This document shows positions 1 through 64,000 of a stretch of DNA of 64,000 bases, piece after piece. Origin of the DNA: Minisyncoccota bacterium (GTDB lineage Bacteria; Patescibacteriota; Minisyncoccia; 2-02-FULL-40-12; IGHO2-01-FULL-4-A); contig JBBEDS010000014.1 in assembly GCA_040881175.1 (NCBI GenBank), positions 23,174-87,173 of the forward strand, in the 5' to 3' direction. The position numbers were made by a program, and so were the translations under genes. The notes below the pieces were generated by a model. That model did no database searches. It was given only the letters and a program-made list of their open reading frames with translations, and had not been told where the DNA came from. Positions within the stretch are counted from its first letter, which is position 1. The number at the start of each line of letters is the position of its first letter.

Positions 1-587
1 ACGATCCGACCTAACTTTATGCCTAATTGTTCTTTAAGATCGTCTGCCTTCTTCTTGGCATTCTCAATAGCCATTTCTCTGGCTTGCTTCTTTAGCTCCT
101 CGGGCTGATCAATCTGGAAACTTAGGCTGTTGACTTGGTTGACTCCGGCCGTAACGGCTCCGTCAAGAATATCGCTTACGTTATCCAGGTCACGAATTTT
201 GACTTCCAGGGTCTGATTTACCTGATAACCGGTAATCTCCGGCTGTCCAAATCGGGGATAGGTATATTGCGGGTAGATATTGTATGAGATCGTTTTAATA
301 TCTTTATCTTCGACATTCTGCTCCTTCAAAAAATTAACAACCTTTTCTGATCTTGCTGAGTTATCATCCTGGGCCTTCTTAGAAGTCACGGCTTCGGTTA
401 CGATCGCCAAGTGAACTAGGGCGATATCCGGCCTGGCCAAAACCTTACCTTCACCGCTGAAAGACACCGTGTTAGATGTTCCCGAAGTACTCAGCTTATC
501 TTTCGTACTTACCACTACGAAAACTGAGAGTAAGACCAAAAACACTAAACCTGACCAATAAAGAACTTTTTTGTGCATATTTGTCAT
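1..587 (-). CDS. SIMPL/DUF541 (YggE-like) secreted protein; C-terminus lies beyond window edge
   Basis: Minus-strand translation from ATG at 585-587: MTNMHKKVLYWSGLVFLVLLSVF...SFSGEGKVLARPDIALVHLAIVTEA...GYQVNQTLEVKIRDLDNVSDILDGAV; N-terminal TM/signal then SIMPL-fold-like motifs; reading frame open to base 1. Confidence 0.55.
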   Translation of the reverse strand, partial: MTNMHKKVLYWSGLVFLVLLSVFVVVSTKDKLSTSGTSNTVSFSGEGKVLARPDIALVHLAIVTEAVTSKKAQDDNSARSEKVVNFLKEQNVEDKDIKTISYNIYPQYTYPRFGQPEITGYQVNQTLEVKIRDLDNVSDILDGAVTAGVNQVNSLSFQIDQPEELKKQAREMAIENAKKKADDLKEQLGIKLGRI

Positions 588-604
588 GAATTAATTACTA
601 AATT

Positions 605-1162
605 TTAGAAATCGTAAGATCCGATTTCCTTCGACTCTACTGATTTTAACACGAAGGGAGACTCGGGGTAAAATTTTAATTCTGCACTTGTGCCAACGTT
701 ATCTCTAATAGTCATAACTATATCCTCCGTCTCCGGCGGAACAGATTTTAATCTAATCTGTTTGATCTCCTTAAAAGTAGTCAAATTAGACACGTCTTCC
801 ATGACAATAATTGCTCCCGTTATAAGGAAGTCGATAAATTCTAGAGAGATGTTGGAGTCAGTCGTATTGAAAAATCTGACTTTGCTCGCATCAATAGTTT
901 CAAACTCGTAATCTTCGTTGTTATCAAGCCATTTCTCTACTTCAGAGTCAAAATCAAACTTTCCAGTTTCCCTCTCCTTGGGCCATAACTTCTTAGACCT
1001 TGGAGATCCAGACACTCTGACAGCCTCAGGCTCCTGAGTTTTACCTCGTCTTTTTCTCTCGTATTCCTCTTCTAATGTGGCCTCCTCAATATCCGCCAGT
1101 CTCTTGTTTAACTGCTCTCTGGTAGGAGTGGGCGGCATTTGTGGAATTTCCTTTTTTCCCAT
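605..1162 (-). CDS. hypothetical protein (185 aa, charged, no recognisable domain)
   Basis: ORF track; co-directional and 17 nt upstream of the SIMPL gene. Confidence 0.45.
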   Translation of the reverse strand: MGKKEIPQMPPTPTREQLNKRLADIEEATLEEEYERKRRGKTQEPEAVRVSGSPRSKKLWPKERETGKFDFDSEVEKWLDNNEDYEFETIDASKVRFFNTTDSNISLEFIDFLITGAIIVMEDVSNLTTFKEIKQIRLKSVPPETEDIVMTIRDNVGTSAELKFYPESPFVLKSVESKEIGSYDF

Positions 1163-1185
1163 GCTGTTATACTATCAATTGTGCC

Positions 1186-1647
1186 ATGGCAAAACAAGAA
1201 CTCTATTTAATACTGGATAATATACGTAGTGCGCTGAATGTGGGGGCAATTTTTCGTACCGCCGATGCTGCGGGCGTGGACAAAATATTACTCTGCGGCT
1301 ATACGCCTACACCAGAGAACGACAAGGTCAAAAAGACTGCTCTTGGTTCTGAAAAAACAGTCACTTGGGAGCACCACCCTCAAACATGGCGGCTAGTAAA
1401 GCGCCTGAGGAAAGGCGGGATATATATTGTAGCTCTTGAGCAAGATAAGAGATCGACTGATTACAGAAAGCTTAAGCCTAAATTTCCGATGGCTTTAATA
1501 GTTGGTAATGAAGTAAAAGGATTGAGTAAAAATATTCTGGAACACGTGGACAAGATAATAGATATTCCAATGTACGGCCAAAAAGAAAGTCTGAATGTCG
1601 CTGTCGCTACAGGGATAGCTGTGTATAAAATACGGGAAACTTTTTAA
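1186..1647 (+). CDS. SpoU/TrmH-family RNA 2'-O-methyltransferase
   Basis: MAKQELYLILDNIRSALNVGAIFRTADAAGVDKILLCGYTP...IPMYGQKESLNVAVATGIAVYKI matches SpoU methylase signature; ATG at 1186 preferred over the GTG-extended track ORF. Confidence 0.8.
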   Translation: MAKQELYLILDNIRSALNVGAIFRTADAAGVDKILLCGYTPTPENDKVKKTALGSEKTVTWEHHPQTWRLVKRLRKGGIYIVALEQDKRSTDYRKLKPKFPMALIVGNEVKGLSKNILEHVDKIIDIPMYGQKESLNVAVATGIAVYKIRETF

Positions 1648-1649
1648 AT

Positions 1650-2285
1650 ATGAAGCTGCCGCATAAAACACTGGAACGTAACTTACTAAAGAATGGCTAT
1701 CATTCCATAGCCAGTGTCGATGAAGTCGGCATGGCCTGCTTGGCCGGACCGGTAGTCGTCTGCGCCGTTTTATTCAGTAAGGACTTTTTCAAGAAGAAAC
1801 ACAAGAGACTACACTGGATACGTGATTCAAAGCTCCTTTTACCTCACCAGAGGGAAGAGTTTGCGACCGAACTAATGAAAGAGGTGGGCCTCAAGTTCCA
1901 AACGGCATATTGCTTCCCTAGGACAATTGATAAAATAAATATTTACCAAGCATCCAGGCTGGCTATGAGAAGAGCTCTGGCTAAACTCTCACCCCACAGG
2001 AAGTCCGTAGTCCTAGTCGATGGTCCAGCAAAAATCAAAGGCATAGCTCTGGATCAAATAGCAGTTATAAAGGGCGATAGGAAGGTGTTTGCCATAGCCT
2101 GTGCATCTGTCATTGCCAAAGTAACCAGAGATGGGATGATGGCCAGATATGCAAAAAGGTACCCTAAATACGGGTTTGAGAAGCATAAAGGCTACAGCAC
2201 TGAACTTCACAGAACACAATTGTCACAGCATGGCGTTTGCCCGATTCACAGGAGGTCTTTTGCGCCGGTGGCCAAACTGCTGTAA
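1650..2285 (+). CDS. rnhB: ribonuclease HII
   Basis: VDEVGMACLAGPVVVCAV (DEAGRG-like active site), RNase HII length and motifs. Confidence 0.85.
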   Translation: MKLPHKTLERNLLKNGYHSIASVDEVGMACLAGPVVVCAVLFSKDFFKKKHKRLHWIRDSKLLLPHQREEFATELMKEVGLKFQTAYCFPRTIDKINIYQASRLAMRRALAKLSPHRKSVVLVDGPAKIKGIALDQIAVIKGDRKVFAIACASVIAKVTRDGMMARYAKRYPKYGFEKHKGYSTELHRTQLSQHGVCPIHRRSFAPVAKLL

Positions 2286-2296
2286 AATATAGGCAT

Positions 2297-3316
2297 ATGA
2301 GAAAAATAAAAGTAGCAATCAATGGTTTCGGTCGAATAGGCCGAATCTTCTTCAGACAAGCTTTTGGCAATTCCGATTTGGATTTTGTCGCCATAAATGA
2401 CCTCGGCTCACTGGAGAATCTAGCCTATTTATTAAAATACGACAGCGTCTATGGCAACTACGAGAAAAGTGTCGAAGTAAAAGGTGGCAAACTCGTCGTA
2501 GATGGACACGAAATAGAATTTATCCAAGAGAAAGAACCGGGCAAGCTACCCTGGAAAAAACTTGATGTAGATATTGTCATAGAATCCACTGGCGTCTTTG
2601 AATCACGCGATAAGGCAGCTCCGCATTTAGATGCGGGAGCAAAGAGAGTAGTCATTACAGCCCCGGCCAAAGACGAGATAACTCCAACCGTTACTCCTAA
2701 TGTAAATGTTGAGGCTCTTAAGCTGGACAAAATAACCTCGAATGCCTCCTGCACGACCAATGCCGCTACACCGGTAATGTCTGTCATGATGGTAGACCCG
2801 GGAGTAAAAAAAGCCGCCCTGAATACGGTTCACGGATATACTGCTAGCCAAAGCTTGGTTGATAGCCCGGATCCTCATAATAAAGACTTCCGACGTGCTA
2901 GAGCGGCAGCGGCAAACATAGTTCCCACATCAACCGGAGCAGCGCTAGCAACGACTAGAGCTATCCCGGAGCTGAAAGACAAGTTTGATGGAATAGCCCT
3001 GAGAGTTCCTGTCATATCGGGTTCAATAATGGACTTCACTTTTCTTGCATCAAGAGCAACCACAGTTGAAGAAATAAATGAAATTTTTAAAAAAGCTGCA
3101 AAACAGGAAAATTGGAAGGGAATACTAACTATTACTGACGAGCCCATTGTCTCATCGGATATTCTAAAAAACCCGCATGGCTCCATAGTAGACCTATCGA
3201 TGACCAGAGTGATAGACGGCGATTTGGTTAAGGTATTGGCTTGGTATGATAATGAATGGGGATATAGCGCCATGCTAACCCAGCACGTGCTTACAGTCGC
3301 ACAGTTATTTGAATAA
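2297..3316 (+). CDS. gap: glyceraldehyde-3-phosphate dehydrogenase, type I
   Basis: MRKIKVAINGFGRIGR NAD-binding start, SNASCTTN catalytic Cys motif, WYDNEWGYS C-terminus; track ORF start 2237 is an upstream extension overlapping rnhB. Confidence 0.9.
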   Translation: MRKIKVAINGFGRIGRIFFRQAFGNSDLDFVAINDLGSLENLAYLLKYDSVYGNYEKSVEVKGGKLVVDGHEIEFIQEKEPGKLPWKKLDVDIVIESTGVFESRDKAAPHLDAGAKRVVITAPAKDEITPTVTPNVNVEALKLDKITSNASCTTNAATPVMSVMMVDPGVKKAALNTVHGYTASQSLVDSPDPHNKDFRRARAAAANIVPTSTGAALATTRAIPELKDKFDGIALRVPVISGSIMDFTFLASRATTVEEINEIFKKAAKQENWKGILTITDEPIVSSDILKNPHGSIVDLSMTRVIDGDLVKVLAWYDNEWGYSAMLTQHVLTVAQLFE

Positions 3317-3351
3317 AAAAAGACCACCCGAGGGAGTAGGCTCAGATGGTT

Positions 3352-3633
3352 CTAGATGCTTCCTTCCATATCGAGAAGGACCAGCTTGTCGTTATCTACG
3401 AAGGCATAGTAACCGTTAAGTTTGCCTTCCTGGCCACCTAGCACAGTAGCATTGAAAGAGTTTCCGTTTTCAATAACACTCTTCATGACCTTTGTCTTGA
3501 TGGTGTTAACACCATCGCTGAAGTTAACAGGGCAGAGTTTCTGCAAACGTAGTGATGCCTTGAGATCTACCTTCCCATTTTTGTCAGGGAGGTAGAACTT
3601 CTGACCGACTTCTAGGCTACCGAATCTCTGCAC
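3352..3633 (-). CDS. hypothetical small protein (93 aa)
   Basis: ORF track only; no recognisable motif. Confidence 0.35.
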   Translation of the reverse strand: MQRFGSLEVGQKFYLPDKNGKVDLKASLRLQKLCPVNFSDGVNTIKTKVMKSVIENGNSFNATVLGGQEGKLNGYYAFVDNDKLVLLDMEGSI

Positions 3634-3675
3634 GGCTTCCTCCCTAAATTTTTTAAAGGCCTGTTTAGTTAGATT

Positions 3676-4566
3676 ATGTCACATTATATACACGAAAACA
3701 AAATTAAAGAGCTCGAGGTAAAAGCTAACGAGATCAGACAGTCAATCGTTGAATCTTTAATTGCGGCCGGTTCCGGTCATACCGCCGGCCCTCTCGGCAT
3801 GGCTGACGTCTTTACCGCCTTTTACTTTCACATTCTGAATCATGATCCCAAGAATCCAGAATGGGAAGATCGGGACAGGCTGATACTTTCAAACGGACAT
3901 ATTACTCCAGTCAGATACGCCACAATGGCTCACGCAGGATATTTCCCTATAAAAGAGCTGCTGACCCTAAGAAAATTAGGCTCAAGACTACAGGGGCACC
4001 CCGAAAGAGAAAAACTGCCGGGCGTGGAGACAACCTCAGGACCTTTGGGTTCAGGACTTGGCCAAGCTTGTGGCATCGCCTACGGAGCAAGAATGGATGA
4101 CAAAAAATTCAGAACCTACTGCTTCATGTCAGACGGGGAACAAGAAGCAGGCGTTACGTGGGAATCCGTCATGTTCGCAGGGAAAAACAAACTGTCTAAT
4201 CTAACCGGACTAATCGACAGGAATAACATACAAATTGACGGCATGACTGAAGATATTATGCCCCTTGAACCACTGAAGGCTAAATATGAGGCATTTAACT
4301 GGCATGTTATCGATATAGACGGACATAACATAGAGGAGATAGTAGATGCTGTTGAGCAGGCAAAAGCCATACATGAAAAACCAACATTAATAATGGCCCA
4401 CACCATACCGGGCAAGGGGATATCGGAGATAGAATTTGATTACCGCTGGCACGGCAATCCTCCAGGCAAAGGACCGGATGATAAGATTCCAAAAGAAGAG
4501 CAGGGGAAAAAGTTTTTAGAAGAGTTAAGAACATTGGGAGGGAAGATACAAAGTGAACATCAATAA
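3676..4566 (+). CDS. transketolase, N-terminal (TPP-binding) subunit
   Basis: SGHTAGPLGMADVFTAFYFHILNHDPKNPEWEDRDRLILSNGH...GPLGSGLGQACGIAYG; classic transketolase N-terminal section, ends before the Pyr domain. Confidence 0.85.
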   Translation: MSHYIHENKIKELEVKANEIRQSIVESLIAAGSGHTAGPLGMADVFTAFYFHILNHDPKNPEWEDRDRLILSNGHITPVRYATMAHAGYFPIKELLTLRKLGSRLQGHPEREKLPGVETTSGPLGSGLGQACGIAYGARMDDKKFRTYCFMSDGEQEAGVTWESVMFAGKNKLSNLTGLIDRNNIQIDGMTEDIMPLEPLKAKYEAFNWHVIDIDGHNIEEIVDAVEQAKAIHEKPTLIMAHTIPGKGISEIEFDYRWHGNPPGKGPDDKIPKEEQGKKFLEELRTLGGKIQSEHQ

Positions 4567-4576
4567 AATTGTCAAA

Positions 4577-4592
4577 GCCCTGCATGCAGGGC
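4577..4592. promoter_or_regulatory. 16-bp perfect palindrome GCCCTGCATGCAGGGC immediately upstream of the SD of the Cys/His-rich gene
   Basis: seen directly; followed by GGAAGGAGGTG SD and ATG 4614; candidate operator or short hairpin. Confidence 0.35.
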
Positions 4593-4613
4593 ACAAGGAA
4601 GGAGGTGTAATAT

Positions 4614-4907
4614 ATGCACGGACACAATAAATGCGGGCACCATATGGTAGCCAAGCTATTGTTAGTATTAGCCTGGCTTGCAGCTTTAGGCTTCTGGTTA
4701 GCAATGTGGAAGGGTATGTTCTGGAATGTAGAACCAACGGGATGGTTCTCTCACGTAGTAGTCTTCAGCTTGCTTGCTTTCGGAACAAAGTTTTGTAGCT
4801 GCTACTCCAAAAATAGAATGATGGGTGGCATGAAATGCGACTGCAGCTGCAATGATTGCGAGGGCGGGATGTGTGAAGGTAAGCACAAGGAAGGCCACGG
4901 CATGTAG
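4614..4907 (+). CDS. small Cys/His-rich two-TM membrane protein (putative metal-binding)
   Basis: Strong SD GGAAGGAGG 8 nt upstream; MHGHNKCGHHM His-rich N-term, two hydrophobic helices, C-terminal CSCYS..CDCSCNDCEGGMCEGKHKEGHGM metallothionein-like tail. Confidence 0.55.
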   Translation: MHGHNKCGHHMVAKLLLVLAWLAALGFWLAMWKGMFWNVEPTGWFSHVVVFSLLAFGTKFCSCYSKNRMMGGMKCDCSCNDCEGGMCEGKHKEGHGM

Positions 4908-4964
4908 TTTGGTTTTTTACGGTCCGCCTCTTTGCCGGGGGCGGATGAATAAGGAACTAAGAAC

Positions 4965-5858
4965 ATGAATTCACTCGAATCAACACCTGGAACCAGATCG
5001 ACGGAGAATAAAGAAAACGTCATAAAAAAGAAGAGGGGCCTAAGAATGATAGACCAAATGGCTATCTCTTTGGCTTTTACTTTGGTAACTGGATTTTCTG
5101 CCGGCAAAATAGCGGAGTCGAGACAGACGGAAGCAAAAGGAAGAGACAGGATCGCATCAAAGAGCAAAATACCGAAACCAAAAAGCTATGATGAGCGTGA
5201 ACGCCTGTTAAAAAATAGGAGGTTCGAAACTGAAACAAAGCATATAGAGACGCGGGATGGCGATATAGACCATGAAACCCTGAGGACAATTCTCAAGGAA
5301 ACATATCCCATTGGCTGGGTCGAGGATGAAATTCGAATTGTGGAAAGTTCTCCCAAGAGAAAACCTATGCCTGCAAAATATGGTATGGGCGGAGTTGCCT
5401 TAGCTAGTTGCTACAGAGACATTGATGGAAAATCTGAGATCGTATTTCATGTTGACTCGAGAGACGAATCAAAAGAGTATGTAATAGGAACGATCGGACA
5501 TGAATTAGCTCACGCCAATGACTGGATCTCTGATGACCATCTTACCGCCACAGAAGGGGAAGAGCTTCGAAACAGAATTAAAAGTCGCCTAAGATCACCT
5601 GATAGATTCCTGTCATCATACGTGGAAGAAATAAACAACGCTAACGAAGAAGAAGAACTAGAGACTAAGGCCATAGAGTACTGGGCAGAAATTTGTGAAC
5701 AATATTTCGACGATGCCACCAAGCTAAGTGTCGAGGACTTCAATATCGTCGATGGCCATATTAAAAAAACTGATAGACTCTTTGGATGGCTAGGCGCGAA
5801 AGAGAGAAGATATCGGCTAGCTGGAATAAAAATTGAACCACCTCAAAATTATCGTTAG
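4965..5858 (+). CDS. hypothetical protein with HExxH zinc-metallopeptidase-like motif (GTIGHELAHANDW)
   Basis: ORF track; one N-terminal hydrophobic segment, HELAH motif; family not assignable by eye. Confidence 0.5.
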   Translation: MNSLESTPGTRSTENKENVIKKKRGLRMIDQMAISLAFTLVTGFSAGKIAESRQTEAKGRDRIASKSKIPKPKSYDERERLLKNRRFETETKHIETRDGDIDHETLRTILKETYPIGWVEDEIRIVESSPKRKPMPAKYGMGGVALASCYRDIDGKSEIVFHVDSRDESKEYVIGTIGHELAHANDWISDDHLTATEGEELRNRIKSRLRSPDRFLSSYVEEINNANEEEELETKAIEYWAEICEQYFDDATKLSVEDFNIVDGHIKKTDRLFGWLGAKERRYRLAGIKIEPPQNYR

Positions 5859-5863
5859 AATTT

Positions 5864-6292
5864 ATGAAACTTGAAGTTAAAAAAAGAATTGGAGAAAGTC
5901 TGGGGGTCATTGAATTTGATGACAGGAATCAGTTTAATTTCTCGGAAGGAACAAAAAATTCTTTCAAAGACTATGTCAGTCAACTCATAGAAAAAGGTAT
6001 AGACCAGATAAAAGACATATATGACAAAGAGGCTGCGGCTTTCACGATGATCAAAGTTCCCATACATAGAGACGCTTCTCAATTTCCACTGGCCTTCAAA
6101 GAATTATTGGAAAGGGAGGGCTACGATGTTACTATCATAAGGGAGGACTTGGATAAAGAGATACTTAATTCGTTGAAAGATTTTCCACCGGACAAGAGCA
6201 AAGATAATATTTTATCTCGTCTTCCGAAGATGAGCTATTTAGAAAAAACATATATTCTAAAGGGGTTAAATGATCTAAATAAAAATGTCTAG
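5864..6292 (+). CDS. hypothetical protein (142 aa)
   Basis: ORF track; no motif recognised. Confidence 0.4.
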   Translation: MKLEVKKRIGESLGVIEFDDRNQFNFSEGTKNSFKDYVSQLIEKGIDQIKDIYDKEAAAFTMIKVPIHRDASQFPLAFKELLEREGYDVTIIREDLDKEILNSLKDFPPDKSKDNILSRLPKMSYLEKTYILKGLNDLNKNV

Positions 6293-7280
6293 TTTAAAAG
6301 CACACTTAGTAGAAAATCCGACAGATAAAGAAACCCTGGAAATGAAGGCTACGCGGGATGGGTACGGTAAGGGTTTAGTTGAGGCCGGAGAAAAAGATGA
6401 GCGAGTGGTCGTGCTCTGCGCCGACCTGACTGAATCTACTCGTTCTCATTGGTTTGCCGAAAAGTTTCCGGAAAGATTTATCCAGATCGGGGTAGCCGAA
6501 CAGAACATGGCAGTCATCGCTTCCGGATTAGCTAACTATGGGAAAATACCTTTCATCTCATCCTATGCCGCCTTCTCGCCCGGCAGAAACAATGAACAGA
6601 TCAGAACAAATATTGCGATTAATAATGTGCCCGTTAAAATAGCCGGCGCTCACGCCGGGATATCGGTAGGTCCGGATGGTGCCACCCACCAAGCATTAGA
6701 GGACGCGGGCTTGATGCGCATGCTACCGCGAATGACCGTACTTGTACCTTGCGATGCTATTGAGGCCCAAAAAGCAACCGTAGCCGCAGCCCAGCTACCC
6801 GGTCCAGTATATATCAGATTTGGCAGAGAGAAGTCTCCGGTCTTCACGACTGAGAAAACTCCATTTGAAGTTGGTAAAGCTCAAGTATTCAGAGACGGAA
6901 AAGATGCCGCCATTATCGGTGCCGGAATGCTTATACATAACGCCCTTGTCGCCGCCGAAGAGTTATCGAAGGAAGGACTGGAGGTGGCGATAATAAATTC
7001 TCCAAGCTTAAAACCCTTCGATGTCGATACTCTAGTAGAATATGCTAAAAAGACTGGAGCAGTCGTCAGCGTAGAGGAACATCAAGTCGCCGGAGGACTC
7101 GGCTCAATAGTAGCCGAGGCTCTGGCCCTTAACCATCCGACACCTCAAGAATTCATAGGCGTTCAGGATAAATTCGGAGAGTCCGGTACTCCAGACGAAT
7201 TAATAGAAACCTTCGGGATGGGGGTGGGCTCAATAAAAGAAGCTGTCAAAAAAGCAATCTCCAGAAAAAAATCCGCTTAG
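6285..7280 (+). CDS. transketolase, C-terminal (pyrimidine-binding/C-terminal domain) subunit
   Basis: FIQIGVAEQNMAVIASGLA...GATHQALEDAGLMRMLP...VSVEEHQVAGGLGS; transketolase Pyr and C-terminal domains. Confidence 0.85.
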   Translation: MSSLKAHLVENPTDKETLEMKATRDGYGKGLVEAGEKDERVVVLCADLTESTRSHWFAEKFPERFIQIGVAEQNMAVIASGLANYGKIPFISSYAAFSPGRNNEQIRTNIAINNVPVKIAGAHAGISVGPDGATHQALEDAGLMRMLPRMTVLVPCDAIEAQKATVAAAQLPGPVYIRFGREKSPVFTTEKTPFEVGKAQVFRDGKDAAIIGAGMLIHNALVAAEELSKEGLEVAIINSPSLKPFDVDTLVEYAKKTGAVVSVEEHQVAGGLGSIVAEALALNHPTPQEFIGVQDKFGESGTPDELIETFGMGVGSIKEAVKKAISRKKSA

Positions 7281-7292
7281 CGGATTTTTTTT
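7265..7292. terminator. bidirectional hairpin terminator between tkt C-subunit (+) and UDG (-)
   Basis: AAAAAAATCCGCTTAGCGGATTTTTTTT: A-run, stem ATCCG/CGGAT, T-run. Confidence 0.65.
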
Positions 7293-7833
7293 AGACCAGC
7301 CCTTTGATCTTAGACAAATCTTCTCTGAAAATAGGCTCCCAGTTAATATTCCTCAAAATAGCTGCCGGGTGATAAATGACCAAAACCTTGCGGCCGCGCT
7401 TTTCTATAACCCTCCCGTGATTAGCCGACATGCTTCCCTCTATGCCCAGGCCTGTCATTGATATACGACCCAAAACTACTATCAGCTTCGGATCGACTAT
7501 GTCGATCTCTTTCTCTAAGGACGGCCTGAACTTTTCTATCTCTTCCGGAGTCGGGGTTAATGTTCCACCAAAGGCATCTTGCGGCCTATATTTCAATATA
7601 TTCGATATGTAGAAGTCTGATCTCTTCCAGCCCAGCTCTTCCAGGGTGGTAACTAACAACTTGCCACCCCGGCCGACGAAGGGTTTTCCTTGAATTTCCT
7701 CATCTTTACCGGGGGCCTCTCCTATCATCATTACCTTTGAGTCTGGAGAACCGTCATTAAACACTAAAGTCCTTTTAGGATAGGCTTTTTTGATGGCGTT
7801 AAAAATGTAGTCTAGCTTTTGATTTTTGGTCAT
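7291..7833 (-). CDS. uracil-DNA glycosylase, family 4
   Basis: MMIGEAPGKDEEIQGKPFVGRGGKLL and HPAAILRN motifs typical of family-4 UDG. Confidence 0.8.
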   Translation of the reverse strand: MTKNQKLDYIFNAIKKAYPKRTLVFNDGSPDSKVMMIGEAPGKDEEIQGKPFVGRGGKLLVTTLEELGWKRSDFYISNILKYRPQDAFGGTLTPTPEEIEKFRPSLEKEIDIVDPKLIVVLGRISMTGLGIEGSMSANHGRVIEKRGRKVLVIYHPAAILRNINWEPIFREDLSKIKGLV

Positions 7834-7871
7834 ATTTCTGATATTTTAACATATATTAAATGATCTAAAAG

Positions 7872-7944
7872 GGGTGCGTAGTTCAGTGGTTAGAACGCTG
7901 TCCTGATAAGACAGAGGTCGGAGGTTCGATTCCTCCCGCACCCA
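7872..7944 (+). tRNA. tRNA-Ile (anticodon GAT)
   Basis: Cloverleaf: acceptor GGGTGCG/CGCACCC, anticodon loop CTGATAA, T-loop GGTTCGATTCC; no encoded CCA. Confidence 0.9.
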
Positions 7945-8017
7945 CAGTAGACAGACCGAAGGTCGAAAGGTCTAGGCATATTTTAAAAAAGTTAATTTTG
8001 TCCTTAAAACAACACAT

Positions 8018-8764
8018 ATGGAAAAAGAAATAATGAACCTACCGGCTTCGAAACTACCTTTAGTAGAAGAAGCTCAGGATAAATACGAAACCGCGGATTT
8101 CCGCTCATCGTTCCACTGGAGAGTCTTCCGCATAATGGCGGAGTTCGTCGACGGCTGGCAGTTCTTAACAGACTTCAAAAAAACCGTAACCTTTTTCGGA
8201 TCAGCAAGATTTGAAGAAGGGGACAGGTGGTATGAAGAATCAAGAAAACTCGGCAACCTGCTCGCCAAATCCGGTTTTGACGTAATTACCGGCGGAGGTC
8301 CAGGTATAATGGAGGCAGGAAACCGCGGGGCGCATGAGGCCAAGGAGGCGGCGGGTAAATCAGCCGAAGGAATCGGCAGGTCTATCGGACTGAATATCAA
8401 GTTGCCGTTCGAACAGCGCATTAACCCGTACGTGGACATCGCTATTGCCTTTCACTACTTCTTCGTAAGAAAGGTGATGCTGTCATACTACGCTCAGTCG
8501 TATGTCTTCTTTCCGGGCGGATTCGGAACTTTGGATGAAACTTTTGAGTTGATTACTCTGATCCAGACCAAAAAAATTCAAAGGATCCCGGTCGTATTGG
8601 TAGGCAAAGAATATTGGGAACCATTGATGTCGTGGATAAAAGAAAGCGTTTACGGTAAATTTGGAGCGGTAGATAAGGAAGATATGGATATATACAGAAT
8701 CGTCGACACTGCCGAAGAGGCCTATGAAATAGTAAAGGCCGCTCCGGAAAGAAAATCATTTTAA
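8018..8764 (+). CDS. LOG-family (TIGR00730 Rossmann-fold, cytokinin riboside 5'-monophosphate phosphoribohydrolase-like) protein
   Basis: GGGPGIMEAGNRGA and PGGFGTLDE motifs. Confidence 0.8.
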   Translation: MEKEIMNLPASKLPLVEEAQDKYETADFRSSFHWRVFRIMAEFVDGWQFLTDFKKTVTFFGSARFEEGDRWYEESRKLGNLLAKSGFDVITGGGPGIMEAGNRGAHEAKEAAGKSAEGIGRSIGLNIKLPFEQRINPYVDIAIAFHYFFVRKVMLSYYAQSYVFFPGGFGTLDETFELITLIQTKKIQRIPVVLVGKEYWEPLMSWIKESVYGKFGAVDKEDMDIYRIVDTAEEAYEIVKAAPERKSF

Positions 8765-8770
8765 AAACTG

Positions 8771-8793
8771 CAGGGCGCCATAAAGGCGCCCTG
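8771..8793 (+). terminator. hairpin CAGGGCGCC-ATAAA-GGCGCCCTG after LOG gene (no strong T-run)
   Basis: perfect 9-bp inverted repeat directly after stop; directly followed by tRNA-Ala. Confidence 0.4.
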
Positions 8794-8799
8794 GTTGAA

Positions 8800-8870
8800 G
8801 GGCCTATAGCTTAATGGTCGAGCACCCGCCTTGCACGCGGGAGATCGGGGTTCGATTCCCCGTAGGTCCA
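8800..8870 (+). tRNA. tRNA-Ala (anticodon TGC)
   Basis: Acceptor GGGCCTA/TAGGTCC with G3:U70 Ala identity pair, anticodon loop CTTGCAC, T-loop GGTTCGATTCC. Confidence 0.9.
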
Positions 8871-8871
8871 C

Positions 8872-9252
8872 ATGAAAACTATCGACGTAACTGCCGGGAT
8901 AATTAACCGTAATGGCAAATTCCTCATCGCAAAACGTAAAAAAGGAAAGCACCTAGAGGGTAAGTGGGAATTTCCAGGCGGCAAGATTGAGGCCTTAGAA
9001 ACACCGGAAGAATGCCTGCAAAGAGAGCTGGAAGAAGAGTTTGGGGTTAAAGTAGCCGTTGCTGATTTCGTAGCAGAAAGCATCTTCAACTATGGTGACA
9101 GGGTCATCAGATTGCTGGGCTATCGAGCAGAATATGTTTCCGGCGATTTCAAGCTAAATGCTCATGATGAAATTAAGTGGATTACAACCGATGAATTTAG
9201 TAAATTCGACTTCGCCGAGGCAGACCTGCCGATAATAGAAAAACTTATCTAA
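8872..9252 (+). CDS. Nudix hydrolase (MutT-like)
   Basis: Nudix box GGKIEALETPEECLQRELEEEFGV; ATG begins 2 nt after tRNA-Ala. Confidence 0.8.
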   Translation: MKTIDVTAGIINRNGKFLIAKRKKGKHLEGKWEFPGGKIEALETPEECLQRELEEEFGVKVAVADFVAESIFNYGDRVIRLLGYRAEYVSGDFKLNAHDEIKWITTDEFSKFDFAEADLPIIEKLI

Positions 9253-9254
9253 AT

Positions 9255-9578
9255 ATGCCAATAAAGAAATACCAAAAAGAACTGGACGACTGGTTTAAAA
9301 AGAAGGGTTGGGGTTATTGGCAAGAGCTATCAATTCTGGCCAGGCTTTATGAAGAGTGCGGTGAGTTTGCCAGACTTGTTAATCACCTCTACGGAGAAAA
9401 GCCCAAGAAAGACACTGAGAAAGAACAGGAGCTGGAAGAAGAAATTGGTGATATTCTTTTTACACTCATCTGTTTTGCAAATTCTAAGAATATAGATTTG
9501 GACAAAGCGATAAGAAAAAGCTTAAATAAGGTTGCCAAGAGAGATGGCGATAGGTTCAAGCCTAAGAACAAAAGCTAA
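9255..9578 (+). CDS. MazG-like nucleotide pyrophosphohydrolase domain protein
   Basis: WQELSILARLYEECGEFARLV...EEEIGDILFTLICFAN matches MazG EExxE/R metal-binding helices. Confidence 0.7.
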   Translation: MPIKKYQKELDDWFKKKGWGYWQELSILARLYEECGEFARLVNHLYGEKPKKDTEKEQELEEEIGDILFTLICFANSKNIDLDKAIRKSLNKVAKRDGDRFKPKNKS

Positions 9579-11560
9579 TGGACATCAAAAACGACTCACA
9601 AATTTTTGAAGGATTAAATGAGAAACAAGCTGAAGCGGTGCGGGCCACAGAAGGCCCCGTTTTAATATTGGCCGGAGCCGGTTCCGGTAAAACTAAAGCC
9701 CTGACACACAGAATAGCGTACCTAATATCTTCCGGGGTAAAGCCTGAGAATATCCTAGCGGTAACTTTTACCAATAAAGCTGCCGGTGAAGTTAAAGAGA
9801 GGGTTGCTAACATCCTCAAAACAACTAAGAAAGAGCTGGATGCCCGCTTGCCATATATGGGGACCTTCCACTCAATATGTCTGAAGATCCTCCGACATGA
9901 GATAGAGCAGCTCGACTATGGAAAGAACTTTTTAATATATGACGAAAGTGATCAGCTAACGTTAGTCAAATCAGTAATGCGAGACTTGGAACTGGATATT
10001 AAGAAATATAACCCCAGGGGGATACTAAACAGAATATCCAAGCTTAAAAGCGAGTTGATTGATCATGAGATGTTTGAGAAAAGCGCCAAGGAATATATGG
10101 AAAAGGTTGCCTCAAAGATATACACCGTCTACCAAACAACCCTGAAGAAAAATAACGCTCTGGATTTTGACGACCTAATAATGCTGAGCGTCGTCCTGTT
10201 CAGAGAATATCCTGTCACCCTGTCAAAATACCAAAATGCTTTTCAATATATTCTCGTCGATGAGTACCAAGACACTAATCCTGCGCAATACGCCTGGGTA
10301 AATCTTCTTGCAGAAAAGCACAGAAACCTCTTTGTCATTGGCGATGACTATCAAAGCATCTACCGCTGGCGCCAAGCTGATATTCGAAACATCCTAGATT
10401 TTGAGAAAGACTACCCGGAAGTAAAGACAATATTCCTTGAGCAAAACTACCGTTCAACCAAAAATATTCTTGCCGCAGCCAATAATGTAATCCTGAATAA
10501 CAAAGACCAGAAACATAAAAAGCTATGGACCGATAACCAGGAGGGAGAAAAAGTAATTCTAAAAGAATTGCCCAGCGAGAAATTTGAAGGTTTGTATATA
10601 GTAAAATCCATACTCAAGAATACTGATCAGGGCAAAAGTCTAGATGATTTTACAGTGCTCTATCGGACACATGCTCAATCGAGGTCAGTAGAGGAAGCCC
10701 TGCTAAGAGTCGGGCTTCCGTATCGAATAATCGGTGGGGTCAAATTCTATCAGAGGAGGGAAATCAAAGACATCCTTGCATACTTACGACTAGCTCTTAA
10801 TCCTCATGATGACGTCAGTTTTGAACGCATATACAATGTTCCGATTAGGGGCATAGGGCTTACATCATTTGAGAAACTGAGAACTATAGCCAGTCAAAGC
10901 TCAAGCCTCTCTGATGCCGCTAGGATCAGCAACGAGGGCGTACTAGGCAAAAAACAAGTATCCGCATTTCAGGGATTGGCAGCAATAATAACCGACTTGG
11001 AAAAAAAGTCTTTCGATCTGAGTCCTTCGGAATTAATTAAGCGCTTACTTAAAAGAACCAACTATGAATCGTATATAAACGATAAAAGTCCTGAAGGGGA
11101 AGAGCGCTGGGAGAACGTGAAAGAGATCCTTACTGCTACACAAAAGTATGAGAAGGTTCCGCCTAGGGAGGGTCTGGAAAAATTTCTAGAAGAGGTAGCG
11201 TTGATTCAGGAAACCGACAAGCTAACAAAGAAAGAAAAAGCCGTGAATCTAATGACAATGCATTCAGCGAAAGGCCTAGAGTTCCCAGTAGTATTCCTCA
11301 TCGGAATGGAGGATGGCATTTTTCCCCATTCTCGTTCCTTCTTCGATCCACATGAGCTAGAAGAAGAGCGGCGTCTTTGCTATGTCGGAATTACCCGAGC
11401 CAAGGAGCAGATCCATCTGACATACTGCAGGCAGAGAAATCTGTATGGTTCTGGCCAAAACAACCCGCCATCAAGATTTCTATTCGAAATACCAGAGAAC
11501 TTGGTTAACTTTTCCCCCTTAACGGATAATTCTGACTTTGATGAATTCATTGAATACTAG
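9578..11560 (+). CDS. UvrD/PcrA/Rep-family ATP-dependent DNA helicase
   Basis: Walker A AGAGSGKTKALTHRIAYL, motifs TFTNKAA, VDEYQDTN, GDDYQSIYRWRQA, C-terminal YVGITRAK. Confidence 0.9.
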   Translation: MDIKNDSQIFEGLNEKQAEAVRATEGPVLILAGAGSGKTKALTHRIAYLISSGVKPENILAVTFTNKAAGEVKERVANILKTTKKELDARLPYMGTFHSICLKILRHEIEQLDYGKNFLIYDESDQLTLVKSVMRDLELDIKKYNPRGILNRISKLKSELIDHEMFEKSAKEYMEKVASKIYTVYQTTLKKNNALDFDDLIMLSVVLFREYPVTLSKYQNAFQYILVDEYQDTNPAQYAWVNLLAEKHRNLFVIGDDYQSIYRWRQADIRNILDFEKDYPEVKTIFLEQNYRSTKNILAAANNVILNNKDQKHKKLWTDNQEGEKVILKELPSEKFEGLYIVKSILKNTDQGKSLDDFTVLYRTHAQSRSVEEALLRVGLPYRIIGGVKFYQRREIKDILAYLRLALNPHDDVSFERIYNVPIRGIGLTSFEKLRTIASQSSSLSDAARISNEGVLGKKQVSAFQGLAAIITDLEKKSFDLSPSELIKRLLKRTNYESYINDKSPEGEERWENVKEILTATQKYEKVPPREGLEKFLEEVALIQETDKLTKKEKAVNLMTMHSAKGLEFPVVFLIGMEDGIFPHSRSFFDPHELEEERRLCYVGITRAKEQIHLTYCRQRNLYGSGQNNPPSRFLFEIPENLVNFSPLTDNSDFDEFIEY

Positions 11561-12383
11561 AATAAAGAGAGAGCTCAAGGAAGCTGGCGTACGGCCTAAC
11601 AAACTACTCGGGCAGCACTTCCTAACCAGCATGTCCATCTATGAAAAAATCGTGGCTGCTCTTGATATACAGGGGGGTGATAAAATCATAGAAGTCGGAC
11701 CGGGCATTGGTATTCTAACAGAGCTAATCGCCAAACAAGGAGCAGATCTTTTTGCCGTGGAAAAAGATAAAGATTTCATACCGTTTCTAAAACATAAGTT
11801 TAAAAACCAAGAAAATGTTAAAATACTGGAAGGAGATATCTTAAAATTTGATCCGGAGAAATACGGGTTTAAAAAGGGTGCCTATAAAATTGTAGGGAAT
11901 ATACCATACTACCTAACATCAAGACTCTTCCGTATTACTCTTGAAGATTGGCCTCAAGCTAATCTGTCCGTGTTCATGATTCAGAAAGAGGTAGCCCAGA
12001 GGATAGTTGCACAACCGCCTCACATGAGCCTGCTCGGAGTTTCAGTGCAATACTTTGCAAAACCGAAGGTAGTAAGCCGTGTTTCAAAGTTGAGCTTTCA
12101 TCCTGTTCCTAAAGTAGATTCAGCTATAGTCAGGCTTACGCCAAATGATGAACCCCATCAGAAAGAATATGATGAAAAGTTTTTCAAAGTTCTCAAAGTC
12201 GGCTTCGCAGGCAAAAGAAAACAGCTGATCAATAATCTTCACTCCGGATTAAAAGAAGACAAACAGGAAATAGAAAAAAAATTAAATTCTATAGGAATTA
12301 ATTCCCAAAGAAGAGCAGAAACTCTAACCATTGAGGAATGGCAAAAAATTACTGAGTTATTCAACAGCACTGGTTCCCTTTAG
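11538..12383 (+). CDS. rsmA: 16S rRNA (adenine1518/1519-N6)-dimethyltransferase
   Basis: GQHFL and EVGPGIGILT SAM-binding motifs; NIPY catalytic motif. Confidence 0.9.
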   Translation: MMNSLNTRIKRELKEAGVRPNKLLGQHFLTSMSIYEKIVAALDIQGGDKIIEVGPGIGILTELIAKQGADLFAVEKDKDFIPFLKHKFKNQENVKILEGDILKFDPEKYGFKKGAYKIVGNIPYYLTSRLFRITLEDWPQANLSVFMIQKEVAQRIVAQPPHMSLLGVSVQYFAKPKVVSRVSKLSFHPVPKVDSAIVRLTPNDEPHQKEYDEKFFKVLKVGFAGKRKQLINNLHSGLKEDKQEIEKKLNSIGINSQRRAETLTIEEWQKITELFNSTGSL

Positions 12384-12413
12384 GTTCGGTTTATAATATA
12401 CTTATACTACAAA

Positions 12414-12668
12414 ATGAAGCATTTCTATAAGATACTCCTTATATTATTAGTTTCCATATTGATATTGTCCGTACCGCAGGCAGTCTTAGCTGGTTTTAGT
12501 GTTGGTCTTCCATTCGGTGGTATGATACTTTTTGCCATTCCTTGCACATGTAACGCCTCGACTCTCCTAATTGTTGGACCACCAGTGCCAGGTGCTTACA
12601 TGCTCACACCGGCAACTATTATATTATGTATGCGAACTTTAAACCCCTTCCAGGCAGTTGGGTACTAG
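12414..12668 (+). CDS. small secreted/hydrophobic protein (84 aa; signal peptide then two hydrophobic segments; possible pilin-like subunit)
   Basis: MKHFYKILLILLVSILILSVPQAVLA signal-like N-term then GFSVGLPFGGMILFAIPCTCNASTLLIVGPPVPGAYML; first gene of the T4SS-like block. Confidence 0.4.
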   Translation: MKHFYKILLILLVSILILSVPQAVLAGFSVGLPFGGMILFAIPCTCNASTLLIVGPPVPGAYMLTPATIILCMRTLNPFQAVGY

Positions 12669-12908
12669 GCACAGCAGACATACCTATACCCTGCCTGGTA
12701 GGTGTGCCACCAGCCTGTCTTCCTGCCGGTGGTGGGCCAGCTATTAGAATGCTGGGGACCAGTTAAACTTAAGTAGAATAAGGCAAAAATCCACCTTAGC
12801 GTCGCAAAGAGTTATTAACAGAACCACTAACCACAGATAATCAACAATTGTGGTATGATTAGTATAGGAATATGTTAGTTTGTTATTAAGTATTGTCGTA
12901 TCAATAAT

Positions 12909-13850
12909 ATGAATACAAAACTTAAAATAACCCTTGGAGTGCTGCTGCTAGCAGCTGGATTTATGGTAACTCGAGTTGGCTTGTTTTTAAATAATAGCAC
13001 CAAGAACGCAAGCCTAAGTTTACAAGGGCAAAACGTATTGTCGGCAACGGACGAGAATCCATTCTTCATTGACACCGATGGCGATGGTATTCCTGACTAT
13101 GACGAACCGTATTACCGAACAGACCCATCTAACCCCGACACCGATGGTGATGGTTATCTTGACGGCGAAGAAGTCGCATCTGAATGTAGCCCAATAATCC
13201 CACGGCCAAATGACTGCCCCGACCCACACCTAATCGGGTTCAAGGGCAACCTAACAGATCAAGTATCTGACCTGCTAGTTGGTGGCTTATATTCCGGAGA
13301 CTTAAAGAACCCCGAAAGCAACAAGGACTTCACCAGTAGTATAGGCCTTGTTAGCAGTAAGGTCTTTTTAGATTTTGACAGTAGCTTCGCAGACCAGACT
13401 AGCATTGCCGATTTGAACATTTCTGAAAATAGTGACGTAGATGTTGTCGCTTCCTATATTGAAAATACGGTAAACATCCTAGAAAAAACCATACTTCGGC
13501 CCCAACAAGAACAAATCAATGAAATTAAAAAGGGCCTAAACTTTATGCTACTCTTTCCCGAAGAGGAGAATGAGGTGTTAATTAATCTCAGAGATACTTA
13601 CACAAAAACTCACCAAGACTTATTGGCCTTGAATGTACCTCCTGACTGGAAGTACTCTCACTCCAAGCTAGTCAACTCAATTAATAGGTTTGCTCTTATT
13701 TATAGCTACATCTCCAATCCCGAAATTGACCCTGTCGCCAGTATCTTATCCTTCGAGAAATTAATAGATGAATTTTATGCAGCTCAATCCATTTTAGACG
13801 AGCTGAGAGTCAAAGCAGATTCATATAACCAAACATCTTCTCAGCAATGA
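12909..13850 (+). CDS. secreted protein with thrombospondin-type-3-like Ca-binding repeats (DTDGDGIPDYDE, DTDGDGYLDGEE)
   Basis: N-terminal TM/signal, D-x-D-G-D-G repeats; otherwise unassignable. Confidence 0.5.
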   Translation: MNTKLKITLGVLLLAAGFMVTRVGLFLNNSTKNASLSLQGQNVLSATDENPFFIDTDGDGIPDYDEPYYRTDPSNPDTDGDGYLDGEEVASECSPIIPRPNDCPDPHLIGFKGNLTDQVSDLLVGGLYSGDLKNPESNKDFTSSIGLVSSKVFLDFDSSFADQTSIADLNISENSDVDVVASYIENTVNILEKTILRPQQEQINEIKKGLNFMLLFPEEENEVLINLRDTYTKTHQDLLALNVPPDWKYSHSKLVNSINRFALIYSYISNPEIDPVASILSFEKLIDEFYAAQSILDELRVKADSYNQTSSQQ

Positions 13851-15142
13851 AGAACCAAATTAAGGTAATCGTCTTGTGTGCTTTAGTGATTGCGTCTGGA
13901 TTTGCCGTACACCTTAGACTACGAGAGGCCAAGGCTTTTACAAGCTTTGGCACAGCCCTCATACCAGCAGTACCAGTAAGTGTAGTCGCAGACGTGCCTT
14001 TTAGTGTGAAGGAGCAAATAGAAGACGTGCTTGTGAGAAAATTGGCCCAGAAAGCTCAGTCAAAACTACAAGACGGGGTTCTGTCTAAAATTCAAACGGC
14101 TGGCAGACTCGGAGGACCGGCATTCATAGGCAACTGGCAAAGCTTCCTGCAAGACGCCCAATATATAGGAGAGGGTACATTCCAATCAATGCTAAGCGAT
14201 GCAATCTCTAAAAACGAGGTATGCGACTACCTGAAGGGACCACTAAGCCTAATATTCAAACCGCCCTCACGTCCGGCAGCAGGTATCAGCTCAGGTCTTA
14301 ACCGCATCTACGATCTCCAGCCCTACGGCTCCAAGGTTCGTTGTAGTAATTTAGTCAAATCTTTGGATTTGAATACGTTTAGAGAAGACTTTACTCAAGG
14401 CGGCTGGGGAGCTTGGGATGAATTAATTAAACCGCAAAATAACTTTCTGGGTACTTATAACACAAGCCTAACAGAATTAATAAAACGTCGTTCTTTCTCA
14501 GAAACCGCCGATGCAAAAGAAGGTACGTCCGGGAGTGGTTTTACGTCTAAACGTGATTGTACGGGACAAACCACTCTTACCTGTATCGTGTTAGGACAAA
14601 TCCAGACACCAGGTAAAATACTTGAAGACACGGTGCAAAGGTCAATCGATGAAGACTTCTCCTGGATTACAAGTGCAGATGAATTCTCAGAGCTATTACT
14701 TGCTATAGGCGACTCTCTGTTCAATGCGGTTATTTCAAAGATAGACAACCTCGGAGGCGGAGGTGGAGGTTTTTCCGGCGGAGGGGGAGGTGGAGGAGGT
14801 CAGCCAGCGAACGGAAGCGGAGAAGAGCCAGCAGCTTTAGACGCATCTTGTCTCTCAGAGTGTATGAAGAATACTGATTCAGTTTGCTCTGAAGCAACTC
14901 CGGCCTGTATCGATATAGCCGGTCCGAATGGTACTCCAGATGGTACAATCGATTTTATAGATCGCATAGTGGCTGGCTTGGGAGGGAACACTCAAAATCT
15001 TGACATTGCAACTATTCTAAATTTAGATCCCACATCTTTTTCATCAGCGTGTCGTTTGCCTGGTGATCCTGACAGTCCTGAATTACTACAGTGCAGGTCT
15101 AATGTGGCATCAGAGTGTACCAACATATGTACGCCTAAATAA
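13847..15142 (+). CDS. secreted hypothetical protein with Gly-rich low-complexity tract and Cys-rich C-terminal domain
   Basis: Start overlaps previous stop (ATGA); signal-like N-term; GGGGGGFSGGGGGGGG; eight Cys in last 100 aa. Confidence 0.5.
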   Translation: MKNQIKVIVLCALVIASGFAVHLRLREAKAFTSFGTALIPAVPVSVVADVPFSVKEQIEDVLVRKLAQKAQSKLQDGVLSKIQTAGRLGGPAFIGNWQSFLQDAQYIGEGTFQSMLSDAISKNEVCDYLKGPLSLIFKPPSRPAAGISSGLNRIYDLQPYGSKVRCSNLVKSLDLNTFREDFTQGGWGAWDELIKPQNNFLGTYNTSLTELIKRRSFSETADAKEGTSGSGFTSKRDCTGQTTLTCIVLGQIQTPGKILEDTVQRSIDEDFSWITSADEFSELLLAIGDSLFNAVISKIDNLGGGGGGFSGGGGGGGGQPANGSGEEPAALDASCLSECMKNTDSVCSEATPACIDIAGPNGTPDGTIDFIDRIVAGLGGNTQNLDIATILNLDPTSFSSACRLPGDPDSPELLQCRSNVASECTNICTPK

Positions 15143-15181
15143 CCCAGCCCTTGCTAAGCCAACAGTTCTGATCTGCTCCTA

Positions 15182-17509
15182 ATGTCAAAAACAAACCTAA
15201 GAAAAAACGTGCTTAAAATAGTCCTCATATCGCTGGTTTTATTTGCATTTTTTGTTCCCCAGCATACAAATGCCGATCTGATAGATATCTCGTCTTCCGT
15301 TTTCGATACAGGTGTGGCCTGGGCAAATGCCAGAGTACTGGAAGGCATGGGAAATATAATATCCTGGTCGGCATTGATGTTAGAACAGTTTATCAAACCG
15401 GATGTTCAAGAGTACATACTCAACTATAGCGTTGTCGAAGAAAGCTGGACGATAATCAGAAACTTCGTGAATATGTTCTTCATTCTGTTTTTAATCATTA
15501 TCGCCTTCGGTACTATCTTTGGTATTGAAAAATATTATTGGCGCAATACGATCATGCCGTTTCTAGCAGCGGCACTGCTAGTTAACTTTAGCTTAGCCAT
15601 AGGCAAGTTCGTTATCCAAATAGGTAACAGTCTCGCAGCAATGGTGCTTGTATGGATACAGCAGTCCGGAGCTAACATATCAACTAACCTGGGAAGTGGC
15701 CTGGGTCTGGGTTCTTATTTTAAAGATCCGGGAATTGGCGCCCTAGCATCTATTGCAGGCGGAGGCGCCCAGACTCTTGTAACTCTGGTCTTTTCGGCTG
15801 TATTCTTAACGATAACCCTATTCGCGCTTCTATCTGCACTAATATTCGCAATTGCCAGAATTCCTGTGTTGTGGGCAATTCTGATTTTATCTCCTATAGC
15901 CTTCGTCAGCTATGCACTACCGAGTCTACAGCATATCTGGAAAAAATGGTGGAGCTACTTAATAAGTTGGTCTTTTTTCTTGCCTACTTATTTATTTTTT
16001 CTGATGTTCTCCATATTCTTCATAAGCCAGAAGGGGAAGGTAGGTACCCCACAACCCACAGGAATAGCAGAGGCACTTGTCGGTCCAGGGTCAGCAGTAG
16101 GAGATCTGTTGTTTTTCATCCTCACCATATTATTCTTAGTGGGCGGTCTTCTCGCATCTTTCAAGGTTGGCTCTCTTGCTGGTAGTGGGGTGAACAAAAC
16201 ATTCAGTGCGATTCAGGGAGGTATTAAGAGGGGTACCAGAAGAATCACGGGTTATGACACTGCCGCAGCCGGAGTTAGAGAAGGCCTGCAAGGCAGGATA
16301 GACGAGATTAGCGAGAAAGGACTCGCTGGCATCGGCGGTGCCCAACGAGCCAGGATTAGCCAGGCTAAATGGGCCGAGAGTTTCGGCTTTGGAACAAAGA
16401 GGGGGGCGGCAGATGAAGCCCGCCAGAAAGAAATAGAGAAAGAATTCTCAAAACTCAAGACCCTAAACCTAGACAAAACTGGCTTGGAGCAGAGACTTTC
16501 AAGCACTAAGGGTATAGATAAGATGGCTGCCTTGAGGTTAAAGGCCGAACAAGGATGGCTTAATACAAAGGATCTTGATCAAATAAAGGAAGCCATACAG
16601 AGTTTGGGTGGAGGTAAGACTATAGCTGGTGTTTCATTCATTAACTCTCTGAAGAAGGGTGGCTTCAAAGATATTACAAAAAGCACCGTTGAAAAAGAGG
16701 CCCTCTTTAATAGTCTCTCTGGCCCTGAATTCATAGAGCTACAGAAAGCTCTTGGATCGGATATGGCAAAGAAGAAGGAGATTATTAAACCAGAGATGGC
16801 CAAGAAAGTTATTGGCTTGTATGAAAATGACTCAGCAGAGGCCAAGAAAGAAATCATGGATGCTATTAAAAATAATCTCGGCAATATATATGCGGATAAA
16901 GGCGCTCGTGAGAAGTTTCTTGTAGACACAACCGACGCGAGCAATACTGAGTTGCGAAGGTTGTTAGCAGAAAAAATGGTTGAAGACGACGAGATTGACA
17001 GCTATAAGAAATACCATGCTGCTCAAGAACTATTCAGCGGAGATCCACAAAAGATAACAGATATGCGCAATAAGATAGCGAAAGAAAACCCTATAGTTGC
17101 GGCTGAAGTCGAGACTAGATCTAACATGAGCGCTACAAAGCCAGGAATAATTAACCCAGACTACGTGCTTGAGGAGGCTGATCAAAAGGCAATAGCTGAC
17201 ACAGATACAATAAAGAAAGCTGTGGGTAAGGCAAGTGCCAAACAGCTGGGCCAATCTAACAAAGACACCTGGAAAGAAGATTGGTTTAAGATAGCCCTCT
17301 GGAAAAAAGCTGATTCATTACAAAAAGTAGACCCACACAAATCGGCCGCAGGTAAGAGGAGGAGAATACCTGGAGGAGGAGAAAGATTCTTACAATCCCT
17401 TAAAAAGTCTGTCGGCGAAAACACAGATAAAATACCTGTGCTAAATGAGTTGCTCCAGTCTTTTGATGAATCGACAGGAGCTTTTAACCCCCTGCCACCA
17501 ACCCCTTAG
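15182..17509 (+). CDS. VirB6/TrbL-like polytopic membrane protein with long charged C-terminal extension (putative T4SS channel component)
   Basis: Signal peptide, about 6-7 predicted TM helices in residues 90-330, then about 450 aa Lys/Glu-rich hydrophilic tail; topology typical of extended VirB6 proteins; no sequence-level confirmation possible by eye. Confidence 0.45.
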   Translation: MSKTNLRKNVLKIVLISLVLFAFFVPQHTNADLIDISSSVFDTGVAWANARVLEGMGNIISWSALMLEQFIKPDVQEYILNYSVVEESWTIIRNFVNMFFILFLIIIAFGTIFGIEKYYWRNTIMPFLAAALLVNFSLAIGKFVIQIGNSLAAMVLVWIQQSGANISTNLGSGLGLGSYFKDPGIGALASIAGGGAQTLVTLVFSAVFLTITLFALLSALIFAIARIPVLWAILILSPIAFVSYALPSLQHIWKKWWSYLISWSFFLPTYLFFLMFSIFFISQKGKVGTPQPTGIAEALVGPGSAVGDLLFFILTILFLVGGLLASFKVGSLAGSGVNKTFSAIQGGIKRGTRRITGYDTAAAGVREGLQGRIDEISEKGLAGIGGAQRARISQAKWAESFGFGTKRGAADEARQKEIEKEFSKLKTLNLDKTGLEQRLSSTKGIDKMAALRLKAEQGWLNTKDLDQIKEAIQSLGGGKTIAGVSFINSLKKGGFKDITKSTVEKEALFNSLSGPEFIELQKALGSDMAKKKEIIKPEMAKKVIGLYENDSAEAKKEIMDAIKNNLGNIYADKGAREKFLVDTTDASNTELRRLLAEKMVEDDEIDSYKKYHAAQELFSGDPQKITDMRNKIAKENPIVAAEVETRSNMSATKPGIINPDYVLEEADQKAIADTDTIKKAVGKASAKQLGQSNKDTWKEDWFKIALWKKADSLQKVDPHKSAAGKRRRIPGGGERFLQSLKKSVGENTDKIPVLNELLQSFDESTGAFNPLPPTP

Positions 17510-17530
17510 CTAGGGCCAAAAAACACAAGT

Positions 17531-18028
17531 ATGTCAAATGAAATAAATAAAATTTACGACCCAGTCGAGATAGACGCTGACTTCTTCGCCGAGAATGAAG
17601 ATGAACAAGAAAGATTCTACTCAATTGTTAAAACATTGCCCGATCTGGTATTGGATGTGCTATTTGGCCTAGACACCCCCAAGATACTAGAGGGCATAGC
17701 ACGAAACTTTGGACTACAACCTGAACAGTCAGCAATCTTATCAAGACTGGTTCGTAAGGTTCTAATCGGTGATTTTTATATAGGGGACTTTCCATCTAAG
17801 ATATCCTCCGGGCTTGACGTAGATCAAGATAAGGCACGGGAGATAGCAAAAGCCACTGCTTCTGACCTATTTATAGATGCGGTGGCAGATATCAAGCGCA
17901 TCCATTTGCAGAAGTTTCCCAATGCTTCCTTAGAAAAACAGCCAGAAGATACCAAGGGTCAGCAGCACGGAGTAAAAAATTTGTCAGAGACTGGCGGTAA
18001 TATCATTGACCTGCGGTCCAGAAACTGA
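17531..18028 (+). CDS. hypothetical protein (165 aa)
   Basis: ORF track; acidic, no motif. Confidence 0.4.
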   Translation: MSNEINKIYDPVEIDADFFAENEDEQERFYSIVKTLPDLVLDVLFGLDTPKILEGIARNFGLQPEQSAILSRLVRKVLIGDFYIGDFPSKISSGLDVDQDKAREIAKATASDLFIDAVADIKRIHLQKFPNASLEKQPEDTKGQQHGVKNLSETGGNIIDLRSRN

Positions 18029-18059
18029 AACAAAAAGCCCCCCAATCAAGGCGGGCAAT

Positions 18060-18803
18060 TTAAGATTTGTATCCTATGCTGAATAGTCCGAAACTAATAA
18101 CATTTACAATTCTCTTTGCAGTATAGAGGTTTACTAGGAGTCTGGATGAGACCTTGACTATAAATTCCTCCCTGCTAAAATTTTCAAAAAGGTAATCTCG
18201 AAAGATTCTAGTTATCTCTCTTTTTTGTTCCGTAGAAAGTTTAAATTTACGACCCAGCTTTTCTTCTATGAATACCGCGGTTTCGAAACCCATCATAGCT
18301 GACTGCTTATGGGGCGGCAGTTTACCTACTTTTTCTACGTAACCTTGAATCCGTGTTATATCGTCCTTGCTCAGCCGCTTGAGTGCCTCCTTTAGTAGCT
18401 GAAGTGTCTTTTGAAACCCAGCGGCCAGAGAGTATCTCTTTGCCTCTGCGGCAGAGAGCATCGCCTTTTCAGTCATGGCAATTTGACTCCTAAGTTCCTC
18501 TTCTTTTCTAAGTTGCTCAGCGGTTTTACCATAAGAATCAATATTGTAGGGTGTGGCGTACTCACGGTCTTCACCGTCGTAGTTAGCAATGTCAAAAGCC
18601 TCGCACTCTTCATCTCCAGGCTCTTCTTTGTCTATTTGAGTCTCCTTAATCAGTTCCGCTAAATTTTTATTCCCTAGATGGTCTTGATAACCTCTATTTT
18701 GCTCCAAAGTTCTTCGACGACCATCATTACTTAACCAACTTTCGGTACCTTCTAAAAGTGGGCGGTACCCTTTGAGACCCTCCTCATAGGAATAGCTGGA
18801 CAT
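18060..18803 (-). CDS. hypothetical protein (247 aa), opposite strand inside the T4SS-like block
   Basis: ORF track; coiled-coil-like charged protein. Confidence 0.4.
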   Translation of the reverse strand: MSSYSYEEGLKGYRPLLEGTESWLSNDGRRRTLEQNRGYQDHLGNKNLAELIKETQIDKEEPGDEECEAFDIANYDGEDREYATPYNIDSYGKTAEQLRKEEELRSQIAMTEKAMLSAAEAKRYSLAAGFQKTLQLLKEALKRLSKDDITRIQGYVEKVGKLPPHKQSAMMGFETAVFIEEKLGRKFKLSTEQKREITRIFRDYLFENFSREEFIVKVSSRLLVNLYTAKRIVNVISFGLFSIGYKS

Positions 18804-18927
18804 TTGAAATTCCTCTTCTCTATTTAAAGGTTCTTAGCATGTTGCTAATTATCGTAACATAAAAGGTAGTGTTGTCAAGCGATAAGTCCTGTAAGTATCT
18901 GTGCTTTGTTTTTTCTATCAAAAACCT

Positions 18928-18936
18928 GATATAATT
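18928..18936 (+). promoter_or_regulatory. extended -10 element TGATATAAT upstream of PrgI-like/VirB4 genes
   Basis: TGnTATAAT 26 nt upstream of ATG 18962 in AT-rich divergent intergenic region. Confidence 0.3.
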
Positions 18937-18961
18937 AACAGTATACGCTTTACATTAAAAA

Positions 18962-19306
18962 ATGCGCTTCCAAGTCCCACAATTTATAGAAACTGAGACC
19001 AAGATAGTAGGGCCATTTACGCTCAAGCAGTTTTTGTACTTAGCCTCTGGTGCAGCACTCATTTTTATACTTCAATATGCCGTCAGTTTTACTTTCTTGA
19101 TAATTCTCGGCCTACCTATAGCTATCCTAGCTCTTGCATTAGCGTTTTATAAAATTGATGGGATGCCTCTTCCGCAGTATATATTAATGGCATTTTCTTT
19201 CATGAGCGGTACTAAGAAATACGTTTTTAGTAAAAAACAGGATCAGCAATACATACAGAACCAGAATATTAAAAGCCTACAAGACCAGAACGACAATGGC
19301 AGCTAA
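18962..19306 (+). CDS. PrgI/VirB3-like small two-TM membrane protein
   Basis: 114 aa, two adjacent hydrophobic helices (LYLASGAALIFILQYAVSFTFLIILGLPIAILALALAFY), position immediately upstream of VirB4-like ATPase as in Gram-positive T4SS. Confidence 0.5.
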   Translation: MRFQVPQFIETETKIVGPFTLKQFLYLASGAALIFILQYAVSFTFLIILGLPIAILALALAFYKIDGMPLPQYILMAFSFMSGTKKYVFSKKQDQQYIQNQNIKSLQDQNDNGS

Positions 19307-19940
19307 AAAACAAGCGGCACAGCCGCAAACAACTAAAGACTTCGTCCAGATATCAGAAATTCGTGATAACATAGTAGTTCTTAAAGATGGCTCTCTGAGG
19401 TCTCTTATTGAAGTCGGGTCAATAAACTTTGAGTTAAAGTCTGCCGATGAGCAGGCGGCTATAATCCAAGGTTTTCAGGGATTTCTAAATTCGATAGATT
19501 TCCCTCTTCAAATCATGATCAACTCTAGGAAATTAGACATTGAACCATACGTAAAATCCCTTGAAGACTTGAGTCAGAGTCTTAAGAACGAGCTTCTGAA
19601 GATTCAGGCAGCTGAATATACTAGGTTCATAAAAGGCCTCACCGAACTGACTAATATCATGGCTAAGAAATTTTACATAATAGTTCCTTTCTATGTTATA
19701 GAAAATGCGGTCAAAACTCCTGGAGGATTCTTCGGAGCAATAAAGGGTGCCATAATCCCTTCGAAGGCTGAGAAAAAGATAACTGATGAAGAGTTGGAAA
19801 ACTACAAGGTGCAGCTCACCCAGAGGACAGATATAGTATATGGCGGCCTAAGCGGTCTTGGACTACAAATGAGAGTTTTATCAAAAAATGAACTTATGAA
19901 TATGTTTTATTCATATTATAACCCCGGTTCGCATCTATAA
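19296..19940 (+). CDS. VirB4/PrgJ-like ATPase, N-terminal domain encoded as separate ORF
   Basis: VQISEIRDNIVVLKDGSLRSLIEVGSINFELKSADEQAAIIQGFQGFLNSIDFPLQIMINSRKLDIEPYV matches conserved N-terminal region of Gram-positive VirB4 homologues; stop overlaps next start (TAATG). Confidence 0.65.
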   Translation: MAAKKQAAQPQTTKDFVQISEIRDNIVVLKDGSLRSLIEVGSINFELKSADEQAAIIQGFQGFLNSIDFPLQIMINSRKLDIEPYVKSLEDLSQSLKNELLKIQAAEYTRFIKGLTELTNIMAKKFYIIVPFYVIENAVKTPGGFFGAIKGAIIPSKAEKKITDEELENYKVQLTQRTDIVYGGLSGLGLQMRVLSKNELMNMFYSYYNPGSHL

Positions 19941-21700
19941 TGGCTGAGGAGATAACAGAACAACAAGGTAAGCTTACAGATGACCTACTAGCGCCCTCGG
20001 CTATAAATATTTCGTCTAGTAATATCCAAATCGGCAGCCAGTATGCACGAACGCTTTTTGTAGTTACATATCCAAGATATTTAAACACAAACTGGTTCTC
20101 TCCGATAATAAATCTAGATAGGCCTCTTGATATAGCAATCTACGTACATCCCCAGAATACGGCGACCATTCTGAAACAATTGCGGGATCGACTTGGCAGA
20201 TTTGAGGCGCAGGCGATGGAAGAGCAAGCGTCGGGCAAGGTCAGAGATCCCATTCTTGAAACAGCTATCCATGATATTGAAGTCTTAAGAGATCGTCTTC
20301 AGCAAGGCACTGATAGGTTCTTTGAGCTAGGCTTATATATAACAATCTATGGAGACTCCACCAAAGAACTCGATGAAACGGAGAATAAGATAAAGACTGT
20401 CATGGACGCCCAGCTTGTATATACAAAACCTGCCACCTTTCGTATGAAAGAAGGCTTCTTCTCTACAATGCCTCTTAACGACGACCAATTGAATGTTCAT
20501 ACCTCTCTTAACACCGAGCCGATATCATCGATATTCCCATTCGTCTCATACGATCTGACTACAGAGAAGGGGATACTCTATGGAATAAACAGCCATAATA
20601 ATTCTCTAGTTCTTTTCGACCGTTTTGACTTGGAAAATGCAAATATGGTCATCTTCGGTAAATCTGGAGGCGGTAAAAGTTATACGGTAAAACTTGAGAT
20701 ACTGAGAAGTTTAATGTTTGGGGCTCAAATATTTGTCATTGATCCTGAGAATGAATATAAGTTCTTATCAGATACGGTAGGAGGAACCACTGTTAAAATA
20801 TCCATAACCTCAGATAACCATATCAATCCTTTTGACTTACCTAAACCGCTGGAGGACGAGAGCTCCGCAGACGTTCTGCGTTCACATGTAGTTAACCTGG
20901 TCGGTCTCTTTAAGCTGATGTTCGGCGCATTAACACCCGAGGAGGAGGCAATTCTGGATGAGGCAATCACTCAAACATACGCGATAAAAGACATTACGCC
21001 AGGTACTCTTGATTTCAGTAACATCACTCCTCCTTTAATGTCTGACCTACAGAGCATACTTGAGGGAATGACCGGGACCGAGTCTCTTATTATCAGGATT
21101 AAGAAGTACACGGAGGGAAGCTACTCGGGATTCCTCAATAGTCCGACAGATGTTCAGCTGAACAACCAACTCGTAGCTTTTAGCATCAGAGATATGGAAG
21201 AAGAGTTACGACCTATAGCTATGTACCTTGTCCTTAACTTCATATGGACACAGGTTAGAGCTGAGCTGAGGAAGAGATTGTTGGTAGTAGACGAAGCCTG
21301 GGTTCTAATGAAGCATGATGCCGGAGCGCAGTTCCTTTTCAACGTCGCCAAACGCGCCCGCAAATACTTCTTAGGACTCACAACTATATCACAGGACATC
21401 CCTGACTTCATGGCTTCCCCTTACGGGAAACCAATCGTTACCAACTCCTCGTTACAGCTGCTACTAAAGCAGTCTCCAGCCTCCATTGATCTGGTACAAA
21501 AAACGTTCAATCTCACCGATGCTGAAAAATTCTTCTTGCTAGAATCTCAGGTTGGGCATGGTTTATTCTTCGCTGGTTCAAATCACGTTGCCTTAAGAGT
21601 TATTGCATCCTACGCAGAGGACCAAATTATAACCTCTGACCCTAGGCAGATACTCGAGATAGAGGAAGCAAAGAGGCAGCTTGAACAGAACGGAAGTTAA
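19940..21700 (+). CDS. VirB4/TrbE/CagE-family (DUF87/AAA_10) T4SS ATPase, core and C-terminal ATPase domain
   Basis: LLAPSAINISSSNIQIGSQYARTLFVVTYPRYLNTNWFSPIINLDRPLDIAIYVHP core; Walker A VIFGKSGGGKSYTVK; Walker B LLVVDEAW; length A+B about 800 aa equals full VirB4. Confidence 0.8.
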   Translation: MAEEITEQQGKLTDDLLAPSAINISSSNIQIGSQYARTLFVVTYPRYLNTNWFSPIINLDRPLDIAIYVHPQNTATILKQLRDRLGRFEAQAMEEQASGKVRDPILETAIHDIEVLRDRLQQGTDRFFELGLYITIYGDSTKELDETENKIKTVMDAQLVYTKPATFRMKEGFFSTMPLNDDQLNVHTSLNTEPISSIFPFVSYDLTTEKGILYGINSHNNSLVLFDRFDLENANMVIFGKSGGGKSYTVKLEILRSLMFGAQIFVIDPENEYKFLSDTVGGTTVKISITSDNHINPFDLPKPLEDESSADVLRSHVVNLVGLFKLMFGALTPEEEAILDEAITQTYAIKDITPGTLDFSNITPPLMSDLQSILEGMTGTESLIIRIKKYTEGSYSGFLNSPTDVQLNNQLVAFSIRDMEEELRPIAMYLVLNFIWTQVRAELRKRLLVVDEAWVLMKHDAGAQFLFNVAKRARKYFLGLTTISQDIPDFMASPYGKPIVTNSSLQLLLKQSPASIDLVQKTFNLTDAEKFFLLESQVGHGLFFAGSNHVALRVIASYAEDQIITSDPRQILEIEEAKRQLEQNGS

Positions 21701-21701
21701 C

Positions 21702-22361
21702 ATGCCCAGTTACACTGAAGAACAATACGCAAGTGGCCTTAGCATTGCTAGGACACGAAAAGAGCTCGTAGAAGTACAGTCAGAAGCAGATCGAGTCGTC
21801 AAACCACCTTCGGGTGTGTTGTACTTCTTTTTATATGGCTTCTCCATAATAGGAGATATAATTGACTTGGCAGATTTTACCGGAGTCGGCGCCGCTGTCT
21901 CTTTCGTAGTCGATATCTTTATCGGTATAATTCTATTTTTCGCCGGCCGAGCCGCCAGAAACAGAATCGAAACCATGAATAAGTTTCAAGACGAGATTCA
22001 TGGACACATCCAAAACATAGAAAGAAGGGTTGTTTCCCTTAGAAATAACTATGTGCGAGCAATAAAGATATCTCGCAAGATAAAACCCCTAAGAAAACCT
22101 GTACGCAAATTAGTGCTTCGCGTTTCAAAACTGCGCAAAAGCATTGCAAGAAATCCGATGACAAGAACAATGATTGCCGTAGTGGCTGACCTAATCCCTT
22201 TCCTAGGCATCATACCTTGGCGAACTATCAATATATACCTGATGAAGCGCGATGAGATGCGTGCATTTCAAGAAGCACAGGAGATGCTACCAGAATATGA
22301 GGCTGCCCGAGAAGAAGAGATGGCAGAGGCTAACCAGCTATCTGAGGCTCAATCCTACTAG
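21702..22361 (+). CDS. hypothetical membrane protein (about 220 aa, 2-3 TM)
   Basis: ATG one nt after VirB4 stop; hydrophobic GVLYFFLYGFSIIGDII..IFIGIILFFAG segments. Confidence 0.45.
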   Translation: MPSYTEEQYASGLSIARTRKELVEVQSEADRVVKPPSGVLYFFLYGFSIIGDIIDLADFTGVGAAVSFVVDIFIGIILFFAGRAARNRIETMNKFQDEIHGHIQNIERRVVSLRNNYVRAIKISRKIKPLRKPVRKLVLRVSKLRKSIARNPMTRTMIAVVADLIPFLGIIPWRTINIYLMKRDEMRAFQEAQEMLPEYEAAREEEMAEANQLSEAQSY

Positions 22362-22363
22362 AT

Positions 22364-23446
22364 ATGAGTAATAAAATAACTATACTATTACTATTCGTAC
22401 TTGCGGCATTTGCTGCCTTTTTAGGCGGTTACTTCCTTAGCCATAAGTCAGTCGTCGACACCTCTCCACAACAAGGACTTTTAAATAATACCCTCGTGTC
22501 TAGATTTAAGGAGTCTCCCGAGAAATACTCGGCACCGGTCGGACTATTTACCATTTCAAGAGAAAAAGCATCCTTCCCTTATTTGGCCAAAAGCGGCAAA
22601 GACGTACTTTACTATTATCCTAGCAGGGGAGAGGTCAGGTCTTCCGCCATAGAAGGCTCCGGGAATAATTCTGCTCTTGTCGCCACTATTAAACCGGGCG
22701 CATTAGATATACAGTGGTCTTCTGAGAGTAAGTTACTGGCCACCTATGTAGATGGCAACATCCTATACGACCTATCATCTGGCTCTTCAAAAGAACTCGA
22801 CAAAGATCTGGTTAGTCCGTCCTTCTCAAATCCAGGAGCCCATGTTGTCTACAATAGGCTAACCCCGGGTGCAACGGGAGGAGATATAAGAATTTCTGAC
22901 GCAGACTTCACTAATTTTAAGACACTACTGTCTACACGAATTGCTTCTTGGGATTTAGGCTGGATAGATAATGACAATATATATCTGCTAAAACAGCCAA
23001 CGTTAATCAACCAGCAAAGTTCTCTTTTAACACTGGGCGTAGAAACCAAAAAGCTAAGTAGTATTCTAGGGGATAAAAAAGACCTGCAGGTTAGCTGGTC
23101 TCCTGACGGACAAAAACTTCTCTATTCTTACGTGAGCAACAGCGCCGAAAGAGAGCTTTATGTAATGACTCTCTCCGATAAAAACTCCGAATTATTAGAC
23201 CTCGGTATCGTTGCTTCACAATGCGTATGGAGCATCGACAATAAAACTGTATTTTGCGGAAGTGGGAACTCTTTCTTTAGTCTAGATACCTCCATCACAA
23301 GACCAGAGCATACTAGAATAACAAGTCTGGGCAGAGATACTTTCAATATCTCTGTTATAAACCCGCTTCTTACTAGCTCGGAAGCTTATGTTGTATTCAT
23401 AAATGACCAGGACGGTAAGCTCTACGGCTTGAGTTTGGACAAGTAG
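22364..23446 (+). CDS. membrane-anchored beta-propeller (TolB/PD40-like) protein
   Basis: N-terminal TM; repeated DG-x-x-L-x-Y/SWSPDGQKLLYSY motifs reminiscent of PD40/WD40-like propeller blades. Confidence 0.45.
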   Translation: MSNKITILLLFVLAAFAAFLGGYFLSHKSVVDTSPQQGLLNNTLVSRFKESPEKYSAPVGLFTISREKASFPYLAKSGKDVLYYYPSRGEVRSSAIEGSGNNSALVATIKPGALDIQWSSESKLLATYVDGNILYDLSSGSSKELDKDLVSPSFSNPGAHVVYNRLTPGATGGDIRISDADFTNFKTLLSTRIASWDLGWIDNDNIYLLKQPTLINQQSSLLTLGVETKKLSSILGDKKDLQVSWSPDGQKLLYSYVSNSAERELYVMTLSDKNSELLDLGIVASQCVWSIDNKTVFCGSGNSFFSLDTSITRPEHTRITSLGRDTFNISVINPLLTSSEAYVVFINDQDGKLYGLSLDK

Positions 23447-23450
23447 CTCT

Positions 23451-24902
23451 TTACTCAACCTCTGTCTTTGTCGGTATGTCAGAAGGTGACTCTGGCTTTT
23501 TTAGAGATACGATATCTCTAAGTTCTTTCGTGGAGAAACCCCTGAAGAGAAATAGGGCAGGGACATATGAGAGTGTGGCTACCGAAGCCAGGACAAAGTT
23601 TCCTCTAAGTGGGTAAACTATGGCTGCCATGACAAGCGTGGCTAGCATCGCCCGAAAGAATACCCCCAGCTCAGCCGATGCGGCTGATTCTTTTTTAATA
23701 AGCCAGAACATCCAGATCGTAATTAATATTTCTGTAACTACAGTAGTCCAGGCGGCAGCGAAATATGTATACTTAGGAATCAAAATAATGTTTAGCCCGG
23801 CATTAAATATGGCACCGGCTAAGTAAACCCACATGCCTTTCTTCTGAATATTAAGAGCAACTATTGAGTTGCCTCCTAAATTACCGAAGAAAATAACAAA
23901 GACTGCAATACTCAAAATCTGCAAGACAGGACCTGACTCAATGAACCCGGCTCCTCCTACCAAGCCGACTAGTTTATCTGAAAGAAGAAAAATATATGCC
24001 GTCATCGGCAAAGCCATAACTGCTAACACATTGAATGCTCTGCGGAATACTTTAATAAACTTTTCTTTATTCTCAAAAGCATGCCTTGATAATAGTGGCA
24101 TCATCAGCCCTATGAACGCAGCCGGCAGAAAGATAACGGCCTCCAGCATCTTATACGGAACGGCGTAAACTCCGACATCATAGGCTGGCTTCATGATTGA
24201 TAACAGCAATAGATCTAGCCTGAAGTAAATTAATACAAATATAAGGGAAGCGGCTATAGGAAATGCTATCTTCATTACCTCCTTCCAGTAGCTAACATCT
24301 ATCATTAGCTTCACCTTAGTTAACGGTTTTGAGAAACGATAGATCAAGAAAAAGTGAACCACCTCTGTAATAACTACGGCCCAAACGAACAAAAGCAGAG
24401 AAGCCCCCATCTTGAATATAATAAGTAGCAGTGCTAGCTGGACTAGCCTAGCGATAATGTCGGAAATAGAGATAAAGTAGAGCCTCAGGTGCTTTTGAAA
24501 TATCCCAGTTAAAACCTGGGATAGCGAAGAGAAAATAGTGAAGAGAGATGCGATCAGGACTCCTAGCTTAACCGAAAGAGTATAGGGCATGAAGAAGACA
24601 AGCAAGTCGGCCACTACTACTACGGAGATGACTGCAAGCAGTCTTAGTGTAAATATTTTACTAGAAATAATCGACTCTTTGTCCGGCCCTACCTTGGAAA
24701 CCTCCCTAACTAACACGGTGTAGAGTCCAAGGTCTGCAATAGCAGTGAATATGTACAAGTATGCAAAAATTGAATTGTAGTAACCAAAGCCGGTTGGTCC
24801 TAAAGACCTGGTTAAAACACCCACTACGACCAGACTAATAATCCCGACTGCTAGCCGGGACAAAACAGCGATTCCAAAGTTATAGGAGATTTTTTGTATC
24901 AA
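23451..24902 (-). CDS. MOP-superfamily flippase (Wzx/MurJ-like polysaccharide or lipid II flippase)
   Basis: 483 aa, about 14 TM helices, typical polysaccharide biosynthesis protein architecture. Confidence 0.7.
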   Translation of the reverse strand: MIQKISYNFGIAVLSRLAVGIISLVVVGVLTRSLGPTGFGYYNSIFAYLYIFTAIADLGLYTVLVREVSKVGPDKESIISSKIFTLRLLAVISVVVVADLLVFFMPYTLSVKLGVLIASLFTIFSSLSQVLTGIFQKHLRLYFISISDIIARLVQLALLLIIFKMGASLLLFVWAVVITEVVHFFLIYRFSKPLTKVKLMIDVSYWKEVMKIAFPIAASLIFVLIYFRLDLLLLSIMKPAYDVGVYAVPYKMLEAVIFLPAAFIGLMMPLLSRHAFENKEKFIKVFRRAFNVLAVMALPMTAYIFLLSDKLVGLVGGAGFIESGPVLQILSIAVFVIFFGNLGGNSIVALNIQKKGMWVYLAGAIFNAGLNIILIPKYTYFAAAWTTVVTEILITIWMFWLIKKESAASAELGVFFRAMLATLVMAAIVYPLRGNFVLASVATLSYVPALFLFRGFSTKELRDIVSLKKPESPSDIPTKTEVE

Positions 24903-24924
24903 GGAGGGTTAGCCGCTGGTCAGC

Positions 24925-25416
24925 TTAGAACTGTTCCAGCTGGGGCTTCACAATTATTCTTCGTCTTGGCTCCTGTCCTATGCTCTCAGTTTGAATCTCC
25001 TTGTTAGCAGCGAGTTCTGTATGCACTAACCGTCTTTCGTAAGAGCTCATCGGCAGTAACGCCTCCGCCCTTCTTGTTTGAATAACTCTTTGGGCAGCAT
25101 CTTTAGCTAAGCCGACTAAATAATTAGTTCTTGATTTTCGATAGTCGTTGACGTCAATTATAAAATTAAAGTCGGCACCATTTATATCTAACTTTCTAGT
25201 AGCGACGAGTCGTATGATGTGTTCAAAGGCACTAAGATTCTGTCCGTTTTTTCCAATAAGCATGCTCAAATCATTATCTGACTCAACCGATACCGTAGAG
25301 AATCTATTCTCAGTGGAGTCGTTCTCAATAAACTTAACATCACCGTCAAAACCAACCTTATTTAAAAGCTCTTTCGTAATTTGAACTATTTTGTTTTTAT
25401 CGGTATCGGTGGCCAT
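24925..25416 (-). CDS. jag: Jag/KhpB-like RNA-binding protein (KH + R3H domains)
   Basis: C-terminal R3H motif (RRLVHTELAANKEIQTESIGQEPRRRIIV) and position downstream of yidC; start set at MATDTDK to avoid overlap with yidC. Confidence 0.7.
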   Translation of the reverse strand: MATDTDKNKIVQITKELLNKVGFDGDVKFIENDSTENRFSTVSVESDNDLSMLIGKNGQNLSAFEHIIRLVATRKLDINGADFNFIIDVNDYRKSRTNYLVGLAKDAAQRVIQTRRAEALLPMSSYERRLVHTELAANKEIQTESIGQEPRRRIIVKPQLEQF

Positions 25417-25426
25417 TGTCTTAAGT

Positions 25427-26140
25427 TTACGAATTATGCCTATATTTCTTGTTAATGTATAGCTGTTCGAATATTGAGAACATGGTTGTAACAACCCAAT
25501 AAAGAACAAGTCCGGCTGGCAAATTCCAAGCAATAATTATAACCATGACCGGGAAAAAATACAACATTTGCTTATTCATTTTGAATGCTTGTGACTCTTG
25601 TTCTCCGGGTGAGCTTGGTGCCTGGAAAGCTGCGGCCTGCTTAGATTGGAACCATTGTAGGACTCCCGCGGTAATGGCAAGCGCAGGGGTCTTCTCGGCA
25701 AGATTTATAAAACCCAAAGCCATCTCTTTGATATGCCCGGGGTTAGTAATGAATGCATAGAGCATATCAAGGCTACCCGGCTGGAATCCCGACCTTAAAG
25801 CACTATACAGAGCCAAGAGTACGGGTAGTTGTATTAGTATCGGCAAACAGCCACTAAATGGATTGATGTTGTGCTCTTTGTATAGGGCCATTGTAGCTTG
25901 CCCCAGTGCCTGCTTATCATTCTTGTGTTTATCTTGAAGCTGCTTGATCTTCGGTTGCAACTTACTCAGTGCCCTTTGAGACACTAAAGCCTTGATAGAC
26001 AGGGGCGTAAAAGCAAATCGGATTATAATCGTGAGTATAATAATGGCGAGACCAAAATCAGTCCAAGGAATTGTGTTGTAAATAAAGACTAAGAGATTGA
26101 ATATTGGTCTTAGAAGAGCTTGATTATAAATTTCTATCAT
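25427..26140 (-). CDS. yidC: membrane protein insertase YidC (short Gram-positive-type)
   Basis: 237 aa, 5 TM, conserved LPILIQLPVLLALY and NLPAGLVLYWVV motifs. Confidence 0.85.
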   Translation of the reverse strand: MIEIYNQALLRPIFNLLVFIYNTIPWTDFGLAIIILTIIIRFAFTPLSIKALVSQRALSKLQPKIKQLQDKHKNDKQALGQATMALYKEHNINPFSGCLPILIQLPVLLALYSALRSGFQPGSLDMLYAFITNPGHIKEMALGFINLAEKTPALAITAGVLQWFQSKQAAAFQAPSSPGEQESQAFKMNKQMLYFFPVMVIIIAWNLPAGLVLYWVVTTMFSIFEQLYINKKYRHNS

Positions 26141-26149
26141 AATAAATGT

Positions 26150-26386
26150 TTAAGCTAGGTCCACTCCTCCTTTAGAAAAAGGATTGCACCTAAAGATTCT
26201 TTTAACTCCTCTGGCTCCTCCGCCTACGATACCATATTTTTCAATAGCATCATGCGTGTACTGTGAACAAGAAGGGTAAAAACGGCAACGAAGGAAGCTA
26301 CCACTAAAAATAAATCCATGATCGGGAGATAATGTTTTCTGATACATCCTAATTATATTCAATACAATCTTTTTCATGCTTGCCAA
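26150..26386 (-). CDS. yidD: membrane protein insertion efficiency factor YidD
   Basis: [40 protein letters not shown] matches YidD/hemolytic domain. Confidence 0.8.
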
Positions 26387-26395
26387 AAGTTTAAA

Positions 26396-26740
26396 TTAGT
26401 TGCGATTCTCATTGACATAAAGATTATTAATTGTTTCCTTCAAATCTCTCTTGATTTCTTTGTTCAGCTTGCCTACGATGGTTGGAGTAGCGGTAATCAC
26501 TATATCGAAAGGAGTCCTGAGCTTCATCTCTCCCAAGGTTTCAGTGATAATTCTTTTCAAGCTATTGCGCAAGGTGCTTTTCTTGGAAACTTTGACGGGT
26601 ATGGCTACGGCCGCCCGCATATATCCGCTATTGTTTTCTAAAAACTTAATAAAGAAAAAACTGTGTCTTACAGTTTTTCCTACTTTCAAAACACGGCTAA
26701 TGTCTTTTTTATCTAGACGGTATTTGCGGGCCAAAGCCAT
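26396..26740 (-). CDS. rnpA: ribonuclease P protein component
   Basis: 114 aa basic protein, RNRLKRxIRE-like motif (RNSLKRIITE), conserved position. Confidence 0.8.
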   Translation of the reverse strand: MALARKYRLDKKDISRVLKVGKTVRHSFFFIKFLENNSGYMRAAVAIPVKVSKKSTLRNSLKRIITETLGEMKLRTPFDIVITATPTIVGKLNKEIKRDLKETINNLYVNENRN

Positions 26741-26742
26741 GG

Positions 26743-26880
26743 TTAAATCGATAGCTTCTTGCGACCCTTGGCTCTGCGTCTTGAAAGGACCTTCTTGCCG
26801 TTTCTTGTTTCAGAACGTTTAAGAAATCCGTGTTTCTTCTTTCTTTTCTTCTTCTTTGGTCTGTACGTGGTGATTTTCAT
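26743..26880 (-). CDS. rpmH: 50S ribosomal protein L34 (not in ORF track, below 60 aa)
   Basis: Minus-strand [48 protein letters not shown], canonical L34 sequence, stop 2 nt before rnpA start. Confidence 0.8.
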
Positions 26881-26945
26881 AGACAAACCTTAGCAATTTT
26901 TTAGCGAAAAGTCAATTTAGAAAAAGGCCATAGACTATCAACTTT

Positions 26946-26965
26946 TTATACACACCTTATCAACG
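26946..26965. promoter_or_regulatory. two adjacent DnaA-box-like 9-mers (TTATACACA, TTATCAACG) upstream of dnaA
   Basis: 8/9 and 7/9 matches to TTATCCACA in rpmH-dnaA intergenic region. Confidence 0.4.
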
Positions 26966-27010
26966 AAATCGCATTTTTGAAACGTTTACAGTTACATTAT
27001 ACTTTACTCT

Positions 27011-28378
27011 ATGACTAACGAAGAACTCTGGAAATCAGTACTCAATGAGATGGAGTTATCTCTCTCAAGAGCTAACTTTACTACCTGGTTTAAAGGTACC
27101 TCGTTATTGTCTAACAACAACGGAGCCATCCTGGTTAGCGTTCCTAATGGCTTCGTTAAAGAATGGCTGGAAAACAAGTTTGGAAAGCAGATCTGTCAGA
27201 TTATAAGAAAAGTAGATCCTGAGATAAGGGAAGTTAAATACACTGTAGGCGGCATCCGTGCTGGTCAGCCTTTGCAAAAGAAAGATCTGGTTCAATTCGC
27301 TCCCGAGAAAACAGTTGAGGACTACCAAGATACTGATATAGACAAATCAACTAATCTTAATAAGCGCTACTCCTTTGATTCTTTTATTGTAGGTTCTAAC
27401 AATGAGCTAGCTCACGCAGCCTCCATAGCTATTACCAAAAACCTAGGCAAAGTCTATAACCCTCTCTTTCTATACGGTGGGGTTGGCCTTGGAAAGACTC
27501 ATCTTCTCCAAGCTGCTGGAAATATAGTTGCTGAAACCTGGCCGGATAAGAAAATCTTGTACATCTCCTCCGAAAGACTCACGGCTGATATTGTTGAGTC
27601 TCTTAAAAACAAAACTATTGAGGATATGAAACAACGTTACTCAAAGATAGATTTATTAATTATAGACGACATTCAGTTTATAGCTGGCAAAGAAAGAACT
27701 CAGGATATATTCTTCACTACATTCAATGAGCTCTACGGCAAGAATAAACAGATAGTCCTGTCCTCAGATAGGCCTCCAAGCGCCATTCCTGCCCTTGAGG
27801 AGCGTTTACGCTCTCGATTTGAGGGTGGGATGATAGCGGACATAGGTACTCCAGATTACGAGACCCGTTTAGCTATACTTAAGCTAAAATGTAAGGAGAA
27901 GAATTTCGAGATAGATGGTAACTCTCTCTCATATATAGCCTCCAATATTCAGAAGAATATACGTGAACTAGAGGGAGCTCTTAACCGTATAATCGCTTTT
28001 GGTCAGATATATAACAAAACTCCTGATTTTAAGGAGGTTAAAAAGCTTCTAGCTGCCTATCTGAATACTCCATATAGAAAGACGACTCACCAGCTTATCT
28101 TAAAATCAGTAGCAGACTTCTATGGCGTTCCTTTAACCGACCTAGTTAAAAGGAGCCGCAAGAAAGAGATTGTTAAACCAAGGCAGATAGCAATGTTCTT
28201 GCTAAGAGAGGAGACCAAATCCTCTTTCCCTGAGATTGGATCCAAATTAGGAGGTAGAGATCACTCCACTGTAATTCATGCTTATGAGAAGATAAGGAGA
28301 GAAGAGGAGGAGAATGAGTCTACAAAACAGGAATTACTTTTGATCAAAGAAAGAATTTATCAGACATTCGATAGTTGA
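27011..28378 (+). CDS. dnaA: chromosomal replication initiator protein DnaA
   Basis: N-terminal domain I, AAA+ GGVGLGKTHLLQAAGN, sensor and C-terminal DNA-binding domain (HSTVIHAYEKI). Confidence 0.95.
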   Translation: MTNEELWKSVLNEMELSLSRANFTTWFKGTSLLSNNNGAILVSVPNGFVKEWLENKFGKQICQIIRKVDPEIREVKYTVGGIRAGQPLQKKDLVQFAPEKTVEDYQDTDIDKSTNLNKRYSFDSFIVGSNNELAHAASIAITKNLGKVYNPLFLYGGVGLGKTHLLQAAGNIVAETWPDKKILYISSERLTADIVESLKNKTIEDMKQRYSKIDLLIIDDIQFIAGKERTQDIFFTTFNELYGKNKQIVLSSDRPPSAIPALEERLRSRFEGGMIADIGTPDYETRLAILKLKCKEKNFEIDGNSLSYIASNIQKNIRELEGALNRIIAFGQIYNKTPDFKEVKKLLAAYLNTPYRKTTHQLILKSVADFYGVPLTDLVKRSRKKEIVKPRQIAMFLLREETKSSFPEIGSKLGGRDHSTVIHAYEKIRREEEENESTKQELLLIKERIYQTFDS

Positions 28379-28600
28379 TAAGTATGTGTATATACCTGTG
28401 AAATTAATGGTTATAAATTATTGATAAAAATTGGATAAGTCTAATTCTAAAAAAAATAAGATAATATTAACAAGTTTATAACAAATTAATTAACATACTT
28501 ATCTACAGCTTACTAAATAACTTCTACCGCAAAAAATATAGTTACTAATAATCTTTTACCACTTATACACACCTCTTATTATTACTAATTAATTATATAT
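28379..28600. other. putative oriC: AT-rich (about 80% AT) dnaA-dnaN intergenic region with DnaA boxes TTATCTACA, TTATACACA, TGGATAAG
   Basis: seen in sequence: 222-nt AT-rich spacer with at least 3 near-consensus DnaA boxes between dnaA and dnaN. Confidence 0.5.
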
Positions 28601-29689
28601 ATGAATATAATAATAAATCAGAAAAGATTCTTAACAGCTCTGAGGGTTGTTGAAAAAGTTGTCTCAAAAAATACTTCTTTGCCAATTCTCAACACAGTAT
28701 TACTCAAAACGGATAACGGCAGTTTAAAACTTTCCGCTACGAATCTAGAAATCGGAATTAATTATTGGATTGGAGCCAAAGTAGAAAAAGATGGAGAGGT
28801 AGCTGTTCCAGCTAAAATATTCTCAGATTTCATAAGTAATATTTCAGACGAGAAAATTAAGGTAACCTCCAATAAAAATGTGGTGTCCATAAATTCCGAG
28901 CATTATAAAACTCAAATACTGGGAATGGACACAAAAGATTTTCCGATAATTCCCAAAATAAAAAAAGATAATTCTTTCAAAATAAATACGCAGGTACTAA
29001 AAAATTCTTTAGCTAATGTATTAGATTCAACTTCTCTTTCCGAAACAAGACCAGAGCTGAGTGGGGTATATGTTAATGCTTTAAGCAATAAAATTGAATT
29101 TGCTGCGACAGATAGTTTTCGTCTTTCTGAAAAATTAATTCCGCTAAAAGAAGGTATTAGCAAATCATTTATTATTCCGAGAAATACTGTAATAGAGATA
29201 ATAAGAACAGTTGAGAATATGGATGAAGATATTAATATATCCGTCTCTGAAAATCAGATTTTTGTTCACGGACAAGACTTTGAATTGATCTCTCGCTTAA
29301 TTGATGGCCGCTACCCGGAGTACAAAAAAGTTATTCCCGATAAATTTATCTCCCTAGTCAGATTAGAAAAGTCTGAGTTTGAAAAAAATATCAGGATGGC
29401 TAGTGTATTTTCTTCAAGTATATCCGACATAAAGCTTAAAGTTTCAAAAGATACTATGGAAATATCAGCCAAGAATAGCGATAGAGGAGAGATCACCTCA
29501 CACATGAGTTGTGATCTAAAAAGCAGCCCATTTGAGATATTAGTTAACTACCACTATCTTTTAGATGGACTAAAAACAATACCGACAGGAAATGTAATTA
29601 TGGAGTTTACTGGCGATGGGAGTCCTTTAGTTATAAAACCCGAAGAGAAAAAGGATCAAACTTACGTTATTATGCCTCTTAGGAATTAG
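28601..29689 (+). CDS. dnaN: DNA polymerase III beta sliding clamp
   Basis: 362 aa, three-domain clamp, typical N-term MNIIINQKRFLTALRVVEKVVS. Confidence 0.9.
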   Translation: MNIIINQKRFLTALRVVEKVVSKNTSLPILNTVLLKTDNGSLKLSATNLEIGINYWIGAKVEKDGEVAVPAKIFSDFISNISDEKIKVTSNKNVVSINSEHYKTQILGMDTKDFPIIPKIKKDNSFKINTQVLKNSLANVLDSTSLSETRPELSGVYVNALSNKIEFAATDSFRLSEKLIPLKEGISKSFIIPRNTVIEIIRTVENMDEDINISVSENQIFVHGQDFELISRLIDGRYPEYKKVIPDKFISLVRLEKSEFEKNIRMASVFSSSISDIKLKVSKDTMEISAKNSDRGEITSHMSCDLKSSPFEILVNYHYLLDGLKTIPTGNVIMEFTGDGSPLVIKPEEKKDQTYVIMPLRN

Positions 29690-29697
29690 TAACTACC

Positions 29698-29982
29698 GTG
29701 GAAGATTTAAAAAGGAAATTAACTCAACTTAAGAGGGTTATAGCTTCTAAGGAAGAAGAAGATAAAAAACTGAGGACAGAACTTAAAGAAATAATCGAGA
29801 AGCTTTTTGACCAAGTAAAAACCCCGATGGAATTTATTCGGGGTTTTTACTTACAGGGTGACAGGCTAGTCATAAACACTAATAATAAATCTTTCGCTAA
29901 TGAACTTTTCTTAGTTAAGAACCAGTTGTTAGAAGGCCTTTGGGATAGAAAATTCGTGGTGAAAGAATTGGTTATTAAGTAA
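29698..29982 (+). CDS. DUF721/DciA-like small protein
   Basis: FIRGFYLQGDRLVINTNNKSFANELFLVKNQLLEGL matches the DUF721 motif; located after dnaN as in many bacteria. Confidence 0.5.
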   Translation: MEDLKRKLTQLKRVIASKEEEDKKLRTELKEIIEKLFDQVKTPMEFIRGFYLQGDRLVINTNNKSFANELFLVKNQLLEGLWDRKFVVKELVIK

Positions 29983-29984
29983 GA

Positions 29985-32153
29985 CTAGTTTGAAGATTGA
30001 CCTGTGCCTAAGACCCATCTCTGCACAGACTCTTCCCAGTTCTTAGATTGAGAATCTTTCCCATGATTTTCAGGTATAGGCCCTGAAGGATTATCTTTAT
30101 TTACGTAATAGAGCAGAGAGTGTATTCCGTCAGGGCCATTGTAGTTACCATTTAGCATTACCTTATCAGCGAACACAGGATTTGGCTTTATGAACTGTTC
30201 TGATGGCGTGCCAGCAAGAGCTCTCGCAATAAACTCGTGCCACATAGGGCCTGCTGCTGATAAACCGGCTCCTTGCTGAGTCATTGAGTCATTATTATTG
30301 TTCCCCGTCCAGACTCCGACTGCAAGAGATGGGGTGTAGCCTATAAGCCAACCATCTCTGTTCTCCTGAGTGGTACCTGTCTTAGCGGCTACCTGACGGT
30401 CAGCGAAGTATAAAGAGCTGTTATAGCCGAATACAGGCCCTCTGGCGTTATTATCAGACAAGACATCGGACATCAAACGAGCCAGTTGAGCATCTAAGAC
30501 TCTTTCCTCCTGGACTTTGTTTTCTTCAAGAATGGTCCCGTCTCCAGTTACAACTTTCTGAATGAATGTCTGAGGTGTTCTTATCCCGTCATTTGCTAAA
30601 ACACCATAGGCGGCTACCATGTCTACAAGACGAACCTCTCCACCACCCAAGACTAGAGACAAGCCATATCTAGGCCGGTCATTAAGGGTGGTAATGCCCA
30701 TTTTATGGGCTAGATCGATAGTACCTTCTATACCAGCCAGGTAGAGAGTTTTAACGGAAGGGACGTTTAGTGATTGAGAAAGAGCCTGACGCATTGTTAC
30801 AGGGCCTCTGAAGCGGCCATCATAGTTTTGGGGATTATAGCAATCAAGACCAGAAGGATCCTTTGTTTGAGTAGCTGAAGAAGAACACTCGGGATTAAAT
30901 TCTGTTGGCAGATCGAAAAGTATAGTCGAATCGGCAAAACCTTTTTCGAAGGCTAGGGTATAAGCAAAAGGTTTAAATGACGAACCTGGCTGACGACTTG
31001 CTGTTGCAACGTTAAAATTACCCTCAAATTTACATGTCTTTCCTGGAATGCAGCCTTCGGGTTCCGCTTCACCAGAGTAATCTTTGGAACCGACCATAGC
31101 TAGAATATAGCCGGTCTTAGGGTCGGTCGCGACCAGAGCAGCATTATTAGCCTTATACCTTTCGGTATTAATCTCCGCGTACTTCTTTACGGTTTCTTCC
31201 GCTATCTTCTGTAGCTCCGAATCCAGGGTCGTGTAAACTCTAAGGCCACCATTCTGAACCATATCCTCGCCATACTTGTTCACCAGGTACTCTCTTACCA
31301 TGATGACGAAATGAGGAGCAGGAAAGCTGATCTCTGGAGTTGTTATTTCCGGAAATTCACTCACGGCCACGTCATGCTCCTCTTGAGTTATCGTGCCTAA
31401 GTTAAGCATTCTGCCTAAAATGAGATCTCTTCTATCAATCGCCCGCGAGAGGTTATTATTAGTACCATAAGGGGAGTAATAGCTTGGCGCATTAGGTAAA
31501 GCTGCTAAAAGTGTAGCCTCAGCTATATCCAGGTCCTTAGCGGGTTTATTAAAAAATGTTTGTGCAGCAGCTTCAATGCCGTAAGCATTGGAACCATAGG
31601 GTATTTGGTTCAAGTACATCCAAAATATTTCATCTTTGCTAAATTTACGTTCGATCTGAACCGAGAGGACAGCTTCCTTAACTTTTCTAGCGATTGTCTT
31701 CTCATCTCCAAGCAGAGATTTTTTAATCAGCTGCTGAGTTATCGTAGAGCCGCCCTGAGAGGCATCTAGGTTACGCAAGTCTTTGTATAATGCGCGGAGA
31801 ATGCCCCTAAAGTCTATGCCGCCATGGTTATAGAAATCGCTGTCTTCAGCAGCGAGAGTAGCATCTTTTACTGTCTGAGGTATCTGCTCCCAAGGGATGA
31901 TAGTTCTTTTTTCTTCGCCGTGGATGTCATAAAGAAGGGATTCTCTGGTGTTGTCATAAATTTTGGTAGACTCACTGACTCGGCGAGCGGCTATAGCTGA
32001 AGGATCAGGAACTTGGCGGGCGTAGTATAGAAAAATGACCACTAAAAAAACCAAGCCGGTTACGGCTAGCAATAATAGGGTAAGGAAGAAATTCTTTAAC
32101 TGGCTGGGTTTTTTCTTCTTTTTTGATCTTTGCATGTATGCTGATTTTGCCAT
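29985..32153 (-). CDS. class A penicillin-binding protein (PBP1A: GT51 glycosyltransferase + transpeptidase)
   Basis: EDSDFYNHGGIDFRGILRA (GT51), SSFKPF (SxxK), KTGT; start moved to internal Met (MAKSAYMQRSKKKKK...TM) because track start lies 15 nt from divergent tyrS and overlaps its promoter. Confidence 0.85.
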   Translation of the reverse strand: MAKSAYMQRSKKKKKPSQLKNFFLTLLLLAVTGLVFLVVIFLYYARQVPDPSAIAARRVSESTKIYDNTRESLLYDIHGEEKRTIIPWEQIPQTVKDATLAAEDSDFYNHGGIDFRGILRALYKDLRNLDASQGGSTITQQLIKKSLLGDEKTIARKVKEAVLSVQIERKFSKDEIFWMYLNQIPYGSNAYGIEAAAQTFFNKPAKDLDIAEATLLAALPNAPSYYSPYGTNNNLSRAIDRRDLILGRMLNLGTITQEEHDVAVSEFPEITTPEISFPAPHFVIMVREYLVNKYGEDMVQNGGLRVYTTLDSELQKIAEETVKKYAEINTERYKANNAALVATDPKTGYILAMVGSKDYSGEAEPEGCIPGKTCKFEGNFNVATASRQPGSSFKPFAYTLAFEKGFADSTILFDLPTEFNPECSSSATQTKDPSGLDCYNPQNYDGRFRGPVTMRQALSQSLNVPSVKTLYLAGIEGTIDLAHKMGITTLNDRPRYGLSLVLGGGEVRLVDMVAAYGVLANDGIRTPQTFIQKVVTGDGTILEENKVQEERVLDAQLARLMSDVLSDNNARGPVFGYNSSLYFADRQVAAKTGTTQENRDGWLIGYTPSLAVGVWTGNNNNDSMTQQGAGLSAAGPMWHEFIARALAGTPSEQFIKPNPVFADKVMLNGNYNGPDGIHSLLYYVNKDNPSGPIPENHGKDSQSKNWEESVQRWVLGTGQSSN

Positions 32154-32165
32154 AAAACGGTCAAA

Positions 32166-32194
32166 TTTACAAGGCGAGGGAGAAGGGTTATAAT
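32166..32194 (+). promoter_or_regulatory. sigma70-like promoter TTTACA-N17-TATAAT upstream of tyrS
   Basis: seen directly; 19 nt upstream of tyrS ATG 32214. Confidence 0.45.
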
Positions 32195-32213
32195 TCAATA
32201 ATAACTCAATTTT

Positions 32214-33416
32214 ATGGCCAAGATTATTGTCGATGAGAATCTAATCAACGAGGTACTTAACTCTAGATACATAGAGGCCGCTTTTCCTTCCAAGGATAAA
32301 ATAAAAGCTCTTTTTCTTGAAGGCAGAAGGCTGTCTTTCTATCTAGGAGTGGACCCTACAGGTCCGGACATACACCTTGGGCACACGACGAACCTATTTC
32401 TTTTAAAGAGGATTGCCGAGTTGGGCCACAAGATAATAATTCTGATAGGAGATTTCACGGCTAGGATCGGAGACCCTACAGATAAAGAGAGCTCACGCAA
32501 AGCGCTTACCGAGAAAGAGGTAAAAGAGAATATGAAAACTTACCTTGAGCAAGTTCAAAAAGTCTTGCCCAAAAAGATGTTTGAGGTGAAGCATAACAGC
32601 GCATGGCTGAAGAAGATGTCTTTTGAAGATGTGATAAGGCTAGCGTCAAAGTTCACTGTGCAACAGATGATTGCCAGGGACATGTTCCAAGAAAGGATTA
32701 AAAAAGAGAAGCCGATTTTTATACACGAATTTCTTTACCCGTTAATGCAGGGCTATGATTCGGTAGCCATGGAAGTAGATGGAGAGGTGGGGGGTAACGA
32801 CCAGACCTTCAACATGCTAGTGGGCAGAGATTTGTCTAAAGAAGTGTTGGGCAAAGACAAGGTGGTCATTGCCACTAAACTTCTAGAAGATCCAAAGACA
32901 GGCAAGAAACTTATGAATAAGAGTGAGGGCCAATATATCTCTCTGAACGATGCCCCTAATGATCTTTTCGGAAAGGTAATGGCTATGCCAGATCAAAGCA
33001 TCATTCCAGTACTTTCCTATGCTACCGAGGTCCCTGATAGTAGGCTGGCGGAGGTAAGGAAAATGTTAGATGGAGGAGAAAACCCCAAGATGGCCAAAGA
33101 GGAAACAGCCTACGAGTTAGTCAAGCTATACTATGGAGAAAAAGAAGCCCAGAAAGCTAAAGAAGGTTTTGGAAAGGTATTCTCAGAAGGTAAAACTCCC
33201 GATAATATAGAAGAATTTCAGATATCGGAGGAAGTGGCTCCGATTCTGGAAGTCCTAGAAGGGTCGGGCCTAGCCAACTCAAGAAGCGAAGCTAAGCGCC
33301 TAGTAGACCAAAAAGCAGTTACGATAAACGGCGAAGCTGTAGAAGATTGGGGTCACGAAATTAAAAAAGGAGACATCCTAAAGGTGGGATCTCATAGATT
33401 CCTGAAAATAGTATAG
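32214..33416 (+). CDS. tyrS: tyrosine--tRNA ligase
   Basis: HLGH (HIGH) motif, KLMNKSEG (KMSKS), C-terminal S4 domain (RLVDQKAVTINGEAV). Confidence 0.9.
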   Translation: MAKIIVDENLINEVLNSRYIEAAFPSKDKIKALFLEGRRLSFYLGVDPTGPDIHLGHTTNLFLLKRIAELGHKIIILIGDFTARIGDPTDKESSRKALTEKEVKENMKTYLEQVQKVLPKKMFEVKHNSAWLKKMSFEDVIRLASKFTVQQMIARDMFQERIKKEKPIFIHEFLYPLMQGYDSVAMEVDGEVGGNDQTFNMLVGRDLSKEVLGKDKVVIATKLLEDPKTGKKLMNKSEGQYISLNDAPNDLFGKVMAMPDQSIIPVLSYATEVPDSRLAEVRKMLDGGENPKMAKEETAYELVKLYYGEKEAQKAKEGFGKVFSEGKTPDNIEEFQISEEVAPILEVLEGSGLANSRSEAKRLVDQKAVTINGEAVEDWGHEIKKGDILKVGSHRFLKIV

Positions 33417-33426
33417 ATGTAAAATA

Positions 33427-33457
33427 AAAGACACCTGGCATTTGCCAGGTGTCTTTT
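33427..33457. terminator. bidirectional rho-independent terminator
   Basis: AAAGACACCTGGCATTTGCCAGGTGTCTTTT perfect 12-bp stem, flanking A/T runs. Confidence 0.75.
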
Positions 33458-33657
33458 AAAAGTTAACTTTATTCGGAGTCTTCTTCGCCTTCACCTTCAT
33501 CTTCGCTTTCTGTCTCTTCTACCACGCCTTCTTCATCTAGCTCCTCTTCTTCCACAAAGGAATACTTATAATCATGGTTCAACATGATATCTTTTCAGTC
33601 TCGTTACGCTCCCGGATCTCCAAAAGGTTATCTGCGGGTGGCACAAACGAAACCCAG

Positions 33658-34137
33658 TTAATTTTCATATACTACAGTATTGGCGCAACAGATTGCAAGA
33701 GCTAGGGCATCTGCCGTGTCGTCTGGCTTGGGTTCGGTTTCTAGCCCCAGGATCATCTTAACCATTTTCTGAACTTGGTTCTTCTCGGCTCTGCCATAAC
33801 CCGACACAGCCTGCTTTACCTGTAGGGGAGTGAATTCTGTTATCTCTATACCGTTATTGGCGGCAACTACCATTAGAACACCCCTGACCTCGCTTACTTT
33901 AATCACGGTTTTTGCGTTTTTAAAAAAGAAGAGACTCTCCAACGAAACCTTGTCAGGTTTAAATTTTTTTATCAGTTTATCAAAGAAATCATAAACCTCC
34001 CTAACTCTGTCCCGATTCATAATATTCACACCTGTTTTTAAAAAACCGAAATCGACGGGCGTGTAGCTCTTTTTATCGGTGTCTATTATTCCATAGCCGA
34101 TAAGAGAGGTTCCAGGATCTAAGCCTAGTATGCGCAT
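33658..34137 (-). CDS. ruvC: crossover junction endodeoxyribonuclease RuvC
   Basis: MRILGLDPGTSLIGYGI start, catalytic D/E residues, DTADALALA motif. Confidence 0.9.
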   Translation of the reverse strand: MRILGLDPGTSLIGYGIIDTDKKSYTPVDFGFLKTGVNIMNRDRVREVYDFFDKLIKKFKPDKVSLESLFFFKNAKTVIKVSEVRGVLMVVAANNGIEITEFTPLQVKQAVSGYGRAEKNQVQKMVKMILGLETEPKPDDTADALALAICCANTVVYEN

Positions 34138-34141
34138 GAGG

Positions 34142-34669
34142 TTATTGTTTTAAATTAGTATGAACGTTTCCCACATCATCGTGAGAGTTTAACTCTTCAA
34201 AAAGCTTATCTATCTTCTGTTTGACGGACTCATCGCTAATTTCTAGAGGACTATGGGGATTCCAATTTGCGTCGAACATCCAATTGAGAGAGTTCTCTGG
34301 AACCATTTTGACATCGTTCTTGGAGAATACATTTTTAATCTCGCCTATAGTTCGGTTCGTATTGTCAGTTATGGCTTCAACTATGATAGCTATTGAGAAG
34401 GGGCCCATTCCTTGGATTACCATTTCGTTCAAGGCTGCAGAGTCTTTCTCCGATACTCTTTTTATGGCTCGGTCGATATTATCCTTGGGCATATTTGCTG
34501 CACGGGCCTCATCGATGGCCGACTGCAGCTTAAAGTTAACTGAAGGGTCAGCGCCATTCTTAGCTGCGACAGTTATCCTCTTCGCAAGTTTGCTAAAAAC
34601 CTGACCCTTCTTCTGGTCGCTTATTCCCTTCTTATGCTTTATTTGTGACCATTTGCTATGACCTGACAT
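34142..34669 (-). CDS. yebC: YebC/PmpR-family DNA-binding regulator (shorter than typical, 175 aa)
   Basis: Canonical N-terminus MSGHSKWSQIKHKKG and KNGADPSVNFKLQ motif. Confidence 0.75.
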   Translation of the reverse strand: MSGHSKWSQIKHKKGISDQKKGQVFSKLAKRITVAAKNGADPSVNFKLQSAIDEARAANMPKDNIDRAIKRVSEKDSAALNEMVIQGMGPFSIAIIVEAITDNTNRTIGEIKNVFSKNDVKMVPENSLNWMFDANWNPHSPLEISDESVKQKIDKLFEELNSHDDVGNVHTNLKQ

Positions 34670-34711
34670 GATTCCTATTCTAGCCCGTGACTGAGACTCA
34701 GTAAAGCATCA

Positions 34712-35101
34712 CTAACAGGGTTTGTGGAGCTCACGCTCATAATTCTTGAGCAACTCAGCTTCTGAGCTGAACTCTCTCAAATATTCCCTAGAAAGACTCT
34801 TCCACGAGCTGTCGGTGTCACAATAGTAGTACCGGGCTCTACTATTGGAGCTTGTATAGAAAATATGGCTAGATTGCTTGGATGAGGCGGTCGGGACAGA
34901 TGCGGGAGCTTTAGTAGCGGTTGGGTTGCCGAGAGACTCCCTAGATATAGGAGAGGGGGTTGCCGTTTTTTCTATCGACTCTTTTAGTGTTTGGATTATC
35001 TCCGCATGGCCTTCAACTTGGCTTGGAGTATTGGAGTTTTCAGAAATAAATATTGCGCCAAGAGTTACAAGGAAAACGGTGAATAGAACCGGTAGGCGCA
35101 T
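34712..35101 (-). CDS. secreted hypothetical protein (129 aa, signal peptide, Ser/Thr/Pro-rich)
   Basis: ORF track; N-terminal hydrophobic signal. Confidence 0.4.
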   Translation of the reverse strand: MRLPVLFTVFLVTLGAIFISENSNTPSQVEGHAEIIQTLKESIEKTATPSPISRESLGNPTATKAPASVPTASSKQSSHIFYTSSNSRARYYYCDTDSSWKSLSREYLREFSSEAELLKNYERELHKPC

Positions 35102-35104
35102 GAG

Positions 35105-36133
35105 TTAGATCAATTTTTCTTGAGGTACGTCTTCTCTGCTGTGGCCGAGATGTTTTAGGGCCAGGTCAGTAAGCATTCTACCGCGAGATGTACGTGCAAG
35201 AAAACCTATTTGCATAAGATAGGGCTCATAAACATCCTCGATAGTTTCCTCCTCCTCTGCTATAGAAGCAGCTACCGATTTGAGACCGACAGGACCGCCC
35301 TTGAAACTCTCGGCAATTGTCTTGAGTATTTTCCGGTCCGTGGCATCAAGTCCCAGCTCATCTATGCCAAGTAAAGACAGGGCTTCAATGGCAAGGGGCG
35401 CCGTTATAAACTCAGAGTTTTTAACTTGAGCATAGTCACGCGCTCTTTTAAGAAGTCGATTGGCAATTCTAGGAGTAAAGCGGGAAGAGCTGGCCAGTTT
35501 ATCTAAGGCCTCATCATCTATCTTTACCTTAAGGAGCTTAGCAGAACGGCTCAATATTTTCTTTATTTCATCTTGACTGTAGAAGTCTAGTTTATAATGG
35601 GCTCCAAAGCGTGAACGGAAGGGATTCGATAGAAGAGATACCCTGGTAGTAGCCGCTATGAGGGTGAAGCGGGGGAGATTGACCTGAAGAGTCTTGGCCG
35701 AAGTGCCTTTGCCGATAATAATATCGAGATTATAATTCTCCATTGCTGGATAGAGTGTTTCCTCGACGGTTTTGTTCAGTCTATGGACCTCGTCTATGAA
35801 CAGGAAGTCACCATCTGAAAGACCGGTTAGAATAGAGCCTATGTCCCCAGCTTTCTCTAATGCTGCTCCTGAGGTAATTCGGATGCCTGCGCCGGACTCT
35901 TTGGCTATTAGGTATGCTAGGGTCGTTTTGCCCAGACCAGACGGCCCATGGATCAGAATATGCTCCAGAGTGTCTTCTCTTTTTTTTGAGGCCTCAATCA
36001 GTATAGACAGGTTTTTCTTTACATTTTCCTGTCCTACATAGTCGCCGAAAACAGACGGTCTTAAAGCCAGATCCAGTACTTGGTCATCTGGCTCCTGGGC
36101 AACTGGGGTCTTTTTTTTTGTTGTATCCGGCAT
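35105..36133 (-). CDS. ruvB: Holliday junction branch-migration helicase RuvB
   Basis: GPSGLGKTTLAYLIA Walker A, DEVHRL Walker B, sensor motifs. Confidence 0.95.
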   Translation of the reverse strand: MPDTTKKKTPVAQEPDDQVLDLALRPSVFGDYVGQENVKKNLSILIEASKKREDTLEHILIHGPSGLGKTTLAYLIAKESGAGIRITSGAALEKAGDIGSILTGLSDGDFLFIDEVHRLNKTVEETLYPAMENYNLDIIIGKGTSAKTLQVNLPRFTLIAATTRVSLLSNPFRSRFGAHYKLDFYSQDEIKKILSRSAKLLKVKIDDEALDKLASSSRFTPRIANRLLKRARDYAQVKNSEFITAPLAIEALSLLGIDELGLDATDRKILKTIAESFKGGPVGLKSVAASIAEEEETIEDVYEPYLMQIGFLARTSRGRMLTDLALKHLGHSREDVPQEKLI

Positions 36134-36155
36134 AAGAAGTGCTTTAAAAACTGGC

Positions 36156-36184
36156 TTGACAGATAGCTATTTTATAGATAGAAT
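36156..36184 (+). promoter_or_regulatory. sigma70-like promoter TTGACA-N17-TAGAAT pointing into the ruvB-pilB intergenic region
   Basis: seen directly at 36156-36161 and 36179-36184. Confidence 0.45.
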
Positions 36185-36190
36185 ATGAGC

Positions 36191-36400
36191 ATAGAGTCCC
36201 TGGGTTAGGGGCTTTAGTTTAAACCTTATAGTCTGTAGGCAATTGAGCTATTTGATATAATCATACGGCTCAATCGGAGTATTCTCGCAGACGGGTGTCT
36301 TGGTTCCGACTGGGATATACCTCGGTACTACTCTACCCTGGGTTTCCTTAGGTCCGGGTTTTTGCCTACAGGCTATAGGGTTTAATTTTTTTATTCTCCA
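36191..36400 (+). ncRNA. candidate structured small RNA (about 200 nt) of unknown class
   Basis: Downstream of promoter; imperfect 19/21-bp long-range inverted repeat (AACCTTATAGTCTGTAGGCAA at 36222 pairs with TTGCCTACAGGCTATAGGGTT at 36362) enclosing internal hairpins (ATTGAGC...GCTCAAT), ends in T-run TAATTTTTTTA; no CDS on this strand. Confidence 0.3.
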
Positions 36401-38061
36401 ACTACTCGTAGTACTTCGTCAATGGAAGTTATCCCCGAAATGGCTTTTATCAGGCCGTCTTGCAGCAAAGTTATCATTCCTTTCTCCTTGGCCATATCTT
36501 CTACTTCAGATATTGCCGGCGATTTTAATATCAATCTTTCCATATCCGGATCAATCTCAAAAAGTTCGTATACTCCGATGCGTCCCTTGTAGCCGGTCCC
36601 ATTGCAGTCCTCGCAGCCTTGGGGGTAATGTATCTCCATTGATTCACTCAAGTCAGTAGCCTCAACTTCTTTGGGCAGCTTAGCCAGATATTTTCTTAGC
36701 AGCTCGAGATCCGGGGCTGCTATTTTTTGTTTCTTCTTACAGTTTTCGCAAAGACGTCTGACAAGACGCTGAGCCATTGCAGCATTAAGAGCCGGAGCTA
36801 TAGTCACAGGTTTTACGTTGAAATCAATGAGTCTAGGGATGGTTCCAGCCGCGTTATTAGTGTGCAGAGTCGAGAATACCAAGTGTCCCGTCAAAGACGC
36901 CTGCATGGCGATCTCGGCTGTTTCCGCATCACGTATCTCACCGACCAATATTACATCCGGATCCTGTCTGACTATTGAACGTAGCCCATCAGCAAAAGTG
37001 TATCCGGCCCGTGCATCAACTTGCGTTTGAGCTACCCCTTCAATGTGGTATTCGATTGGATCTTCGATCGTTATTATCTTCACATCTGGGCTATTAACTT
37101 GTCGCAAGAAAGCATATAGGGTGGTTGTCTTACCAGAGCCAGTAGGGCCGGTGGTTAATATTGAGCCCGTAGTTTTTTGTAAAAGCTTTTTGATCTTGGC
37201 TAAGGTATCTCCACGCATTCCTAAATCTTCTAGCTTTTGTCGGATAGTCAACGGATCGAGAAGACGCATTACAATGTTCTCGCCATAAGCTCCGGGTAGG
37301 ACTGACACACGAACTTCAATATCTCTACCTTCTTGTCTGATCGTAAAGCGACCATCTTGGGGAACATTGTGGACGTTTATCTTTAGTCCGGACAGGAGCT
37401 TAATGCGGGAAAGAATATTCGGGTAGCCCGTTGTAGAAAAATCGACGATGTCGCTCAGCATCCCATCCAGACGGTAGCGTAGTCTAATAGCGGCCTCTTC
37501 TGGTTCAAGGTGAATATCTGATGCTCCTACCTTGAGAGCACCAGCCATGATCATGTTTAGAACCTTGGTGATTGGAAGAGATGTCAGCTGTTCTTTTAAG
37601 TCAGCGAGCCCTTCTATCTGGCCCTCGAGGTTGGCTATCTCAGATTCTTTAATGGAGACTACTCCCTCCGTGGTTTGAGAACGCTCCTTCTTGAGCTCAT
37701 ATCTTTGCCAAGCGGAAGCTAGGCTTTCGCCCGAGACTATAACAACGTCAGGGTTGTAGCCGTCTTTCCTTAATTTTTCCAAAGAGGCGGAAGTCGGATG
37801 ATTGTCAGGGTTTAAAACAGCCACCCGAATATCCTTACCTTTCTTTGATATGACCGCCATTTGACTGGCGCGAGCGTCACTCTCTTGCATAAGCAAGATA
37901 GCGTCGTTGTCTATAGGGAAAGATTTGAGGTTAAGGTAGTGAAGGCCGGCCTTTTGCGCCAAGGCCTTAGCATTATCTTCATCCTGCTGTTTTTTGATGG
38001 AAGATAGCTTCTCTTCCAGCTCTTTCTCCAGCTCAGGTTTTTTTAGTGATGTTTGAGCCAT
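36391..38061 (-). CDS. pilB: type IV pilus assembly / type II secretion ATPase PilB/GspE
   Basis: GSPII_E N-terminal domain, Walker A LTTGPTGSGKTTTLYAFL, Asp/His boxes, tetracysteine CEDC...CNGTGY zinc motif. Confidence 0.9.
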   Translation of the reverse strand: MAQTSLKKPELEKELEEKLSSIKKQQDEDNAKALAQKAGLHYLNLKSFPIDNDAILLMQESDARASQMAVISKKGKDIRVAVLNPDNHPTSASLEKLRKDGYNPDVVIVSGESLASAWQRYELKKERSQTTEGVVSIKESEIANLEGQIEGLADLKEQLTSLPITKVLNMIMAGALKVGASDIHLEPEEAAIRLRYRLDGMLSDIVDFSTTGYPNILSRIKLLSGLKINVHNVPQDGRFTIRQEGRDIEVRVSVLPGAYGENIVMRLLDPLTIRQKLEDLGMRGDTLAKIKKLLQKTTGSILTTGPTGSGKTTTLYAFLRQVNSPDVKIITIEDPIEYHIEGVAQTQVDARAGYTFADGLRSIVRQDPDVILVGEIRDAETAEIAMQASLTGHLVFSTLHTNNAAGTIPRLIDFNVKPVTIAPALNAAMAQRLVRRLCENCKKKQKIAAPDLELLRKYLAKLPKEVEATDLSESMEIHYPQGCEDCNGTGYKGRIGVYELFEIDPDMERLILKSPAISEVEDMAKEKGMITLLQDGLIKAISGITSIDEVLRVVGE

Positions 38062-38232
38062 ATTCGGCGTGGATTATTACTAACAATTCTAGCACCTTTT
38101 TTGTTTTTTGTTCTCAACACCTGGGCGTTCTGGTCATCTGGGAAATTTTAAGTGTAAGCTTCGGTTTATCAGCAATACGAATCCGGGTCAAATGAAGAAA
38201 TTGGGGATAAATTGTTGATAAAGGTAGGGCTA

Positions 38233-38261
38233 TTGACCCGCAATAATCTTGGTGATATAAT
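38233..38261 (+). promoter_or_regulatory. sigma70-like promoter TTGACC-N17-TATAAT with extended TG for nusA
   Basis: seen directly; about 77 nt upstream of nusA ATG; leader contains CCGC-CAGAAA-GCGG hairpin followed by TTTTCATT. Confidence 0.45.
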
Positions 38262-38337
38262 ACAATTTAAAGGTTGAATGTTGACGTGATGTCCGCCAGA
38301 AAGCGGGCATTTTCATTAATATCAACCATTCAAAGAC

Positions 38338-39645
38338 ATGCTAGACACAAAACAATTCGTTTCGGCGATCAAACAGATCACTGAAGAAAAGGGCATTCCC
38401 GAAGAGAAGGTCGTAGAGACAATAGAGGCTGCTATCGCTGCGGCATACAAGAAGGACTATGGAGAGAAGGGCCAGATCGTTCGGGCAAAGTTAGACCAGG
38501 AAACCGGGGATATTTCTATTACCCAGGTTAAGTTTGTAGTGGAAGGAGTAGACGAAGAAGGCAATATTATCGGAGAGCTGCCCGAAAGACATGTCGCCGA
38601 AGCTGCAGCTCATGAGAAGCCACAGGAAACAGAAGAAGAGGGTGGTGATGATCTTAAGGTTAAATTTAACCCTGAAAAATACATAACCCTGGAGGAGGTT
38701 AAGAAGATAAACAAGAAACTGAAGATTGGCGACGAGCTAATTATTAAGCTTGAGCCAAAGACAGAGTTTGGCCGCATTGCTGCCCAAACTGCCAAGCAGG
38801 TTATTATTCAGAGATTGAGAGAAGTTGAGAGGGAGGCGGTATTCAGTGAATTTAAGGAAAAAGAGGGCGAAGTTGCTTCTGGTGTTGTCCAAAGGATCGA
38901 AGGCCGTTTGGTATATATCGATCTTGGCCGGACTAATGGATTGCTCATTCCAGCTGAGCAGCTCTACTTCGACAACTACAGGATTGGGCAGAGATTAAGG
39001 TTCTTAATTCTTAGAGTGGAAGAAACAAATCGTGGACCCGCAGTATTGCTTTCCCGATCCCACCCAAGATTAGTTCTTAAACTTTTTGAATTTGAAGTTC
39101 CGGAAATTGAGGCTGGCAGCGTTGAGATCAAAGCTATTGCTAGAGAGGCTGGATCAAGATCTAAGGTCGCTGTCGTATCGAATGAAGAGGGGGTAGACCC
39201 TATCGGATCGCTCGTTGGACAAAAAGGAGTCAGAGTTCAGACAGTAATTAATGAATTGGGTAACGAGAAGATTGATATCATAGAGTGGAGCGAAGACCCG
39301 GAAAAATTCATTACCAACGCCTTGTCTCCAGCGAAGATCGTTGATGTTAAGGTTGTTAGCCAAGAGAAAAGACATGCCCTAGTTGAAGTTGCTGACGACC
39401 AGTTCTCTCTTGCCATAGGCAAAAAGGGACAAAATGTCAGACTCGCTGCAAAACTTACCGGCTGGAAGATCGATGTCAGGGCCCCGCAGGCCCAGATGTC
39501 AGCCGAAGAGGCTTTGACGGAATCAGAGGAGAGCGAGGAGTCTAATAAAGTAGAAGCTCTTAACGTGGAGGAGCAAGACAACAGGGAAGAGCCGAAAGCA
39601 GAAGAGGTAAAGCCTGAAGGAAAAGAAGAAGACAAAAAAGAATAA
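38338..39645 (+). CDS. nusA: transcription termination/antitermination factor NusA
   Basis: N-terminal domain, S1 domain, two KH domains (GKKGQNVRLAAKLTGWKIDV), acidic tail. Confidence 0.9.
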   Translation: MLDTKQFVSAIKQITEEKGIPEEKVVETIEAAIAAAYKKDYGEKGQIVRAKLDQETGDISITQVKFVVEGVDEEGNIIGELPERHVAEAAAHEKPQETEEEGGDDLKVKFNPEKYITLEEVKKINKKLKIGDELIIKLEPKTEFGRIAAQTAKQVIIQRLREVEREAVFSEFKEKEGEVASGVVQRIEGRLVYIDLGRTNGLLIPAEQLYFDNYRIGQRLRFLILRVEETNRGPAVLLSRSHPRLVLKLFEFEVPEIEAGSVEIKAIAREAGSRSKVAVVSNEEGVDPIGSLVGQKGVRVQTVINELGNEKIDIIEWSEDPEKFITNALSPAKIVDVKVVSQEKRHALVEVADDQFSLAIGKKGQNVRLAAKLTGWKIDVRAPQAQMSAEEALTESEESEESNKVEALNVEEQDNREEPKAEEVKPEGKEEDKKE

Positions 39646-40937
39646 TGAACATTACATCTAAAAAACTAGCAGACTCAAAAGTGGAGCTGACTGTCGATCT
39701 TGATAAGAACGACCTAGCTTCATATGTCCGAGAGACAGAAGAGCAACTGGCTAAGGAAATAAAGATGGAGGGTTTTCGACAAGGAAAAGCTCCAAAAGAG
39801 ATTATTCGCAAGAAGATAGGCGAAGATAAGATAAAAGAAGAGGCTCTGCAAACTGCAGTTCAGTCCAGTTTGCGAGAAGCATTGGCCCAAGAGAAGCTGG
39901 ACGTAATAGACCAGGCAGATTTTAAGATTAAAGAGAATTCTGCAGACAAGTTGGTATACAACGTGACCTTCGTAGTCTTTCCTGAAGTAAATCTGAGCGA
40001 GTACAAGAATCTTGGCGTAAAAAAGAACGAGGTTTCCGTAGAAGACTCCGAAATTGATAAAGTACTCAATGATGTCCAGAAGTCCAGGACAACCTTTAAC
40101 GAGGTTAAAAGGCCGGCAGAAAAAGGAGACAGAGCGGAGGTTGATTTTACAATAAAAGACAAGGGAACGGTAATTGATGGTGGCAAGAGCCAGAACCACC
40201 CTGTTGTTTTGGGGGACGGCCTTTTCGTTCCAGGATTTGAGGAACAGATTATTGGTATGACCACGGGAGAAACTAAGAATTTTTCTTTAAAGATCCCACT
40301 GGACTATTACCAGAAAGCAATAGCCGGCAAAGATCTTGATTTTGAAGTAACGGTCAATAAGGTAGAGGACCGATCTCTGCCAGAGTTGAACGACGAGTTT
40401 GCCAAGACTTTGGGCAAATTCAGTTCTATGGATGAGGTCAAGGATAATATAAGGAAAGGCCTTACCATAGAAAAAGAAGGTAAGGAGAAGGACAGAATAA
40501 GGCTGGCTATACTTGATAAGATTGGTGAGAAAACCAAGATTGAGGCACCAGATGTTTTAATAGAAAAAAGAATCGATGACATGATCTCAGGCTTGGATAA
40601 CGAACTTCATCAAAAAGGAATGGAGCTAGGTCCGTATCTTGCGCATATTAAAAAGACTCAGGATGATCTGAGGAAAGAGTGGCGACCTCAGGCAGAAGCC
40701 CAGGTTAAAATGAGCCTAATCGCAAGAGCCGTTGCTAAAGAAGAAAAGCTGGTTGTGAGTGATGAAGATGTTAACAATGAGTTGCAAGCTGTTTTACAGC
40801 AGCATGTTCTGAAAAATCAAGGAGATAGCGCAGAGATACTTAAAGACATCAATCCCGATGAGCTCAAGAGGAGGATAAAAGATATGTTGACCAATGAAAA
40901 AGTATTCGACTTTCTAGAAAAGAATAACGTTATATAA
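39645..40937 (+). CDS. tig: trigger factor
   Basis: N-terminal ribosome-binding GFRQGKAP motif, PPIase-like middle domain, C-terminal arm domain; 430 aa. Confidence 0.85.
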   Translation: MNITSKKLADSKVELTVDLDKNDLASYVRETEEQLAKEIKMEGFRQGKAPKEIIRKKIGEDKIKEEALQTAVQSSLREALAQEKLDVIDQADFKIKENSADKLVYNVTFVVFPEVNLSEYKNLGVKKNEVSVEDSEIDKVLNDVQKSRTTFNEVKRPAEKGDRAEVDFTIKDKGTVIDGGKSQNHPVVLGDGLFVPGFEEQIIGMTTGETKNFSLKIPLDYYQKAIAGKDLDFEVTVNKVEDRSLPELNDEFAKTLGKFSSMDEVKDNIRKGLTIEKEGKEKDRIRLAILDKIGEKTKIEAPDVLIEKRIDDMISGLDNELHQKGMELGPYLAHIKKTQDDLRKEWRPQAEAQVKMSLIARAVAKEEKLVVSDEDVNNELQAVLQQHVLKNQGDSAEILKDINPDELKRRIKDMLTNEKVFDFLEKNNVI

Positions 40938-40976
40938 AAAAACCAACCCTCGAAAAACGGGGGTTGGTTTTTTTAT
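40937..40976 (+). terminator. rho-independent terminator after tig
   Basis: AACCAACCCTCGAAAAACGGGGGTTGGTT + TTTTTTTATTT. Confidence 0.75.
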
Positions 40977-41217
40977 TTCAATTTTATGGTTACCGAATCG
41001 ACGGTTAGCTGCAGACGACAAGTGAATCACCTGGTATCAACAGTTTCTCCCTTGTAGCAATAATGAGACCGTTTTATTATAAAATAGGTCTATTAAGCGT
41101 CCTGCTAAAAGCGGGACGCAGTGCTGCTATAAGGCCACATTCGCTCCAGTAGCCTGTAACATAATTATAAACTAAATATTGACATCTGTCAAGGATAGGT
41201 TTTTTGACTCAATCTGC

Positions 41218-41598
41218 ATGTTTACTTCAGCTAAATACTCTTATCTTGCTTTAAGACTAGGCCTGGCGGCCGTCTTTTTGTGGTTCGGTATCGACAAATT
41301 TTTTCACCCAGATTATTGGATTAATGCTTGGGTTACTCCCAGCGCAACTAGCTTGATTGAGCTGGCAGGTTTCTCGACCCAGCAGTTTATGTACCTTAAC
41401 GGTATATTCGAGATACTAGTTGGAGTCAGTTTAATAACTTCCATTTTCCCTAAATTCTTTTCACTGCTTGCCATTATATTCTTGGTAAGCGTCATCTTCT
41501 TCGTTGGCCTAAATGAGGTAGTAATAAGAGACATCGGCCTTATCGGTGGGTTTGTTGCGATCCTTCTTTGGCCAAACGAAAGGAGCAGGTTCTTCTAA
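41218..41598 (+). CDS. DoxX-family membrane protein
   Basis: SYLALRLGLAAVFLWFGIDKF DoxX N-terminal helix pattern, 4 TM; ATG 41218 preferred over TTG 41179. Confidence 0.7.
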   Translation: MFTSAKYSYLALRLGLAAVFLWFGIDKFFHPDYWINAWVTPSATSLIELAGFSTQQFMYLNGIFEILVGVSLITSIFPKFFSLLAIIFLVSVIFFVGLNEVVIRDIGLIGGFVAILLWPNERSRFF

Positions 41599-41602
41599 CG
41601 CG

Positions 41603-42601
41603 ATGCCCCTTTTAGGCAGAGACAATCTGGTAGGAGTAAGAGCGCCAGAGTTTAAGGATGGCATGGTTTGGCTCAACTCAAAGCCTTTGAAACTGGAAGA
41701 GCTTCTCAAGGAAGGCAAGGTCGTTATGATTGATTTCTGGACCTACTCCTGCATTAATTGCATACGCACTCTCCCGCATGTGGTAGGTTGGGCTAAAAAG
41801 TACAGGGATAAAGGATTGGTGATAGTCGGAGTACACACGCCTGAATTTGATTTTGAGAAAGAGAAATCAAATGTCGAGAAGGCAATAGCAGATTTTAGTA
41901 TAGAATACCCTGTTGTATTGGATAACGACTATGTCGTATGGAACTCGTATGCTAACCGCTATTGGCCCAGGAAATTAATAATTGGTAAAGACGGATCAAT
42001 AGTTTATGATCACGCTGGCGAAGGTAACTATGGAGAGACAGAGAAAAAAATACGTGAGCTGCTTAGTCTGGCAGACGATAACTCCATAGCTTCAGAAGAA
42101 GGAACAGGGGGAATATGTTACCCCACAACCCCAGAGATATATTTGGGTCACGAGAGAGGAACCTTGGGTAACGAAGAGGGTTTTAAGAAAGACCAGGCGT
42201 TTAAATATGAGATAAGCGACGACAACGACCGGGATAAATTCTACTTAAGAGGTGATTGGATTGCGGGCAGTCAATTTATAGAACACGCTGGGAAAGAAGG
42301 TAATCTTGATGATTTTGTCCAGTTGAACTTCTCAGCCCTCTCTGTTAATGTTGTCCTAGGTTCCAAAGATGGAGAGGTATATGAAGTGTTAGTCTCTCTC
42401 GACGGACAACCGCTGAGTAAAGAAATCGCTGGCGAGGATGTTAAGATAAAAGATGGAAAGAGCATACTAGAATTTAAGGCTGATAGGATGTATAACCTGA
42501 TAGATTCAAAAGAGTATTTAGATAATAGAAAATTAAAGTTATCAGTTAAATCAGATCAATTCCGCGCCTTTGCCTTTACCTTCGGTGCTTGTGCGCATTG
42601 A
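41603..42601 (+). CDS. thioredoxin-fold thiol-disulfide oxidoreductase (TlpA/DipZ-like) with C-terminal extra domain
   Basis: VVMIDFWTYSCINCIRTLPHV CxxC redoxin motif, GVHTPEF; about 180-aa C-terminal domain. Confidence 0.7.
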   Translation: MPLLGRDNLVGVRAPEFKDGMVWLNSKPLKLEELLKEGKVVMIDFWTYSCINCIRTLPHVVGWAKKYRDKGLVIVGVHTPEFDFEKEKSNVEKAIADFSIEYPVVLDNDYVVWNSYANRYWPRKLIIGKDGSIVYDHAGEGNYGETEKKIRELLSLADDNSIASEEGTGGICYPTTPEIYLGHERGTLGNEEGFKKDQAFKYEISDDNDRDKFYLRGDWIAGSQFIEHAGKEGNLDDFVQLNFSALSVNVVLGSKDGEVYEVLVSLDGQPLSKEIAGEDVKIKDGKSILEFKADRMYNLIDSKEYLDNRKLKLSVKSDQFRAFAFTFGACAH

Positions 42602-42611
42602 TCTAAATCTA

Positions 42612-43346
42612 ATGGAGGAAGAAAAAGAAGTAGTAGAAACTCACGAGGAAGCAGAAAATAAACCGGCCTATTTGCAGTTTGTTTTGCCGGGATCTATTCT
42701 GATTGCTGCGTTGTTAATATCAGGCACTTTAATCTTTACTCGCAACCAAGGAGGCGAACTGGCCCAGATAGGTAGCGGCGGTAATGGACAGATAGGCGGG
42801 CCTGTCGAGATAAATGTAAATTCTGACGACCACGTATTGGGAGATAAGGATGCCGAGGTGACAATAGTTGAATTCAGTGATTTCCAGTGTCCATTCTGCA
42901 GGGCTCTATGGAGCGGTGCGATAGAAGACATTAAGAGGGATTACATAGCCACAGGAAAGGCCAGGCTAGTGTATAAACACTATCCATTGGAAGATATTCA
43001 CCCTGGAGCTAGGCCGGCAGCTGAAGCTTCAGAATGTGCTGCTGAGCAAGGTAAGTTTTGGGAATACCATGACAAGATATTTGAGGAGCAGGAAAAGCTT
43101 GGACAGGGAACAGTTCCTTTTACTAGCCCAGATCTAAAGAAGTGGGCAGCCCAGATTGGTCTTGATTCGGGAGCATTTAATGGTTGTCTAGATTCAGCCA
43201 AATATGCAGACAAAGTAACGGATCATTTGAACCAGGGCATCTCCGCCGGAGTAAGCGGCACACCAGCAACCTATATTAACGGCAGACTAGTTCCCGGAGC
43301 TCAGTCCTATCAAACATTCAAAGCCGTGATCGACAGTTTCCTATAG
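42612..43346 (+). CDS. DsbA-family thiol:disulfide oxidoreductase with N-terminal membrane anchor
   Basis: TM anchor then EFSDFQCPFCRALW (CPFC active site) DsbA fold. Confidence 0.75.
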   Translation: MEEEKEVVETHEEAENKPAYLQFVLPGSILIAALLISGTLIFTRNQGGELAQIGSGGNGQIGGPVEINVNSDDHVLGDKDAEVTIVEFSDFQCPFCRALWSGAIEDIKRDYIATGKARLVYKHYPLEDIHPGARPAAEASECAAEQGKFWEYHDKIFEEQEKLGQGTVPFTSPDLKKWAAQIGLDSGAFNGCLDSAKYADKVTDHLNQGISAGVSGTPATYINGRLVPGAQSYQTFKAVIDSFL

Positions 43347-43366
43347 CTTTGACAAATAGCACTATT

Positions 43367-43390
43367 ATTTTATAATTAAAAACGGCCACA
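43367..43390 (+). terminator. rho-independent terminator after dsbA-like gene
   Basis: AAAACGGCCACAAGCCGTTTTTAATTT. Confidence 0.6.
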
Positions 43391-43405
43391 AGCCGTTTTT
43401 AATTT

Positions 43406-44569
43406 ATGAGGAAAATATACCTAGATCATGCCGGAGCGACTTATCTAGACCTGCAAGTTAAGCGGGTAATTTTGTCGCAGCTTGGTAACTTTGGCAATGC
43501 CTCATCGGTTCATGGTGCTGGCCGTTTAGCAAAGAAAAGCATAGACGCCTCACGAAAAGAAATAGCCTCGATATTAAACTCAAAACCTGAGGAGATAGTT
43601 TTCACAGGTTCAGGAACAGAGTCAGATAATTTGGCCATCTTTGGTGTGGCTAGGGCTAATAAGAAGCTAGGCAAACATATAATAGCTACAAAGATTGAGC
43701 ACCATGCTGTGCTTAGGGCTTGTCAGTATCTAGAGAAGAACGAGGGGTTTAAGGTCTCCTATTTAGATGTTGGTGACAATGGCATCGTTGATCCGGTGGC
43801 TGTTGCCAAAGCGTTAAGACCGGATACGACCCTCGTATCAATAATGTATGCTAATAATGAGATTGGGACCATACAGCCGATTAGCAGAATCTCTAAGACA
43901 ATCCGTGAATTTAGACGCGGGCGTCTAAATCAAAACTTCCCATTCTTACATACAGATGCCTGCCAAGCAGCCGGAGCTTTAAATCTAAATGTCCAAGAGT
44001 TAGGCGTCGACCTATTGACCTTGAACGGTTCGAAGATATACGGACCAAAAGGGGCCGGGCTTCTATATGCCAGAAAAGGGGTGGCCATCAGTCCTGTTAT
44101 AGTCGGCGGCAGCCAAGAGGGTGGATTGCGAGCAGGAACTGAGAACCCGGCCTTGATTGCTGGACTAGCTAAGGCATTGGAGGTGGCTGACCGTATAAAG
44201 GGTAAAGAGGGCAAGAGATTGGCAAAACTGCGTGATTATACTATTGAATCTATTTTGAGCCACATCCCGGGCACACACCTAAATGGTGACTCAAACTTCC
44301 GCTTACCTAATAATGTTAATATTTCTTTTGCCAGTATTGATGGCGAAATGCTGATGCTAGCTTTGGACCAGGAAGGCATTCAGGTATCAACTGGATCAGC
44401 ATGCACCACTGGAACTACAGAAGCCTCGCACGTCATTAAGGCATTGGGCCTTGGAGAAGATATGGATAAGGGCAATCTCCGTATCACTCTTGGCCGCAAG
44501 ACAACAAAAAAAGACATAGAAGATATCTTAAAGACCCTTCCCAAAATTATAGGTAGGTTACGAAGATAA
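43406..44569 (+). CDS. cysteine desulfurase (class V aminotransferase, NifS/IscS-like)
   Basis: LDHAGATYLD start, PLP-lysine region LTLNGSKIYGPKGAG, C-terminal active-site Cys loop GSACTTG. Confidence 0.85.
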   Translation: MRKIYLDHAGATYLDLQVKRVILSQLGNFGNASSVHGAGRLAKKSIDASRKEIASILNSKPEEIVFTGSGTESDNLAIFGVARANKKLGKHIIATKIEHHAVLRACQYLEKNEGFKVSYLDVGDNGIVDPVAVAKALRPDTTLVSIMYANNEIGTIQPISRISKTIREFRRGRLNQNFPFLHTDACQAAGALNLNVQELGVDLLTLNGSKIYGPKGAGLLYARKGVAISPVIVGGSQEGGLRAGTENPALIAGLAKALEVADRIKGKEGKRLAKLRDYTIESILSHIPGTHLNGDSNFRLPNNVNISFASIDGEMLMLALDQEGIQVSTGSACTTGTTEASHVIKALGLGEDMDKGNLRITLGRKTTKKDIEDILKTLPKIIGRLRR

Positions 44570-44743
44570 AGCTGGCCACGTATATTCACAGCTTTGGCAG
44601 CTAAGTTTTACTAAGTCGCTATCTGCTAGGCTAGTCTCTTGTTTCTTGACGGCTAGTTCTATAGGATTTTCTATTTCTAAAATATTGCCCGATCGGCATC
44701 TCGGACATCTGTAGCGTCTCGGATATTGTATACCGAGTCTCAT
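44558..44743 (-). CDS. small zinc-ribbon protein (61 aa, CPRC...CQSC)
   Basis: ORF track; two CxxC pairs; convergent with cysteine desulfurase. Confidence 0.3.
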   Translation of the reverse strand: MRLGIQYPRRYRCPRCRSGNILEIENPIELAVKKQETSLADSDLVKLSCQSCEYTWPALSS

Positions 44744-44853
44744 CTTTTATTCTAGCAGCTAAGAGGCTATCCTGCCTGTGGAAAATTAAAGACCTGTTGT
44801 ATTAGCAGTTGAAATAACGTCCATATTTTGCTAAATTTTAAACAACAATTAGC

Positions 44854-44926
44854 CCACCCATAGCTCAATTGGCAGAGCAGCTCCCTCTTAAGGAGAAGGT
44901 TCTAGGTTCAACTCCTAGTGGGTGGA
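44854..44926 (+). tRNA. tRNA-Lys (anticodon CTT)
   Basis: Acceptor CCACCCA/TGGGTGG, D-arm TAGCTCAATTGGCAGAGCA, anticodon loop CTCTTAA, T-loop GGTTCAACTCC. Confidence 0.85.
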
Positions 44927-44993
44927 CAAGTATTTGCAGAAAAGCATCGGAATAGTACGCTGATCTTAGCTCTTCACACAATGAGGTGACACG

Positions 44994-45161
44994 ATGAAAG
45001 GCGACCATAAAGTTTGGAAAGATATAGGCAAACTTCCAGGCGGCGATCGAGATCCTTTTACGACGGCACCCGGTCCTACGAAAAATTGTTTGTCTTCCGA
45101 TCAAGTAGTTCCATTTGTTGGTAATAACGAAACCGACCAAAGTGTTGCTGTCCCATCTTAA
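44994..45161 (+). CDS. candidate small protein (55 aa) with strong SD, not in ORF track
   Basis: GAGGTGA SD 5 nt before ATG; MKGDHKVWKDIGKLPGGDRDPFTTAPGPTKNCLSSDQVVPFVGNNETDQSVAVPS; followed by two hairpins, the second with T-run. Confidence 0.3.
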   Translation: MKGDHKVWKDIGKLPGGDRDPFTTAPGPTKNCLSSDQVVPFVGNNETDQSVAVPS

Positions 45162-45283
45162 CCAATGCAGGTCCTGCCGTGAAAGAGGCAGGAACTTTAA
45201 AGCAGTGCGACGATCTCGCCTGTTTTTTAATCTGATAAGTTGACAGCAAGACTGCTATAAACCGGTGTGTAGATATGAATAGT

Positions 45284-45310
45284 AAAAGACCCGCAGTTTG
45301 CGGGTCTTTT
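45284..45310. terminator. bidirectional rho-independent terminator (serves minus-strand sortase operon end)
   Basis: AAAAGACCCGCAGTTTGCGGGTCTTTT. Confidence 0.7.
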
Positions 45311-45311
45311 A

Positions 45312-45929
45312 CTATTCTACGAGTTCTGCTTGAACTGCAATCCTTTTGTAGTTTGTACCAACTGGCCAGCAACTAAGCAAGACGACAGTATCTTTATCAC
45401 TCTTTTCTATCTCCTGTAGTCTCTCGTCGTTGGCGAAGGGGGAGAAGACAATAGCTTGCTTCATTGAATATACGAACCTACTGCCATCCGCGTATTCTAC
45501 GTAGAAGATATCTCCCGGTTGTAGTTTGCCCAGAAGGGCGAATACAGAACCGTAAGCTCCTTTATACCACGGATAAGCGGAGCTATGACCAAGAACTACA
45601 GATACACCGCCCTCTCCTGGTTTTGATGTATTAGAATAATGAACGGCGCCGTTCTCCAGGTTGTCGTATATTGCCTTTGTGTCGTCACCGACATTAAAAA
45701 CAATAGGAGCCCTAACGCCTAGGCTCTCTATTACGATGACAGCGTCATCCGGTAGATCTTTTTTCTCCGATTTAACCTCAGTTGTTATAAACCTGTTAAG
45801 AGAATACTGGTCCGTGCCAGTTAGTAGCCAGAACTTAACATTTGCCTCCACAAAACGGCTGTTCAAAACAGTAAATATCAAAGCAAAAGCTCCTAAAAAA
45901 ATTATTAGAAAACGGAATTTTAAATTCAT
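45312..45929 (-). CDS. sortase (transpeptidase) family protein
   Basis: N-terminal TM, catalytic His (VVLGHSSAY) and TLxTC-type Cys (VVLLSCWPVG), downstream Arg. Confidence 0.8.
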   Translation of the reverse strand: MNLKFRFLIIFLGAFALIFTVLNSRFVEANVKFWLLTGTDQYSLNRFITTEVKSEKKDLPDDAVIVIESLGVRAPIVFNVGDDTKAIYDNLENGAVHYSNTSKPGEGGVSVVLGHSSAYPWYKGAYGSVFALLGKLQPGDIFYVEYADGSRFVYSMKQAIVFSPFANDERLQEIEKSDKDTVVLLSCWPVGTNYKRIAVQAELVE

Positions 45930-45932
45930 ACG

Positions 45933-46829
45933 CTAGATAATTAATGCGGTTCTAGAGGCCTGAATCACAGGTATTAATACGGCCAGTAACAATATGGCGA
46001 AACTACCAGCGGTCCTAATGACCAACTCTTTTCTGGCACCTGCAAAGAGCATGTATGCCAAGGAGGCTAGGAAGATCGCCAGGGCATAGAATATGAGGGT
46101 CTTATTAAGAATCCCTGATACTCTTTGGACCTGAGGCGTTGAGCCGCTGACATCGACAGCGATGGGCGACTCTAAGGCTGGCGGCTGGTTTTCTGTGCTT
46201 GAGCCAACTACGGCGGCAGGACCTGTCATTTGCTGTGGTGTCGGAGAAGTTTGAGGCGTCTGTTGTATCGGTGTCGGAGTTGGTTCTCTTGGAGGCTGTG
46301 CTACAGCAACAACGTTAGGTCTTGGGGTGCCGAATAACTGCACTACGAGGAAGCCGTTGCTATTATCTATCTTTGCCGGAGCCACAGCTATGCCTACCTC
46401 CGTATATTTAGAGTTTAGTAGGTTCTCTCTATGAGATGGTGAATTTGCCCAAGCATCTACGGTTGATTCGGCACTTACGAATCCTATGGCCAAATTCTCA
46501 CCGGCATAGGTGTACTCATATTGGCTCTCATCAAACCAGTACCATGGAGAAACTCCCGAGGGGCTAGTATGGGCAAAGTACTGACCATTAACCATATCCT
46601 GCAGTTTCTTACTTGCGGCCTGATCCAGTACAGGATTTGCCCTTAATTCCTTAAGACCGAAAGATGAGCGAAAGATATTAGTTTGTGATACAACCTGGTC
46701 TTTAGTAAAACCAGCTACCCCGTCTATTATGTTTGCGAGTTGAAGGCCAGAGTATGAGAATACGGCCTTTACGAATACAAGAGCGATTAAGTTCCAGAAT
46801 ATGAACTTGTTAGTGTAGAGAAGCTTCAT
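45933..46829 (-). CDS. CAP/SCP/PR-1 superfamily protein with Pro/Thr-rich linker and C-terminal membrane anchor
   Basis: YFAHTSP, GENLA, WANSPSHRENLL, YTEVGIA motifs of bacterial CAP (YkwD-like) domain. Confidence 0.7.
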   Translation of the reverse strand: MKLLYTNKFIFWNLIALVFVKAVFSYSGLQLANIIDGVAGFTKDQVVSQTNIFRSSFGLKELRANPVLDQAASKKLQDMVNGQYFAHTSPSGVSPWYWFDESQYEYTYAGENLAIGFVSAESTVDAWANSPSHRENLLNSKYTEVGIAVAPAKIDNSNGFLVVQLFGTPRPNVVAVAQPPREPTPTPIQQTPQTSPTPQQMTGPAAVVGSSTENQPPALESPIAVDVSGSTPQVQRVSGILNKTLIFYALAIFLASLAYMLFAGARKELVIRTAGSFAILLLAVLIPVIQASRTALII

Positions 46830-46844
46830 TTTAAGGACAGCGTT

Positions 46845-49505
46845 TTAGCGCTGGGCAAAGTTGAATTTATCTTTATTTGAACGAAACTTTTTAACTACTG
46901 CCCATGCCTCACGTTGTCTGAATATTCCAGTTTTAGTATACCCCATATATACGAAGGTAACTAACGCACTAAGGAACAGTGAGAGCATTAAGCTGCCAGT
47001 TGTACCCGTAGATACACCAGCCACTCTGGCTATAGATGCGCCGGCTACTTGCGGGTTATTTGTCGTGGTAGATGTGCCAACATTGTTGGACACCGTTATG
47101 GGCATACTGGAGGTCGTCAGGGAGGAGTTGCTGGATCTTGCCTGAGCCACATTGGTAAATGTGGTCGTTCCAACAGGAAGCGCCGAGGATTGATTAACGG
47201 TTGCGTTAAGTTTTATGACAACCTCTTGGAATTGGAACAGGGAGCCTACGTTAAGACCGCCGCTATTAGTTATTCCGTCGGACCTTATGCTGCCGTTAAC
47301 ACTAGTTGTTCTGCTTATGTAGCTGAAACCTCCGGGCAAAAAGTCGTTAACTATTACATTATCAGCCCTTGTCGAGGAATTTGATCTAACCCTGATTACA
47401 AATTCAAGGGTGTCTCCGGGAGAGGCGGTTAAACTTGACTGCTCAACGTTGTCGCCTCGAGTAATATTTTTACCAAGTTTTTGAATAGATATCTGCGACA
47501 AAGGGTCATTGTTTGTGATTACGGTTGTTATGCTGTCTCGGGGTACATATACTATGGCCTGATCGGATACACTGGAGGTGTTAGATGAAGTGGCTCTAAA
47601 ATCTACGAAAGAGTTTGATCCGATAAAGTTTAAGAATAGCTGGTTGGGTACGGTAATTCTATACTTGATAGTCACGGAATTGCCAGGATTAATATTGCCC
47701 AAGTATATTCCTCCAGAAGATAAGATACTTCCAGAGTAAGACGATCCGTTTACAGTGGTGGAGTCATTAAAGTTTAGTCCGCTAGGCAAGAAGCTGGAAA
47801 CTCGTACGTCGGTCAAAGTAGAGTTGCCGCTTGTACCTAAGTAAGCAACCAGCTCCACGGTATCCCCAGGGAAAGCCTGTACTGTCTTGCTCTCGGAACC
47901 GCCACGACTCAAATTTCTGCCGTAGGCGTTTATATTCATAGACCTGAAGTCTCCAGTTGGAGTGGGTGTGGGATTTGGTGTCGGATTTGGTGTTGGATTC
48001 GGGGTAGGATTTGGAGTAGGTGTTGGTGACGGGTATATGCCAACTACAGTTGTATATGCTGAGACAACAAAGTTAACACAATTTCCATTGATGCACTTCG
48101 TGCCGGTCGCATTATTGGCCAGTATGGCTATTGGGGAAACGTCGTTGTTTATCCTGACCACGTATCTAAAGGTTTGAGGAGAGTTGGAATTTACAAATCT
48201 ATTTGACCAGGTGATTGTGTTTCCATTCACACTCCCGGAATTATTAAGGAAGTGGCTAAATGTCACGCCGTTCGGCAGTTGGTCTATGAGGTGGTTCAAC
48301 TCGAATGCATCCTGGTATCCTGGGACGGCAATCGTGTAGGTTATCTGATCTCCAACCAAAGCGACTGCTTTGTCGGCAGTTTTTGAGATACCACTAACAC
48401 TTACAACTGGTGTTGAGGTAGGGTTTGGAGTAGGGAATGGGGTCGGATTCGGTGTAGGGTAGGGTGTTGGGTTCGGGGTGGGTGATGAGCAATTTACGAC
48501 ATTGAAGTTTACCGTCTTGCTTATGTGGCCTATAGTAGCTGTTTTGGTCCAAGCACCAACGTCCGCTGATTTCCAAATGTATCCTTTGTCGCTCCAATAT
48601 CCGTTATTTACGAATTGGTTATAGCCAGACAACTTTTCTCCGGTAGAGCTTCCATTCCTAGTAGAAGACCAGAAGATCATCTTGCCGTTCAAGTCTGAGG
48701 ATGCATTGGAAACTGTATATGTAGATTGCGAACCAACGCAGACCGTCTGCGGATTAATCGAGAGATTAAATGAAGAGACCGTTGGTGTTGGTGTAGGAGT
48801 CGGGGTTGCTGCCGGCGGGCAGTATAGGTTAGAAGGCACGACTACCCAGACGTCATAGAGGTTTTTACTACCTCCATTTGAAATATCCCAAAGAGTAAAT
48901 CTGTAGTTCTTGCCACGATGCAACCAGGGCGTTTCGCCATCGCCGTTATTATGCAAAGCAAAAGTTTTTTCTATAAAAGTATCGGGGTCTCTGACAGTTA
49001 CCTTCGTCTTGTCTACATTTTGGGTGGTCCACTTGATAGTGGTATTGAACAAACATTGGCCAGGCAAGCGAGAGATGGAGCCGTCTTGCCAAATTTTACC
49101 GCTGGCGGAGGGAGAGGGGCAGACAATACTTTCAAGCTCAATCCAGGTATCGGAGAGCTTATCTTGCTTCCCATTCGAAACATCCCAGAGAGTAAAACGG
49201 TAGTTCTTACCAGGATGCAGCCATGGTGTTTCGCCTGTGCCATTGTTGTGCATGGCAAAAACCTTTTCTTGATTAGTGTCTGGATCTCTGACTGTGACCT
49301 TGGCTTGGTCTACATTCTGTGTGGACCAGCCTACTCTGCTGGTGTACAGACATTGATTCCCGATCTTCTCTACCAAGCTATCTTTCCATATTTGACCTGA
49401 GGGGGGTTGCGAGTTAGCAAAAACTGAACCGCCGAAAATGATTCCGGTGGTTATGACCGAGGTTACTAAGAATACTGCCAAAAAGATTCTTTTGTTCTTA
49501 TTCAT
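46845..49505 (-). CDS. large secreted surface protein (886 aa) with tandem about 95-aa N-terminal repeats, PT-rich linkers, DUF11-like repeat domains and C-terminal hydrophobic anchor
   Basis: Signal peptide; repeat unit WKDSLVEKIGNQCLY...VTVRDPDT..KVFAMHNNGTGETPWLHPGKNYRFTLWD present twice; (PTPN)n linkers; C-terminal GVSTGTTGSLMLSLFLSALVTFVYMGY + basic tail. Confidence 0.7.
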   Translation of the reverse strand: MNKNKRIFLAVFLVTSVITTGIIFGGSVFANSQPPSGQIWKDSLVEKIGNQCLYTSRVGWSTQNVDQAKVTVRDPDTNQEKVFAMHNNGTGETPWLHPGKNYRFTLWDVSNGKQDKLSDTWIELESIVCPSPSASGKIWQDGSISRLPGQCLFNTTIKWTTQNVDKTKVTVRDPDTFIEKTFALHNNGDGETPWLHRGKNYRFTLWDISNGGSKNLYDVWVVVPSNLYCPPAATPTPTPTPTVSSFNLSINPQTVCVGSQSTYTVSNASSDLNGKMIFWSSTRNGSSTGEKLSGYNQFVNNGYWSDKGYIWKSADVGAWTKTATIGHISKTVNFNVVNCSSPTPNPTPYPTPNPTPFPTPNPTSTPVVSVSGISKTADKAVALVGDQITYTIAVPGYQDAFELNHLIDQLPNGVTFSHFLNNSGSVNGNTITWSNRFVNSNSPQTFRYVVRINNDVSPIAILANNATGTKCINGNCVNFVVSAYTTVVGIYPSPTPTPNPTPNPTPNPTPNPTPTPTGDFRSMNINAYGRNLSRGGSESKTVQAFPGDTVELVAYLGTSGNSTLTDVRVSSFLPSGLNFNDSTTVNGSSYSGSILSSGGIYLGNINPGNSVTIKYRITVPNQLFLNFIGSNSFVDFRATSSNTSSVSDQAIVYVPRDSITTVITNNDPLSQISIQKLGKNITRGDNVEQSSLTASPGDTLEFVIRVRSNSSTRADNVIVNDFLPGGFSYISRTTSVNGSIRSDGITNSGGLNVGSLFQFQEVVIKLNATVNQSSALPVGTTTFTNVAQARSSNSSLTTSSMPITVSNNVGTSTTTNNPQVAGASIARVAGVSTGTTGSLMLSLFLSALVTFVYMGYTKTGIFRQREAWAVVKKFRSNKDKFNFAQR
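47955..48035. repeat. 12-nt periodic coding tandem repeat (GGATTTGGTGTC-like x about 6) encoding PNPT linker
   Basis: seen directly; second similar tract at 48421-48480. Confidence 0.6.
48840..49420. repeat. tandem about 290-nt intragenic duplication (about 80% identity) encoding the two N-terminal repeat domains of the surface protein
   Basis: protein-level duplication residues about 30-125 vs 130-222; corresponding DNA segments visibly similar. Confidence 0.5.
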
Positions 49506-49608
49506 AAGTGTTTATTGGTGAAAATAAAATAGCTTTATAAGCCATTTCGGATGGTATTATAATACCAGCATTTCTATATAAAGTCAAGAATTACGCAATT
49601 TTACCTAG

Positions 49609-49680
49609 TACCCCTGGAGGGAATCGAACCCCCATTCCTGGTTCCGAAGACCAGTGCTTTATCCTTTAAGCTACAGGGGC
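49609..49680 (-). tRNA. tRNA-Arg (anticodon TCG)
   Basis: Reverse strand: acceptor GCCCCTG/CAGGGGT, anticodon stem-loop CTGGT-CTTCGGA-ACCAG, T-loop GGTTCGATTCC. Confidence 0.8.
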
Positions 49681-49741
49681 GCTCAAAGACTGAACAAAAA
49701 TTAACAAAAATCCTGCCTTTAGGCAAGATTTTTGTCTGTCT

Positions 49742-50323
49742 TTAAGACTCCAGAATCTGTATTTTTACAGTTCTAATACCGAATTCAAGAGCACTTTCAC
49801 GATCTGGGAACCAGATATCTATCTTGTGCCAGTATCTGCGGTTCATACGGTCTTCAACAACGAAGATCTTATCACCGTAAATATCAGGAATTTTGATCTT
49901 AGTTCCGAAAGGCAAGAAGTTGGCAGCAATGATACCATCACGTACATATGTACCGCGAGCGGTAATAAACGGGGTATCGTCAGTCTGATCCGGAGTTGAG
50001 GAATAAGCGGTAGCAGGAATAGTCATCTCCCTAATGGTTATAACCTCTTTCTCCGTAGCAACCGGGGCAGTATATGGCAATATGAAGCCCTTGGCAGCTA
50101 CTATAGGGTTCAGGGTATTACCAGAAGTGCTTATCTCCGGCAAACGTAGGTCTGGGCCGACATAGCTAGCGTTGGAATCTGCCGTTTCAGAAGCATCCTT
50201 ATTAGACCCCCTAAACCAGTCAAAAAATCCGGCATTTGCATTCGATGTTGGAGCAATTTGGGCTATAATTACAAGCAGTAAAATGGCCGTAATTTGCTTA
50301 ATTTTCATAGTGTTTTTGTTCAT
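49742..50323 (-). CDS. 3D-domain (YuiC/MltA-like) cell-wall-associated protein
   Basis: Signal peptide; TAYSSTPDQTDDTPFITARGTYVRDGIIAANFLPFGTKIKIPDIYGDKIFVVEDRM matches 3D domain. Confidence 0.7.
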   Translation of the reverse strand: MNKNTMKIKQITAILLLVIIAQIAPTSNANAGFFDWFRGSNKDASETADSNASYVGPDLRLPEISTSGNTLNPIVAAKGFILPYTAPVATEKEVITIREMTIPATAYSSTPDQTDDTPFITARGTYVRDGIIAANFLPFGTKIKIPDIYGDKIFVVEDRMNRRYWHKIDIWFPDRESALEFGIRTVKIQILES

Positions 50324-50437
50324 ATTTACAATAAAAAACAGCCTATTTGGCTATTTCTAATAAAAAAGCCCGCCATAGCGGACCCATACCTTATTAACCT
50401 TATTGTGCTTCAATCATATCAGATTGAGGTTCAAAAG

Positions 50438-50947
50438 TCAACCCCCATTGGGAAGGGTCAAATCTGACTTTTTTCTGAATGGCCAGAACTTTTTTAGCAT
50501 TCTAATGCCCGGCTTAAGGGTAATAATTAAGAGAAACAGGCCTATGCTGATGTTCAGTCCGTCATAACTCCACCTTACTGGTTCATCGTCGCTTAATTTG
50601 AGCCACATTCCAAATTCGTCCATCGCTAGTCCGAAGCCGAAACCTAGTAGCATAGCTATCCAGAATTTTGCACGGGCCTGTTTAACGGCTAGGCCAAGAA
50701 AGCCAGCGATGAACAAGATAAAGAAACCATAGGTGAAGTGATGGACATGAAGGCCGGGAGACGGTTCAAGATAAATCGGTGGTATATGTCCGTAGGTGAT
50801 TAGGTAGCCTATTAGCCTGGAGCCTATAAAGGTCAGGATGAAAGAAAAGACGATAGGGAAAAGCAGAGATATGTACAAGCCAGGATCTCCGGTTTCAACC
50901 TTGCGGTGGATGCTTGATTTCATCCTGTTAACTATTGCTATAAACAT
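50438..50947 (-). CDS. hypothetical polytopic membrane protein (169 aa)
   Basis: ORF track; 4-5 hydrophobic helices. Confidence 0.45.
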   Translation of the reverse strand: MFIAIVNRMKSSIHRKVETGDPGLYISLLFPIVFSFILTFIGSRLIGYLITYGHIPPIYLEPSPGLHVHHFTYGFFILFIAGFLGLAVKQARAKFWIAMLLGFGFGLAMDEFGMWLKLSDDEPVRWSYDGLNISIGLFLLIITLKPGIRMLKKFWPFRKKSDLTLPNGG

Positions 50948-50962
50948 TTGTGCGAAAGAGAG

Positions 50963-51301
50963 CTAGACGTCCTTCCTCCTGACTTCACGCCAGTGGTAGA
51001 GGTAGACGGGAATGCCGATTATTAAGAAAGCAACTGCCTGAGCGGCATCTCTTTGTCTTTGTGAGGAGCGATATTCTTTATCTTGTTCTTCCTGATTTTT
51101 TATCTCTTCTTCTGTCTGCTCAACTACCTCGCCATCCTTATCAATCGAGGGCACGGGGCCTCGGTAGAAAACAGGAGCATCGGCCTTAGTGAAAACATAG
51201 GTCTTTAAACCCAAGTTAACTAGACTTACACCACCGATAATGACCAGTACTAATCCGACCGTGGAGAAAATATACAGATATATCATTCGTAATTTTGACA
51301 T
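50963..51301 (-). CDS. hypothetical membrane protein (112 aa, 2 TM)
   Basis: ORF track. Confidence 0.45.
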   Translation of the reverse strand: MSKLRMIYLYIFSTVGLVLVIIGGVSLVNLGLKTYVFTKADAPVFYRGPVPSIDKDGEVVEQTEEEIKNQEEQDKEYRSSQRQRDAAQAVAFLIIGIPVYLYHWREVRRKDV

Positions 51302-51346
51302 AGTGTTTTTTTACCGAAAATTAAATAATAAAAATTACTGAAATCT

Positions 51347-51421
51347 TGGAGCGGGTAACGGGATTCGAACCCGTGTTAGCTGATTGGCAACCAGCTGTAA
51401 TAGCCATTATACGATACCCGC
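51347..51421 (-). tRNA. tRNA-Gly (anticodon GCC), CCA encoded
   Basis: Reverse strand GCGGGTA...anticodon loop TTGCCAA...GGTTCGAATCC...TACCCGC-T-CCA. Confidence 0.9.
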
Positions 51422-51442
51422 AGTTTGGTCATTATCACATTT

Positions 51443-52180
51443 TTAGACCTTTTTTTCAAGACTAAAGGCGTGAGATCGGAGATGGTCCTGGTATAGTTCA
51501 ATCCACTTTAGCACACGTTCTTTTAAGGCGCGGCTGCTTACTACGACAGTACAAACTCCATAAGAAAGTCTCTTTGTAGGATGGCGACCTTTTATGTAAA
51601 TTGACTTTTTAAATCTTTCCTGTGGGATTCCGGTAGTCTTGCTCCAAAAGTTTTTTTGAACGGAGTCGACTAAGTCCGGATAAAGTAAAAGCCAGGCGAA
51701 TATTTTGTCAGACTCTATGTTTAGTACATTTTTTAAAAAGAGATAGAAGATTTTTATCATCTCCGGTTCACTATTCCCGAGTCTTACCTGACTTGATTTT
51801 TTTTGTTTCTCGCCCTCTCCCCAGTAGAGCATTAACCCGGCCAGGAATAGGGGATCGTTTTTTAGTTCTGCAAACTCTTTTATAGCAGCTTCTCGATATT
51901 CTTCGTGCTTAATTCTCCAGCGTTCTCTGTTTGCTCGGGACATTAACTCTAACTGTTTGGGGTTAGACAAAGACACCTCTTTGGACAACCGGTTTTTAAT
52001 CTCTTGAGACCAGGGTTCGTTCTTAAACCAGCCAGCAAGTGTGCTGGTAGGAATTCCCAACTCTTTGTAGATTTTTTTATAACTTGTGCCTGCTCGGCGT
52101 AATTCTGTGGCTTTTTGCCTATCTTTTCTCATAAAGTGGATATTTCCGCAAACTCTTGTATCAATATATAGCTTTATCAT
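51443..52180 (-). CDS. HTH-domain protein of unknown function (possible degenerate LAGLIDADG-like / mobile-element relic)
   Basis: Start set at MIKLYIDTR (track ORF N-terminus overlaps tRNA-Phe); N-terminal transposase/resolvase-type HTH (ELRRAGTSYKKIYKELGIPTSTLAGWF); FLAGLMLYWGEGEK motif faintly resembling LAGLIDADG. Confidence 0.45.
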   Translation of the reverse strand: MIKLYIDTRVCGNIHFMRKDRQKATELRRAGTSYKKIYKELGIPTSTLAGWFKNEPWSQEIKNRLSKEVSLSNPKQLELMSRANRERWRIKHEEYREAAIKEFAELKNDPLFLAGLMLYWGEGEKQKKSSQVRLGNSEPEMIKIFYLFLKNVLNIESDKIFAWLLLYPDLVDSVQKNFWSKTTGIPQERFKKSIYIKGRHPTKRLSYGVCTVVVSSRALKERVLKWIELYQDHLRSHAFSLEKKV

Positions 52181-52223
52181 AACACGGGGTTCGGTTTTTG
52201 TGGTTAAAGCTGTGGATAATACA

Positions 52224-52245
52224 AAACGGCCTTTAGGCCGTTTTG
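52224..52245. terminator. perfect hairpin CAAAACGGCC-TTTA-GGCCGTTTTG between HTH gene and tRNA-Phe
   Basis: seen directly. Confidence 0.45.
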
Positions 52246-52257
52246 TATTATAACGTG

Positions 52258-52329
52258 TGCCGCGGGGGTGAATCGAACACCCGACGCCATCCTCTTCAGG
52301 GATGCGCTCTACCACTGAGCTACCGCGGC
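52258..52329 (-). tRNA. tRNA-Phe (anticodon GAA)
   Basis: Reverse strand GCCGCGG-TA-GCTCAGTGGTAGAGC...CTGAAGA...GGTGTTCGATTCACC...CCGCGGC-A. Confidence 0.9.
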
Positions 52330-52440
52330 TTAATTGTTAATCTAAAAATTATATCAGAATTGATTGACTTTTCAATGGACAGGGGCATATAATGCGGGCA
52401 AATAAGATGCTTAAAATATTCAGCTAAAGCGAGGTGGCAA

Positions 52441-53055
52441 ATGGGTAGACGGAGAAAAAATAACCCTGAACGTATCGCTGAGGAAGGGCTAATCCTACGT
52501 TGCCAGAGGGGTGACGAAGACGCCTTTGCTGAGCTTGTTGAGCGATACAGCTCTAAAGTAACCGCAACCGTGCGAGGTATTATCAGGAGATCTAATGACG
52601 TAGAAGACCTTGTGCAGCAGGTATTTACTAAAGCGTGTCTCTCTATTAAGCGTTTCAGGCTCGACTCCTCGTTTGCTACTTGGATACACAGGATAACGGT
52701 CAACGAGTGTTACGACCATCTGCGAAAAAAGAAAGTTCGTAAGCTAACTTATGAGTGTGATCTCGCCGAAGATGATGCGAGAACAGTTGATTGCTTTCCT
52801 GATAGTAGTCCATCAGTTGATGCCCGTATGAGAAACCACAGGTACGTAGCTAGATTGTTATCAAGGGTATCTGCAGAAGACCGCGGCCTCCTAATTCAAA
52901 AAGAAGTCGAGGGCTTCTCAATAGAGGAGCTGTCCGGCATGACCGGCCTAAAAGAGAATACTATCAAGGTCAGATTATTCCGTGCCCGCCAGAAGATGAT
53001 AAAAGCGGCCGCCGGAAGAAATGTATACACGGGCTGTCTTGCAGCCTGCGCCTAA
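52441..53055 (+). CDS. ECF-type RNA polymerase sigma-70 factor
   Basis: Region 2 (EDLVQQVFTKA...FATWIHRITVNECYDHLRKK) and region 4 HTH (IEELSGMTGLKENTIKVRLFRARQKM); GC about 50%, above local 40%. Confidence 0.8.
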   Translation: MGRRRKNNPERIAEEGLILRCQRGDEDAFAELVERYSSKVTATVRGIIRRSNDVEDLVQQVFTKACLSIKRFRLDSSFATWIHRITVNECYDHLRKKKVRKLTYECDLAEDDARTVDCFPDSSPSVDARMRNHRYVARLLSRVSAEDRGLLIQKEVEGFSIEELSGMTGLKENTIKVRLFRARQKMIKAAAGRNVYTGCLAACA

Positions 53056-53060
53056 GATTC

Positions 53061-53083
53061 GCCAGCCAAAAGGCTGGTTTTTT
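53061..53083 (+). terminator. rho-independent terminator after sigma factor
   Basis: GCCAGCCAAAAGGCTGGTTTTTT. Confidence 0.65.
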
Positions 53084-53084
53084 G

Positions 53085-53156
53085 TGGGCGGTATAGGATT
53101 CGAACCTATGGCCCTCTCAACGTCAATGAGATGCTCTACCACTGAGCTAACCGCCC
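53085..53156 (-). tRNA. tRNA-Val (anticodon GAC)
   Basis: Reverse strand GGGCGGT-TA-GCTCAGTGGTAGAGC-A-TCTCA-TTGACGT-TGAGA...GGTTCGAATCC...ACCGCCC. Confidence 0.9.
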
Positions 53157-53175
53157 GGGCACTACCTAGTAAATG

Positions 53176-53259
53176 TGCGGACGAGAGGATTCGAACCTCC
53201 AAGCCCTTGCGAGCACTACCACCTCAAGGTAGCGTGTCTGCCAGTTCCACCACGTCCGC
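53176..53259 (-). tRNA. tRNA-Leu (anticodon GAG), class II with long variable arm
   Basis: Reverse strand GCGGACG...CTACC-TTGAGGT-GGTAG-long variable arm-GGAGGTTCGAATCCTCT-CGTCCGC-A. Confidence 0.85.
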
Positions 53260-53270
53260 CCATGCCGAAT

Positions 53271-53738
53271 TTATTTTTCAGGTTCTTGAGTCGGAGTTTC
53301 TTCCACGGAATTATTTACAGTTTCTTCGGCTGATTTTTCTGCATTCTCCATCTTCGATTCCTCAGAAGCCATTGCGGCCAGGGTGCTGTTCTCAACAATT
53401 TTTGTCTTCTTGCGAGTTTCACGAGTGGTTTTGCCGCGGAGGTAGTAGAGCTTTGCTCGGCGTACTTTAGATTCCCTGACTATTTCAAATTTCTCAATTG
53501 TTGGCATGTGTAGGGGGAATACTCTTTCTACGCCGATACCATTAGATATCTTGCGGACTGTGATAGTTCCATTTGGTCCGGTACCGTGCTTTCTAGCTAT
53601 AACCAAACCTTCAAAAATCTGAGTCCTTGTTTTGGTTCCATCTTTGATTTTCTGGTGCACCCTTAAAGTCAAACCCGGCTTGATTTCGGGCAAGTTCTTA
53701 AGGTTTTGTCTTGAGTTGAAGTGTGTGATCGTATCCAT
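53271..53738 (-). CDS. rplS: 50S ribosomal protein L19 with acidic C-terminal extension
   Basis: [40 protein letters not shown]...[10 protein letters not shown] matches L19. Confidence 0.85.
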
Positions 53739-53764
53739 AATTGTTTGGTTATTCTAATACAAGA

Positions 53765-54475
53765 TTAGCTTTTAGGCAAGGTTTTAAGGAATTCGCTTAA
53801 CTCAGGCGAAAGATCAGTCTCTATGGTTAGAGATTCTCCAGAGGGGGAGGTGAATGACAGTTTTTTGGCATGAAGAAAAAGCCGGCCAAGCTCAGGAGGA
53901 CATGTCATACTTTTTGAACGGTAAAGACGGTCGCAAACCACGGTATGCCCTATATACTTCATATGCAATCTTATCTGATGAGTCCTGCCGGTTATTGGCG
54001 TAGCCTCAACGAGGGTATAGTCTTCATATCTCTCTAGAACCTTATAGTCGGTAACTGCCTCTTGTCCCTTGAGTATCCGCTTCCCCAACATACGAGTGGT
54101 TCGGAGTACTCCTAAACGTGCGACTGGGGTATCTACCGTGCCCTCGTTATTCTTTACCTTTCCATAGACCAGAGCGACGTATGTTTTTTTGATATCCCTG
54201 CTCTTGAACAGGTTCTTAAAATATTCAAAACTTTCTGGAGTTTTAGCCAAAATTAAAAGACCAGAGGTTTCTCTATCTAAACGATGAACCACTCCTGGCC
54301 TAAGAGGATCAGTGCCCACACTTTTCGCTGACGGGTATTTTTTGACCAACCATTCGGTTACACTCTCTTGGTGATCAAACTCATTTTTTGGATGAGTGAT
54401 CAGGCCTGATGGCTTGTTGATTATGACGAAGTCATTGTCCTCATAGACGACGGACACCTCATTGATTTTAGACAT
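53765..54475 (-). CDS. RluA-family pseudouridine synthase
   Basis: HRLDRETSGLLILAKT catalytic Asp motif, KTYVALVYG. Confidence 0.85.
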   Translation of the reverse strand: MSKINEVSVVYEDNDFVIINKPSGLITHPKNEFDHQESVTEWLVKKYPSAKSVGTDPLRPGVVHRLDRETSGLLILAKTPESFEYFKNLFKSRDIKKTYVALVYGKVKNNEGTVDTPVARLGVLRTTRMLGKRILKGQEAVTDYKVLERYEDYTLVEATPITGRTHQIRLHMKYIGHTVVCDRLYRSKSMTCPPELGRLFLHAKKLSFTSPSGESLTIETDLSPELSEFLKTLPKS

Positions 54476-54481
54476 TATGTT

Positions 54482-54558
54482 TGGTGGGCGATGCAGGACT
54501 CGAACCTGCGGCCTTCTCGGTGTAAACGAGACGCTCTAGCCAACTGAGCTAATCGCCC
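54482..54558 (-). tRNA. tRNA-Val (anticodon TAC), CCA encoded
   Basis: Reverse strand GGGCGAT-TA-GCTCAGTTGGCTAGAGC-G-TCTCG-TTTACAC-CGAGA...GGTTCGAGTCC...ATCGCCC-A-CCA. Confidence 0.9.
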
Positions 54559-54570
54559 TATTAAGTTTCC

Positions 54571-54647
54571 TGGTGGGCGTGCCTGGACTCGAACCAGGGA
54601 CCCCGGACTTATAAGATCCGTGCTCTAACCAACTGAGCTACACGCCC
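54571..54647 (-). tRNA. tRNA-Ile2 (anticodon TAT, reads AUA), CCA encoded
   Basis: Reverse strand GGGCGTG-TA-GCTCAGTTGGTTAGAGC-A-CGGAT-CTTATAA-GTCCG-GGGTC-CCTGGTTCGAGTCCAGG-CACGCCC-A-CCA; positions 34-36 = TAT. Confidence 0.7.
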
Positions 54648-54696
54648 TATTTCTGGCATTATTTTATTGTTTTTTCACGTTTTCGTCAATCGGAAT

Positions 54697-54721
54697 GAAA
54701 AAGTCGGCGCTTCAGCCGACT
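54697..54721 (-). terminator. rho-independent terminator (minus strand) after Cys-rich small gene
   Basis: minus-strand AGTCGGCTGAAGCGCCGACT + TTTTT. Confidence 0.55.
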
Positions 54722-55017
54722 TAGAATCCGAGATGTTTTTCAAGAGTTTTTACGGTCTCATTACCGGTCAGGCAAGAATCGCAGATTCCGCCCACGGGGG
54801 TTGATTCGCTGAGAGAAGATAAAGCTTCAGAGATCCACCCGAGTGTAGGCCTTATCCTGAATAGCTTGCCCCCAACCGTGCGGTGCTCGGAATAGGTGCT
54901 TAAGTCGCAGTTGTTGACATCTGGGACGTCGCCTTCAAACATTTTCTGAGTTCTCTCTTCGTTGATGAGGTTTTCACACAGGGCGCATTTATAGACTTTT
55001 CGTTGGAGATTCTCCAT
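54721..55017 (-). CDS. hypothetical Cys-containing small protein (98 aa; CALCEN...CDSCLTG zinc-ribbon-like)
   Basis: ORF track; followed by terminator. Confidence 0.4.
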   Translation of the reverse strand: MENLQRKVYKCALCENLINEERTQKMFEGDVPDVNNCDLSTYSEHRTVGGKLFRIRPTLGWISEALSSLSESTPVGGICDSCLTGNETVKTLEKHLGF

Positions 55018-55092
55018 CTCTTGCCTCCTGAATTTGTTCGGGTGCTCACTTCAGTATATTTAATATTGGCTTGGCGTCAATTATTGAGGAAG

Positions 55093-56907
55093 CTATGTTA
55101 TTAAAGCGTAGAACTCTTTTTGCTCCAGAGTTTCCTTGGAGATAAGCTCTTTGGCAATTTTGTCCAGAGTTTTTACTTTTTTGCCCAGAATCTCTTTGGC
55201 TTTTTTCATTGCTCTTGAAAGCAAGCCATGAATCTCGCTGTCTATCTTAAATGCGATCTCGTTGGAATAATTTTTATCTGAGCCTATCTCTTTGCCCAAG
55301 AAAACCAGTTCTTCTTTTTCACCAAATACAACTGGGCCGAGTTTGTCGGACATTCCATATTGAGTGACCATCTTGCGAGCCAGGTCCGAGGCAACCTTCA
55401 GGTCGTTGGATGCTCCGGTAGTCAGTTCTTTGAATACCAGACGTTCAGCTGTATAACCGCCGAGAAGTACGGCCAGCTCAGCTTCGAACTCTGACTTTGA
55501 GCGTAAGTGCTTGTCTTCCGTAGGTAATTTAAGGGTGTATCCACCAGCGCGTCCGCGCGATACTATGGAGACTTTGTGGACCGGATCTGTATGTGGCATA
55601 GAGACAGCGACAAGGGCATGACCAGCTTCGTGATATGCAGCTATCTTTTTCTCTTCTTTAGAGAAGGCATGAGAGCGTCTTTCCGGACCCAGCATTACTT
55701 TCTCTAAGGCTTCTAGTAGGTTGTCTTGATTTATCTGCTTCTGATTTTTCCTAGCAGCAAGTATAGCCGCTTCGTTTATTAAATTAGCCAAGTCAGCACC
55801 AGAAAACCCTGGGGTTCTCTCGGCAACTAGTCGCATATTAACCTCTTTCATCAGGGGCTTGTCTGTAGCATGTATTCTCAATATGGCCTCTCTATCTTTC
55901 ATTGATGGCTCATCTAGTATTATCCGTCTGTCGAAGCGTCCCGGTCTAAGAAGAGCGGGGTCCAATATATCCGGACGGTTGGTTGCCGCCATGACAATTA
56001 TTGCATCGTTGGTGGCGAAGCCGTCCATCTCAACCAATATTTGGTTAAGTGTCTGTTCTCTCTCATCGTGTCCGCCGCCAAGACCCGCTCCGCGGTGGCG
56101 ACCGACTGCATCAATCTCATCAACAAAGATTATTGAAGGCGCGGTTTTCTTGGCGACCTCAAATGTATCTCTGACTCGGTTGGCACCGACTCCGACGAAC
56201 ATCTCTACGAATTCGGAACCCGAGACGAAGTAGAATGGGACGTTAGCCTCATTAGCCACTGCTTTGGCTAGCAGTGTCTTACCTGTGCCGGGGGAGCCTA
56301 TCAGAAGAATGCCTCGAGGAATTCGGGCTCCCAGTTTCTGGAATCTCTTAGGATCGCGGAGGAATTCCACGACCTCAGATATTTCTTCCTTAGCTTCGGT
56401 TAAACCGGCAACATCTTTGAAAGTAAGCTTTTTTTTGCCGTTACCGTCGGCCAGCTTAGCTCTTGATTTACCGAAAGTGAAGGCCTGCATTGATCCTCGC
56501 TGTGCTTGGCGGAACATGAACCAGAACAGGAATATGATTAGCAGAAATGGCAGAAGGAAAGGCAAAAAGTTGGCCAGGTAAAATCCAAAGCCCGATTCAT
56601 CCTGTATATCTAGGTTAACTTCTTTTAATCTTTCTTGCTCGACTCCGAGGTTGACCAGGGTCTCGCTAACTGAAGTTCCTGGTTCTCTCTTTGATTCTTC
56701 CTTCTCATCGTTTTTTAACGTGATCTCCAGCTTTTCTCCGCGTACAACGACCTCTTTAACCTCAGATTGATTGATCTGGTTAACTAGGGTTGTGAGTGAG
56801 ACCTCATTTGGTGTTTCGCCAAACGGTGAGTTAAACAGGGCGACGAAACCAGACAAAACCAGAAGTATTAAAAAGACTATTAGAATATATTTTGCGAGTG
56901 ATTTCAT
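55093..56907 (-). CDS. ftsH: ATP-dependent zinc metalloprotease FtsH
   Basis: N-terminal TM pair, AAA+ [17 protein letters not shown] zinc-binding motif. Confidence 0.95.
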
Positions 56908-56951
56908 GGAGCTAAATTAACATAAAAAATGTGGTGCGACAATATTTAGGT

Positions 56952-57000
56952 AAAAAAAGTGCCCCGACTCAAATCACTTGCGTGACTATATTGTCGGGGC
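56952..57000 (-). terminator. rho-independent terminator (minus strand) between SHOCT-domain gene and ftsH
   Basis: inverted repeat GCCCCGAC...GTCGGGGC (8 bp) with T-run on minus strand (plus A-run 56952-56958). Confidence 0.5.
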
Positions 57001-57047
57001 TGGGTCGGTGAAAGGATAGTGTGAGAACCACTTCCACCGGTTGGTTG

Positions 57048-58445
57048 TTAGGAGAGTAGGGCCTTCATCTCCTTGTAGTCGGCGGCATCGATCTCACCCT
57101 TCGCGAAGCGTCGGGCGAGCGCCTTGAGCTCTTCGTTGCCGGAAGTCGCCTGGCCTTCGGTGGCCGGCGCCGCAACCTCTTCGTGCTCTTTGGCGACGCC
57201 ATTGGCGTGACCGTTGGGTTGGACTTCAGCCAGTTTCGGCTGCTCGCTTTCAGCGGCTTGCTTTCGCTCCGCCTCGGCTCGCAGATGATCGGCCCTTTCC
57301 CGCTTGTTCTTCGCCTTGGTCGCGAACGACTGTGCACCGGAATAGTTCTTCGCGGCGACAGCTTCCGTTTCTTTGGCATCAAGCTCGGCCGCTTCGGCCT
57401 CGAGAGACTCCGGCGTTTCCGCCGGGATCACCTTGACCTCCAGCCCGCGCTCCTTCAGAGAAGTAGGAGACTCTTGGCCGTCCTCGTCCTCAATGGAAGC
57501 GCTGGTGGTTACCTTCAGCGGCTCTGCGTTCGCTTCTTCGGCAATGATAGCCTTCTGGGCTTCCGCCAGCTCAGTTTCGAGCTTGTCGGCATCGACTCTG
57601 AGGCGTTTGGCCATCTTCTGGCAGCTACCAGCCTTTTCGTAGTCGCCGGCTGCGGCGGCTGTGTCGGCGTCGGCCTGTTTCTGCTCGGCTTCTGCGCGCA
57701 GGCTTTCGGGAGTGTCCTGCTCTTCTTGCTCTTCGGGTTCCGAAAAGGCCATATTGGCCTCGTCGTCGACCTCTTCTCCGGCTTTGCGCCGTTGCTGATT
57801 CCTGGTAATTCGGTCGATGGTGTCTTGCACCAGTGCGACGTCGGCCAGGATGTGGTTGTAGTCCTTACTCGCTTCGCTTTGATCTGCGAGCCTCTTGAGG
57901 AAGTCGTCGCCTTCCATGTCGGCTTCGGTTTTGATCGTTTGCTTGTACTCAATGTCACCCAAAGCTTCGTTGGCGGCAGCCACCATCTTGAGTCGACCGT
58001 CGAGGTCGGGACGCAGGCCAGCCCGATTCGTGAACCTTACCAGGCGGATCCAGGCTGAGAAGAAGGGAGCGTTCCAGGGGAACAGCGCCCACATGACGTT
58101 CTCGGCGAAGTCCTTCACACCACCGGTCTTGGCGGGGAAGTACATGCCTTTGAGCAGTCCAAAGTTCTGGACGTGCCGGAGGTACTTCTGCTGAAGCTGA
58201 CGGTCGAGGGTTCTGACCTCTTTCCGCAATCCTTCCAGCTCTTTCAGACCTTCCGGAGAGAGCTGACGGTCGTCGCCCTGCTCGTTCGTGATTTTCCAGG
58301 CCTTCCGAATGAGAGAAGCAAGGACTTTGTCTTCCACCATCGGAACTTTGCTTCCGCGGGTGAAATTCTGGCTCCTCTCACCACTGGCGACCTGAGGTTT
58401 GTCTGAGCCGTCTTCATGACGGCGTCGAACGTTCTTATTGGCCAT
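57048..58445 (-). CDS. hypothetical protein (465 aa) with N-terminal unknown domain, Ala/Glu-rich coiled-coil linker and C-terminal SHOCT-like motif; 60-65% GC
   Basis: C-terminus LKALARRFAKGEIDAADYKEMKALLS resembles SHOCT; strong GC skew relative to neighbours; all six frames open (GC artefact ORFs). Confidence 0.55.
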   Translation of the reverse strand: MANKNVRRRHEDGSDKPQVASGERSQNFTRGSKVPMVEDKVLASLIRKAWKITNEQGDDRQLSPEGLKELEGLRKEVRTLDRQLQQKYLRHVQNFGLLKGMYFPAKTGGVKDFAENVMWALFPWNAPFFSAWIRLVRFTNRAGLRPDLDGRLKMVAAANEALGDIEYKQTIKTEADMEGDDFLKRLADQSEASKDYNHILADVALVQDTIDRITRNQQRRKAGEEVDDEANMAFSEPEEQEEQDTPESLRAEAEQKQADADTAAAAGDYEKAGSCQKMAKRLRVDADKLETELAEAQKAIIAEEANAEPLKVTTSASIEDEDGQESPTSLKERGLEVKVIPAETPESLEAEAAELDAKETEAVAAKNYSGAQSFATKAKNKRERADHLRAEAERKQAAESEQPKLAEVQPNGHANGVAKEHEEVAAPATEGQATSGNEELKALARRFAKGEIDAADYKEMKALLS

Positions 58446-58684
58446 TTCTTGGCCCTCCTGTTGTCAAAGATTAGTACAGCGAAAATGCTCTCGAGAGCGC
58501 ATTCTCGCCATCCGGTATTAATATATCAGATGGCTTGACTAATGTCAATAACATAAGTATAGTATTGGAAAGTTAGGAAATAGGCCTTTTAAAATTAATT
58601 GCTACAAGACGGGCCTACTATTAATACATAGCCGACCTATTTTGTAGCAATTTTTAATATCAAAATATGCAGAGGAGGAATTAG

Positions 58685-60070
58685 ATGGTTAAGGTAACCA
58701 CTTTAGGCGGAAGCTCGGGTTTGAGAAGTATCGGCCCCAGCTGTTACGTGGTCGACATTGATGACAAAAGGATCATTGTCGATTGCGGTATTGAGCCAAC
58801 ATTACGGGGGTTCATTCCTCCGAATCTCGACTATCTGAGAGACGGCAAACTGATTGATGCGGTCTGCCTAACACACGGACACGTAGACCATATCGCTTAC
58901 ACTCCAGCCCTTATCCCTTTCATGAAGCCGGATGCGAAAGTATTCATGACTCCACAGACGGCTCAAACGTCATCGTACGTCATTGAAGAACAATTCAAAT
59001 TCGGCATCAGGGTCAAAGACCTTCCGTTCAGTATGCTCGACATGTTCGAGTTCGTTCAAGAAAGGATTTCGATTATTGAGAGGCCGGGGGTTATTGAAAT
59101 TCTGGATGGAATCAGCGCCTACGCCCATCCGGTCGGACATATTCCCGGAGCATGCGGTTTCATCTTCAAACTGCCTGATGGCCGCAAGATGATGATCTCT
59201 GGAGACATGAGCTGGCACAACCAGCCGACAGTCCTCGGTTATCAGCCCATGCCCGATGAGTGGAAGCCCGAAATTCTTGCAGGAATTGATCTGACCGGCG
59301 TAACGGTTGAGAAAAATCCGTCCTGGGAGCTTGAGGCTGACAGGATGGGCAGGGATGTCAGAGAGGTCATGGAAAATGGCGGCTCTGTAGCGATCGCAGC
59401 TTTTGCCAATAACAAGAGCCAATGCGTAGTGTCAGCTCTTCATCAAAGAGGGGTCACCTCATACATGGAGGAAGGATCTGCTGCTACCATTGCTCGCATT
59501 CTGAGTAGGAACAAATGGTCTGACAACGATGTTCTCTTTGACCTCGGTCAGCTTAAAATGATTGAGGACTTCCATCACCGGCGCTATCTAATGGGCCAGA
59601 AAGAGCCGAAAGTGGTAACTTCGCCTTCAGGCATGTGCATAGGCGGCCACATCAGAGAGTGGCTTGAGGTGATCCTGCCGGATCCCAACGCTGCTCTATT
59701 CTTTGCTGGATTTGTCGCCGAAGACAGCAACGGCGGGCGAATTATCAACGCCAAGGAACAAGGCAAAGAAGAGGTCACCCTTGTAGACAACAACGGCTTT
59801 GGCGGTGAAATGGAAACTTTGCCGCTCAGGTGCAGGATAGGGAAGTACAAGCTGACCTCTCATGGCGATGGTCAGAGCATCTTCAACTGGATCGAGCAGA
59901 TCGATCCGCAGATAATTAACCTGACCCACGGGACTCCGGCCGGTAAACTCTATGCGGCCTCGAGACTCCTCAAGAGGAACAGAAAGATCTTTATGAACGT
60001 CGGTCGCCACAAGGTGAGAACGACGAGGGAAATTAATATCAAAGTCCAGCAGTTTGCTCTGCAAACTTAG
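58685..60070 (+). CDS. metallo-beta-lactamase-fold protein, beta-CASP-like (putative nucleic-acid hydrolase)
   Basis: HGHVDH (HxHxDH) motif, further His/Asp ligands, 461 aa; GGAGG SD before ATG. Confidence 0.7.
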   Translation: MVKVTTLGGSSGLRSIGPSCYVVDIDDKRIIVDCGIEPTLRGFIPPNLDYLRDGKLIDAVCLTHGHVDHIAYTPALIPFMKPDAKVFMTPQTAQTSSYVIEEQFKFGIRVKDLPFSMLDMFEFVQERISIIERPGVIEILDGISAYAHPVGHIPGACGFIFKLPDGRKMMISGDMSWHNQPTVLGYQPMPDEWKPEILAGIDLTGVTVEKNPSWELEADRMGRDVREVMENGGSVAIAAFANNKSQCVVSALHQRGVTSYMEEGSAATIARILSRNKWSDNDVLFDLGQLKMIEDFHHRRYLMGQKEPKVVTSPSGMCIGGHIREWLEVILPDPNAALFFAGFVAEDSNGGRIINAKEQGKEEVTLVDNNGFGGEMETLPLRCRIGKYKLTSHGDGQSIFNWIEQIDPQIINLTHGTPAGKLYAASRLLKRNRKIFMNVGRHKVRTTREINIKVQQFALQT

Positions 60071-60079
60071 GGAAAATAA

Positions 60080-60109
60080 AGGACGGCACTAAGTGCCGTC
60101 CGTTTTTTT
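60080..60109. terminator. bidirectional rho-independent terminator
   Basis: AAAGGACGGCACTAAGTGCCGTCCGTTTTTTT. Confidence 0.75.
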
Positions 60110-60848
60110 ATTGATAAATAGGTGATAGGTCTTCAAGCAGAGATTCAATCGCTCTTTTCTCCGATGGGGAGACGAGGGCGTCCTCCGCTTCTAAAATATC
60201 GAGTTCTTCTTGAGACAGAGTTCTGAACTTTTCCACCAAGTCATCTCTGCCCATGTCCTGAAAGACTCGGAGTATGCCCTGATGGGAAGAATAGTGCCAT
60301 GGAGCTTCTTCGAGTATTTCTATGGCAAGCGGTTCCTTCTTGAGCAATAACAGAATTGCGATAATCCTAGCAAAAGAGCTGTGATATATCACTGGTACTG
60401 TTTCTCGCGTCAGAGGATCCTTTTTCCTGAATGGAAGCTTCCTCAAGTAGAACCAGCGGCAGTCTATGATCAACGGGTCAGATGTCTCGAAAGGATAGGG
60501 GCTGACCCCTCTGCCGTCTGCGAAGAATGTGTGAACCCCATAGCGTGATTCAGGATCCGGTTTTTCGAAGAAGACGACTTCATCATTTATCTTAATCTCT
60601 AAACCACGGACTTCCTCAAAGAACTCTCTTTCGGCCGTGGCCTGGGCAGGCTCTTCGAGATTGTTCTCATCCTGCATGCCTCCTGGCAGGCCCCAGCCGT
60701 GACCTTGAACGAATTCATTGCCGTCTTCCTTGTGGACTATCGAAGCCCGATGCTCAACTAAGACTACCTTCTCCTCACCGGCTTGGTGTAGGTCTATGGC
60801 AGCAACAAACGCGGAATGATGGATTGGGTTTCCTGATCCCATGGTCAT
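60108..60848 (-). CDS. Nudix hydrolase with about 100-aa C-terminal extension
   Basis: Nudix box GWGLPGGMQDENNLEEPAQATAEREFFEEVRG; start set at Met overlapping upstream stop (ATGA) instead of the GC-driven upstream extension. Confidence 0.65.
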   Translation of the reverse strand: MTMGSGNPIHHSAFVAAIDLHQAGEEKVVLVEHRASIVHKEDGNEFVQGHGWGLPGGMQDENNLEEPAQATAEREFFEEVRGLEIKINDEVVFFEKPDPESRYGVHTFFADGRGVSPYPFETSDPLIIDCRWFYLRKLPFRKKDPLTRETVPVIYHSSFARIIAILLLLKKEPLAIEILEEAPWHYSSHQGILRVFQDMGRDDLVEKFRTLSQEELDILEAEDALVSPSEKRAIESLLEDLSPIYQ

Positions 60849-61690
60849 CCACCCGCAGCTACTGGAATGGCAGAACGGACGCCGAGCACTCTTTGTCGCT
60901 CTTGGCTGTCGTTGAGAAGTCCTTCGAATTCGATTATGTCGCCGGCTTCTTTCATCGGAAAGTCTTCGCAGTCGAGGATCTGCCGCCAATGAAGGAAGGC
61001 AGGACCTTGAGCTGTTTGGACGAATCCCCACATGTTGCTCAGATTAAAGAAGATCACACGGCCAATGTTGCCGGATAATTCAAAGCCGTTCTTAGTTGCG
61101 ACAGTCTCTCCGGCGAATTTATCAAGAGTCTGGACATCCACCATCTCTTCAAGAAGATTATGAAGGTCAGACCAAGTACTGTAACCGGGGAATTCATTTT
61201 CCGATACATGTATCCGCCCATCCTTTCGATACATATTTGCGGAGTATGTCTTCTGGATCACCAGATGGTAGTTTGCCCGTTCTCCCATGATCAGGGTGAC
61301 GATTGAGATTTCCCAGAGCTCGAAGGTTCTGTCTTTGATGACCACAACCCTCAAGTTGTGGTTTTTCGGTTTCGTAGAATACGATTCCTCCATCGCGGAG
61401 ACAACCTCTTCCGTCGGGATCGTGCGCCGGTAGCTTGCGATATCGCTTTCCGGGGTCTCGTCTTTCTTGCTCGAGATCTTCTTGCTTTTTCCTTGAACGA
61501 CGATGACTCGAACACTATGCAGGCGAGGAGTGCGAACTTCCAGCTTGAAGTTCAGCTTTTCATCTCGAGGAAGCCAGAAGAAGAATCCATCATCTTCAGG
61601 ATTCAGCTTTCTGTCGAGGCCAGCTAAGTAAATCCCAACTTCTACGCCTCTGGCTGCCAGCTCATTAGATTCCGTTTGGTGGCTGTACAT
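60845..61690 (-). CDS. hypothetical protein with C-terminal cold-shock-like (CSD/OB) domain
   Basis: C-terminus GNIGRVIFFNLSNMWGFVQTAQGPAFLHWRQI...KEAGDIIEFEGLL fits CSD pattern (G-V-FN-GFGFI...VF-H...G..V-F); N-terminal about 200 aa unassigned. Confidence 0.5.
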   Translation of the reverse strand: MYSHQTESNELAARGVEVGIYLAGLDRKLNPEDDGFFFWLPRDEKLNFKLEVRTPRLHSVRVIVVQGKSKKISSKKDETPESDIASYRRTIPTEEVVSAMEESYSTKPKNHNLRVVVIKDRTFELWEISIVTLIMGERANYHLVIQKTYSANMYRKDGRIHVSENEFPGYSTWSDLHNLLEEMVDVQTLDKFAGETVATKNGFELSGNIGRVIFFNLSNMWGFVQTAQGPAFLHWRQILDCEDFPMKEAGDIIEFEGLLNDSQERQRVLGVRSAIPVAAGG

Positions 61691-61860
61691 AGGGTTATCC
61701 CTCCTGTTGTATTTTCCTATTTACCTCATTGTTAATGGACTTTTGCCTATGAAAACTGGGGTTATAATAAAGTAATTATTGGTTTTGGTCAAGTTATGCT
61801 GACTTGACTTATAGGTAATTTATGTGGTATATTATTATGATAAGGAGGTTTTTAAAAACC

Positions 61861-62310
61861 ATGAAGAGTTTTACGGAAGTTCTTGAGCCGCCCACAGGTG
61901 GTTTCCTGAGTCTGCCCAAAGGCAAGGGTAGGCGACGCAGAAGTAGCGGTGGTCCCAATCGGTCCCCCCGTGTCCAAAAAAGCAGGGAGGACATTCGGGC
62001 CGAAGAAGCTGCGATGGCGGCCAGAAGCGTAATGCTGCCAATCGTGGTGGCGCGGGAGCTGGTGGCCGAGTACATGCCGTTGGCCGCCGTGCTTCTGCAG
62101 GAGCTGCACCGCCTCAATGAGCTGGAGAAGCTCGGAGCGGTGCTCGATCCGTTGCTGGACATTTCCGAGGAAGACAAGGAGGCGCTCATTCCGATGTGCT
62201 TCTGCCACATGATCGAGCTTGGGTTCGAGCAAGTGGAGAAGATGGTCGACGAAGGCAGGTGGGCTGCCGAGATCGAAAAGCAACTCCCCGTCTTCCGATC
62301 CACTCTTTAG
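61861..62310 (+). CDS. hypothetical protein (150 aa), GC-rich
   Basis: AAGGAGG SD 11 nt upstream of ATG 61861; possible promoter TTGACT-N18-TATATT at about 61805-61835. Confidence 0.4.
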   Translation: MKSFTEVLEPPTGGFLSLPKGKGRRRRSSGGPNRSPRVQKSREDIRAEEAAMAARSVMLPIVVARELVAEYMPLAAVLLQELHRLNELEKLGAVLDPLLDISEEDKEALIPMCFCHMIELGFEQVEKMVDEGRWAAEIEKQLPVFRSTL

Positions 62311-62344
62311 CAGCTTTGACTGCGATTCTCTCCTCCTCCACACA

Positions 62345-62380
62345 GCCCGGGCGCGCAATATCGCCCGGGCCTCTTTTTTT
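62345..62380 (+). terminator. rho-independent terminator after 61861 gene
   Basis: GCCCGGGCG-CGCAATAT-CGCCCGGGC + CTCTTTTTTT. Confidence 0.65.
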
Positions 62381-62391
62381 ACTTTTAATAA

Positions 62392-62424
62392 ACAAAAAAC
62401 AGCGCCGAGTATTCGGTGCTGTTT
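62392..62424 (-). terminator. rho-independent terminator for rpsA (minus strand)
   Basis: ACAGCGCCGA-GTAT-TCGGTGCTGT with T-run on minus strand. Confidence 0.55.
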
Positions 62425-62437
62425 TAGCTCCGTGTTT

Positions 62438-63613
62438 TTATTCGGTTTTTTCTTTCTGAAGAGTGAGTATCATCTTGTGTTCCTTCGAGTCGATTGATAC
62501 GATCGCTACCTTTATTTTATCTTCAAGTTTGAAATCTTCTCCCGGTTTCTTGTCTCCCAGTTCTGATACTGGGATAAGGCCGGTTATCTCTTCATCCAAT
62601 TTTACCAGCATTCCATAATTGGTCATTTTGGCAACCTCTCCTTCTACTTCCTGGCCGACGGAATATTTCTCTTCTATCTTTTGCCATGGGTCTTCCTTGA
62701 GTGCTTTAAGAGATAGAGAAATTTTACTACCATCGATATCTATGATCTTAGCTTTTACAATCTGACCGCTCTTTAGCACATCATGCGGACTTTCTATTAG
62801 CTTCCAATCTATTTCAGAAATATGTATCAACCCTTCTATTCTGGTTGAAGTCTGTCCTTCTGACACTCCCTTCTCGTCAGTAGCAGGGGGGTTAATAAGG
62901 GCAAAAGCACCGAAGTCCGTTACGTCTGTTATCTCAGCTTCGACGACATCTCCGATTGTGAATTTAGAGATCTCCTCTTTGATTTGCTCGTCATTGATAG
63001 CCTTTTCCGAAACAATCAGCTTGTTCTCGCTTTCAGAGAAATCAAGAATTTTAACTTTGATATCCTGATTACGGAATTTTTGTAGAGCCTGGACTATCTT
63101 TGTAGTGTCTCCACCATCTATTTTGGGGTAGTTCTCCGGCAGTAGCTGAGATAGAGGTAAGAATCCTTGGATCCCATTTATCTCAACCAGAAGGCCTCCT
63201 TTGTTTATGTTAACAACTTTGGTCTCTATGACTTCGCCGCTTTCTTTCTTGTTCCTAATATCCTGCCAGGCGGTGGTCATCTGGGCTCTCTTTAGAGACA
63301 GCTCGCGGTAACCGTCATCATTCTCTATCTCAAGCAAGATAGCCGAAACTTTTTGTCCGGCTTTCAAAGCTTTCTGTAAATTCGGGTTGTCATAGAACTC
63401 GCCGGGATAAACCGCGCCAGTTCCCAAGGAGCCCAGGTCGATCAAGACCGCATTTTTTCCGATACTAATAATTTCGCCGGTAAGAACCTGTCCGACCTTG
63501 GGCAGATCAAACTCGGCTTTTGCAAGAAGATCTTTCATCGAAAGATCAGAGTTTTCTAGTTGAATAGCATTTTCCATGTGGCGAAGCATAACACCTTTCT
63601 TTATATCTGGCAA
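62438..63613 (-). CDS. rpsA: 30S ribosomal protein S1 (short form, four S1 domains)
   Basis: Repeated S1 OB-fold motifs (GQVLTGEIISI, GEVIETKVVNI, GDVVEAEITDV, GQIVKAKIIDI). Confidence 0.85.
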   Translation of the reverse strand: MPDIKKGVMLRHMENAIQLENSDLSMKDLLAKAEFDLPKVGQVLTGEIISIGKNAVLIDLGSLGTGAVYPGEFYDNPNLQKALKAGQKVSAILLEIENDDGYRELSLKRAQMTTAWQDIRNKKESGEVIETKVVNINKGGLLVEINGIQGFLPLSQLLPENYPKIDGGDTTKIVQALQKFRNQDIKVKILDFSESENKLIVSEKAINDEQIKEEISKFTIGDVVEAEITDVTDFGAFALINPPATDEKGVSEGQTSTRIEGLIHISEIDWKLIESPHDVLKSGQIVKAKIIDIDGSKISLSLKALKEDPWQKIEEKYSVGQEVEGEVAKMTNYGMLVKLDEEITGLIPVSELGDKKPGEDFKLEDKIKVAIVSIDSKEHKMILTLQKEKTE

Positions 63614-63662
63614 CGCCTTTTAGGACATTGAATTTATACCCATTTTCTGGTAAAATTAGAGT

Positions 63663-64000
63663 ATGAATATCAACTGGTATGGACAATCATGTTTTCGTTT
63701 GGACAGCAAAGGCGTTAGCGTGCTTATCGACCCATTTTCTAAGGATATAGGTCTTCGCGCGCCACGATTGAATGACAGCATCTTTCTGGTCACCCATGAG
63801 CATGCCGATCATAACAATGTTAAAGATGTGCCGGCCGAGTCTTTTGTGATACGCGGACCTGGTGAGTACGAAAAGTCCGGGGTCTATGTAGAGGGCATGC
63901 TTTCTTTCCATGACAACAGTCAGGGAACGGAGAGAGGAATGAACACCATCTACATCATTAGGATGGAGGATATGAGACTTTGCCACATGGGAGATTTGGG
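63663..64000 (+). CDS. MBL-fold metal-dependent hydrolase (UPF0173/YtkL-like), 3' end beyond window
   Basis: MNINWYGQSCFRLDSKGVSVLIDPF...FLVTHEHADHNN (HxHxDH); frame open to window end; antisense track ORF 63687-63986 rejected. Confidence 0.6.
   Translation, partial: MNINWYGQSCFRLDSKGVSVLIDPFSKDIGLRAPRLNDSIFLVTHEHADHNNVKDVPAESFVIRGPGEYEKSGVYVEGMLSFHDNSQGTERGMNTIYIIRMEDMRLCHMGDL

Follow-up and report, generated by a model that had tools for sequence, protein, structure and literature searches.

Patescibacteria, which rely on host cells, account for much of the known diversity of bacteria. The chromosomal stretch analysed here (the window, 64 kb in all, from the Paceibacteria, Yanofskybacteria-like, chromosome of a Minisyncoccota bacterium) carries a T4SS-like block with a VirB4 ATPase and no relaxase beside it, which raises the question of what such a machine is and what it does for its bearer.

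The block is bordered by rsmA (RrnaAD match), directly upstream, and a flippase gene (Polysacc_synt match), as an initial annotation made from the sequence alone had proposed, and every ORF listed there was recovered where it had been placed. The locus lies about 5 kb from rpmH/dnaA, i.e., near dnaA, dnaN, rnpA, ksgA (rsmA), and rpmH, which is the placement described for Paceibacteria. In the synteny comparison across related genomes that the annotation had called for, the order rsmA, locus, jag, yidC, rnpA, dnaA, dnaN was kept in 80 Paceibacteria species-level genomes, and the neighbourhood uvrD-rsmA ... jag-yidC-rnpA-dnaA-dnaN-PBP1 was identical in dozens of species. This conservation argues for vertical inheritance and against an island; the GC content of the locus also resembles that of its surroundings.

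The locus belongs to the already published Patescibacteria T4SS (PMC12102498; PMC10633639), a chromosomal non-conjugative system beside the replication origin in nearly all Patescibacteria/CPR, of a kind described in 2023-2025. Quinonero-Coronel et al. 2025 (PMC12102498) characterised it as a monophyletic system that has no relaxase and lies close to the origin. It shares with that system VirB4 with a separate TrsD, PrgI/VirB3, a VirB6-like protein, monoderm (MPF_FATA) ancestry, and the missing relaxase. The initial reading, in which a CPR-type bacterium encodes a T4SS-like machine with VirB4, PrgI/VirB3, and VirB6-like components, is borne out by family matches and Patescibacteria homologues. 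The locus is no new kind of system and serves as a clean Paceibacteria example of a machine that, like few others, has been shown to be required for the host-dependent lifestyle: Southlakia epibionticum needs its T4SS genes, but not comEC, to grow as an epibiont (Wang et al. 2023, PMC10633639; summarised in PMC12857230).

The genes form two tightly packed co-directional units (Table 1): a conserved "motor" (PrgI/VirB3, TrsD, VirB4, a 3-TM protein, and an anchored TolB-like propeller) and a hypervariable "channel and surface" unit (TSP3 protein, Cys-rich p431, an extended VirB6-like protein, and soluble p165). Partner families occur at fixed positions in 24-51 of 53-65 related loci, the denominator being, depending on the family, the 53 loci with enough flank or 65 loci.

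Table 1. Features of the T4SS locus and its flank, in window coordinates
Feature	Position	Strand	Basis or remark
Hypervariable block	12353..18957		DNA unalignable to nearest relative (L081); both flanks align at 78-79%
Small secreted Cys-containing protein gene, frameshifted	12414..12766	+	annotated 84-aa ORF stops at 12668
TSP3 protein (p313), 313 aa	12909..13850	+	TSP3_bac PF18884; first gene of hypervariable unit
p431, 431 aa	13847..15142	+	conserved core, poly-Gly tract, 13 Cys
VirB6/TrbL-like polytopic protein, 775 aa	15182..17509	+	several weak convergent signals
p165, 165 aa, no TM	17531..18028	+	alignment of family
p247, 247 aa	18060..18803	-	inverted partial paralogue of p165 family
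PrgI/VirB3-like, 114 aa, 2 TM	18962..19306	+	PF12666, E 2.3e-10; first gene of conserved unit
TrsD/TraC-like, 214 aa	19296..19940	+	NF041427, E 4e-8; overlaps both neighbours
VirB4 ATPase, CD1110 / MPF_FATA-type, 586 aa	19940..21700	+	NF045971, PF19044
3-TM protein (p226), 219-226 aa	21681/21702..22361	+	TM prediction; unannotated family
TolB-like beta-propeller, 360 aa, N-terminal anchor	22364..23446	+	profile vs PDB TolB, E 6e-12
jag, yidC, yidD, rnpA, rpmH	24.9-26.9 kb		flank of T4SS locus
dnaA	27011		flank of T4SS locus
dnaN	28601		flank of T4SS locus

The conserved motor unit

The VirB4-family assignment made initially is confirmed by NF045971 (NCBIfam conju_CD1110; 353 bits against a cut-off of 325, E 2.7e-105) and PF19044 (E 1.6e-23), and the translation carries the Walker A (GKSGGGKS) and Walker B (LLVVDEAW) motifs that had been claimed for it. 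Profile searches also detected CagE_TrbE_VirB and TraC N-domains. Against residues 221-772 of pCF10 PrgJ, the protein shows 25% identity (E 1e-40), while its match to CedB (41 bits, E 7.8e-11) falls far under the cut-off. A HerA/FtsK-type ATPase, which would have overturned the initial reading, was considered and rejected, as DUF87 scored E 3.3e-9 versus E 2.7e-105 for CD1110. The best 120 VirB4 homologues are 69-100% identical, and those named come nearly all from Paceibacterota, Yanofskybacteria, and other Patescibacteria MAGs. The best-scoring curated model, CD1110, is a monoderm family. Judging from these relationships, the protein very likely belongs to a monophyletic Patescibacteria clade nested in MPF_FATA.

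Beside VirB4 is encoded a VirB3-like membrane partner, the PrgI-like protein, whose family and two predicted TM segments agree with the initial annotation (PF12666, 41.3 bits against a cut-off of 27). Its gene is found directly upstream of TrsD/VirB4 in 72 of 80 loci. The ORF between the two, which was absent from the gene list of the initial annotation, matches the TrsD model NF041427 with 33 bits, under the model cut-off of 200. It also matches the N-terminal parts of VirB4 models, and an orthologue is annotated as PF26593 (TraC-like); a separate TrsD-like ORF is present in 76/80 loci. The ORF thus corresponds to the N-terminal domain of a full-length VirB4, encoded here as a separate gene.

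Two further membrane-associated proteins complete the unit. The small membrane protein noted initially after VirB4 is a real ORF in which two TM segments lie side by side, followed by a coiled coil, one more TM, and an acidic tail. An HMM of this family (p226) found it in 24/65 loci, always right behind VirB4. The last gene had been described as a membrane-anchored beta-propeller, and the PDB TolB profile match agrees; PD40 is faint in an orthologue. The propeller has two invariant Cys, is predicted to sit outside the membrane, and occurs in 50 of the 65 loci.

The channel and surface unit

The TSP3 protein (p313), in keeping with its first description as a secreted protein with TSP3 Ca-binding repeats, matches PF18884 (E 2.9e-8, 33.9 bits against a cut-off of 25). 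One N-terminal TM is followed by two TSP3-type Ca-binding repeats and then a domain of about 210 aa with no recognised fold; the sole PDB profile match covers the repeats. This layout points to a membrane-anchored extracytoplasmic protein. It is present in 39/53 related loci with enough flank and is 33% identical to its L081 orthologue.

Next to it is p431, correctly recognised at the outset as a Gly-rich/Cys-rich secreted protein. A poly-Gly linker joins its mostly helical conserved core, which has the motifs GRDGGPxFV, GGWxAW, and PQNN and conserved Cys, to a tail rich in Cys, and the protein is predicted to be secreted or anchored. Its predicted structure, with a pLDDT of 52, is too poor for interpretation. 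The unannotated family comprises >5,000 clusters and always lies immediately upstream of the VirB6-like gene; even its distant relatives adjoin the VirB6-like gene, PrgI, TrsD, and VirB4. We conclude that p431 represents a consistent, previously unannotated T4SS partner, and this family, as the constant companion of the VirB6-like gene, merits structural work.

The 775-aa protein has an N-terminal hydrophobic segment, six TM in a domain at about residues 90-330, and a hydrophilic, helical C-terminal extension of about 450 aa, modelled with low confidence and containing a Lys/Glu-rich region. It has no direct Pfam match, and the signals linking it to VirB6 are individually weak (Foldseek E 0.1-0.2; hhalign P 0.007). 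Since these signals converge, we uphold the VirB6/TrbL-like topology first ascribed to it and count it as the polytopic channel protein of the locus, i.e., a candidate translocation channel, assigned less firmly than VirB4, PrgI, TrsD, and the TolB-like protein. It is a single-copy gene, without sequence similarity to other extended VirB6 proteins such as the Rickettsiales VirB6 paralogues or Legionella DotA.

The two genes that follow had been listed as hypotheticals. Both ORFs exist (165 and 247 aa), and the second turns out to be a partial paralogue of the first. In the 165-aa protein, p165, a SPY-type motif at the N-terminus is followed by a helical domain and a Pro-rich linker, and the C-terminus carries the conserved tail LPE[ST]GGNIIDLR. 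No relatives were found in PDB or Pfam searches. It is present in 35/53 loci, invariably after the VirB6-like gene and before PrgI, and is a candidate cytoplasmic adaptor or substrate.

Absence of conjugation genes from the window and comparison with known systems

Among the ORFs of at least 250 aa in the 64-kb window, no relaxase, VirD4/TcpA-type ATPase, or integrase was detected, and no flanking att-like repeats were found. The initial annotation had reported no relaxase, coupling protein, or integrase, had named one of these adjacent to the block as grounds for abandoning its reading, and had held that this was not a conjugative element; together with the fixed synteny, the search leaves all of this standing.

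The machinery nevertheless resembles that of conjugative plasmids of monoderms. The VirB6-VirB3-VirB4 order mirrors prgH-prgI-prgJ of pCF10, which also has a PrgI family member; TrsD is a separate small ORF in pGO1 (Trs) as well; and, like pCF10, pGO1, and pSK41 (MPF_FATA), the locus has no outer-membrane core complex. In contrast to these plasmid-borne systems, it is chromosomal and vertically inherited, its VirB6-like protein is three times the length of PrgH, and no counterpart was found in it of the pCF10 T4CP PcfC, relaxase PcfG, hydrolase PrgK, VirB8-like PrgL, or adhesins PrgA/B/C. A comparison of p226 and p313 with PrgL by hhalign gave no similarity.

The ancestry and gene order raise the possibility of a DNA-exporting conjugation apparatus, with relaxase, oriT, and coupling protein located elsewhere on the chromosome or too divergent for recognition. 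The gene absences concern 64 kb of the genome, and 2,918 of the patescibacterial genomes analysed have VirD4-like genes at a distance from virB4 (PMC12102498). However, relaxases were found in just 103/3,035 Patescibacteria genomes (PMC12102498), the chromosomal position is the same across species with no mobile-element hallmarks, and a t4cp homologue is non-essential in S. epibionticum, unlike the T4SS (PMC12102498, citing PMC10633639). We regard conjugation as quite improbable.

Within the Patescibacteria, the Saccharibacteria locus (SEML1_0006-0019) differs in having a VirB2-like pilin array, an NTF2/VirB8-like protein, and a VirB1-like hydrolase, none of which was found here, and two giant VirB6-like proteins where our locus has a single VirB6-like gene. 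No VirB2-like pilin gene, a frequent though not universal neighbour of virB4 in the Patescibacteria T4SS, was found in the window, whose sole small 2-TM ORFs are the 84-aa ORF and PrgI. Likewise, no partner gave a Pfam, NCBIfam, or PDB-profile match to a VirB8-like protein (NTF2 fold) or a VirB1-like cell-wall hydrolase. The p313, p431, p165, 3-TM, and TolB-like partners are not named in the main text of PMC12102498 or in its available supplementary files.

Two evolutionary rates

Compared with L081, a 6.6-kb stretch gives no blastn alignment between flanks that align well. Amino-acid identity is 33-38% for the TSP3 protein, p431, the VirB6-like protein, and p165, versus 76-93% for PrgI (78%), TrsD, VirB4, and p226 (76%), or 64-93% for the conserved unit once the TolB-like propeller (64%) is included. 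Pairwise comparison across the clade shows the same pattern. One half of the cluster thus evolves far faster than the other, and this split is a new increment over the published system; neither the main text of PMC12102498 nor its available supplementary files mention it.

The dN/dS values against L081 are 0.015 for VirB4, 0.043 for PrgI, 0.079 for p226, and 0.15 for the TolB-like protein, i.e., these genes are under strong purifying selection. In the hypervariable unit dS is saturated, so dN/dS is not computable there. The sharp split is the pattern expected if the channel and surface half mediates host specificity. Relaxed constraint on parts of the proteins could be another source of the hypervariability.

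These values also bear on the idea that an integrated conjugative element has decayed here and left a remnant that no longer does anything, an idea to which the missing conjugation-specific genes, the frameshifted gene at the edge, and the partial inverted duplicate p247 inside the locus would lend themselves. Yet selection on VirB4, PrgI, p226, and the TolB-like protein is strong (0.015-0.15), the nine core ORFs are all intact and translationally coupled, the nine families are retained in the same order in dozens of species, and a cultivated relative cannot do without its homologous system (PMC10633639). A remnant is already contradicted by selection and synteny, and we find it barely credible.

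Proposed function

The role of the patescibacterial T4SS has been called "completely unknown" by reviewers (PMC11665869). We think it fairly probable that the locus encodes a relaxase-less T4SS of conjugative ancestry, with its motor and channel/surface units working at the symbiont-host contact; we infer its assembly, transport direction, substrate, and host role as follows. The system would descend from monoderm conjugation machinery (MPF_FATA type) that lost its DNA-processing parts. VirB4 hexamers, held at the membrane by PrgI and TrsD, would energise the VirB6-like channel, while the TSP3 protein, p431, and the TolB-like propeller would build or decorate the part that crosses the wall, is exposed at the surface, and contacts the host cell. 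An extracytoplasmic location of these partners is suggested by their N-terminal anchors, the 13 Cys of p431, the invariant Cys of the TolB-like protein, the Ca-binding repeats, and Dsb-like genes present in the 64-kb window. We would like to note that, as no VirB8-, VirB1-, or VirB2-like component was found here, the extracellular architecture is guesswork. Macromolecules may be moved across the contact, protein export being more likely than import, so that the machine would serve the host-dependent lifestyle and not conjugation. Fast evolution of the channel and surface unit might come from adapting to particular hosts, or from evading recognition by hosts or phages. The evidence that the T4SS is essential is limited to a Saccharibacterium, whose locus differs (PMC10633639).

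The direction of transport deserves separate consideration. Bordetella Ptl is an exporter, whereas H. pylori ComB and archaeal Ced import DNA. All three have a VirB4 without coupling protein or relaxase, and the missing coupling protein here would, by analogy, suit an importer such as ComB or Ced no less than an exporter such as Ptl. The resemblance in sequence is only at the level of the VirB4 superfamily, the partner proteins are others, and Ptl and ComB come from diderm envelopes.

An uptake device of the ComB/Ced kind, with VirB4-driven import of host DNA, nucleotides, or other building blocks, would have the weak CedB similarity on its side, and such a role has been proposed by reviewers for Patescibacteria, which are without nucleotide, amino-acid, and lipid synthesis (PMC11665869, PMC12857230). 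Nevertheless, VirB4 is much nearer CD1110/PrgJ-type ATPases (353 bits) than CedB (41 bits), and no CedA/CedA1 or ComB2-3 partners were detected. In S. epibionticum, DNA uptake is dispensable and proceeds via T4P and ComEC, while the T4SS is essential (PMC10633639); DNA uptake being separate from the T4SS there, any import through the latter would be something else. The role in DNA uptake touched on in the initial annotation is speculative. Overall, we judge uptake rather unlikely and retain the secretion-type machine at the symbiont-host contact as our preferred reading.

More tentatively, it is possible that the Paceibacteria T4SS combines a slow motor with a hypervariable, perhaps recombinationally exchanged cassette that sets host range, with p431 as a new universal extracellular component and p165, through its conserved GGNIIDLR tail, as a recognition adaptor or a translocated substrate that replaces the coupling protein. 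The defined nine-gene core, with its five unannotated partner families, provides a testable lead.

Accessory and inserted genes

The 84-aa ORF at the edge of the block had been described as pilin-like, an identity we reject: it carries a frameshift, belongs to an unrelated family of small secreted proteins, and is missing from most relatives (L081 has an Lnt gene there). Its C-terminal half continues in a second frame to 12766. Neither the protein, even when repaired, nor its family matches any Pfam model, a set that takes in the T4SS pilin families PF04956 and PF18895 provided that the Pfam version searched contains them. The family usually measures 112-136 aa, with the motif FGG..PCTC..VGPP..PG.WVLG..C..C..GTS, and full-length homologues were found in 3 related loci (phmmer, E<1e-4), with 2 weaker ones. 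The gene is probably a variable accessory outside the machine.

The p247 gene is a lineage-specific insertion. Residues 140-242 match the p165 orthologue of L081 (BLASTP, E 1e-15), and an 84-nt patch matches the L081 p165 gene in reverse orientation; the N-terminal half is new, and the NIIDLR tail is missing. L081 itself has no p247-like ORF; such ORFs occur in just 2-4 loci, always on the opposite strand. In the window, promoter-like and terminator-like sites flank the gene.

Composition and position of the locus

An ORF scan recovered every gene that the initial annotation had named between rsmA and the flippase gene, and its observation of a T4SS-like locus in a CPR bacterium is confirmed, with its interpretation supported. 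The components comprise a VirB4 motor with a detached N-domain and a VirB3-like tether, a VirB6-like polytopic protein, and three anchored extracytoplasmic proteins; products of no assigned family are named here by length (p165, p226, p247, p431).

Coordinates of the locus, its neighbours, and other features of the window
Feature	Position	Strand	Remarks
uvrD, rsmA and entire T4SS	9578-23446	plus	
rsmA	upstream flank of locus	plus	RrnaAD, E 4e-58
T4SS locus	12414-23446	plus	p247 on minus
Frameshift in 84-aa gene	near 12608-12640		AT-rich run; other frame continues to 12766
p165	17531-18028	plus	between channel gene and PrgI
p247	18060-18803	minus	84-nt patch at 18209-18291
TrsD	19296-19940	plus	214 aa
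Flippase gene	downstream flank of locus	minus	Polysacc_synt
jag, yidC, yidD, rnpA, rpmH	downstream of flippase	minus	
dnaA	27011	plus	
dnaN	28601	plus	
PilB-type T2SSE ATPase	36391-38061	minus	PF00437, E 1e-122; MshEN domain
Thiol-disulfide protein pair	41546-43346		Redoxin/Thioredoxin_10 and DsbA-like
DUF11-repeat surface protein with CAP-domain protein	45933-49505	minus	DUF11 protein 886 aa
High-GC stretch	56000-59000		GC up to 0.53-0.54, ~0.43 elsewhere
Ala/Glu-rich protein	57048-58445	minus	465 aa; weak C-terminal SHOCT match

The locus ends ~3.5 kb from dnaA, and due to the cumulative GC-skew minimum and AT-rich stretch at 27-30 kb, we place it in the replication-origin region. uvrD, rsmA, and the T4SS are plus-strand genes located left of the presumed origin (rpmH/dnaA, 26.7-28.4 kb), so that their transcription runs towards the origin and meets the leftward fork head-on; this orientation is kept in related loci.

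The locus as a chromosomal fixture

The initial annotation had read the locus as non-conjugative, and this reading stands: among ORFs of at least 250 aa in the 64-kb window there is no relaxase, VirD4/TcpA-type ATPase, or integrase. The decisive evidence against a conjugative element is synteny. We collected 80 species-level genomes through VirB4, those with lineage names being mostly Yanofsky-, Nealson-, Nomura-, and Harrisonbacteria along with other Paceibacteria. Their common gene order is uvrD, rsmA, (TSP3, p431, VirB6-like, p165), PrgI, TrsD, VirB4, (p226), TolB-like, jag, yidC, rnpA, dnaA, dnaN, PBP1. Partner presence was counted by family HMMs, only in loci with enough flank. Due to this conserved synteny and the retention of the partners, we conclude that the system is a vertically inherited chromosomal fixture. 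No flanking direct (att-like) repeats were found, and the GC content of the locus is the same as that of its surroundings. The synteny and the composition, with no att repeats and no integrase among the ORFs covered, led us to reject an ICE or genomic island.

Amino acid identity of locus products to the nearest relative (GCA_004196275.1) and family presence in related loci
Product	Identity	Loci with family
TSP3 protein	33%	39/53
p431	36%	40/53
VirB6-like	38%	51/53
p165	34%	35/53
PrgI	78%	
TrsD	87%	
VirB4	93%	
p226	76%	24/65
TolB-like	64%	50/65

Motor proteins and the putative channel

The 586-aa ATPase scores 353 bits against NCBIfam NF045971 (CD1110; cut-off 325, E 2.7e-105), matches the TraG P-loop family PF19044 (E 1.6e-23), and aligns to residues 221-772 of pCF10 PrgJ with 25% identity (E 1e-40). 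On these matches we assign it to the VirB4 ATPases of the monoderm CD1110 family. A HerA/FtsK identity was rejected, since DUF87 matches at E 3e-9 only, as against E 2.7e-105 for CD1110; the profile scores thus favour VirB4 over an FtsK/HerA-type ATPase, as first proposed. The ~220 N-terminal residues missing from this VirB4 are supplied by a separate ORF of 214 aa that the initial annotation had missed. This product matches the TrsD/TraD family (E 4e-8) and, in several VirB4 models, the N-terminal part; its orthologues are annotated as PF26593 TraC-like. PrgI (114 aa, PF12666, E 2.3e-10) has two TM segments, and the 360-aa TolB-like protein combines an N-terminal anchor with a TolB-like beta-propeller (E 6e-12 for its profile against TolB in PDB).

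Besides a hydrophobic N-terminal segment, the 775-aa protein contains six TM segments and a hydrophilic tail of ~450 aa. It has no direct Pfam match; among its homologues, 7/20 have a PF19590 TrbL_3 domain and others a PF04610 TrbL domain. Word-indexed homologue searches were sparse for this protein and for p431, leaving shallow alignments behind the structure predictions; in the AF2 model of the 775-aa protein the TM domain is confident (pLDDT 80-95). The sole coherent top Foldseek matches are TrwI/VirB6 of R388 (probability 0.93-0.97, TM 0.39-0.48, E 0.1-0.2), and hhalign against pCF10 PrgH gives P 0.007 with a conserved Arg and Pro aligned. The gene lies just 5' of PrgI and VirB4, a position like that of prgH in pCF10. 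We accept the protein as "extended VirB6-like" on this convergent, individually weak evidence from homologue domains, AF2/Foldseek, hhalign, and position.

Two evolutionary rates within one locus

Within the collections, GCA_004196275.1 (its locus is termed L081 here) is the nearest relative; its housekeeping genes and those of the window share 79-92% identity. By blastn, the window aligns to L081 over 9643-12352 (79%) and 18958-31000 (78%), with no alignment over the intervening 6.6 kb (12353-18957) except for a 164-nt stretch that encodes part of the VirB6-like TM domain. Strong constraint acts on the motor unit (PrgI, TrsD, VirB4, p226, and TolB-like), while the channel/surface unit (TSP3, p431, VirB6-like, and p165) changes fast. 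For instance, dN/dS against L081 is 0.015-0.15 for PrgI, VirB4, p226, and TolB-like, the conserved genes where it was computable. For the four products of the hypervariable unit dN is 0.64-0.74, and no dN/dS value is given due to saturation of synonymous sites. Despite this divergence, the proteins of the variable unit are retained, intact, and carry invariant residues.

The pattern is general: across the 80 Paceibacteria loci, the variable unit is decoupled from VirB4 and dnaA. In locus pairs with VirB4 at least 90% identical, median identities are 80 for dnaA, 85 for TrsD, 77 for PrgI, and 62 for TolB-like, as against 42 for VirB6-like, 41 for p431, and 32 for p165. Even where VirB4 is at least 93% identical, VirB6-like identity spans 38-93%. 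Identity values are discordant in trios of equidistant genomes, a hint that alleles were exchanged instead of diverging in a clock-like manner.

Partner and accessory proteins

The 313-aa TSP3 protein is anchored and carries two TSP3 Ca-binding repeats (PF18884, 33.9 bits, cut-off 25). No family was found in Pfam, NCBIfam, or PDB for the 431-, 165-, 247-, and 219-aa (p226) products. Profiles of the TSP3 protein, p226, and p165 retrieved only Ca-binding repeats and coiled-coil noise from PDB. The TSP3 protein and p226 were also considered as VirB8-like candidates and rejected, as hhalign against pCF10 PrgL was negative.

The p431 family is very large, with matches at E<=1e-3 to the representatives of 5,011 clusters formed at 50% identity, and relatives at 23-25% identity are still encoded directly upstream of a TrbL-type gene, PrgI, TraC-like, and VirB4. 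The two adjacent thiol-disulfide proteins elsewhere in the window are in keeping with the formation of disulfide bonds in p431 and other secreted Cys-rich proteins.

p165 is soluble, and its family has an N-terminal SPY motif and a Pro-rich linker followed by a conserved C-terminal tail, LPE[ST]GGNIIDLR[NS] (alignment A8). This tail resembles a docking or secretion signal, and we speculate that p165 is an adaptor or a substrate. The minus-strand p247 is related to the p165 family as an inverted, partial paralogue (E 1e-15) whose N-terminal half is new; read in reverse, its 84-nt patch matches the L081 p165 orthologue at 76% identity. p247 is not present in L081, and the promoter-like and terminator-like sites flanking it were the only informative output of a promoter/terminator scan.

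The 84-aa ORF, tentatively called pilin-like in the initial annotation, is no pilin. It belongs to a family of secreted, Cys-containing proteins of 112-136 aa (motif FGG..PCTC..VGPP..PG.WVLG..C..C..GTS) for which there is no Pfam model, and its gene is frameshifted, the C-terminal half continuing in another frame; the copy may be a genuine pseudogene, or the assembly may be wrong here. A VirB2-like identity was rejected, as the ORF has no Pfam match, is frameshifted, is not in L081, and has a Pro/Gly/Cys-rich mature part without two TM helices. Of the 80 related loci, only five gave a match to the family (three at E<1e-4), mostly on the opposite strand, and the gene is probably not part of the machine. 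L081 carries in its place, between rsmA and the TSP3 gene, a gene for a 546-aa Lnt (apolipoprotein N-acyltransferase; L081 2693-4333).

Relation to published systems and possible function

In an analysis of 3,035 Patescibacteria genomes, Quinonero-Coronel et al. 2025 (PMC12102498) found VirB4 in 2,417, nearly all in one clade nested in MPF_FATA, with TrsD as the commonest companion, followed by PrgI/VirB3 and VirB6. Relaxases occurred in only 103 genomes, VirD4-like genes were common though far from virB4, and the Paceibacteria locus lay near dnaA, dnaN, rnpA, ksgA, and rpmH. The window's locus matches this T4SS, a kind already published, so that the finding itself repeats published knowledge and what is new are incremental leads. 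TolB-like, TSP3, p431, p165, and p226 are not named in the main text of that study or in the supplementary files searched. Unlike the Saccharibacteria locus, the window's locus has neither VirB2-like pilin genes nor an NTF2/VirB8-like protein, and it is also without a second giant VirB6-like gene.

We propose that VirB4, TrsD, and PrgI would energise a VirB6-like channel, with the TSP3 protein, p431, and the TolB-like propeller as a wall-spanning or exposed part contacting the host. Such a machine would move macromolecules at the symbiont-host interface, and its variable unit may track host or predator diversity. In Southlakia epibionticum, T4SS genes are essential for growth on the host by Tn-seq, and comEC is dispensable (Wang et al. 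2023, PMC10633639). According to reviews, the role of the T4SS is unknown, with effector delivery or uptake as the roles mentioned (PMC11665869, PMC12857230), and our search of the 2025-2026 literature found no functional resolution of the patescibacterial T4SS. A ComB- or Ced-like import role is a serious rival. Nevertheless, we lean towards protein export, because conjugative systems that export are the ones closest to the ATPase and because DNA uptake in a cultivated relative proceeds via T4P and ComEC. The class of system matters, and the leads are the two-rate architecture, the p431 family, and the p165 tail.

The PilB-type ATPase in the window belongs to a type IV pilus system. Besides the T4SS, this is the envelope machine that cultivated relatives are known to require. 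The DUF11-repeat protein and the adjoining CAP-domain (cysteine-rich secretory) protein are both candidate adhesins. The high-GC stretch coincides with the gene for the Ala/Glu-rich protein.

Follow-up and report, generated by a model that had tools for sequence, protein, structure and literature searches.

The 64-kb window (the whole stretch of DNA that was analysed) carries a VirB4-type ATPase in two pieces, and we consider it highly probable (roughly 0.92) that both are genuine genes, each translated on its own and belonging to a chromosomal Patescibacteria-type T4SS: a TrsD-like gene followed by a gene for a short VirB4, which derive from an old fission. Such a split is normal and conserved in Patescibacteria and in some Gram-positive plasmids and has been published before; given that it is published and widespread, the finding is no discovery. 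The comparison makes explicit what the literature states loosely, namely that TrsD would be the first half of the N-terminal domain that its neighbour lacks, beyond a remote likeness to the VirB4 N-terminus. For annotation, this means that the gene pair should be neither merged nor labelled a pseudogene and that WD898_03645, so far a 214-aa “hypothetical protein”, can be given the name of a TrsD-like VirB4 N-terminal module. The features concerned are listed in Table 1.

Table 1 Features of the T4SS gene cluster and its surroundings (positions within the window).
Feature	Position	Strand	Details
775-aa polytopic membrane protein, probably VirB6/TrbL-like	15182..17509	+	upstream, same cluster
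PrgI family (VirB3-like) small membrane protein, 114 aa	18962..19306	+	Pfam PrgI E=2.3e-10, 41.3 bits, cut-off 27
TrsD/TraD-like protein, 214 aa (N-ORF)	19296..19940	+	ATG start, TAA stop at 19938-19940
TAATG junction	19938..19942	+	TrsD-like gene stop and VirB4 gene start share one A
Short VirB4 ATPase, 586 aa (C-ORF)	19940..21700	+	ATG at 19940-19942
Walker A GKSGGGKS	20657..20680	+	C-ORF residues 240-247
Walker B LLVVDE	21278..21295	+	C-ORF residues 447-452
Pair of closely packed downstream genes (219 aa, 360 aa)	21702..23446	+	syntenic in relatives
dnaA and dnaN	27011..29689	+	Pfam Bac_DnaA, DNA_pol3_beta

The original prediction had described two ORFs (N-ORF and C-ORF in Table 1) that overlap at TAATG in different frames, a conserved VirB4 N-terminal region in the first of them, and a combined length of about 800 aa, that of VirB4. 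All three points were borne out. The junction reads CAT CTA TAATG GCT, with the downstream frame offset by 2 and open from position 19922 onward only; the quoted peptide (KDGSLRS...EPYV) was found at residues 30-86 of N-ORF (19383-19553); and the two products sum to 800 aa (214 + 586), collinear with full-length VirB4.

A comparison with orthologues, which had been proposed as a check, showed that the split is conserved. The best 120 homologues of N-ORF (100-55% identity, 200-273 aa) and the best 120 of C-ORF (100-69% identity, 561-614 aa) were all stand-alone proteins, and the best 150 of 2509 N-ORF representatives (50% clustering, down to 35% identity) ranged from 147 to 443 aa, with no VirB4-sized protein among them. 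At each of the 80 loci retrieved from other species, a stop codon terminates the homologue of N-ORF, with the ATPase ORF following. The start codon of the ATPase gene could be assigned at 78 of these loci; there, the two genes overlap by up to 14 nt or lie up to 403 nt apart, and the relative frames 0, 1 and 2 occurred 20, 26 and 32 times, respectively.

Besides a genuine split, it had been suggested that a frameshift pseudogene or a sequencing or assembly indel broke a normal single virB4. At face value, a canonical-length VirB4 interrupted once, in a metagenome-assembled genome, would fit such an event. However, an independent assembly (L086; GCA_040900475) carries the identical junction and differs from the window by only 3 mismatches over 2739 bp, and the two-gene layout is present in all close and distant relatives, where N-ORF ends at a conserved ...YYNPGxHL position. 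At the junction, L087, which is the closest other species, shows TAATCATG in place of this window's sequence. Compared to that species, pN and pS were 0.061 and 0.79 for N-ORF and 0.036 and 0.72 for C-ORF; amino acids were 87-93% identical to the nearest species while synonymous sites were saturated, and these substitution patterns show strong purifying selection on each of the two halves. The pairwise distances of the two halves also correlate (r=0.82, Mantel p=0.001, 77 species). Furthermore, the Walker motifs are intact and complete plasmids of cultured bacteria are split alike. Overall, the comparative data refute both the pseudogene and the assembly indel; we put the chance of either as practically negligible. 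The genuine split stands, with separate genes in every relative examined.

An alternative way to obtain a single 800-aa VirB4 is programmed ribosomal frameshifting or another form of recoding at the TAATG, which would suit the collinearity of the two ORFs with a single full-length VirB4 and their one-base overlap in different frames. Nevertheless, no slippery heptamer of the type X XXY YYZ was found in the 18 nt before the N-ORF stop (CCC CGG TTC GCA TCT ATA ATG when read in the downstream frame), and no conserved recoding site is possible because the relative frames vary and the spacers reach 403 nt among the 78 species. The corresponding gaps in pGO1 and pJFP838A, both plasmids from cultured organisms, are 14 nt and 130 nt. 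We consider recoding extremely improbable. Translational coupling of two separate genes, which had also been proposed, is plausible at the TAATG in this genome, where the 1-nt stop/start overlap probably aids joint production as for other tightly packed operon genes. As a general feature it did not hold: coupling is no conserved requirement, because 35 of the 78 related species have a spacer of more than 10 nt (11-403 nt). The absence of a Shine-Dalgarno sequence at the junction is uninformative on coupling, since all 15 starts of genes that were looked at in the window lack a GGAGG-like motif.

We then located the break within VirB4. C-ORF had been described as the ATPase core; it does contain both Walker motifs, intact and inside a RecA-like C-terminal ATPase domain (residues 212-565), but its residues 1-211 (19940-20572) make up the latter half of the N-terminal domain of VirB4. 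The break thus falls within the N-terminal domain and not, as had been assumed, at its border with the ATPase core. Pfam matched P-loop_TraG, AAA_10, DUF87 and CagE_TrbE_VirB on C-ORF, the last at residues 31-180. The VirB4 C-terminal domain structure (PDB 4AG5) aligned to residues 212-565 only (E=1.5e-43), and residues 302-733 of TrwK corresponded to C-ORF residues 109-531. The chain break lies near TrwK residue 190, within the N-terminal domain. Against the CD1110-family VirB4 profile (NCBIfam NF045971), C-ORF alone scored 353.3 bits (cut-off 325) and covered positions 180-733 of 752, with nothing in it matching positions 1-180; no single polypeptide spans the whole profile, as positions 9-119 and beyond come from N-ORF. 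Neither C-ORF (131.6 bits) nor the concatenated ORFs (139.2 bits) reached the 643-bit cut-off of TIGR00929 (VirB4_CagE), and from these scores C-ORF is homologous to the TIGR00929 proteins but of another subclass, as expected for MPF_FATA-related proteins.

An artificial concatenation of N-ORF and C-ORF was then aligned to full-length VirB4 profiles. It ran through the junction as one alignment, with residues 14-747 at positions 9-724 of 792 in TIGR00929 and residues 163-765 at positions 122-733 in CD1110, and outscored C-ORF alone with both profiles (381 bits for CD1110 and, as given above, a smaller gain for TIGR00929). On the VirB3-VirB4 fusion profile NF045975 (894 positions), PrgI, N-ORF and C-ORF were likewise collinear, at positions 28-112, 96-233 and 285-890. 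Six systems have a partner ATPase that begins at CD1110 position 169-183, namely this window, pGO1 TrsE, C. perfringens pJFP838A and plasmids of Miltoncostaea, B. thuringiensis and Salinibaculum, so that the break point is the same across Patescibacteria, Firmicutes, Actinomycetota and haloarchaeal elements. The alignments identify the 214-aa protein as that first half of the N-terminal domain which the short VirB4 beside it lacks. A rival reading sees in it an extra, paralogous copy of such a module that works independently as an accessory factor and is not the piece missing from the adjacent ATPase. This reading is very unlikely: C-ORF begins at about position 180 of full-length VirB4 models and N-ORF covers exactly positions 1-180, the concatenation crosses the junction without gap or duplication, and the break point recurs in five other systems. 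An independent TrsD role is nonetheless possible, because TrsD homologues of Gracilibacteria are not adjacent to virB4 (PMC12102498).

The 214-aa product, a soluble protein without a TM segment, is thus the N-terminal domain's first half, encoded by a gene of its own, and by sequence comparison it belongs to the named TrsD/TraD family in the broad sense (Pfam PF26593 TraC-like). It is a stand-alone VirB4 N-terminus homologue of about 200 aa between a VirB3-like gene and virB4, which is what the broad sense of TrsD/TraD comprises. PF26593 is the precomputed annotation of an identical protein (P0001) and of all 120 best homologues; membership comes from this annotation only, as the local Pfam scan of N-ORF matched no family. 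With the TrsD/TraD profile NCBIfam NF041427, N-ORF aligned over residues 8-130 (positions 10-142 of 201; E=4e-8) and scored 33.3 bits, below the curated cut-off of 200 bits, whereas pGO1 TrsD scored 227.6 bits; from its score N-ORF is a distant TrsD homologue outside the narrow NF041427 subfamily. An hhalign comparison with pGO1 TrsD spanned the full length, the C-terminal FYxxY motif included, with E=1e-4 and a probability of only 57%. A search of the PDB with the N-ORF family profile returned designed helical proteins only (E>0.06), and the tie of N-ORF to solved VirB4 structures is one of fold comparison only. Neither this family (PF26593) nor the published Patescibacteria/pGO1 arrangement had been recognised in the original prediction.

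The surrounding genes are those of a T4SS cluster located near dnaA, dnaN, ksgA and rnpA, with dnaA starting 5.3 kb downstream of virB4. The 3' end of the PrgI gene overlaps the TrsD-like gene by 11 nt, and its product has a hydrophobic segment at residues 19-67. VirB3-TrsD fusions were considered as “Rosetta stone” support and rejected: the 40-125-aa N-terminal extensions are P/Q-rich low-complexity tails, and the extended representatives (P0290, P0328, P0336, P0374, P0301 and others) showed no TM helix and no PrgI match. Upstream, the 775-aa protein had no match in the local Pfam scan, its L087 ortholog matched TrbL_3 weakly, and synteny is kept in L086 and L087. The 219-aa and 360-aa genes are separated from their neighbours by gaps of 1 and 2 nt. 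No relaxase or coupling protein was found among the large ORFs of the window, in a Pfam scan that covered 28 ORFs.

The fission is most likely old and common to pGO1-type Gram-positive conjugation systems; the 586-aa VirB4 lacks exactly the first half of the N-terminal domain and keeps the second half with the intact Walker A/B ATPase domain. After translation, both proteins would reassemble non-covalently into a VirB4-like unit. In R388, VirB3 wraps around the VirB4 N-terminal domain (PMC9259494), and because of this analogy the TrsD-like piece may form the face close to the membrane through which the ATPase hexamer is attached to VirB3 and to the membrane channel. Docking of the ATPase to VirB3/PrgI would be a testable role for the TrsD family, which has no assigned function. 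It is also conceivable, though rather doubtful, that the mid-domain fission is functionally exploited and not neutral, with a detachable TrsD that might be present at another stoichiometry than the ATPase or might attach one and the same ATPase hexamer to alternative membrane partners. In R388, VirB3 is bound by only six central VirB4 subunits of twelve, and the virB4-unlinked TrsD genes of Gracilibacteria together with a TrsD fusion in a haloarchaeal plasmid hint at modularity. If true, an exploited fission would make the inner-membrane complex of the relaxase-less Patescibacteria systems regulated or reconfigurable. In that haloarchaeal plasmid, the TrsD domain is fused to a large upstream protein.

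Among known systems, the Patescibacteria T4SS described by Quinonero-Coronel et al. 2025 (PMC12102498), the only relevant paper among the matches listed for “TrsD”, corresponds to the window with no substantive difference. There, TrsD ranks first in abundance among the T4SS components of Patescibacteria, adjoins virB4, shows remote homology to the VirB4 N-terminus and lies in a cluster near dnaA, Gracilibacteria being the group in which TrsD homologues are not beside virB4. The window, from a Candidatus Paceibacterota MAG, shows the same combination of a chromosomal, MPF_FATA-related virB4 with an adjacent TrsD homologue and VirB3/PrgI, near dnaA/dnaN as in Paceibacteria. That paper makes no statement that the VirB4 beside TrsD is without the corresponding N-terminal portion, and TrsD is not named in the main text of Guglielmini 2014. 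In Southlakia epibionticum, the one patescibacterium tested by Tn-seq, the T4SS is essential (Wang et al. 2023, PMC10633639), as is TrsD (PMC12102498).

The TrsD and TrsE proteins of pGO1 and the TraD and TraE proteins of pSK41/pIP501-type systems, all of the MPF_FATA class, resemble the pair in the window. In pGO1 of Staphylococcus aureus, the annotated order of VirB3-like gene, trsD (227 aa) and DUF87/VirB4 (672 aa) is that of the window, and the TrsE break point in the VirB4 profile (CD1110 ~180) is the same. N-ORF and pGO1 TrsD are homologous, but their identity is low, hence the unreached NCBIfam cut-off. Furthermore, pGO1 is a conjugative plasmid with a relaxase and a VirD4 coupling protein, whereas the cluster in the window is chromosomal and lies beside dnaA. 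Single-chain VirB4 proteins (R388 TrwK, Agrobacterium VirB4; TIGR00929) share the ATPase motifs and fold of C-ORF, and VirB3-VirB4 fusions are known from the Mycoplasma ICE Mbov_0397 family (NF045975). Compared to these canonical VirB4 and VirB3-VirB4 fusion systems, which use one or two polypeptides, the window encodes three.

As originally predicted, two plus-strand ORFs of 214 and 586 aa meet at TAATG in different frames, and their coordinates, lengths, junction and Walker motifs were all confirmed. The junction reads CAT CTA TAATG GCT, with one base common to the stop and the start and the ATPase frame offset by 2, and the N-terminal peptide first cited as VirB4-like corresponds to residues 30–86 of the 214-aa ORF. 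The whole operon is equally tightly packed, its adjacent genes sharing 11 nt or lying only 1–2 nt apart.

Coordinates of the split VirB4 genes, their junction and motifs, and neighbouring genes in the window
Feature	Position	Strand	Length or relation
N-ORF (TrsD/TraD-like)	19296–19940	+	214 aa
ATPase ORF (short VirB4)	19940–21700	+	586 aa
TAA stop of N-ORF	19938–19940	+	
ATG start of ATPase ORF	19940–19942	+	
Walker A GKSGGGKS in ATPase ORF	20657–20680	+	
Walker B LLVVDE in ATPase ORF	21278–21295	+	
PrgI/VirB3-like membrane protein, directly upstream of N-ORF	18962–19306	+	11-nt overlap with N-ORF
ksgA	11538–12383		
dnaA	27011–28378		
dnaN	28601–29689		

A genuine split, a frameshift pseudogene and a sequencing or assembly indel had all been considered for this junction. 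The best 120 database homologues of the 214-aa ORF (100% to 55% identity) were all 200–273 aa long, and those of the 586-aa ORF (100% to 69% identity) all 561–614 aa. When 1.84 billion cluster representatives were searched exhaustively with HMMER, the 214-aa ORF gave 2509 matches, the best 150 of which (to 35% identity) measured 147–443 aa and included no VirB4-sized protein. The C-terminus of the small protein (...YYNPGxHL) is conserved in both place and sequence. We also retrieved 80 loci from different species (Yanofskybacteria, Moranbacteria, Paceibacterota and others), and the small ORF was closed by a stop codon and followed by the ATPase ORF in every one, so that the split is indeed conserved among orthologues. 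GCA_040900475, an independent assembly from an almost identical organism, carries the identical TAATG junction, with 3 mismatches in 2739 bp, while the junction of the closest other species reads TAATCATG. Compared to the latter, non-synonymous differences per site were 6.1% for the 214-aa ORF and 3.6% for the 586-aa ORF, with synonymous sites saturated (72–79%), which indicates strong purifying selection on both ORFs. The two halves show correlated pairwise distances over 77 species (r = 0.82, Mantel p = 0.001). Taken together, the homologue lengths, the 80 loci, the second assembly, the selection and the correlated distances refute the pseudogene and assembly-error readings and leave a genuine two-gene split. 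The ATPase start codon could be placed in 78 of the 80 loci. The two genes overlapped in 12 of these (by up to 14 nt), lay 0–10 nt apart in 31 and were further apart in 35 (up to 403 nt), and the relative frames 0, +1 and +2 occurred 20, 26 and 32 times; a conserved programmed frameshift is incompatible with this variation, which fits two independent cistrons.

Many TrsD-like HMMER representatives (P0290, P0328, P0336, P0374 and P0301) bear N-terminal extensions of 40–125 aa. These were considered as candidate VirB3-TrsD fusions and proved to be proline/glutamine-rich and of low complexity. Other representatives have C-terminal extensions of 100–230 aa of an unclassified nature.

The 586-aa ORF matched the NCBIfam CD1110-family VirB4 profile with 353 bits, above the curated cut-off of 325, at positions 180–733 of 752 only; it also matched Pfam P-loop_TraG, AAA_10, DUF87 and, weakly, CagE_TrbE_VirB. 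The 214-aa ORF aligned to full-length VirB4 profiles at their N-terminal ends (CD1110 positions 9–119, PRK13853 18–67) and to positions 96–233 of a Mycoplasma VirB3-VirB4 fusion profile, and its match to the stand-alone TrsD/TraD family (E = 4e-8) stayed under the cut-off. A local Pfam scan assigned it to no family, precomputed annotation to PF26593 ‘TraC-like’, and a PDB sequence search with its family profile gave no significant match. When concatenated in silico, the two products outscored the ATPase ORF alone on full-length VirB4 profiles and aligned without a break through residue 214/215, with residues 14–747 on TIGR00929 positions 9–724 and residues 163–765 on CD1110 positions 122–733. 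The ORFs are thus contiguous pieces of one ancestral VirB4 that complement each other, with no piece missing and none duplicated. The solved VirB4 C-terminal domain (4AG5) aligned with residues 212–565 of the 586-aa ORF and residues 302–733 of R388 TrwK, a canonical single-chain VirB4, with residues 109–531. These alignments place the chain break near TrwK residue 190, mid-way in the ~400-aa VirB4 N-terminal domain and not, as had been proposed, at the boundary between this domain and the ATPase core.

The two cistrons together make up the equivalent of one VirB4, are inherited together and are both under selection. Their products would reassemble into a VirB4-like unit. In R388, VirB3 is wrapped around the VirB4 N-terminal domain (PMC9259494), and in the window the gene for the 214-aa protein comes right after the VirB3-like gene and overlaps it; this protein would therefore most likely act as a membrane-proximal adaptor through which the ATPase hexamer docks onto PrgI/VirB3 and the channel. 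The TAATG overlap would fit termination-reinitiation coupling in this genome, and such coupling is plausible. None of the 15 gene starts inspected (window 8018–28601) had a Shine-Dalgarno or other GGAGG-like motif upstream, the upstream regions being A/T-rich instead, which suggests Shine-Dalgarno-independent initiation in this organism. Given the tight operon packing, these 15 starts and the long spacers in many relatives, coupling is neither specific to this junction nor conserved.

Elsewhere in the window, a tRNA-Ala (tgc; 8800–8872, +) ends at 8871 and a NUDIX hydrolase gene starts with ATG at 8872, with zero spacer. A tRNA-Ile with anticodon TAT (UAU; 54571–54647, −) adjoins a tRNA-Val(tac). 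UAU-type tRNA-Ile is uncommon in bacteria, where AUA is usually read by a lysidine-modified CAU tRNA, and it may represent a TilS-independent AUA decoding strategy.

Among the T4SS components of Patescibacteria, TrsD has been described as the most abundant (2,272 homologues, 1,664 adjoining virB4), with remote homology to the VirB4 N-terminal portion and without assigned function; it is essential in Southlakia epibionticum, and the Paceibacteria cluster lies near dnaA, dnaN, ksgA and rnpA, usually without a relaxase (Quinonero-Coronel et al. 2025, PMC12102498). The window, from a Candidatus Paceibacterota MAG, agrees with this description; the 28 of its ORFs that were scanned with Pfam included neither a relaxase nor a coupling protein, and housekeeping genes make up the rest. 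The genuine split therefore exemplifies an arrangement that is already published and widespread, and it is ordinary for this lineage. A 247-aa minus-strand ORF without a Pfam match (18060–18803) breaks up the T4SS cluster, whose genes otherwise lie on the plus strand; the near-identical assembly has this ORF too, and the closest other species lacks it, with PrgI directly following a 183-aa gene there. A PilB/T2SSE-type ATPase (36391–38061, −; Pfam T2SSE E = 1e-122 plus a MshEN domain), 15 kb from the cluster, is probably part of a type IV pilus machinery.

Outside Patescibacteria, TrsD has been reported only from the pGO1 subclass of MPF_FATA (PMC12102498). Searching complete plasmids by tblastn with the 214-aa protein as query returned 51 records, mostly from Firmicutes, with some from Actinomycetota and haloarchaea; C. 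perfringens pJFP838A and a Miltoncostaea oceani plasmid are among them. Non-mobilizable typing applied to 42 of the 51, and several are large (300–800 kb) and carry PrgI, TrsD-like and DUF87 genes with no relaxase evident in the vicinity, so that TrsD/VirB4 modules without a relaxase may extend beyond Patescibacteria. In the haloarchaeal plasmid of Salinibaculum sp. KK48 (NZ_CP129994.1, 2523–8323), the TrsD-like region lies at the C-terminus of a 1075-aa protein, of which it makes up ~200 aa, and the downstream 843-aa DUF87/VirB4 has 178 extra N-terminal residues ahead of the usual break point at CD1110 position 181; this is the same module in different domain packaging.

In pJFP838A and the Miltoncostaea plasmid, PrgI, a 312–337-aa hypothetical protein and a 641–661-aa DUF87 ATPase follow in order. 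The corresponding triad of a B. thuringiensis plasmid comprises an unnamed 122-aa gene, a 237-aa protein and a 645-aa ATPase, and that of the S. aureus conjugative plasmid pGO1 a VirB3-like gene, trsD (227 aa, annotated TrsD/TraD family) and, 14 nt further, a 672-aa VirB4. Profile-profile alignment of the N-ORF family with pGO1 TrsD ran end to end in both (E = 1e-4, probability 57%). The ATPase starts at CD1110 position 169–183 in all four plasmids, the same break point as in the window. The analysis makes two modest additions: it shows explicitly that TrsD is the half of the N-terminal domain that VirB4 is missing, and that the break point is common across phyla.

Follow-up and report, generated by a model that had tools for sequence, protein, structure and literature searches.

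What does the DNA that separates ruvB from the adjacent pilB-like gene encode? In the window, i.e., the entire 64-kb stretch of DNA that was analysed, a strong promoter points from the ruvB side into this intergenic region, and a sequence-only reading had proposed that it drives transcription of a highly structured, non-coding RNA of ~200 nt. Based on a conserved promoter, covariation and strand preference, our analysis supports this proposal; window positions 36156-36396 (+) almost certainly constitute an independent gene for a structured non-coding RNA of ~170-205 nt. The RNA appears to represent an undescribed family that is widespread in Paceibacteria-type CPR bacteria, and this assignment is well supported by the sequence comparisons described below.

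Organization of the RNA gene and its predicted fold

The predicted sigma-70 promoter spans positions 36156-36184 (+) and consists of a -35 box, TTGACA (36156-36161), a 17-nt spacer and a -10 box, TAGAAT (36179-36184). This near-consensus promoter, TTGACA-N17-TAGAAT, lies where the sequence-only reading had located it and agrees with the consensus at 11 of 12 positions. Sites of the form TTGACA-N16-18-TANAAT occur three times in the 64-kb window, with 0.15 expected. Transcription is predicted to start near position 36191, and directly 3′ of this point the MFE fold contains a GC-rich 5′-terminal hairpin followed by U residues, P0 (36192-36216, +). At the opposite end, seven T residues (36386-36392), the T-run noted previously, abut the 3′ side of the closing helix P1. 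The corresponding U-run (TTTTTTTATTC region, 36386-36396, +), located directly 3′ of P1, is the presumed intrinsic termination point, and this tail of the RNA overlaps the stop codon of pilB (36391-36393, - strand).

The identity of both flanking genes, as previously assigned, was confirmed by Pfam. The ruvB gene (35105-36133, -; RuvB_N, AAA_lid_4 and RuvB_C) is divergent from the RNA, and 23 nt separate its ATG from the -35 box of the RNA promoter. On the other side, the gene located at 36391-38061 (-) encodes a PilB-like ATPase of the T2SSE family with an MshEN N-domain (Pfam T2SSE, 1.3e-122; MshEN, 4.7e-6) and is convergent with the RNA. Further out, Pfam identified ruvC, yebC, nusA and tig. 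A 129-aa ORF without a Pfam match (34712-35101, -) lies between ruvB and yebC; it is kept at the same position, with 38-45% identity, in some relatives (loci L001, L005, L008 and L024).

The earlier statement that the intergenic region holds no plus-strand CDS also stands. The sole plus-strand ORF that overlaps the region is 119 aa long, begins with TTG, extends from 36300 to 36659 and is antisense within pilB, and the predicted transcript contains no AUG.

The structural core of the locus is the inverted repeat 36222-36242/36362-36382, reported previously as a 19/21-bp match. We found the two mismatches in 21 positions to be G-U pairs on the plus strand, and no such match was recovered in 100 shuffles. 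The full closing helix P1, formed by 36219-36242 and 36362-36385, has 24 bp, and 119 nt lie inside it, where ~118 nt with internal hairpins had been estimated; these hairpins are P2, P3 and P4. Folding of 36190-36395 gave -85.0 kcal/mol for the plus strand (z = -7.2; 0 of 200 shuffles as good) and -62.7 kcal/mol for the minus strand.

In the 5′ strand of P1 (36219-36242, +), the lower 14 bp are variable in sequence yet remain paired, while the sequence itself is conserved in the top 10 bp (CUGUAGGCAA). The 3′ strand (UUGCCUACAG..., 36362-36385, +) is defined by the MFE fold, the inverted repeat and covariation. Immediately inside P1, the P2 hairpin (36243-36273, +) has a 7-bp base formed by 36243-36249 and 36267-36273 and a variable tip. 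The most conserved arm is P3 (36276-36334, +), which begins with a basal helix, GGAGUA/UACUCU, and continues through an internal loop, a conserved box and a further helix to its apical loop. The pair at the base of P3, G36276-U36334, is near-invariant. The GA(C)GG box (36290-36294, +) pairs with CCUC (36320-36323) and leaves its pyrimidine bulged, and the segments UUGG (36300-36303) and CUGG (36310-36313), on the same strand, form a tandem G-U that terminates the helix beside the apical loop. That loop, UUCCGA (36304-36309, +), is of the UNCG type. None of the K-turn, loop E and T-loop motifs fitted P3 on inspection by eye. The last hairpin, P4 (36337-36358, +), is variable and consists of 9 bp and the loop CCUU.

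Covariation, strand and family architecture

The fold was evaluated on two alignments: A1, a MAFFT alignment of 26 sequences, and A3, in which 66 distinct sequences were fitted to the covariance model R1. In A1, strong sequence-conserved blocks alternate with compensatory variation, and RNAalifold applied to this alignment returned the long closing helix and the central arm, with compensatory changes in 34 of the 46 predicted pairs. The four-helix model, in which P1 closes a junction with P2, P3 and P4, combines the RNAalifold result with two alignment-supported hairpins. For this model, 88.8% of the cells are paired in A1 (best slid control, 52.7%) and 93.1% in A3 (best slid control, 50.6%), while compensatory changes were found in 42 and 48 of the 58 pairs, respectively, and 0 of 500 shuffles was as good with either alignment. 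Being fitted to R1, alignment A3 is biased towards the structure of that model; the independent MAFFT alignment A1 agrees with it. The check on orthologue covariation suggested by the sequence-only reading hence speaks for a fold conserved in related genomes, and these comparisons demonstrate, at the level of sequence, that the fold is under purifying selection.

Considering the individual helices, compensatory changes affect 21 of the 24 pairs of P1, in which 94.9% of the cells are paired, and, in the model-fitted alignment, all pairs of P2 (7/7) and P4 (9/9). Helices 3 and 4 of P3 are 97% paired. In a mutual-information scan, the top-ranking pairs were the helix pairs and, additionally, the pair that closes the P3 loop (U-A in 49 sequences and C-G in 11); this covariation of the closing pair indicates that the loop is a UNCG-type tetraloop. 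The same scan revealed no pseudoknot or loop-loop covariation.

Two lines of evidence bear on the strand. The G-U pairs of P3, i.e., the pair at its base and the tandem U-G/G-U beside the loop, are near-invariant (63-65 of 66 sequences) and would become A-C mismatches if read on the other strand. Additionally, the window, which is among the sequences used to build R1, scores 173.6 bits in the sense and 40.1 bits in the antisense orientation, and the scores across members are 100-185 and 16-50 bits, respectively. Together, the G-U pairs and the sense-strand bit scores indicate that the functional molecule would be an RNA transcribed from the plus strand, divergent from ruvB.

Members of the family are 143-189 nt long, with a P1 of 18-24 bp or more, and occur in three forms. 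The 4-way form (P1-P4, 165-189 nt) is that of the window and of most relatives. A 3-way form of ~143 nt that lacks P2 characterizes a deeper group, which includes loci L039-L042, L033 (Ca. Microsyncoccus archaeolyticus) and metagenome loci such as L102 and L117. In the rod form (L043, L060 and L062), P4 is reduced to an unpaired 3′ bulge and the tip of P3 is extended. Since P2 is absent from the 3-way and rod variants, it is dispensable; overall, P2 and P4 vary or can be lost, and conservation does not extend to the junction nucleotides.

Four elements are conserved in both the 4-way and 3-way forms: a long P1 whose top 10 bp read cuGnaGGcaa/uugCCunCaG, the basal G-U pair of P3, a GA(Y)GG/CCUC box in which a pyrimidine is bulged, and the YUGG/CUGG segment with the tandem G-U. 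The rod form, based on folds compared by eye, keeps the long P1 and a CUGG/CUGG tandem G-U, and its GAUG box is only loosely similar. The tip of P3 is, across the family, either a structural tetraloop or an inserted helix.

Outside this core, a P0-like hairpin and U-run of differing sequence follow the -10 box in most close relatives (L001, L002, L004, L006, L010, L012, L020, L023, L025, L027 and others) and are absent in the 3-way and rod variants. The position of this hairpin is unchanged even in L007 and L026, where an insertion of 50-85 nt precedes P1. The terminator-like P0 could stabilise the 5′ end or act as an early attenuator.

Distribution, genomic context and comparison with known RNAs

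The closest relatives of the window's RuvB, with up to 83% identity, are encoded in MAGs of Candidatus Paceibacteria, Yanofskybacteria, Azambacteria, Sungbacteria, Minisyncoccia and "Patescibacteria group", which places the window in a CPR bacterium. Using nhmmer, we found the element just upstream of ruvB, on the opposite strand, in the genomes of 26 relatives. The covariance model R1 recognized 30 strong and ~8 weaker members among 80 genome loci, and a scan of metagenome contigs with a pattern derived from P3 yielded 67 loci, 60 of which are members by R1. The remaining seven pattern matches (L098, L100, L122, L125, L129, L136 and L143), which are GC-rich and not R1 members, were attributed to chance. 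A scan of viral contigs gave a single pattern match (L081), which R1 does not confirm. The pilB-ruvB spacer of L047 was not counted either, as it has only a weak stem and a U-run (z = -2.1), without the P3 motifs. Altogether, ~98 loci of Paceibacteria/Yanofskybacteria-type CPR bacteria carry the RNA element in the same strand orientation as in the window and with a TTGACA-N17-TAnAAT promoter. This upstream sequence, with one further conserved base (CTTGACA-N17-TAnAAT), is located at a fixed distance from the RNA in nearly all related loci. At the 3′ end, P1 followed by a T-run, or a separate hairpin and T-run, is found in many, not all, relatives (e.g., L040, L033 and L039).

A long inverted repeat with AT-rich ends might also be a DNA-level or mobile element, such as a MITE- or REP-like repeat, a cruciform or a recombination site, and the sequence-only reading had named a dispersed repeat present in many copies as the finding that would count against an RNA. 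The element is present in one copy in the 64-kb window and one copy per examined locus, where its syntenic position is kept, and it is not of the REP/MITE type. Moreover, its mismatches are G-U on one strand only, its inner helices covary and its promoter is conserved. This explanation is effectively refuted, and we assign it a negligible probability.

The RNA has a persistent genomic neighbourhood. Among the loci with sufficient flanking sequence, 84 of 91 have a convergent PilB-like gene no more than 300 nt from the 3′ end of the RNA, and 76 of 86 have a divergent ruvB within the same distance of its 5′ end. The adjacency of pilB may reflect a cis or local role. Placed on the opposite strand between the two genes in most loci, the RNA could regulate its neighbours, either as a cis-antisense transcript to pilB-ruvB read-through or to the ruvB 5′ UTR, acting via transcriptional interference or duplex formation, or, read from the minus strand, as a structured ruvB leader. 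With the -35 box 23 nt from the ruvB ATG, minus-strand transcripts entering ruvB from upstream would have to cross the RNA, and a weak promoter-like site is present on the minus strand (36422-36393). Nevertheless, the structure is selected on the plus strand, as seen in the G-U pairs and the sense-strand bit scores, and a covarying multi-helix fold is not needed for simple antisense action.

The exceptional loci bear on the same point. One or both of ruvB and pilB are missing beside the RNA in L083, L103, L111/L120, L112 and L142, and ruvB is missing from this position in all six of them. In L083, L103 and L111/L120, an oxidoreductase or radical-SAM gene takes the place of ruvB on the 5′ side. 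L103 and L083 share the same pilB and oxidoreductase neighbours, with the orientation of the RNA relative to both genes reversed, so that in L103 pilB lies upstream of the RNA on the same strand. In L142, neither pilB nor ruvB is found nearby, and this locus is truncated on its 5′ side. Except for this truncation in L142, the RNA promoter and T-run are kept in every exceptional locus examined in full. The changes of neighbour and the reversed orientation, with the RNA keeping its own promoter and terminator, argue against an obligatory cis or antisense role and in favour of a product that acts in trans, and we consider the regulation of the adjoining genes a very unlikely explanation. A riboswitch or minus-strand leader of ruvB, in particular, was rejected because the sense strand of the RNA is opposite to ruvB and ruvB is missing beside the RNA in six loci.

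Two further observations were made in these loci. In L083 (115-2598) and L120 (6518-9442), the PilB-like gene reads as one ORF of 827 or 974 aa carrying two T2SSE modules in tandem, which would be a fused double ATPase. In L142 (1-946), the RNA immediately precedes, in the same orientation, a gene for ribosomal protein L25/Ctc, with dnaX 3 kb further on.

No known family accounts for the RNA. The Rfam search recommended by the sequence-only reading, with 6S and SRP RNA among the families to be checked, gave no family match: with Rfam 15 (4227 families), nothing in the RNA region reached the gathering score in a scan of the whole window, and no relevant match, with 6S, SRP, 5S, Y and RNase P RNAs included, was found in the 351-nt region at E≤10 with permissive filters. 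Five loci with variant forms also gave no match at E≤1. Below threshold, only irrelevant matches were obtained, to snoR8a across the promoter and to anti-hemB across the 3′ stem. ARAGORN found no tRNA or tmRNA in 36000-36500; together with the Rfam results, this agrees with the previous failure to match the sequence by eye to RNase P, tmRNA or SRP RNA. Positions 36232-36261 are 67% similar to the complement of tRNA D-arms, a resemblance that we attribute to chance. Our searches of the open-access full-text literature recovered no account of this RNA or of any lineage-specific structured RNA of CPR/Patescibacteria, and a paper on Paceibacteria metatranscriptomes does not mention non-coding RNAs.

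The resemblance to 6S and SRP RNAs proposed earlier holds for the size and the long terminal helix; it does not extend to the internal hallmarks, which are absent, or to any covariance-model match. With 6S RNA (SsrS; RF00013), the RNA shares a length of ~150-200 nt, termini that pair to form a long closing stem, an independent gene behind a strong promoter and a presumed mode of action by protein binding rather than base pairing. Sequence conservation among 6S RNAs is low, and in some of them the bubble strands carry hairpins. Several features would suit a highly diverged lineage 6S RNA that binds the sigma-70 holoenzyme as an open-promoter mimic and templates short product RNAs: members are 143-189 nt long with their ends paired in a long stem, the promoter is of a strong constitutive type, the gene is single-copy in the window, and no other 6S RNA was detected in the 64 kb. 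However, none of the three architectures matches 6S in Rfam, even at E≤10 with lax filters. Instead of the large two-sided central bubble of 6S RNA, the family has a tight 4-way junction, and in the 3-way and rod forms the 5′ junction strand between P1 and P3 measures only 0-2 nt. The basal P3 helix covaries, which indicates that it is paired in the functional state, and the distal helix, ~13 bp and a tetraloop, is too short for a 6S RNA. The sequence-conserved helical motifs, GA(Y)GG/CCUC and the tandem G-U, are a further difference. We therefore give the 6S interpretation only a slim chance.

Bacterial SRP RNA (4.5S/ffs) is likewise a stable RNA with paired ends, dominated by a hairpin as in the rod variant, with conserved helical features that resemble a protein site. 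The hallmark of SRP RNAs is helix 8, which is capped by a GNAR tetraloop and contains conserved loops, symmetric as well as asymmetric. In the present family, in contrast, the apical loop is UUYCGR, of the UNCG type with a covarying U-A/C-G closing pair; the symmetric and asymmetric loops of helix 8 are absent, the only nearby irregularities being a 1-nt bulge and a 1x2 loop; and most members have a multi-branch junction. Identity with SRP RNA was rejected, given the absence of these defining features and of a covariance-model match.

Y RNAs (YrlA; Ro-associated) also have a long terminal stem, a U-rich 3′ end and extra modules on the stem. They are protein scaffolds with a tRNA-like module, which is absent here (ARAGORN was negative and no T-loops were seen), and no Rfam match was obtained, so this identification was rejected. 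A Ro/Rsr gene was not noticed in the vicinity either. 5S rRNA, considered because the RNA of L142 adjoins the L25 gene, was rejected in the absence of a 5S_rRNA match in Rfam at E≤10, and a retron ncRNA (msr-msd), in which a reverse transcriptase gene on the same strand would come after the closing inverted repeat, was rejected because the downstream gene is the convergent pilB and no gene follows on the same strand. Further parallels are the raiA motif RNA and OLE, which are also covariation-defined, lineage-restricted, multi-helix, independently transcribed orphan ncRNAs; the present RNA differs from both in its CPR host clade and its architecture and shows no homology to them (no Rfam match). 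The window carries the features by which we delimit the new family: besides the consensus promoter and the long P1, its P3 contains both the GA(Y)GG/CCUC box and the tandem G-U of YUGG/CUGG.

Candidate mode of action and other features of the window

We propose, with a probability of about 55%, that the product belongs to a new family and acts in trans as a stable scaffold or protein-binding RNA. This reading is favoured because the invariant features are helical, no conserved single-stranded seed is present and no gene lies downstream on the same strand. Tandem G-U pairs and bulged helices are typical protein-recognition or metal-binding features. In the proposed mechanism, recognition would take place at the conserved helical features: the upper 10 bp of P1, the basal G-U pair of P3, the GA(Y)GG/CCUC box with its bulge, and the tandem G-U beside the UNCG loop. 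The RNA would serve in trans as the docking site or scaffold of a conserved protein, forming an RNP that might work like those of SRP, 6S or Y RNA while being none of these. P1 would sequester both ends of the RNA, providing end protection and a terminator stem, most likely through its lower 14 bp. We infer the protein-binding component of this proposal solely from the location of the conservation, and we consider that none of the alternatives explains the data better.

The lower part of P1 may have a second use. Belonging to an uninterrupted duplex of at least 24 bp, it may double as a processing stalk for RNase III, and the whole RNA could be regarded as an RNase III precursor in which the P1 duplex is cut and a smaller mature RNA, or the dsRNA stalk itself, is active. 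The lower 14 bp vary yet stay paired, while the top 10 bp are conserved in sequence; a variable-but-paired stalk is typical of the processing stalks that flank rRNAs. This idea follows purely from geometry and is compatible with, rather than exclusive of, protein binding; in addition, P1 and the U-run look like a terminator in many members. As the principal explanation, we consider it doubtful.

A different function would be suggested if the active part of the RNA were unpaired. The internal loop of P3 (UUYUCGCA/GGUAU) is well conserved in the closest relatives, and it could be a base-pairing seed or a ligand pocket instead. The RNA would then be a trans base-pairing sRNA or a ligand sensor, with the P3 internal loop or the P4 loop as its active part and the helices as a scaffold, and its 3′ end, a stem with a U-tail, is like that of many sRNAs. 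Nevertheless, the loop sequences are not conserved family-wide, where the consensus reads 'n', and the nucleotides that are invariant across the family are base-paired. The lack of pseudoknot or loop-loop covariation and of a same-strand downstream gene for riboswitch control also counts against this possibility, which we regard as unlikely.

A more specific version of the protein-binding proposal would make the RNA a subunit of a housekeeping RNP of Paceibacteria-type CPR bacteria that is tied to the adjoining hexameric ATPases. In one form, the branched RNA would dock on, or regulate, the PilB-like T2SSE ATPase; in the other, the four-way junction would be a Holliday-junction mimic for the RuvB machinery. 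We mention this version as a speculative and quite improbable one.

The CPR/Patescibacteria, whose genomes are tiny and streamlined, account for much of bacterial diversity. As it has been kept in a broad range of sampled Paceibacteria-type lineages, the RNA is a good candidate for a core cellular component that has escaped recognition, and the function of the family is probably a core one. For Ca. Yanofskyibacterium and Ca. Microsyncoccus, both enrichment cultures and metatranscriptomes are available (PMC10936435), and the RNA is present in the Microsyncoccus genome (L033, 2807-2949). The RNA thus offers an experimentally tractable handle, and model R1 could be used to annotate the family in thousands of MAGs.

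Several other features of the window were recorded. A second promoter-terminator unit without an ORF (40945-41192, -) is located between tig and the next plus-strand ORF. It comprises a TTGACA-N17-TATAAT promoter (41192-41164), followed by ~210 nt up to a strong intrinsic terminator (40945-40985), and its fold has -70.4 kcal/mol (z = -4.6), with Rfam matches over the terminator only; this unit may represent a further small RNA that lacks annotation. Positions 45277-45317 form a hairpin of 19 perfect base pairs and a 3-nt loop (GAATAGTAAAAGACCCGCA/TGCGGGTCTTTTACTATTC), which is probably a terminator between convergent genes. Two G-rich blocks of tandem repeats with a 12-nt period (GGATTTGGTGTT-like), located at 47958-48032 and 48408-48482 and 414 nt apart, probably belong to a repetitive coding segment. 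Seven tRNA genes are grouped within 5 kb (49608-54647, -). Finally, the G+C content is 0.33 at 28001-30000 and 0.50-0.53 at 56001-60000, compared with ~0.43 elsewhere in the window.
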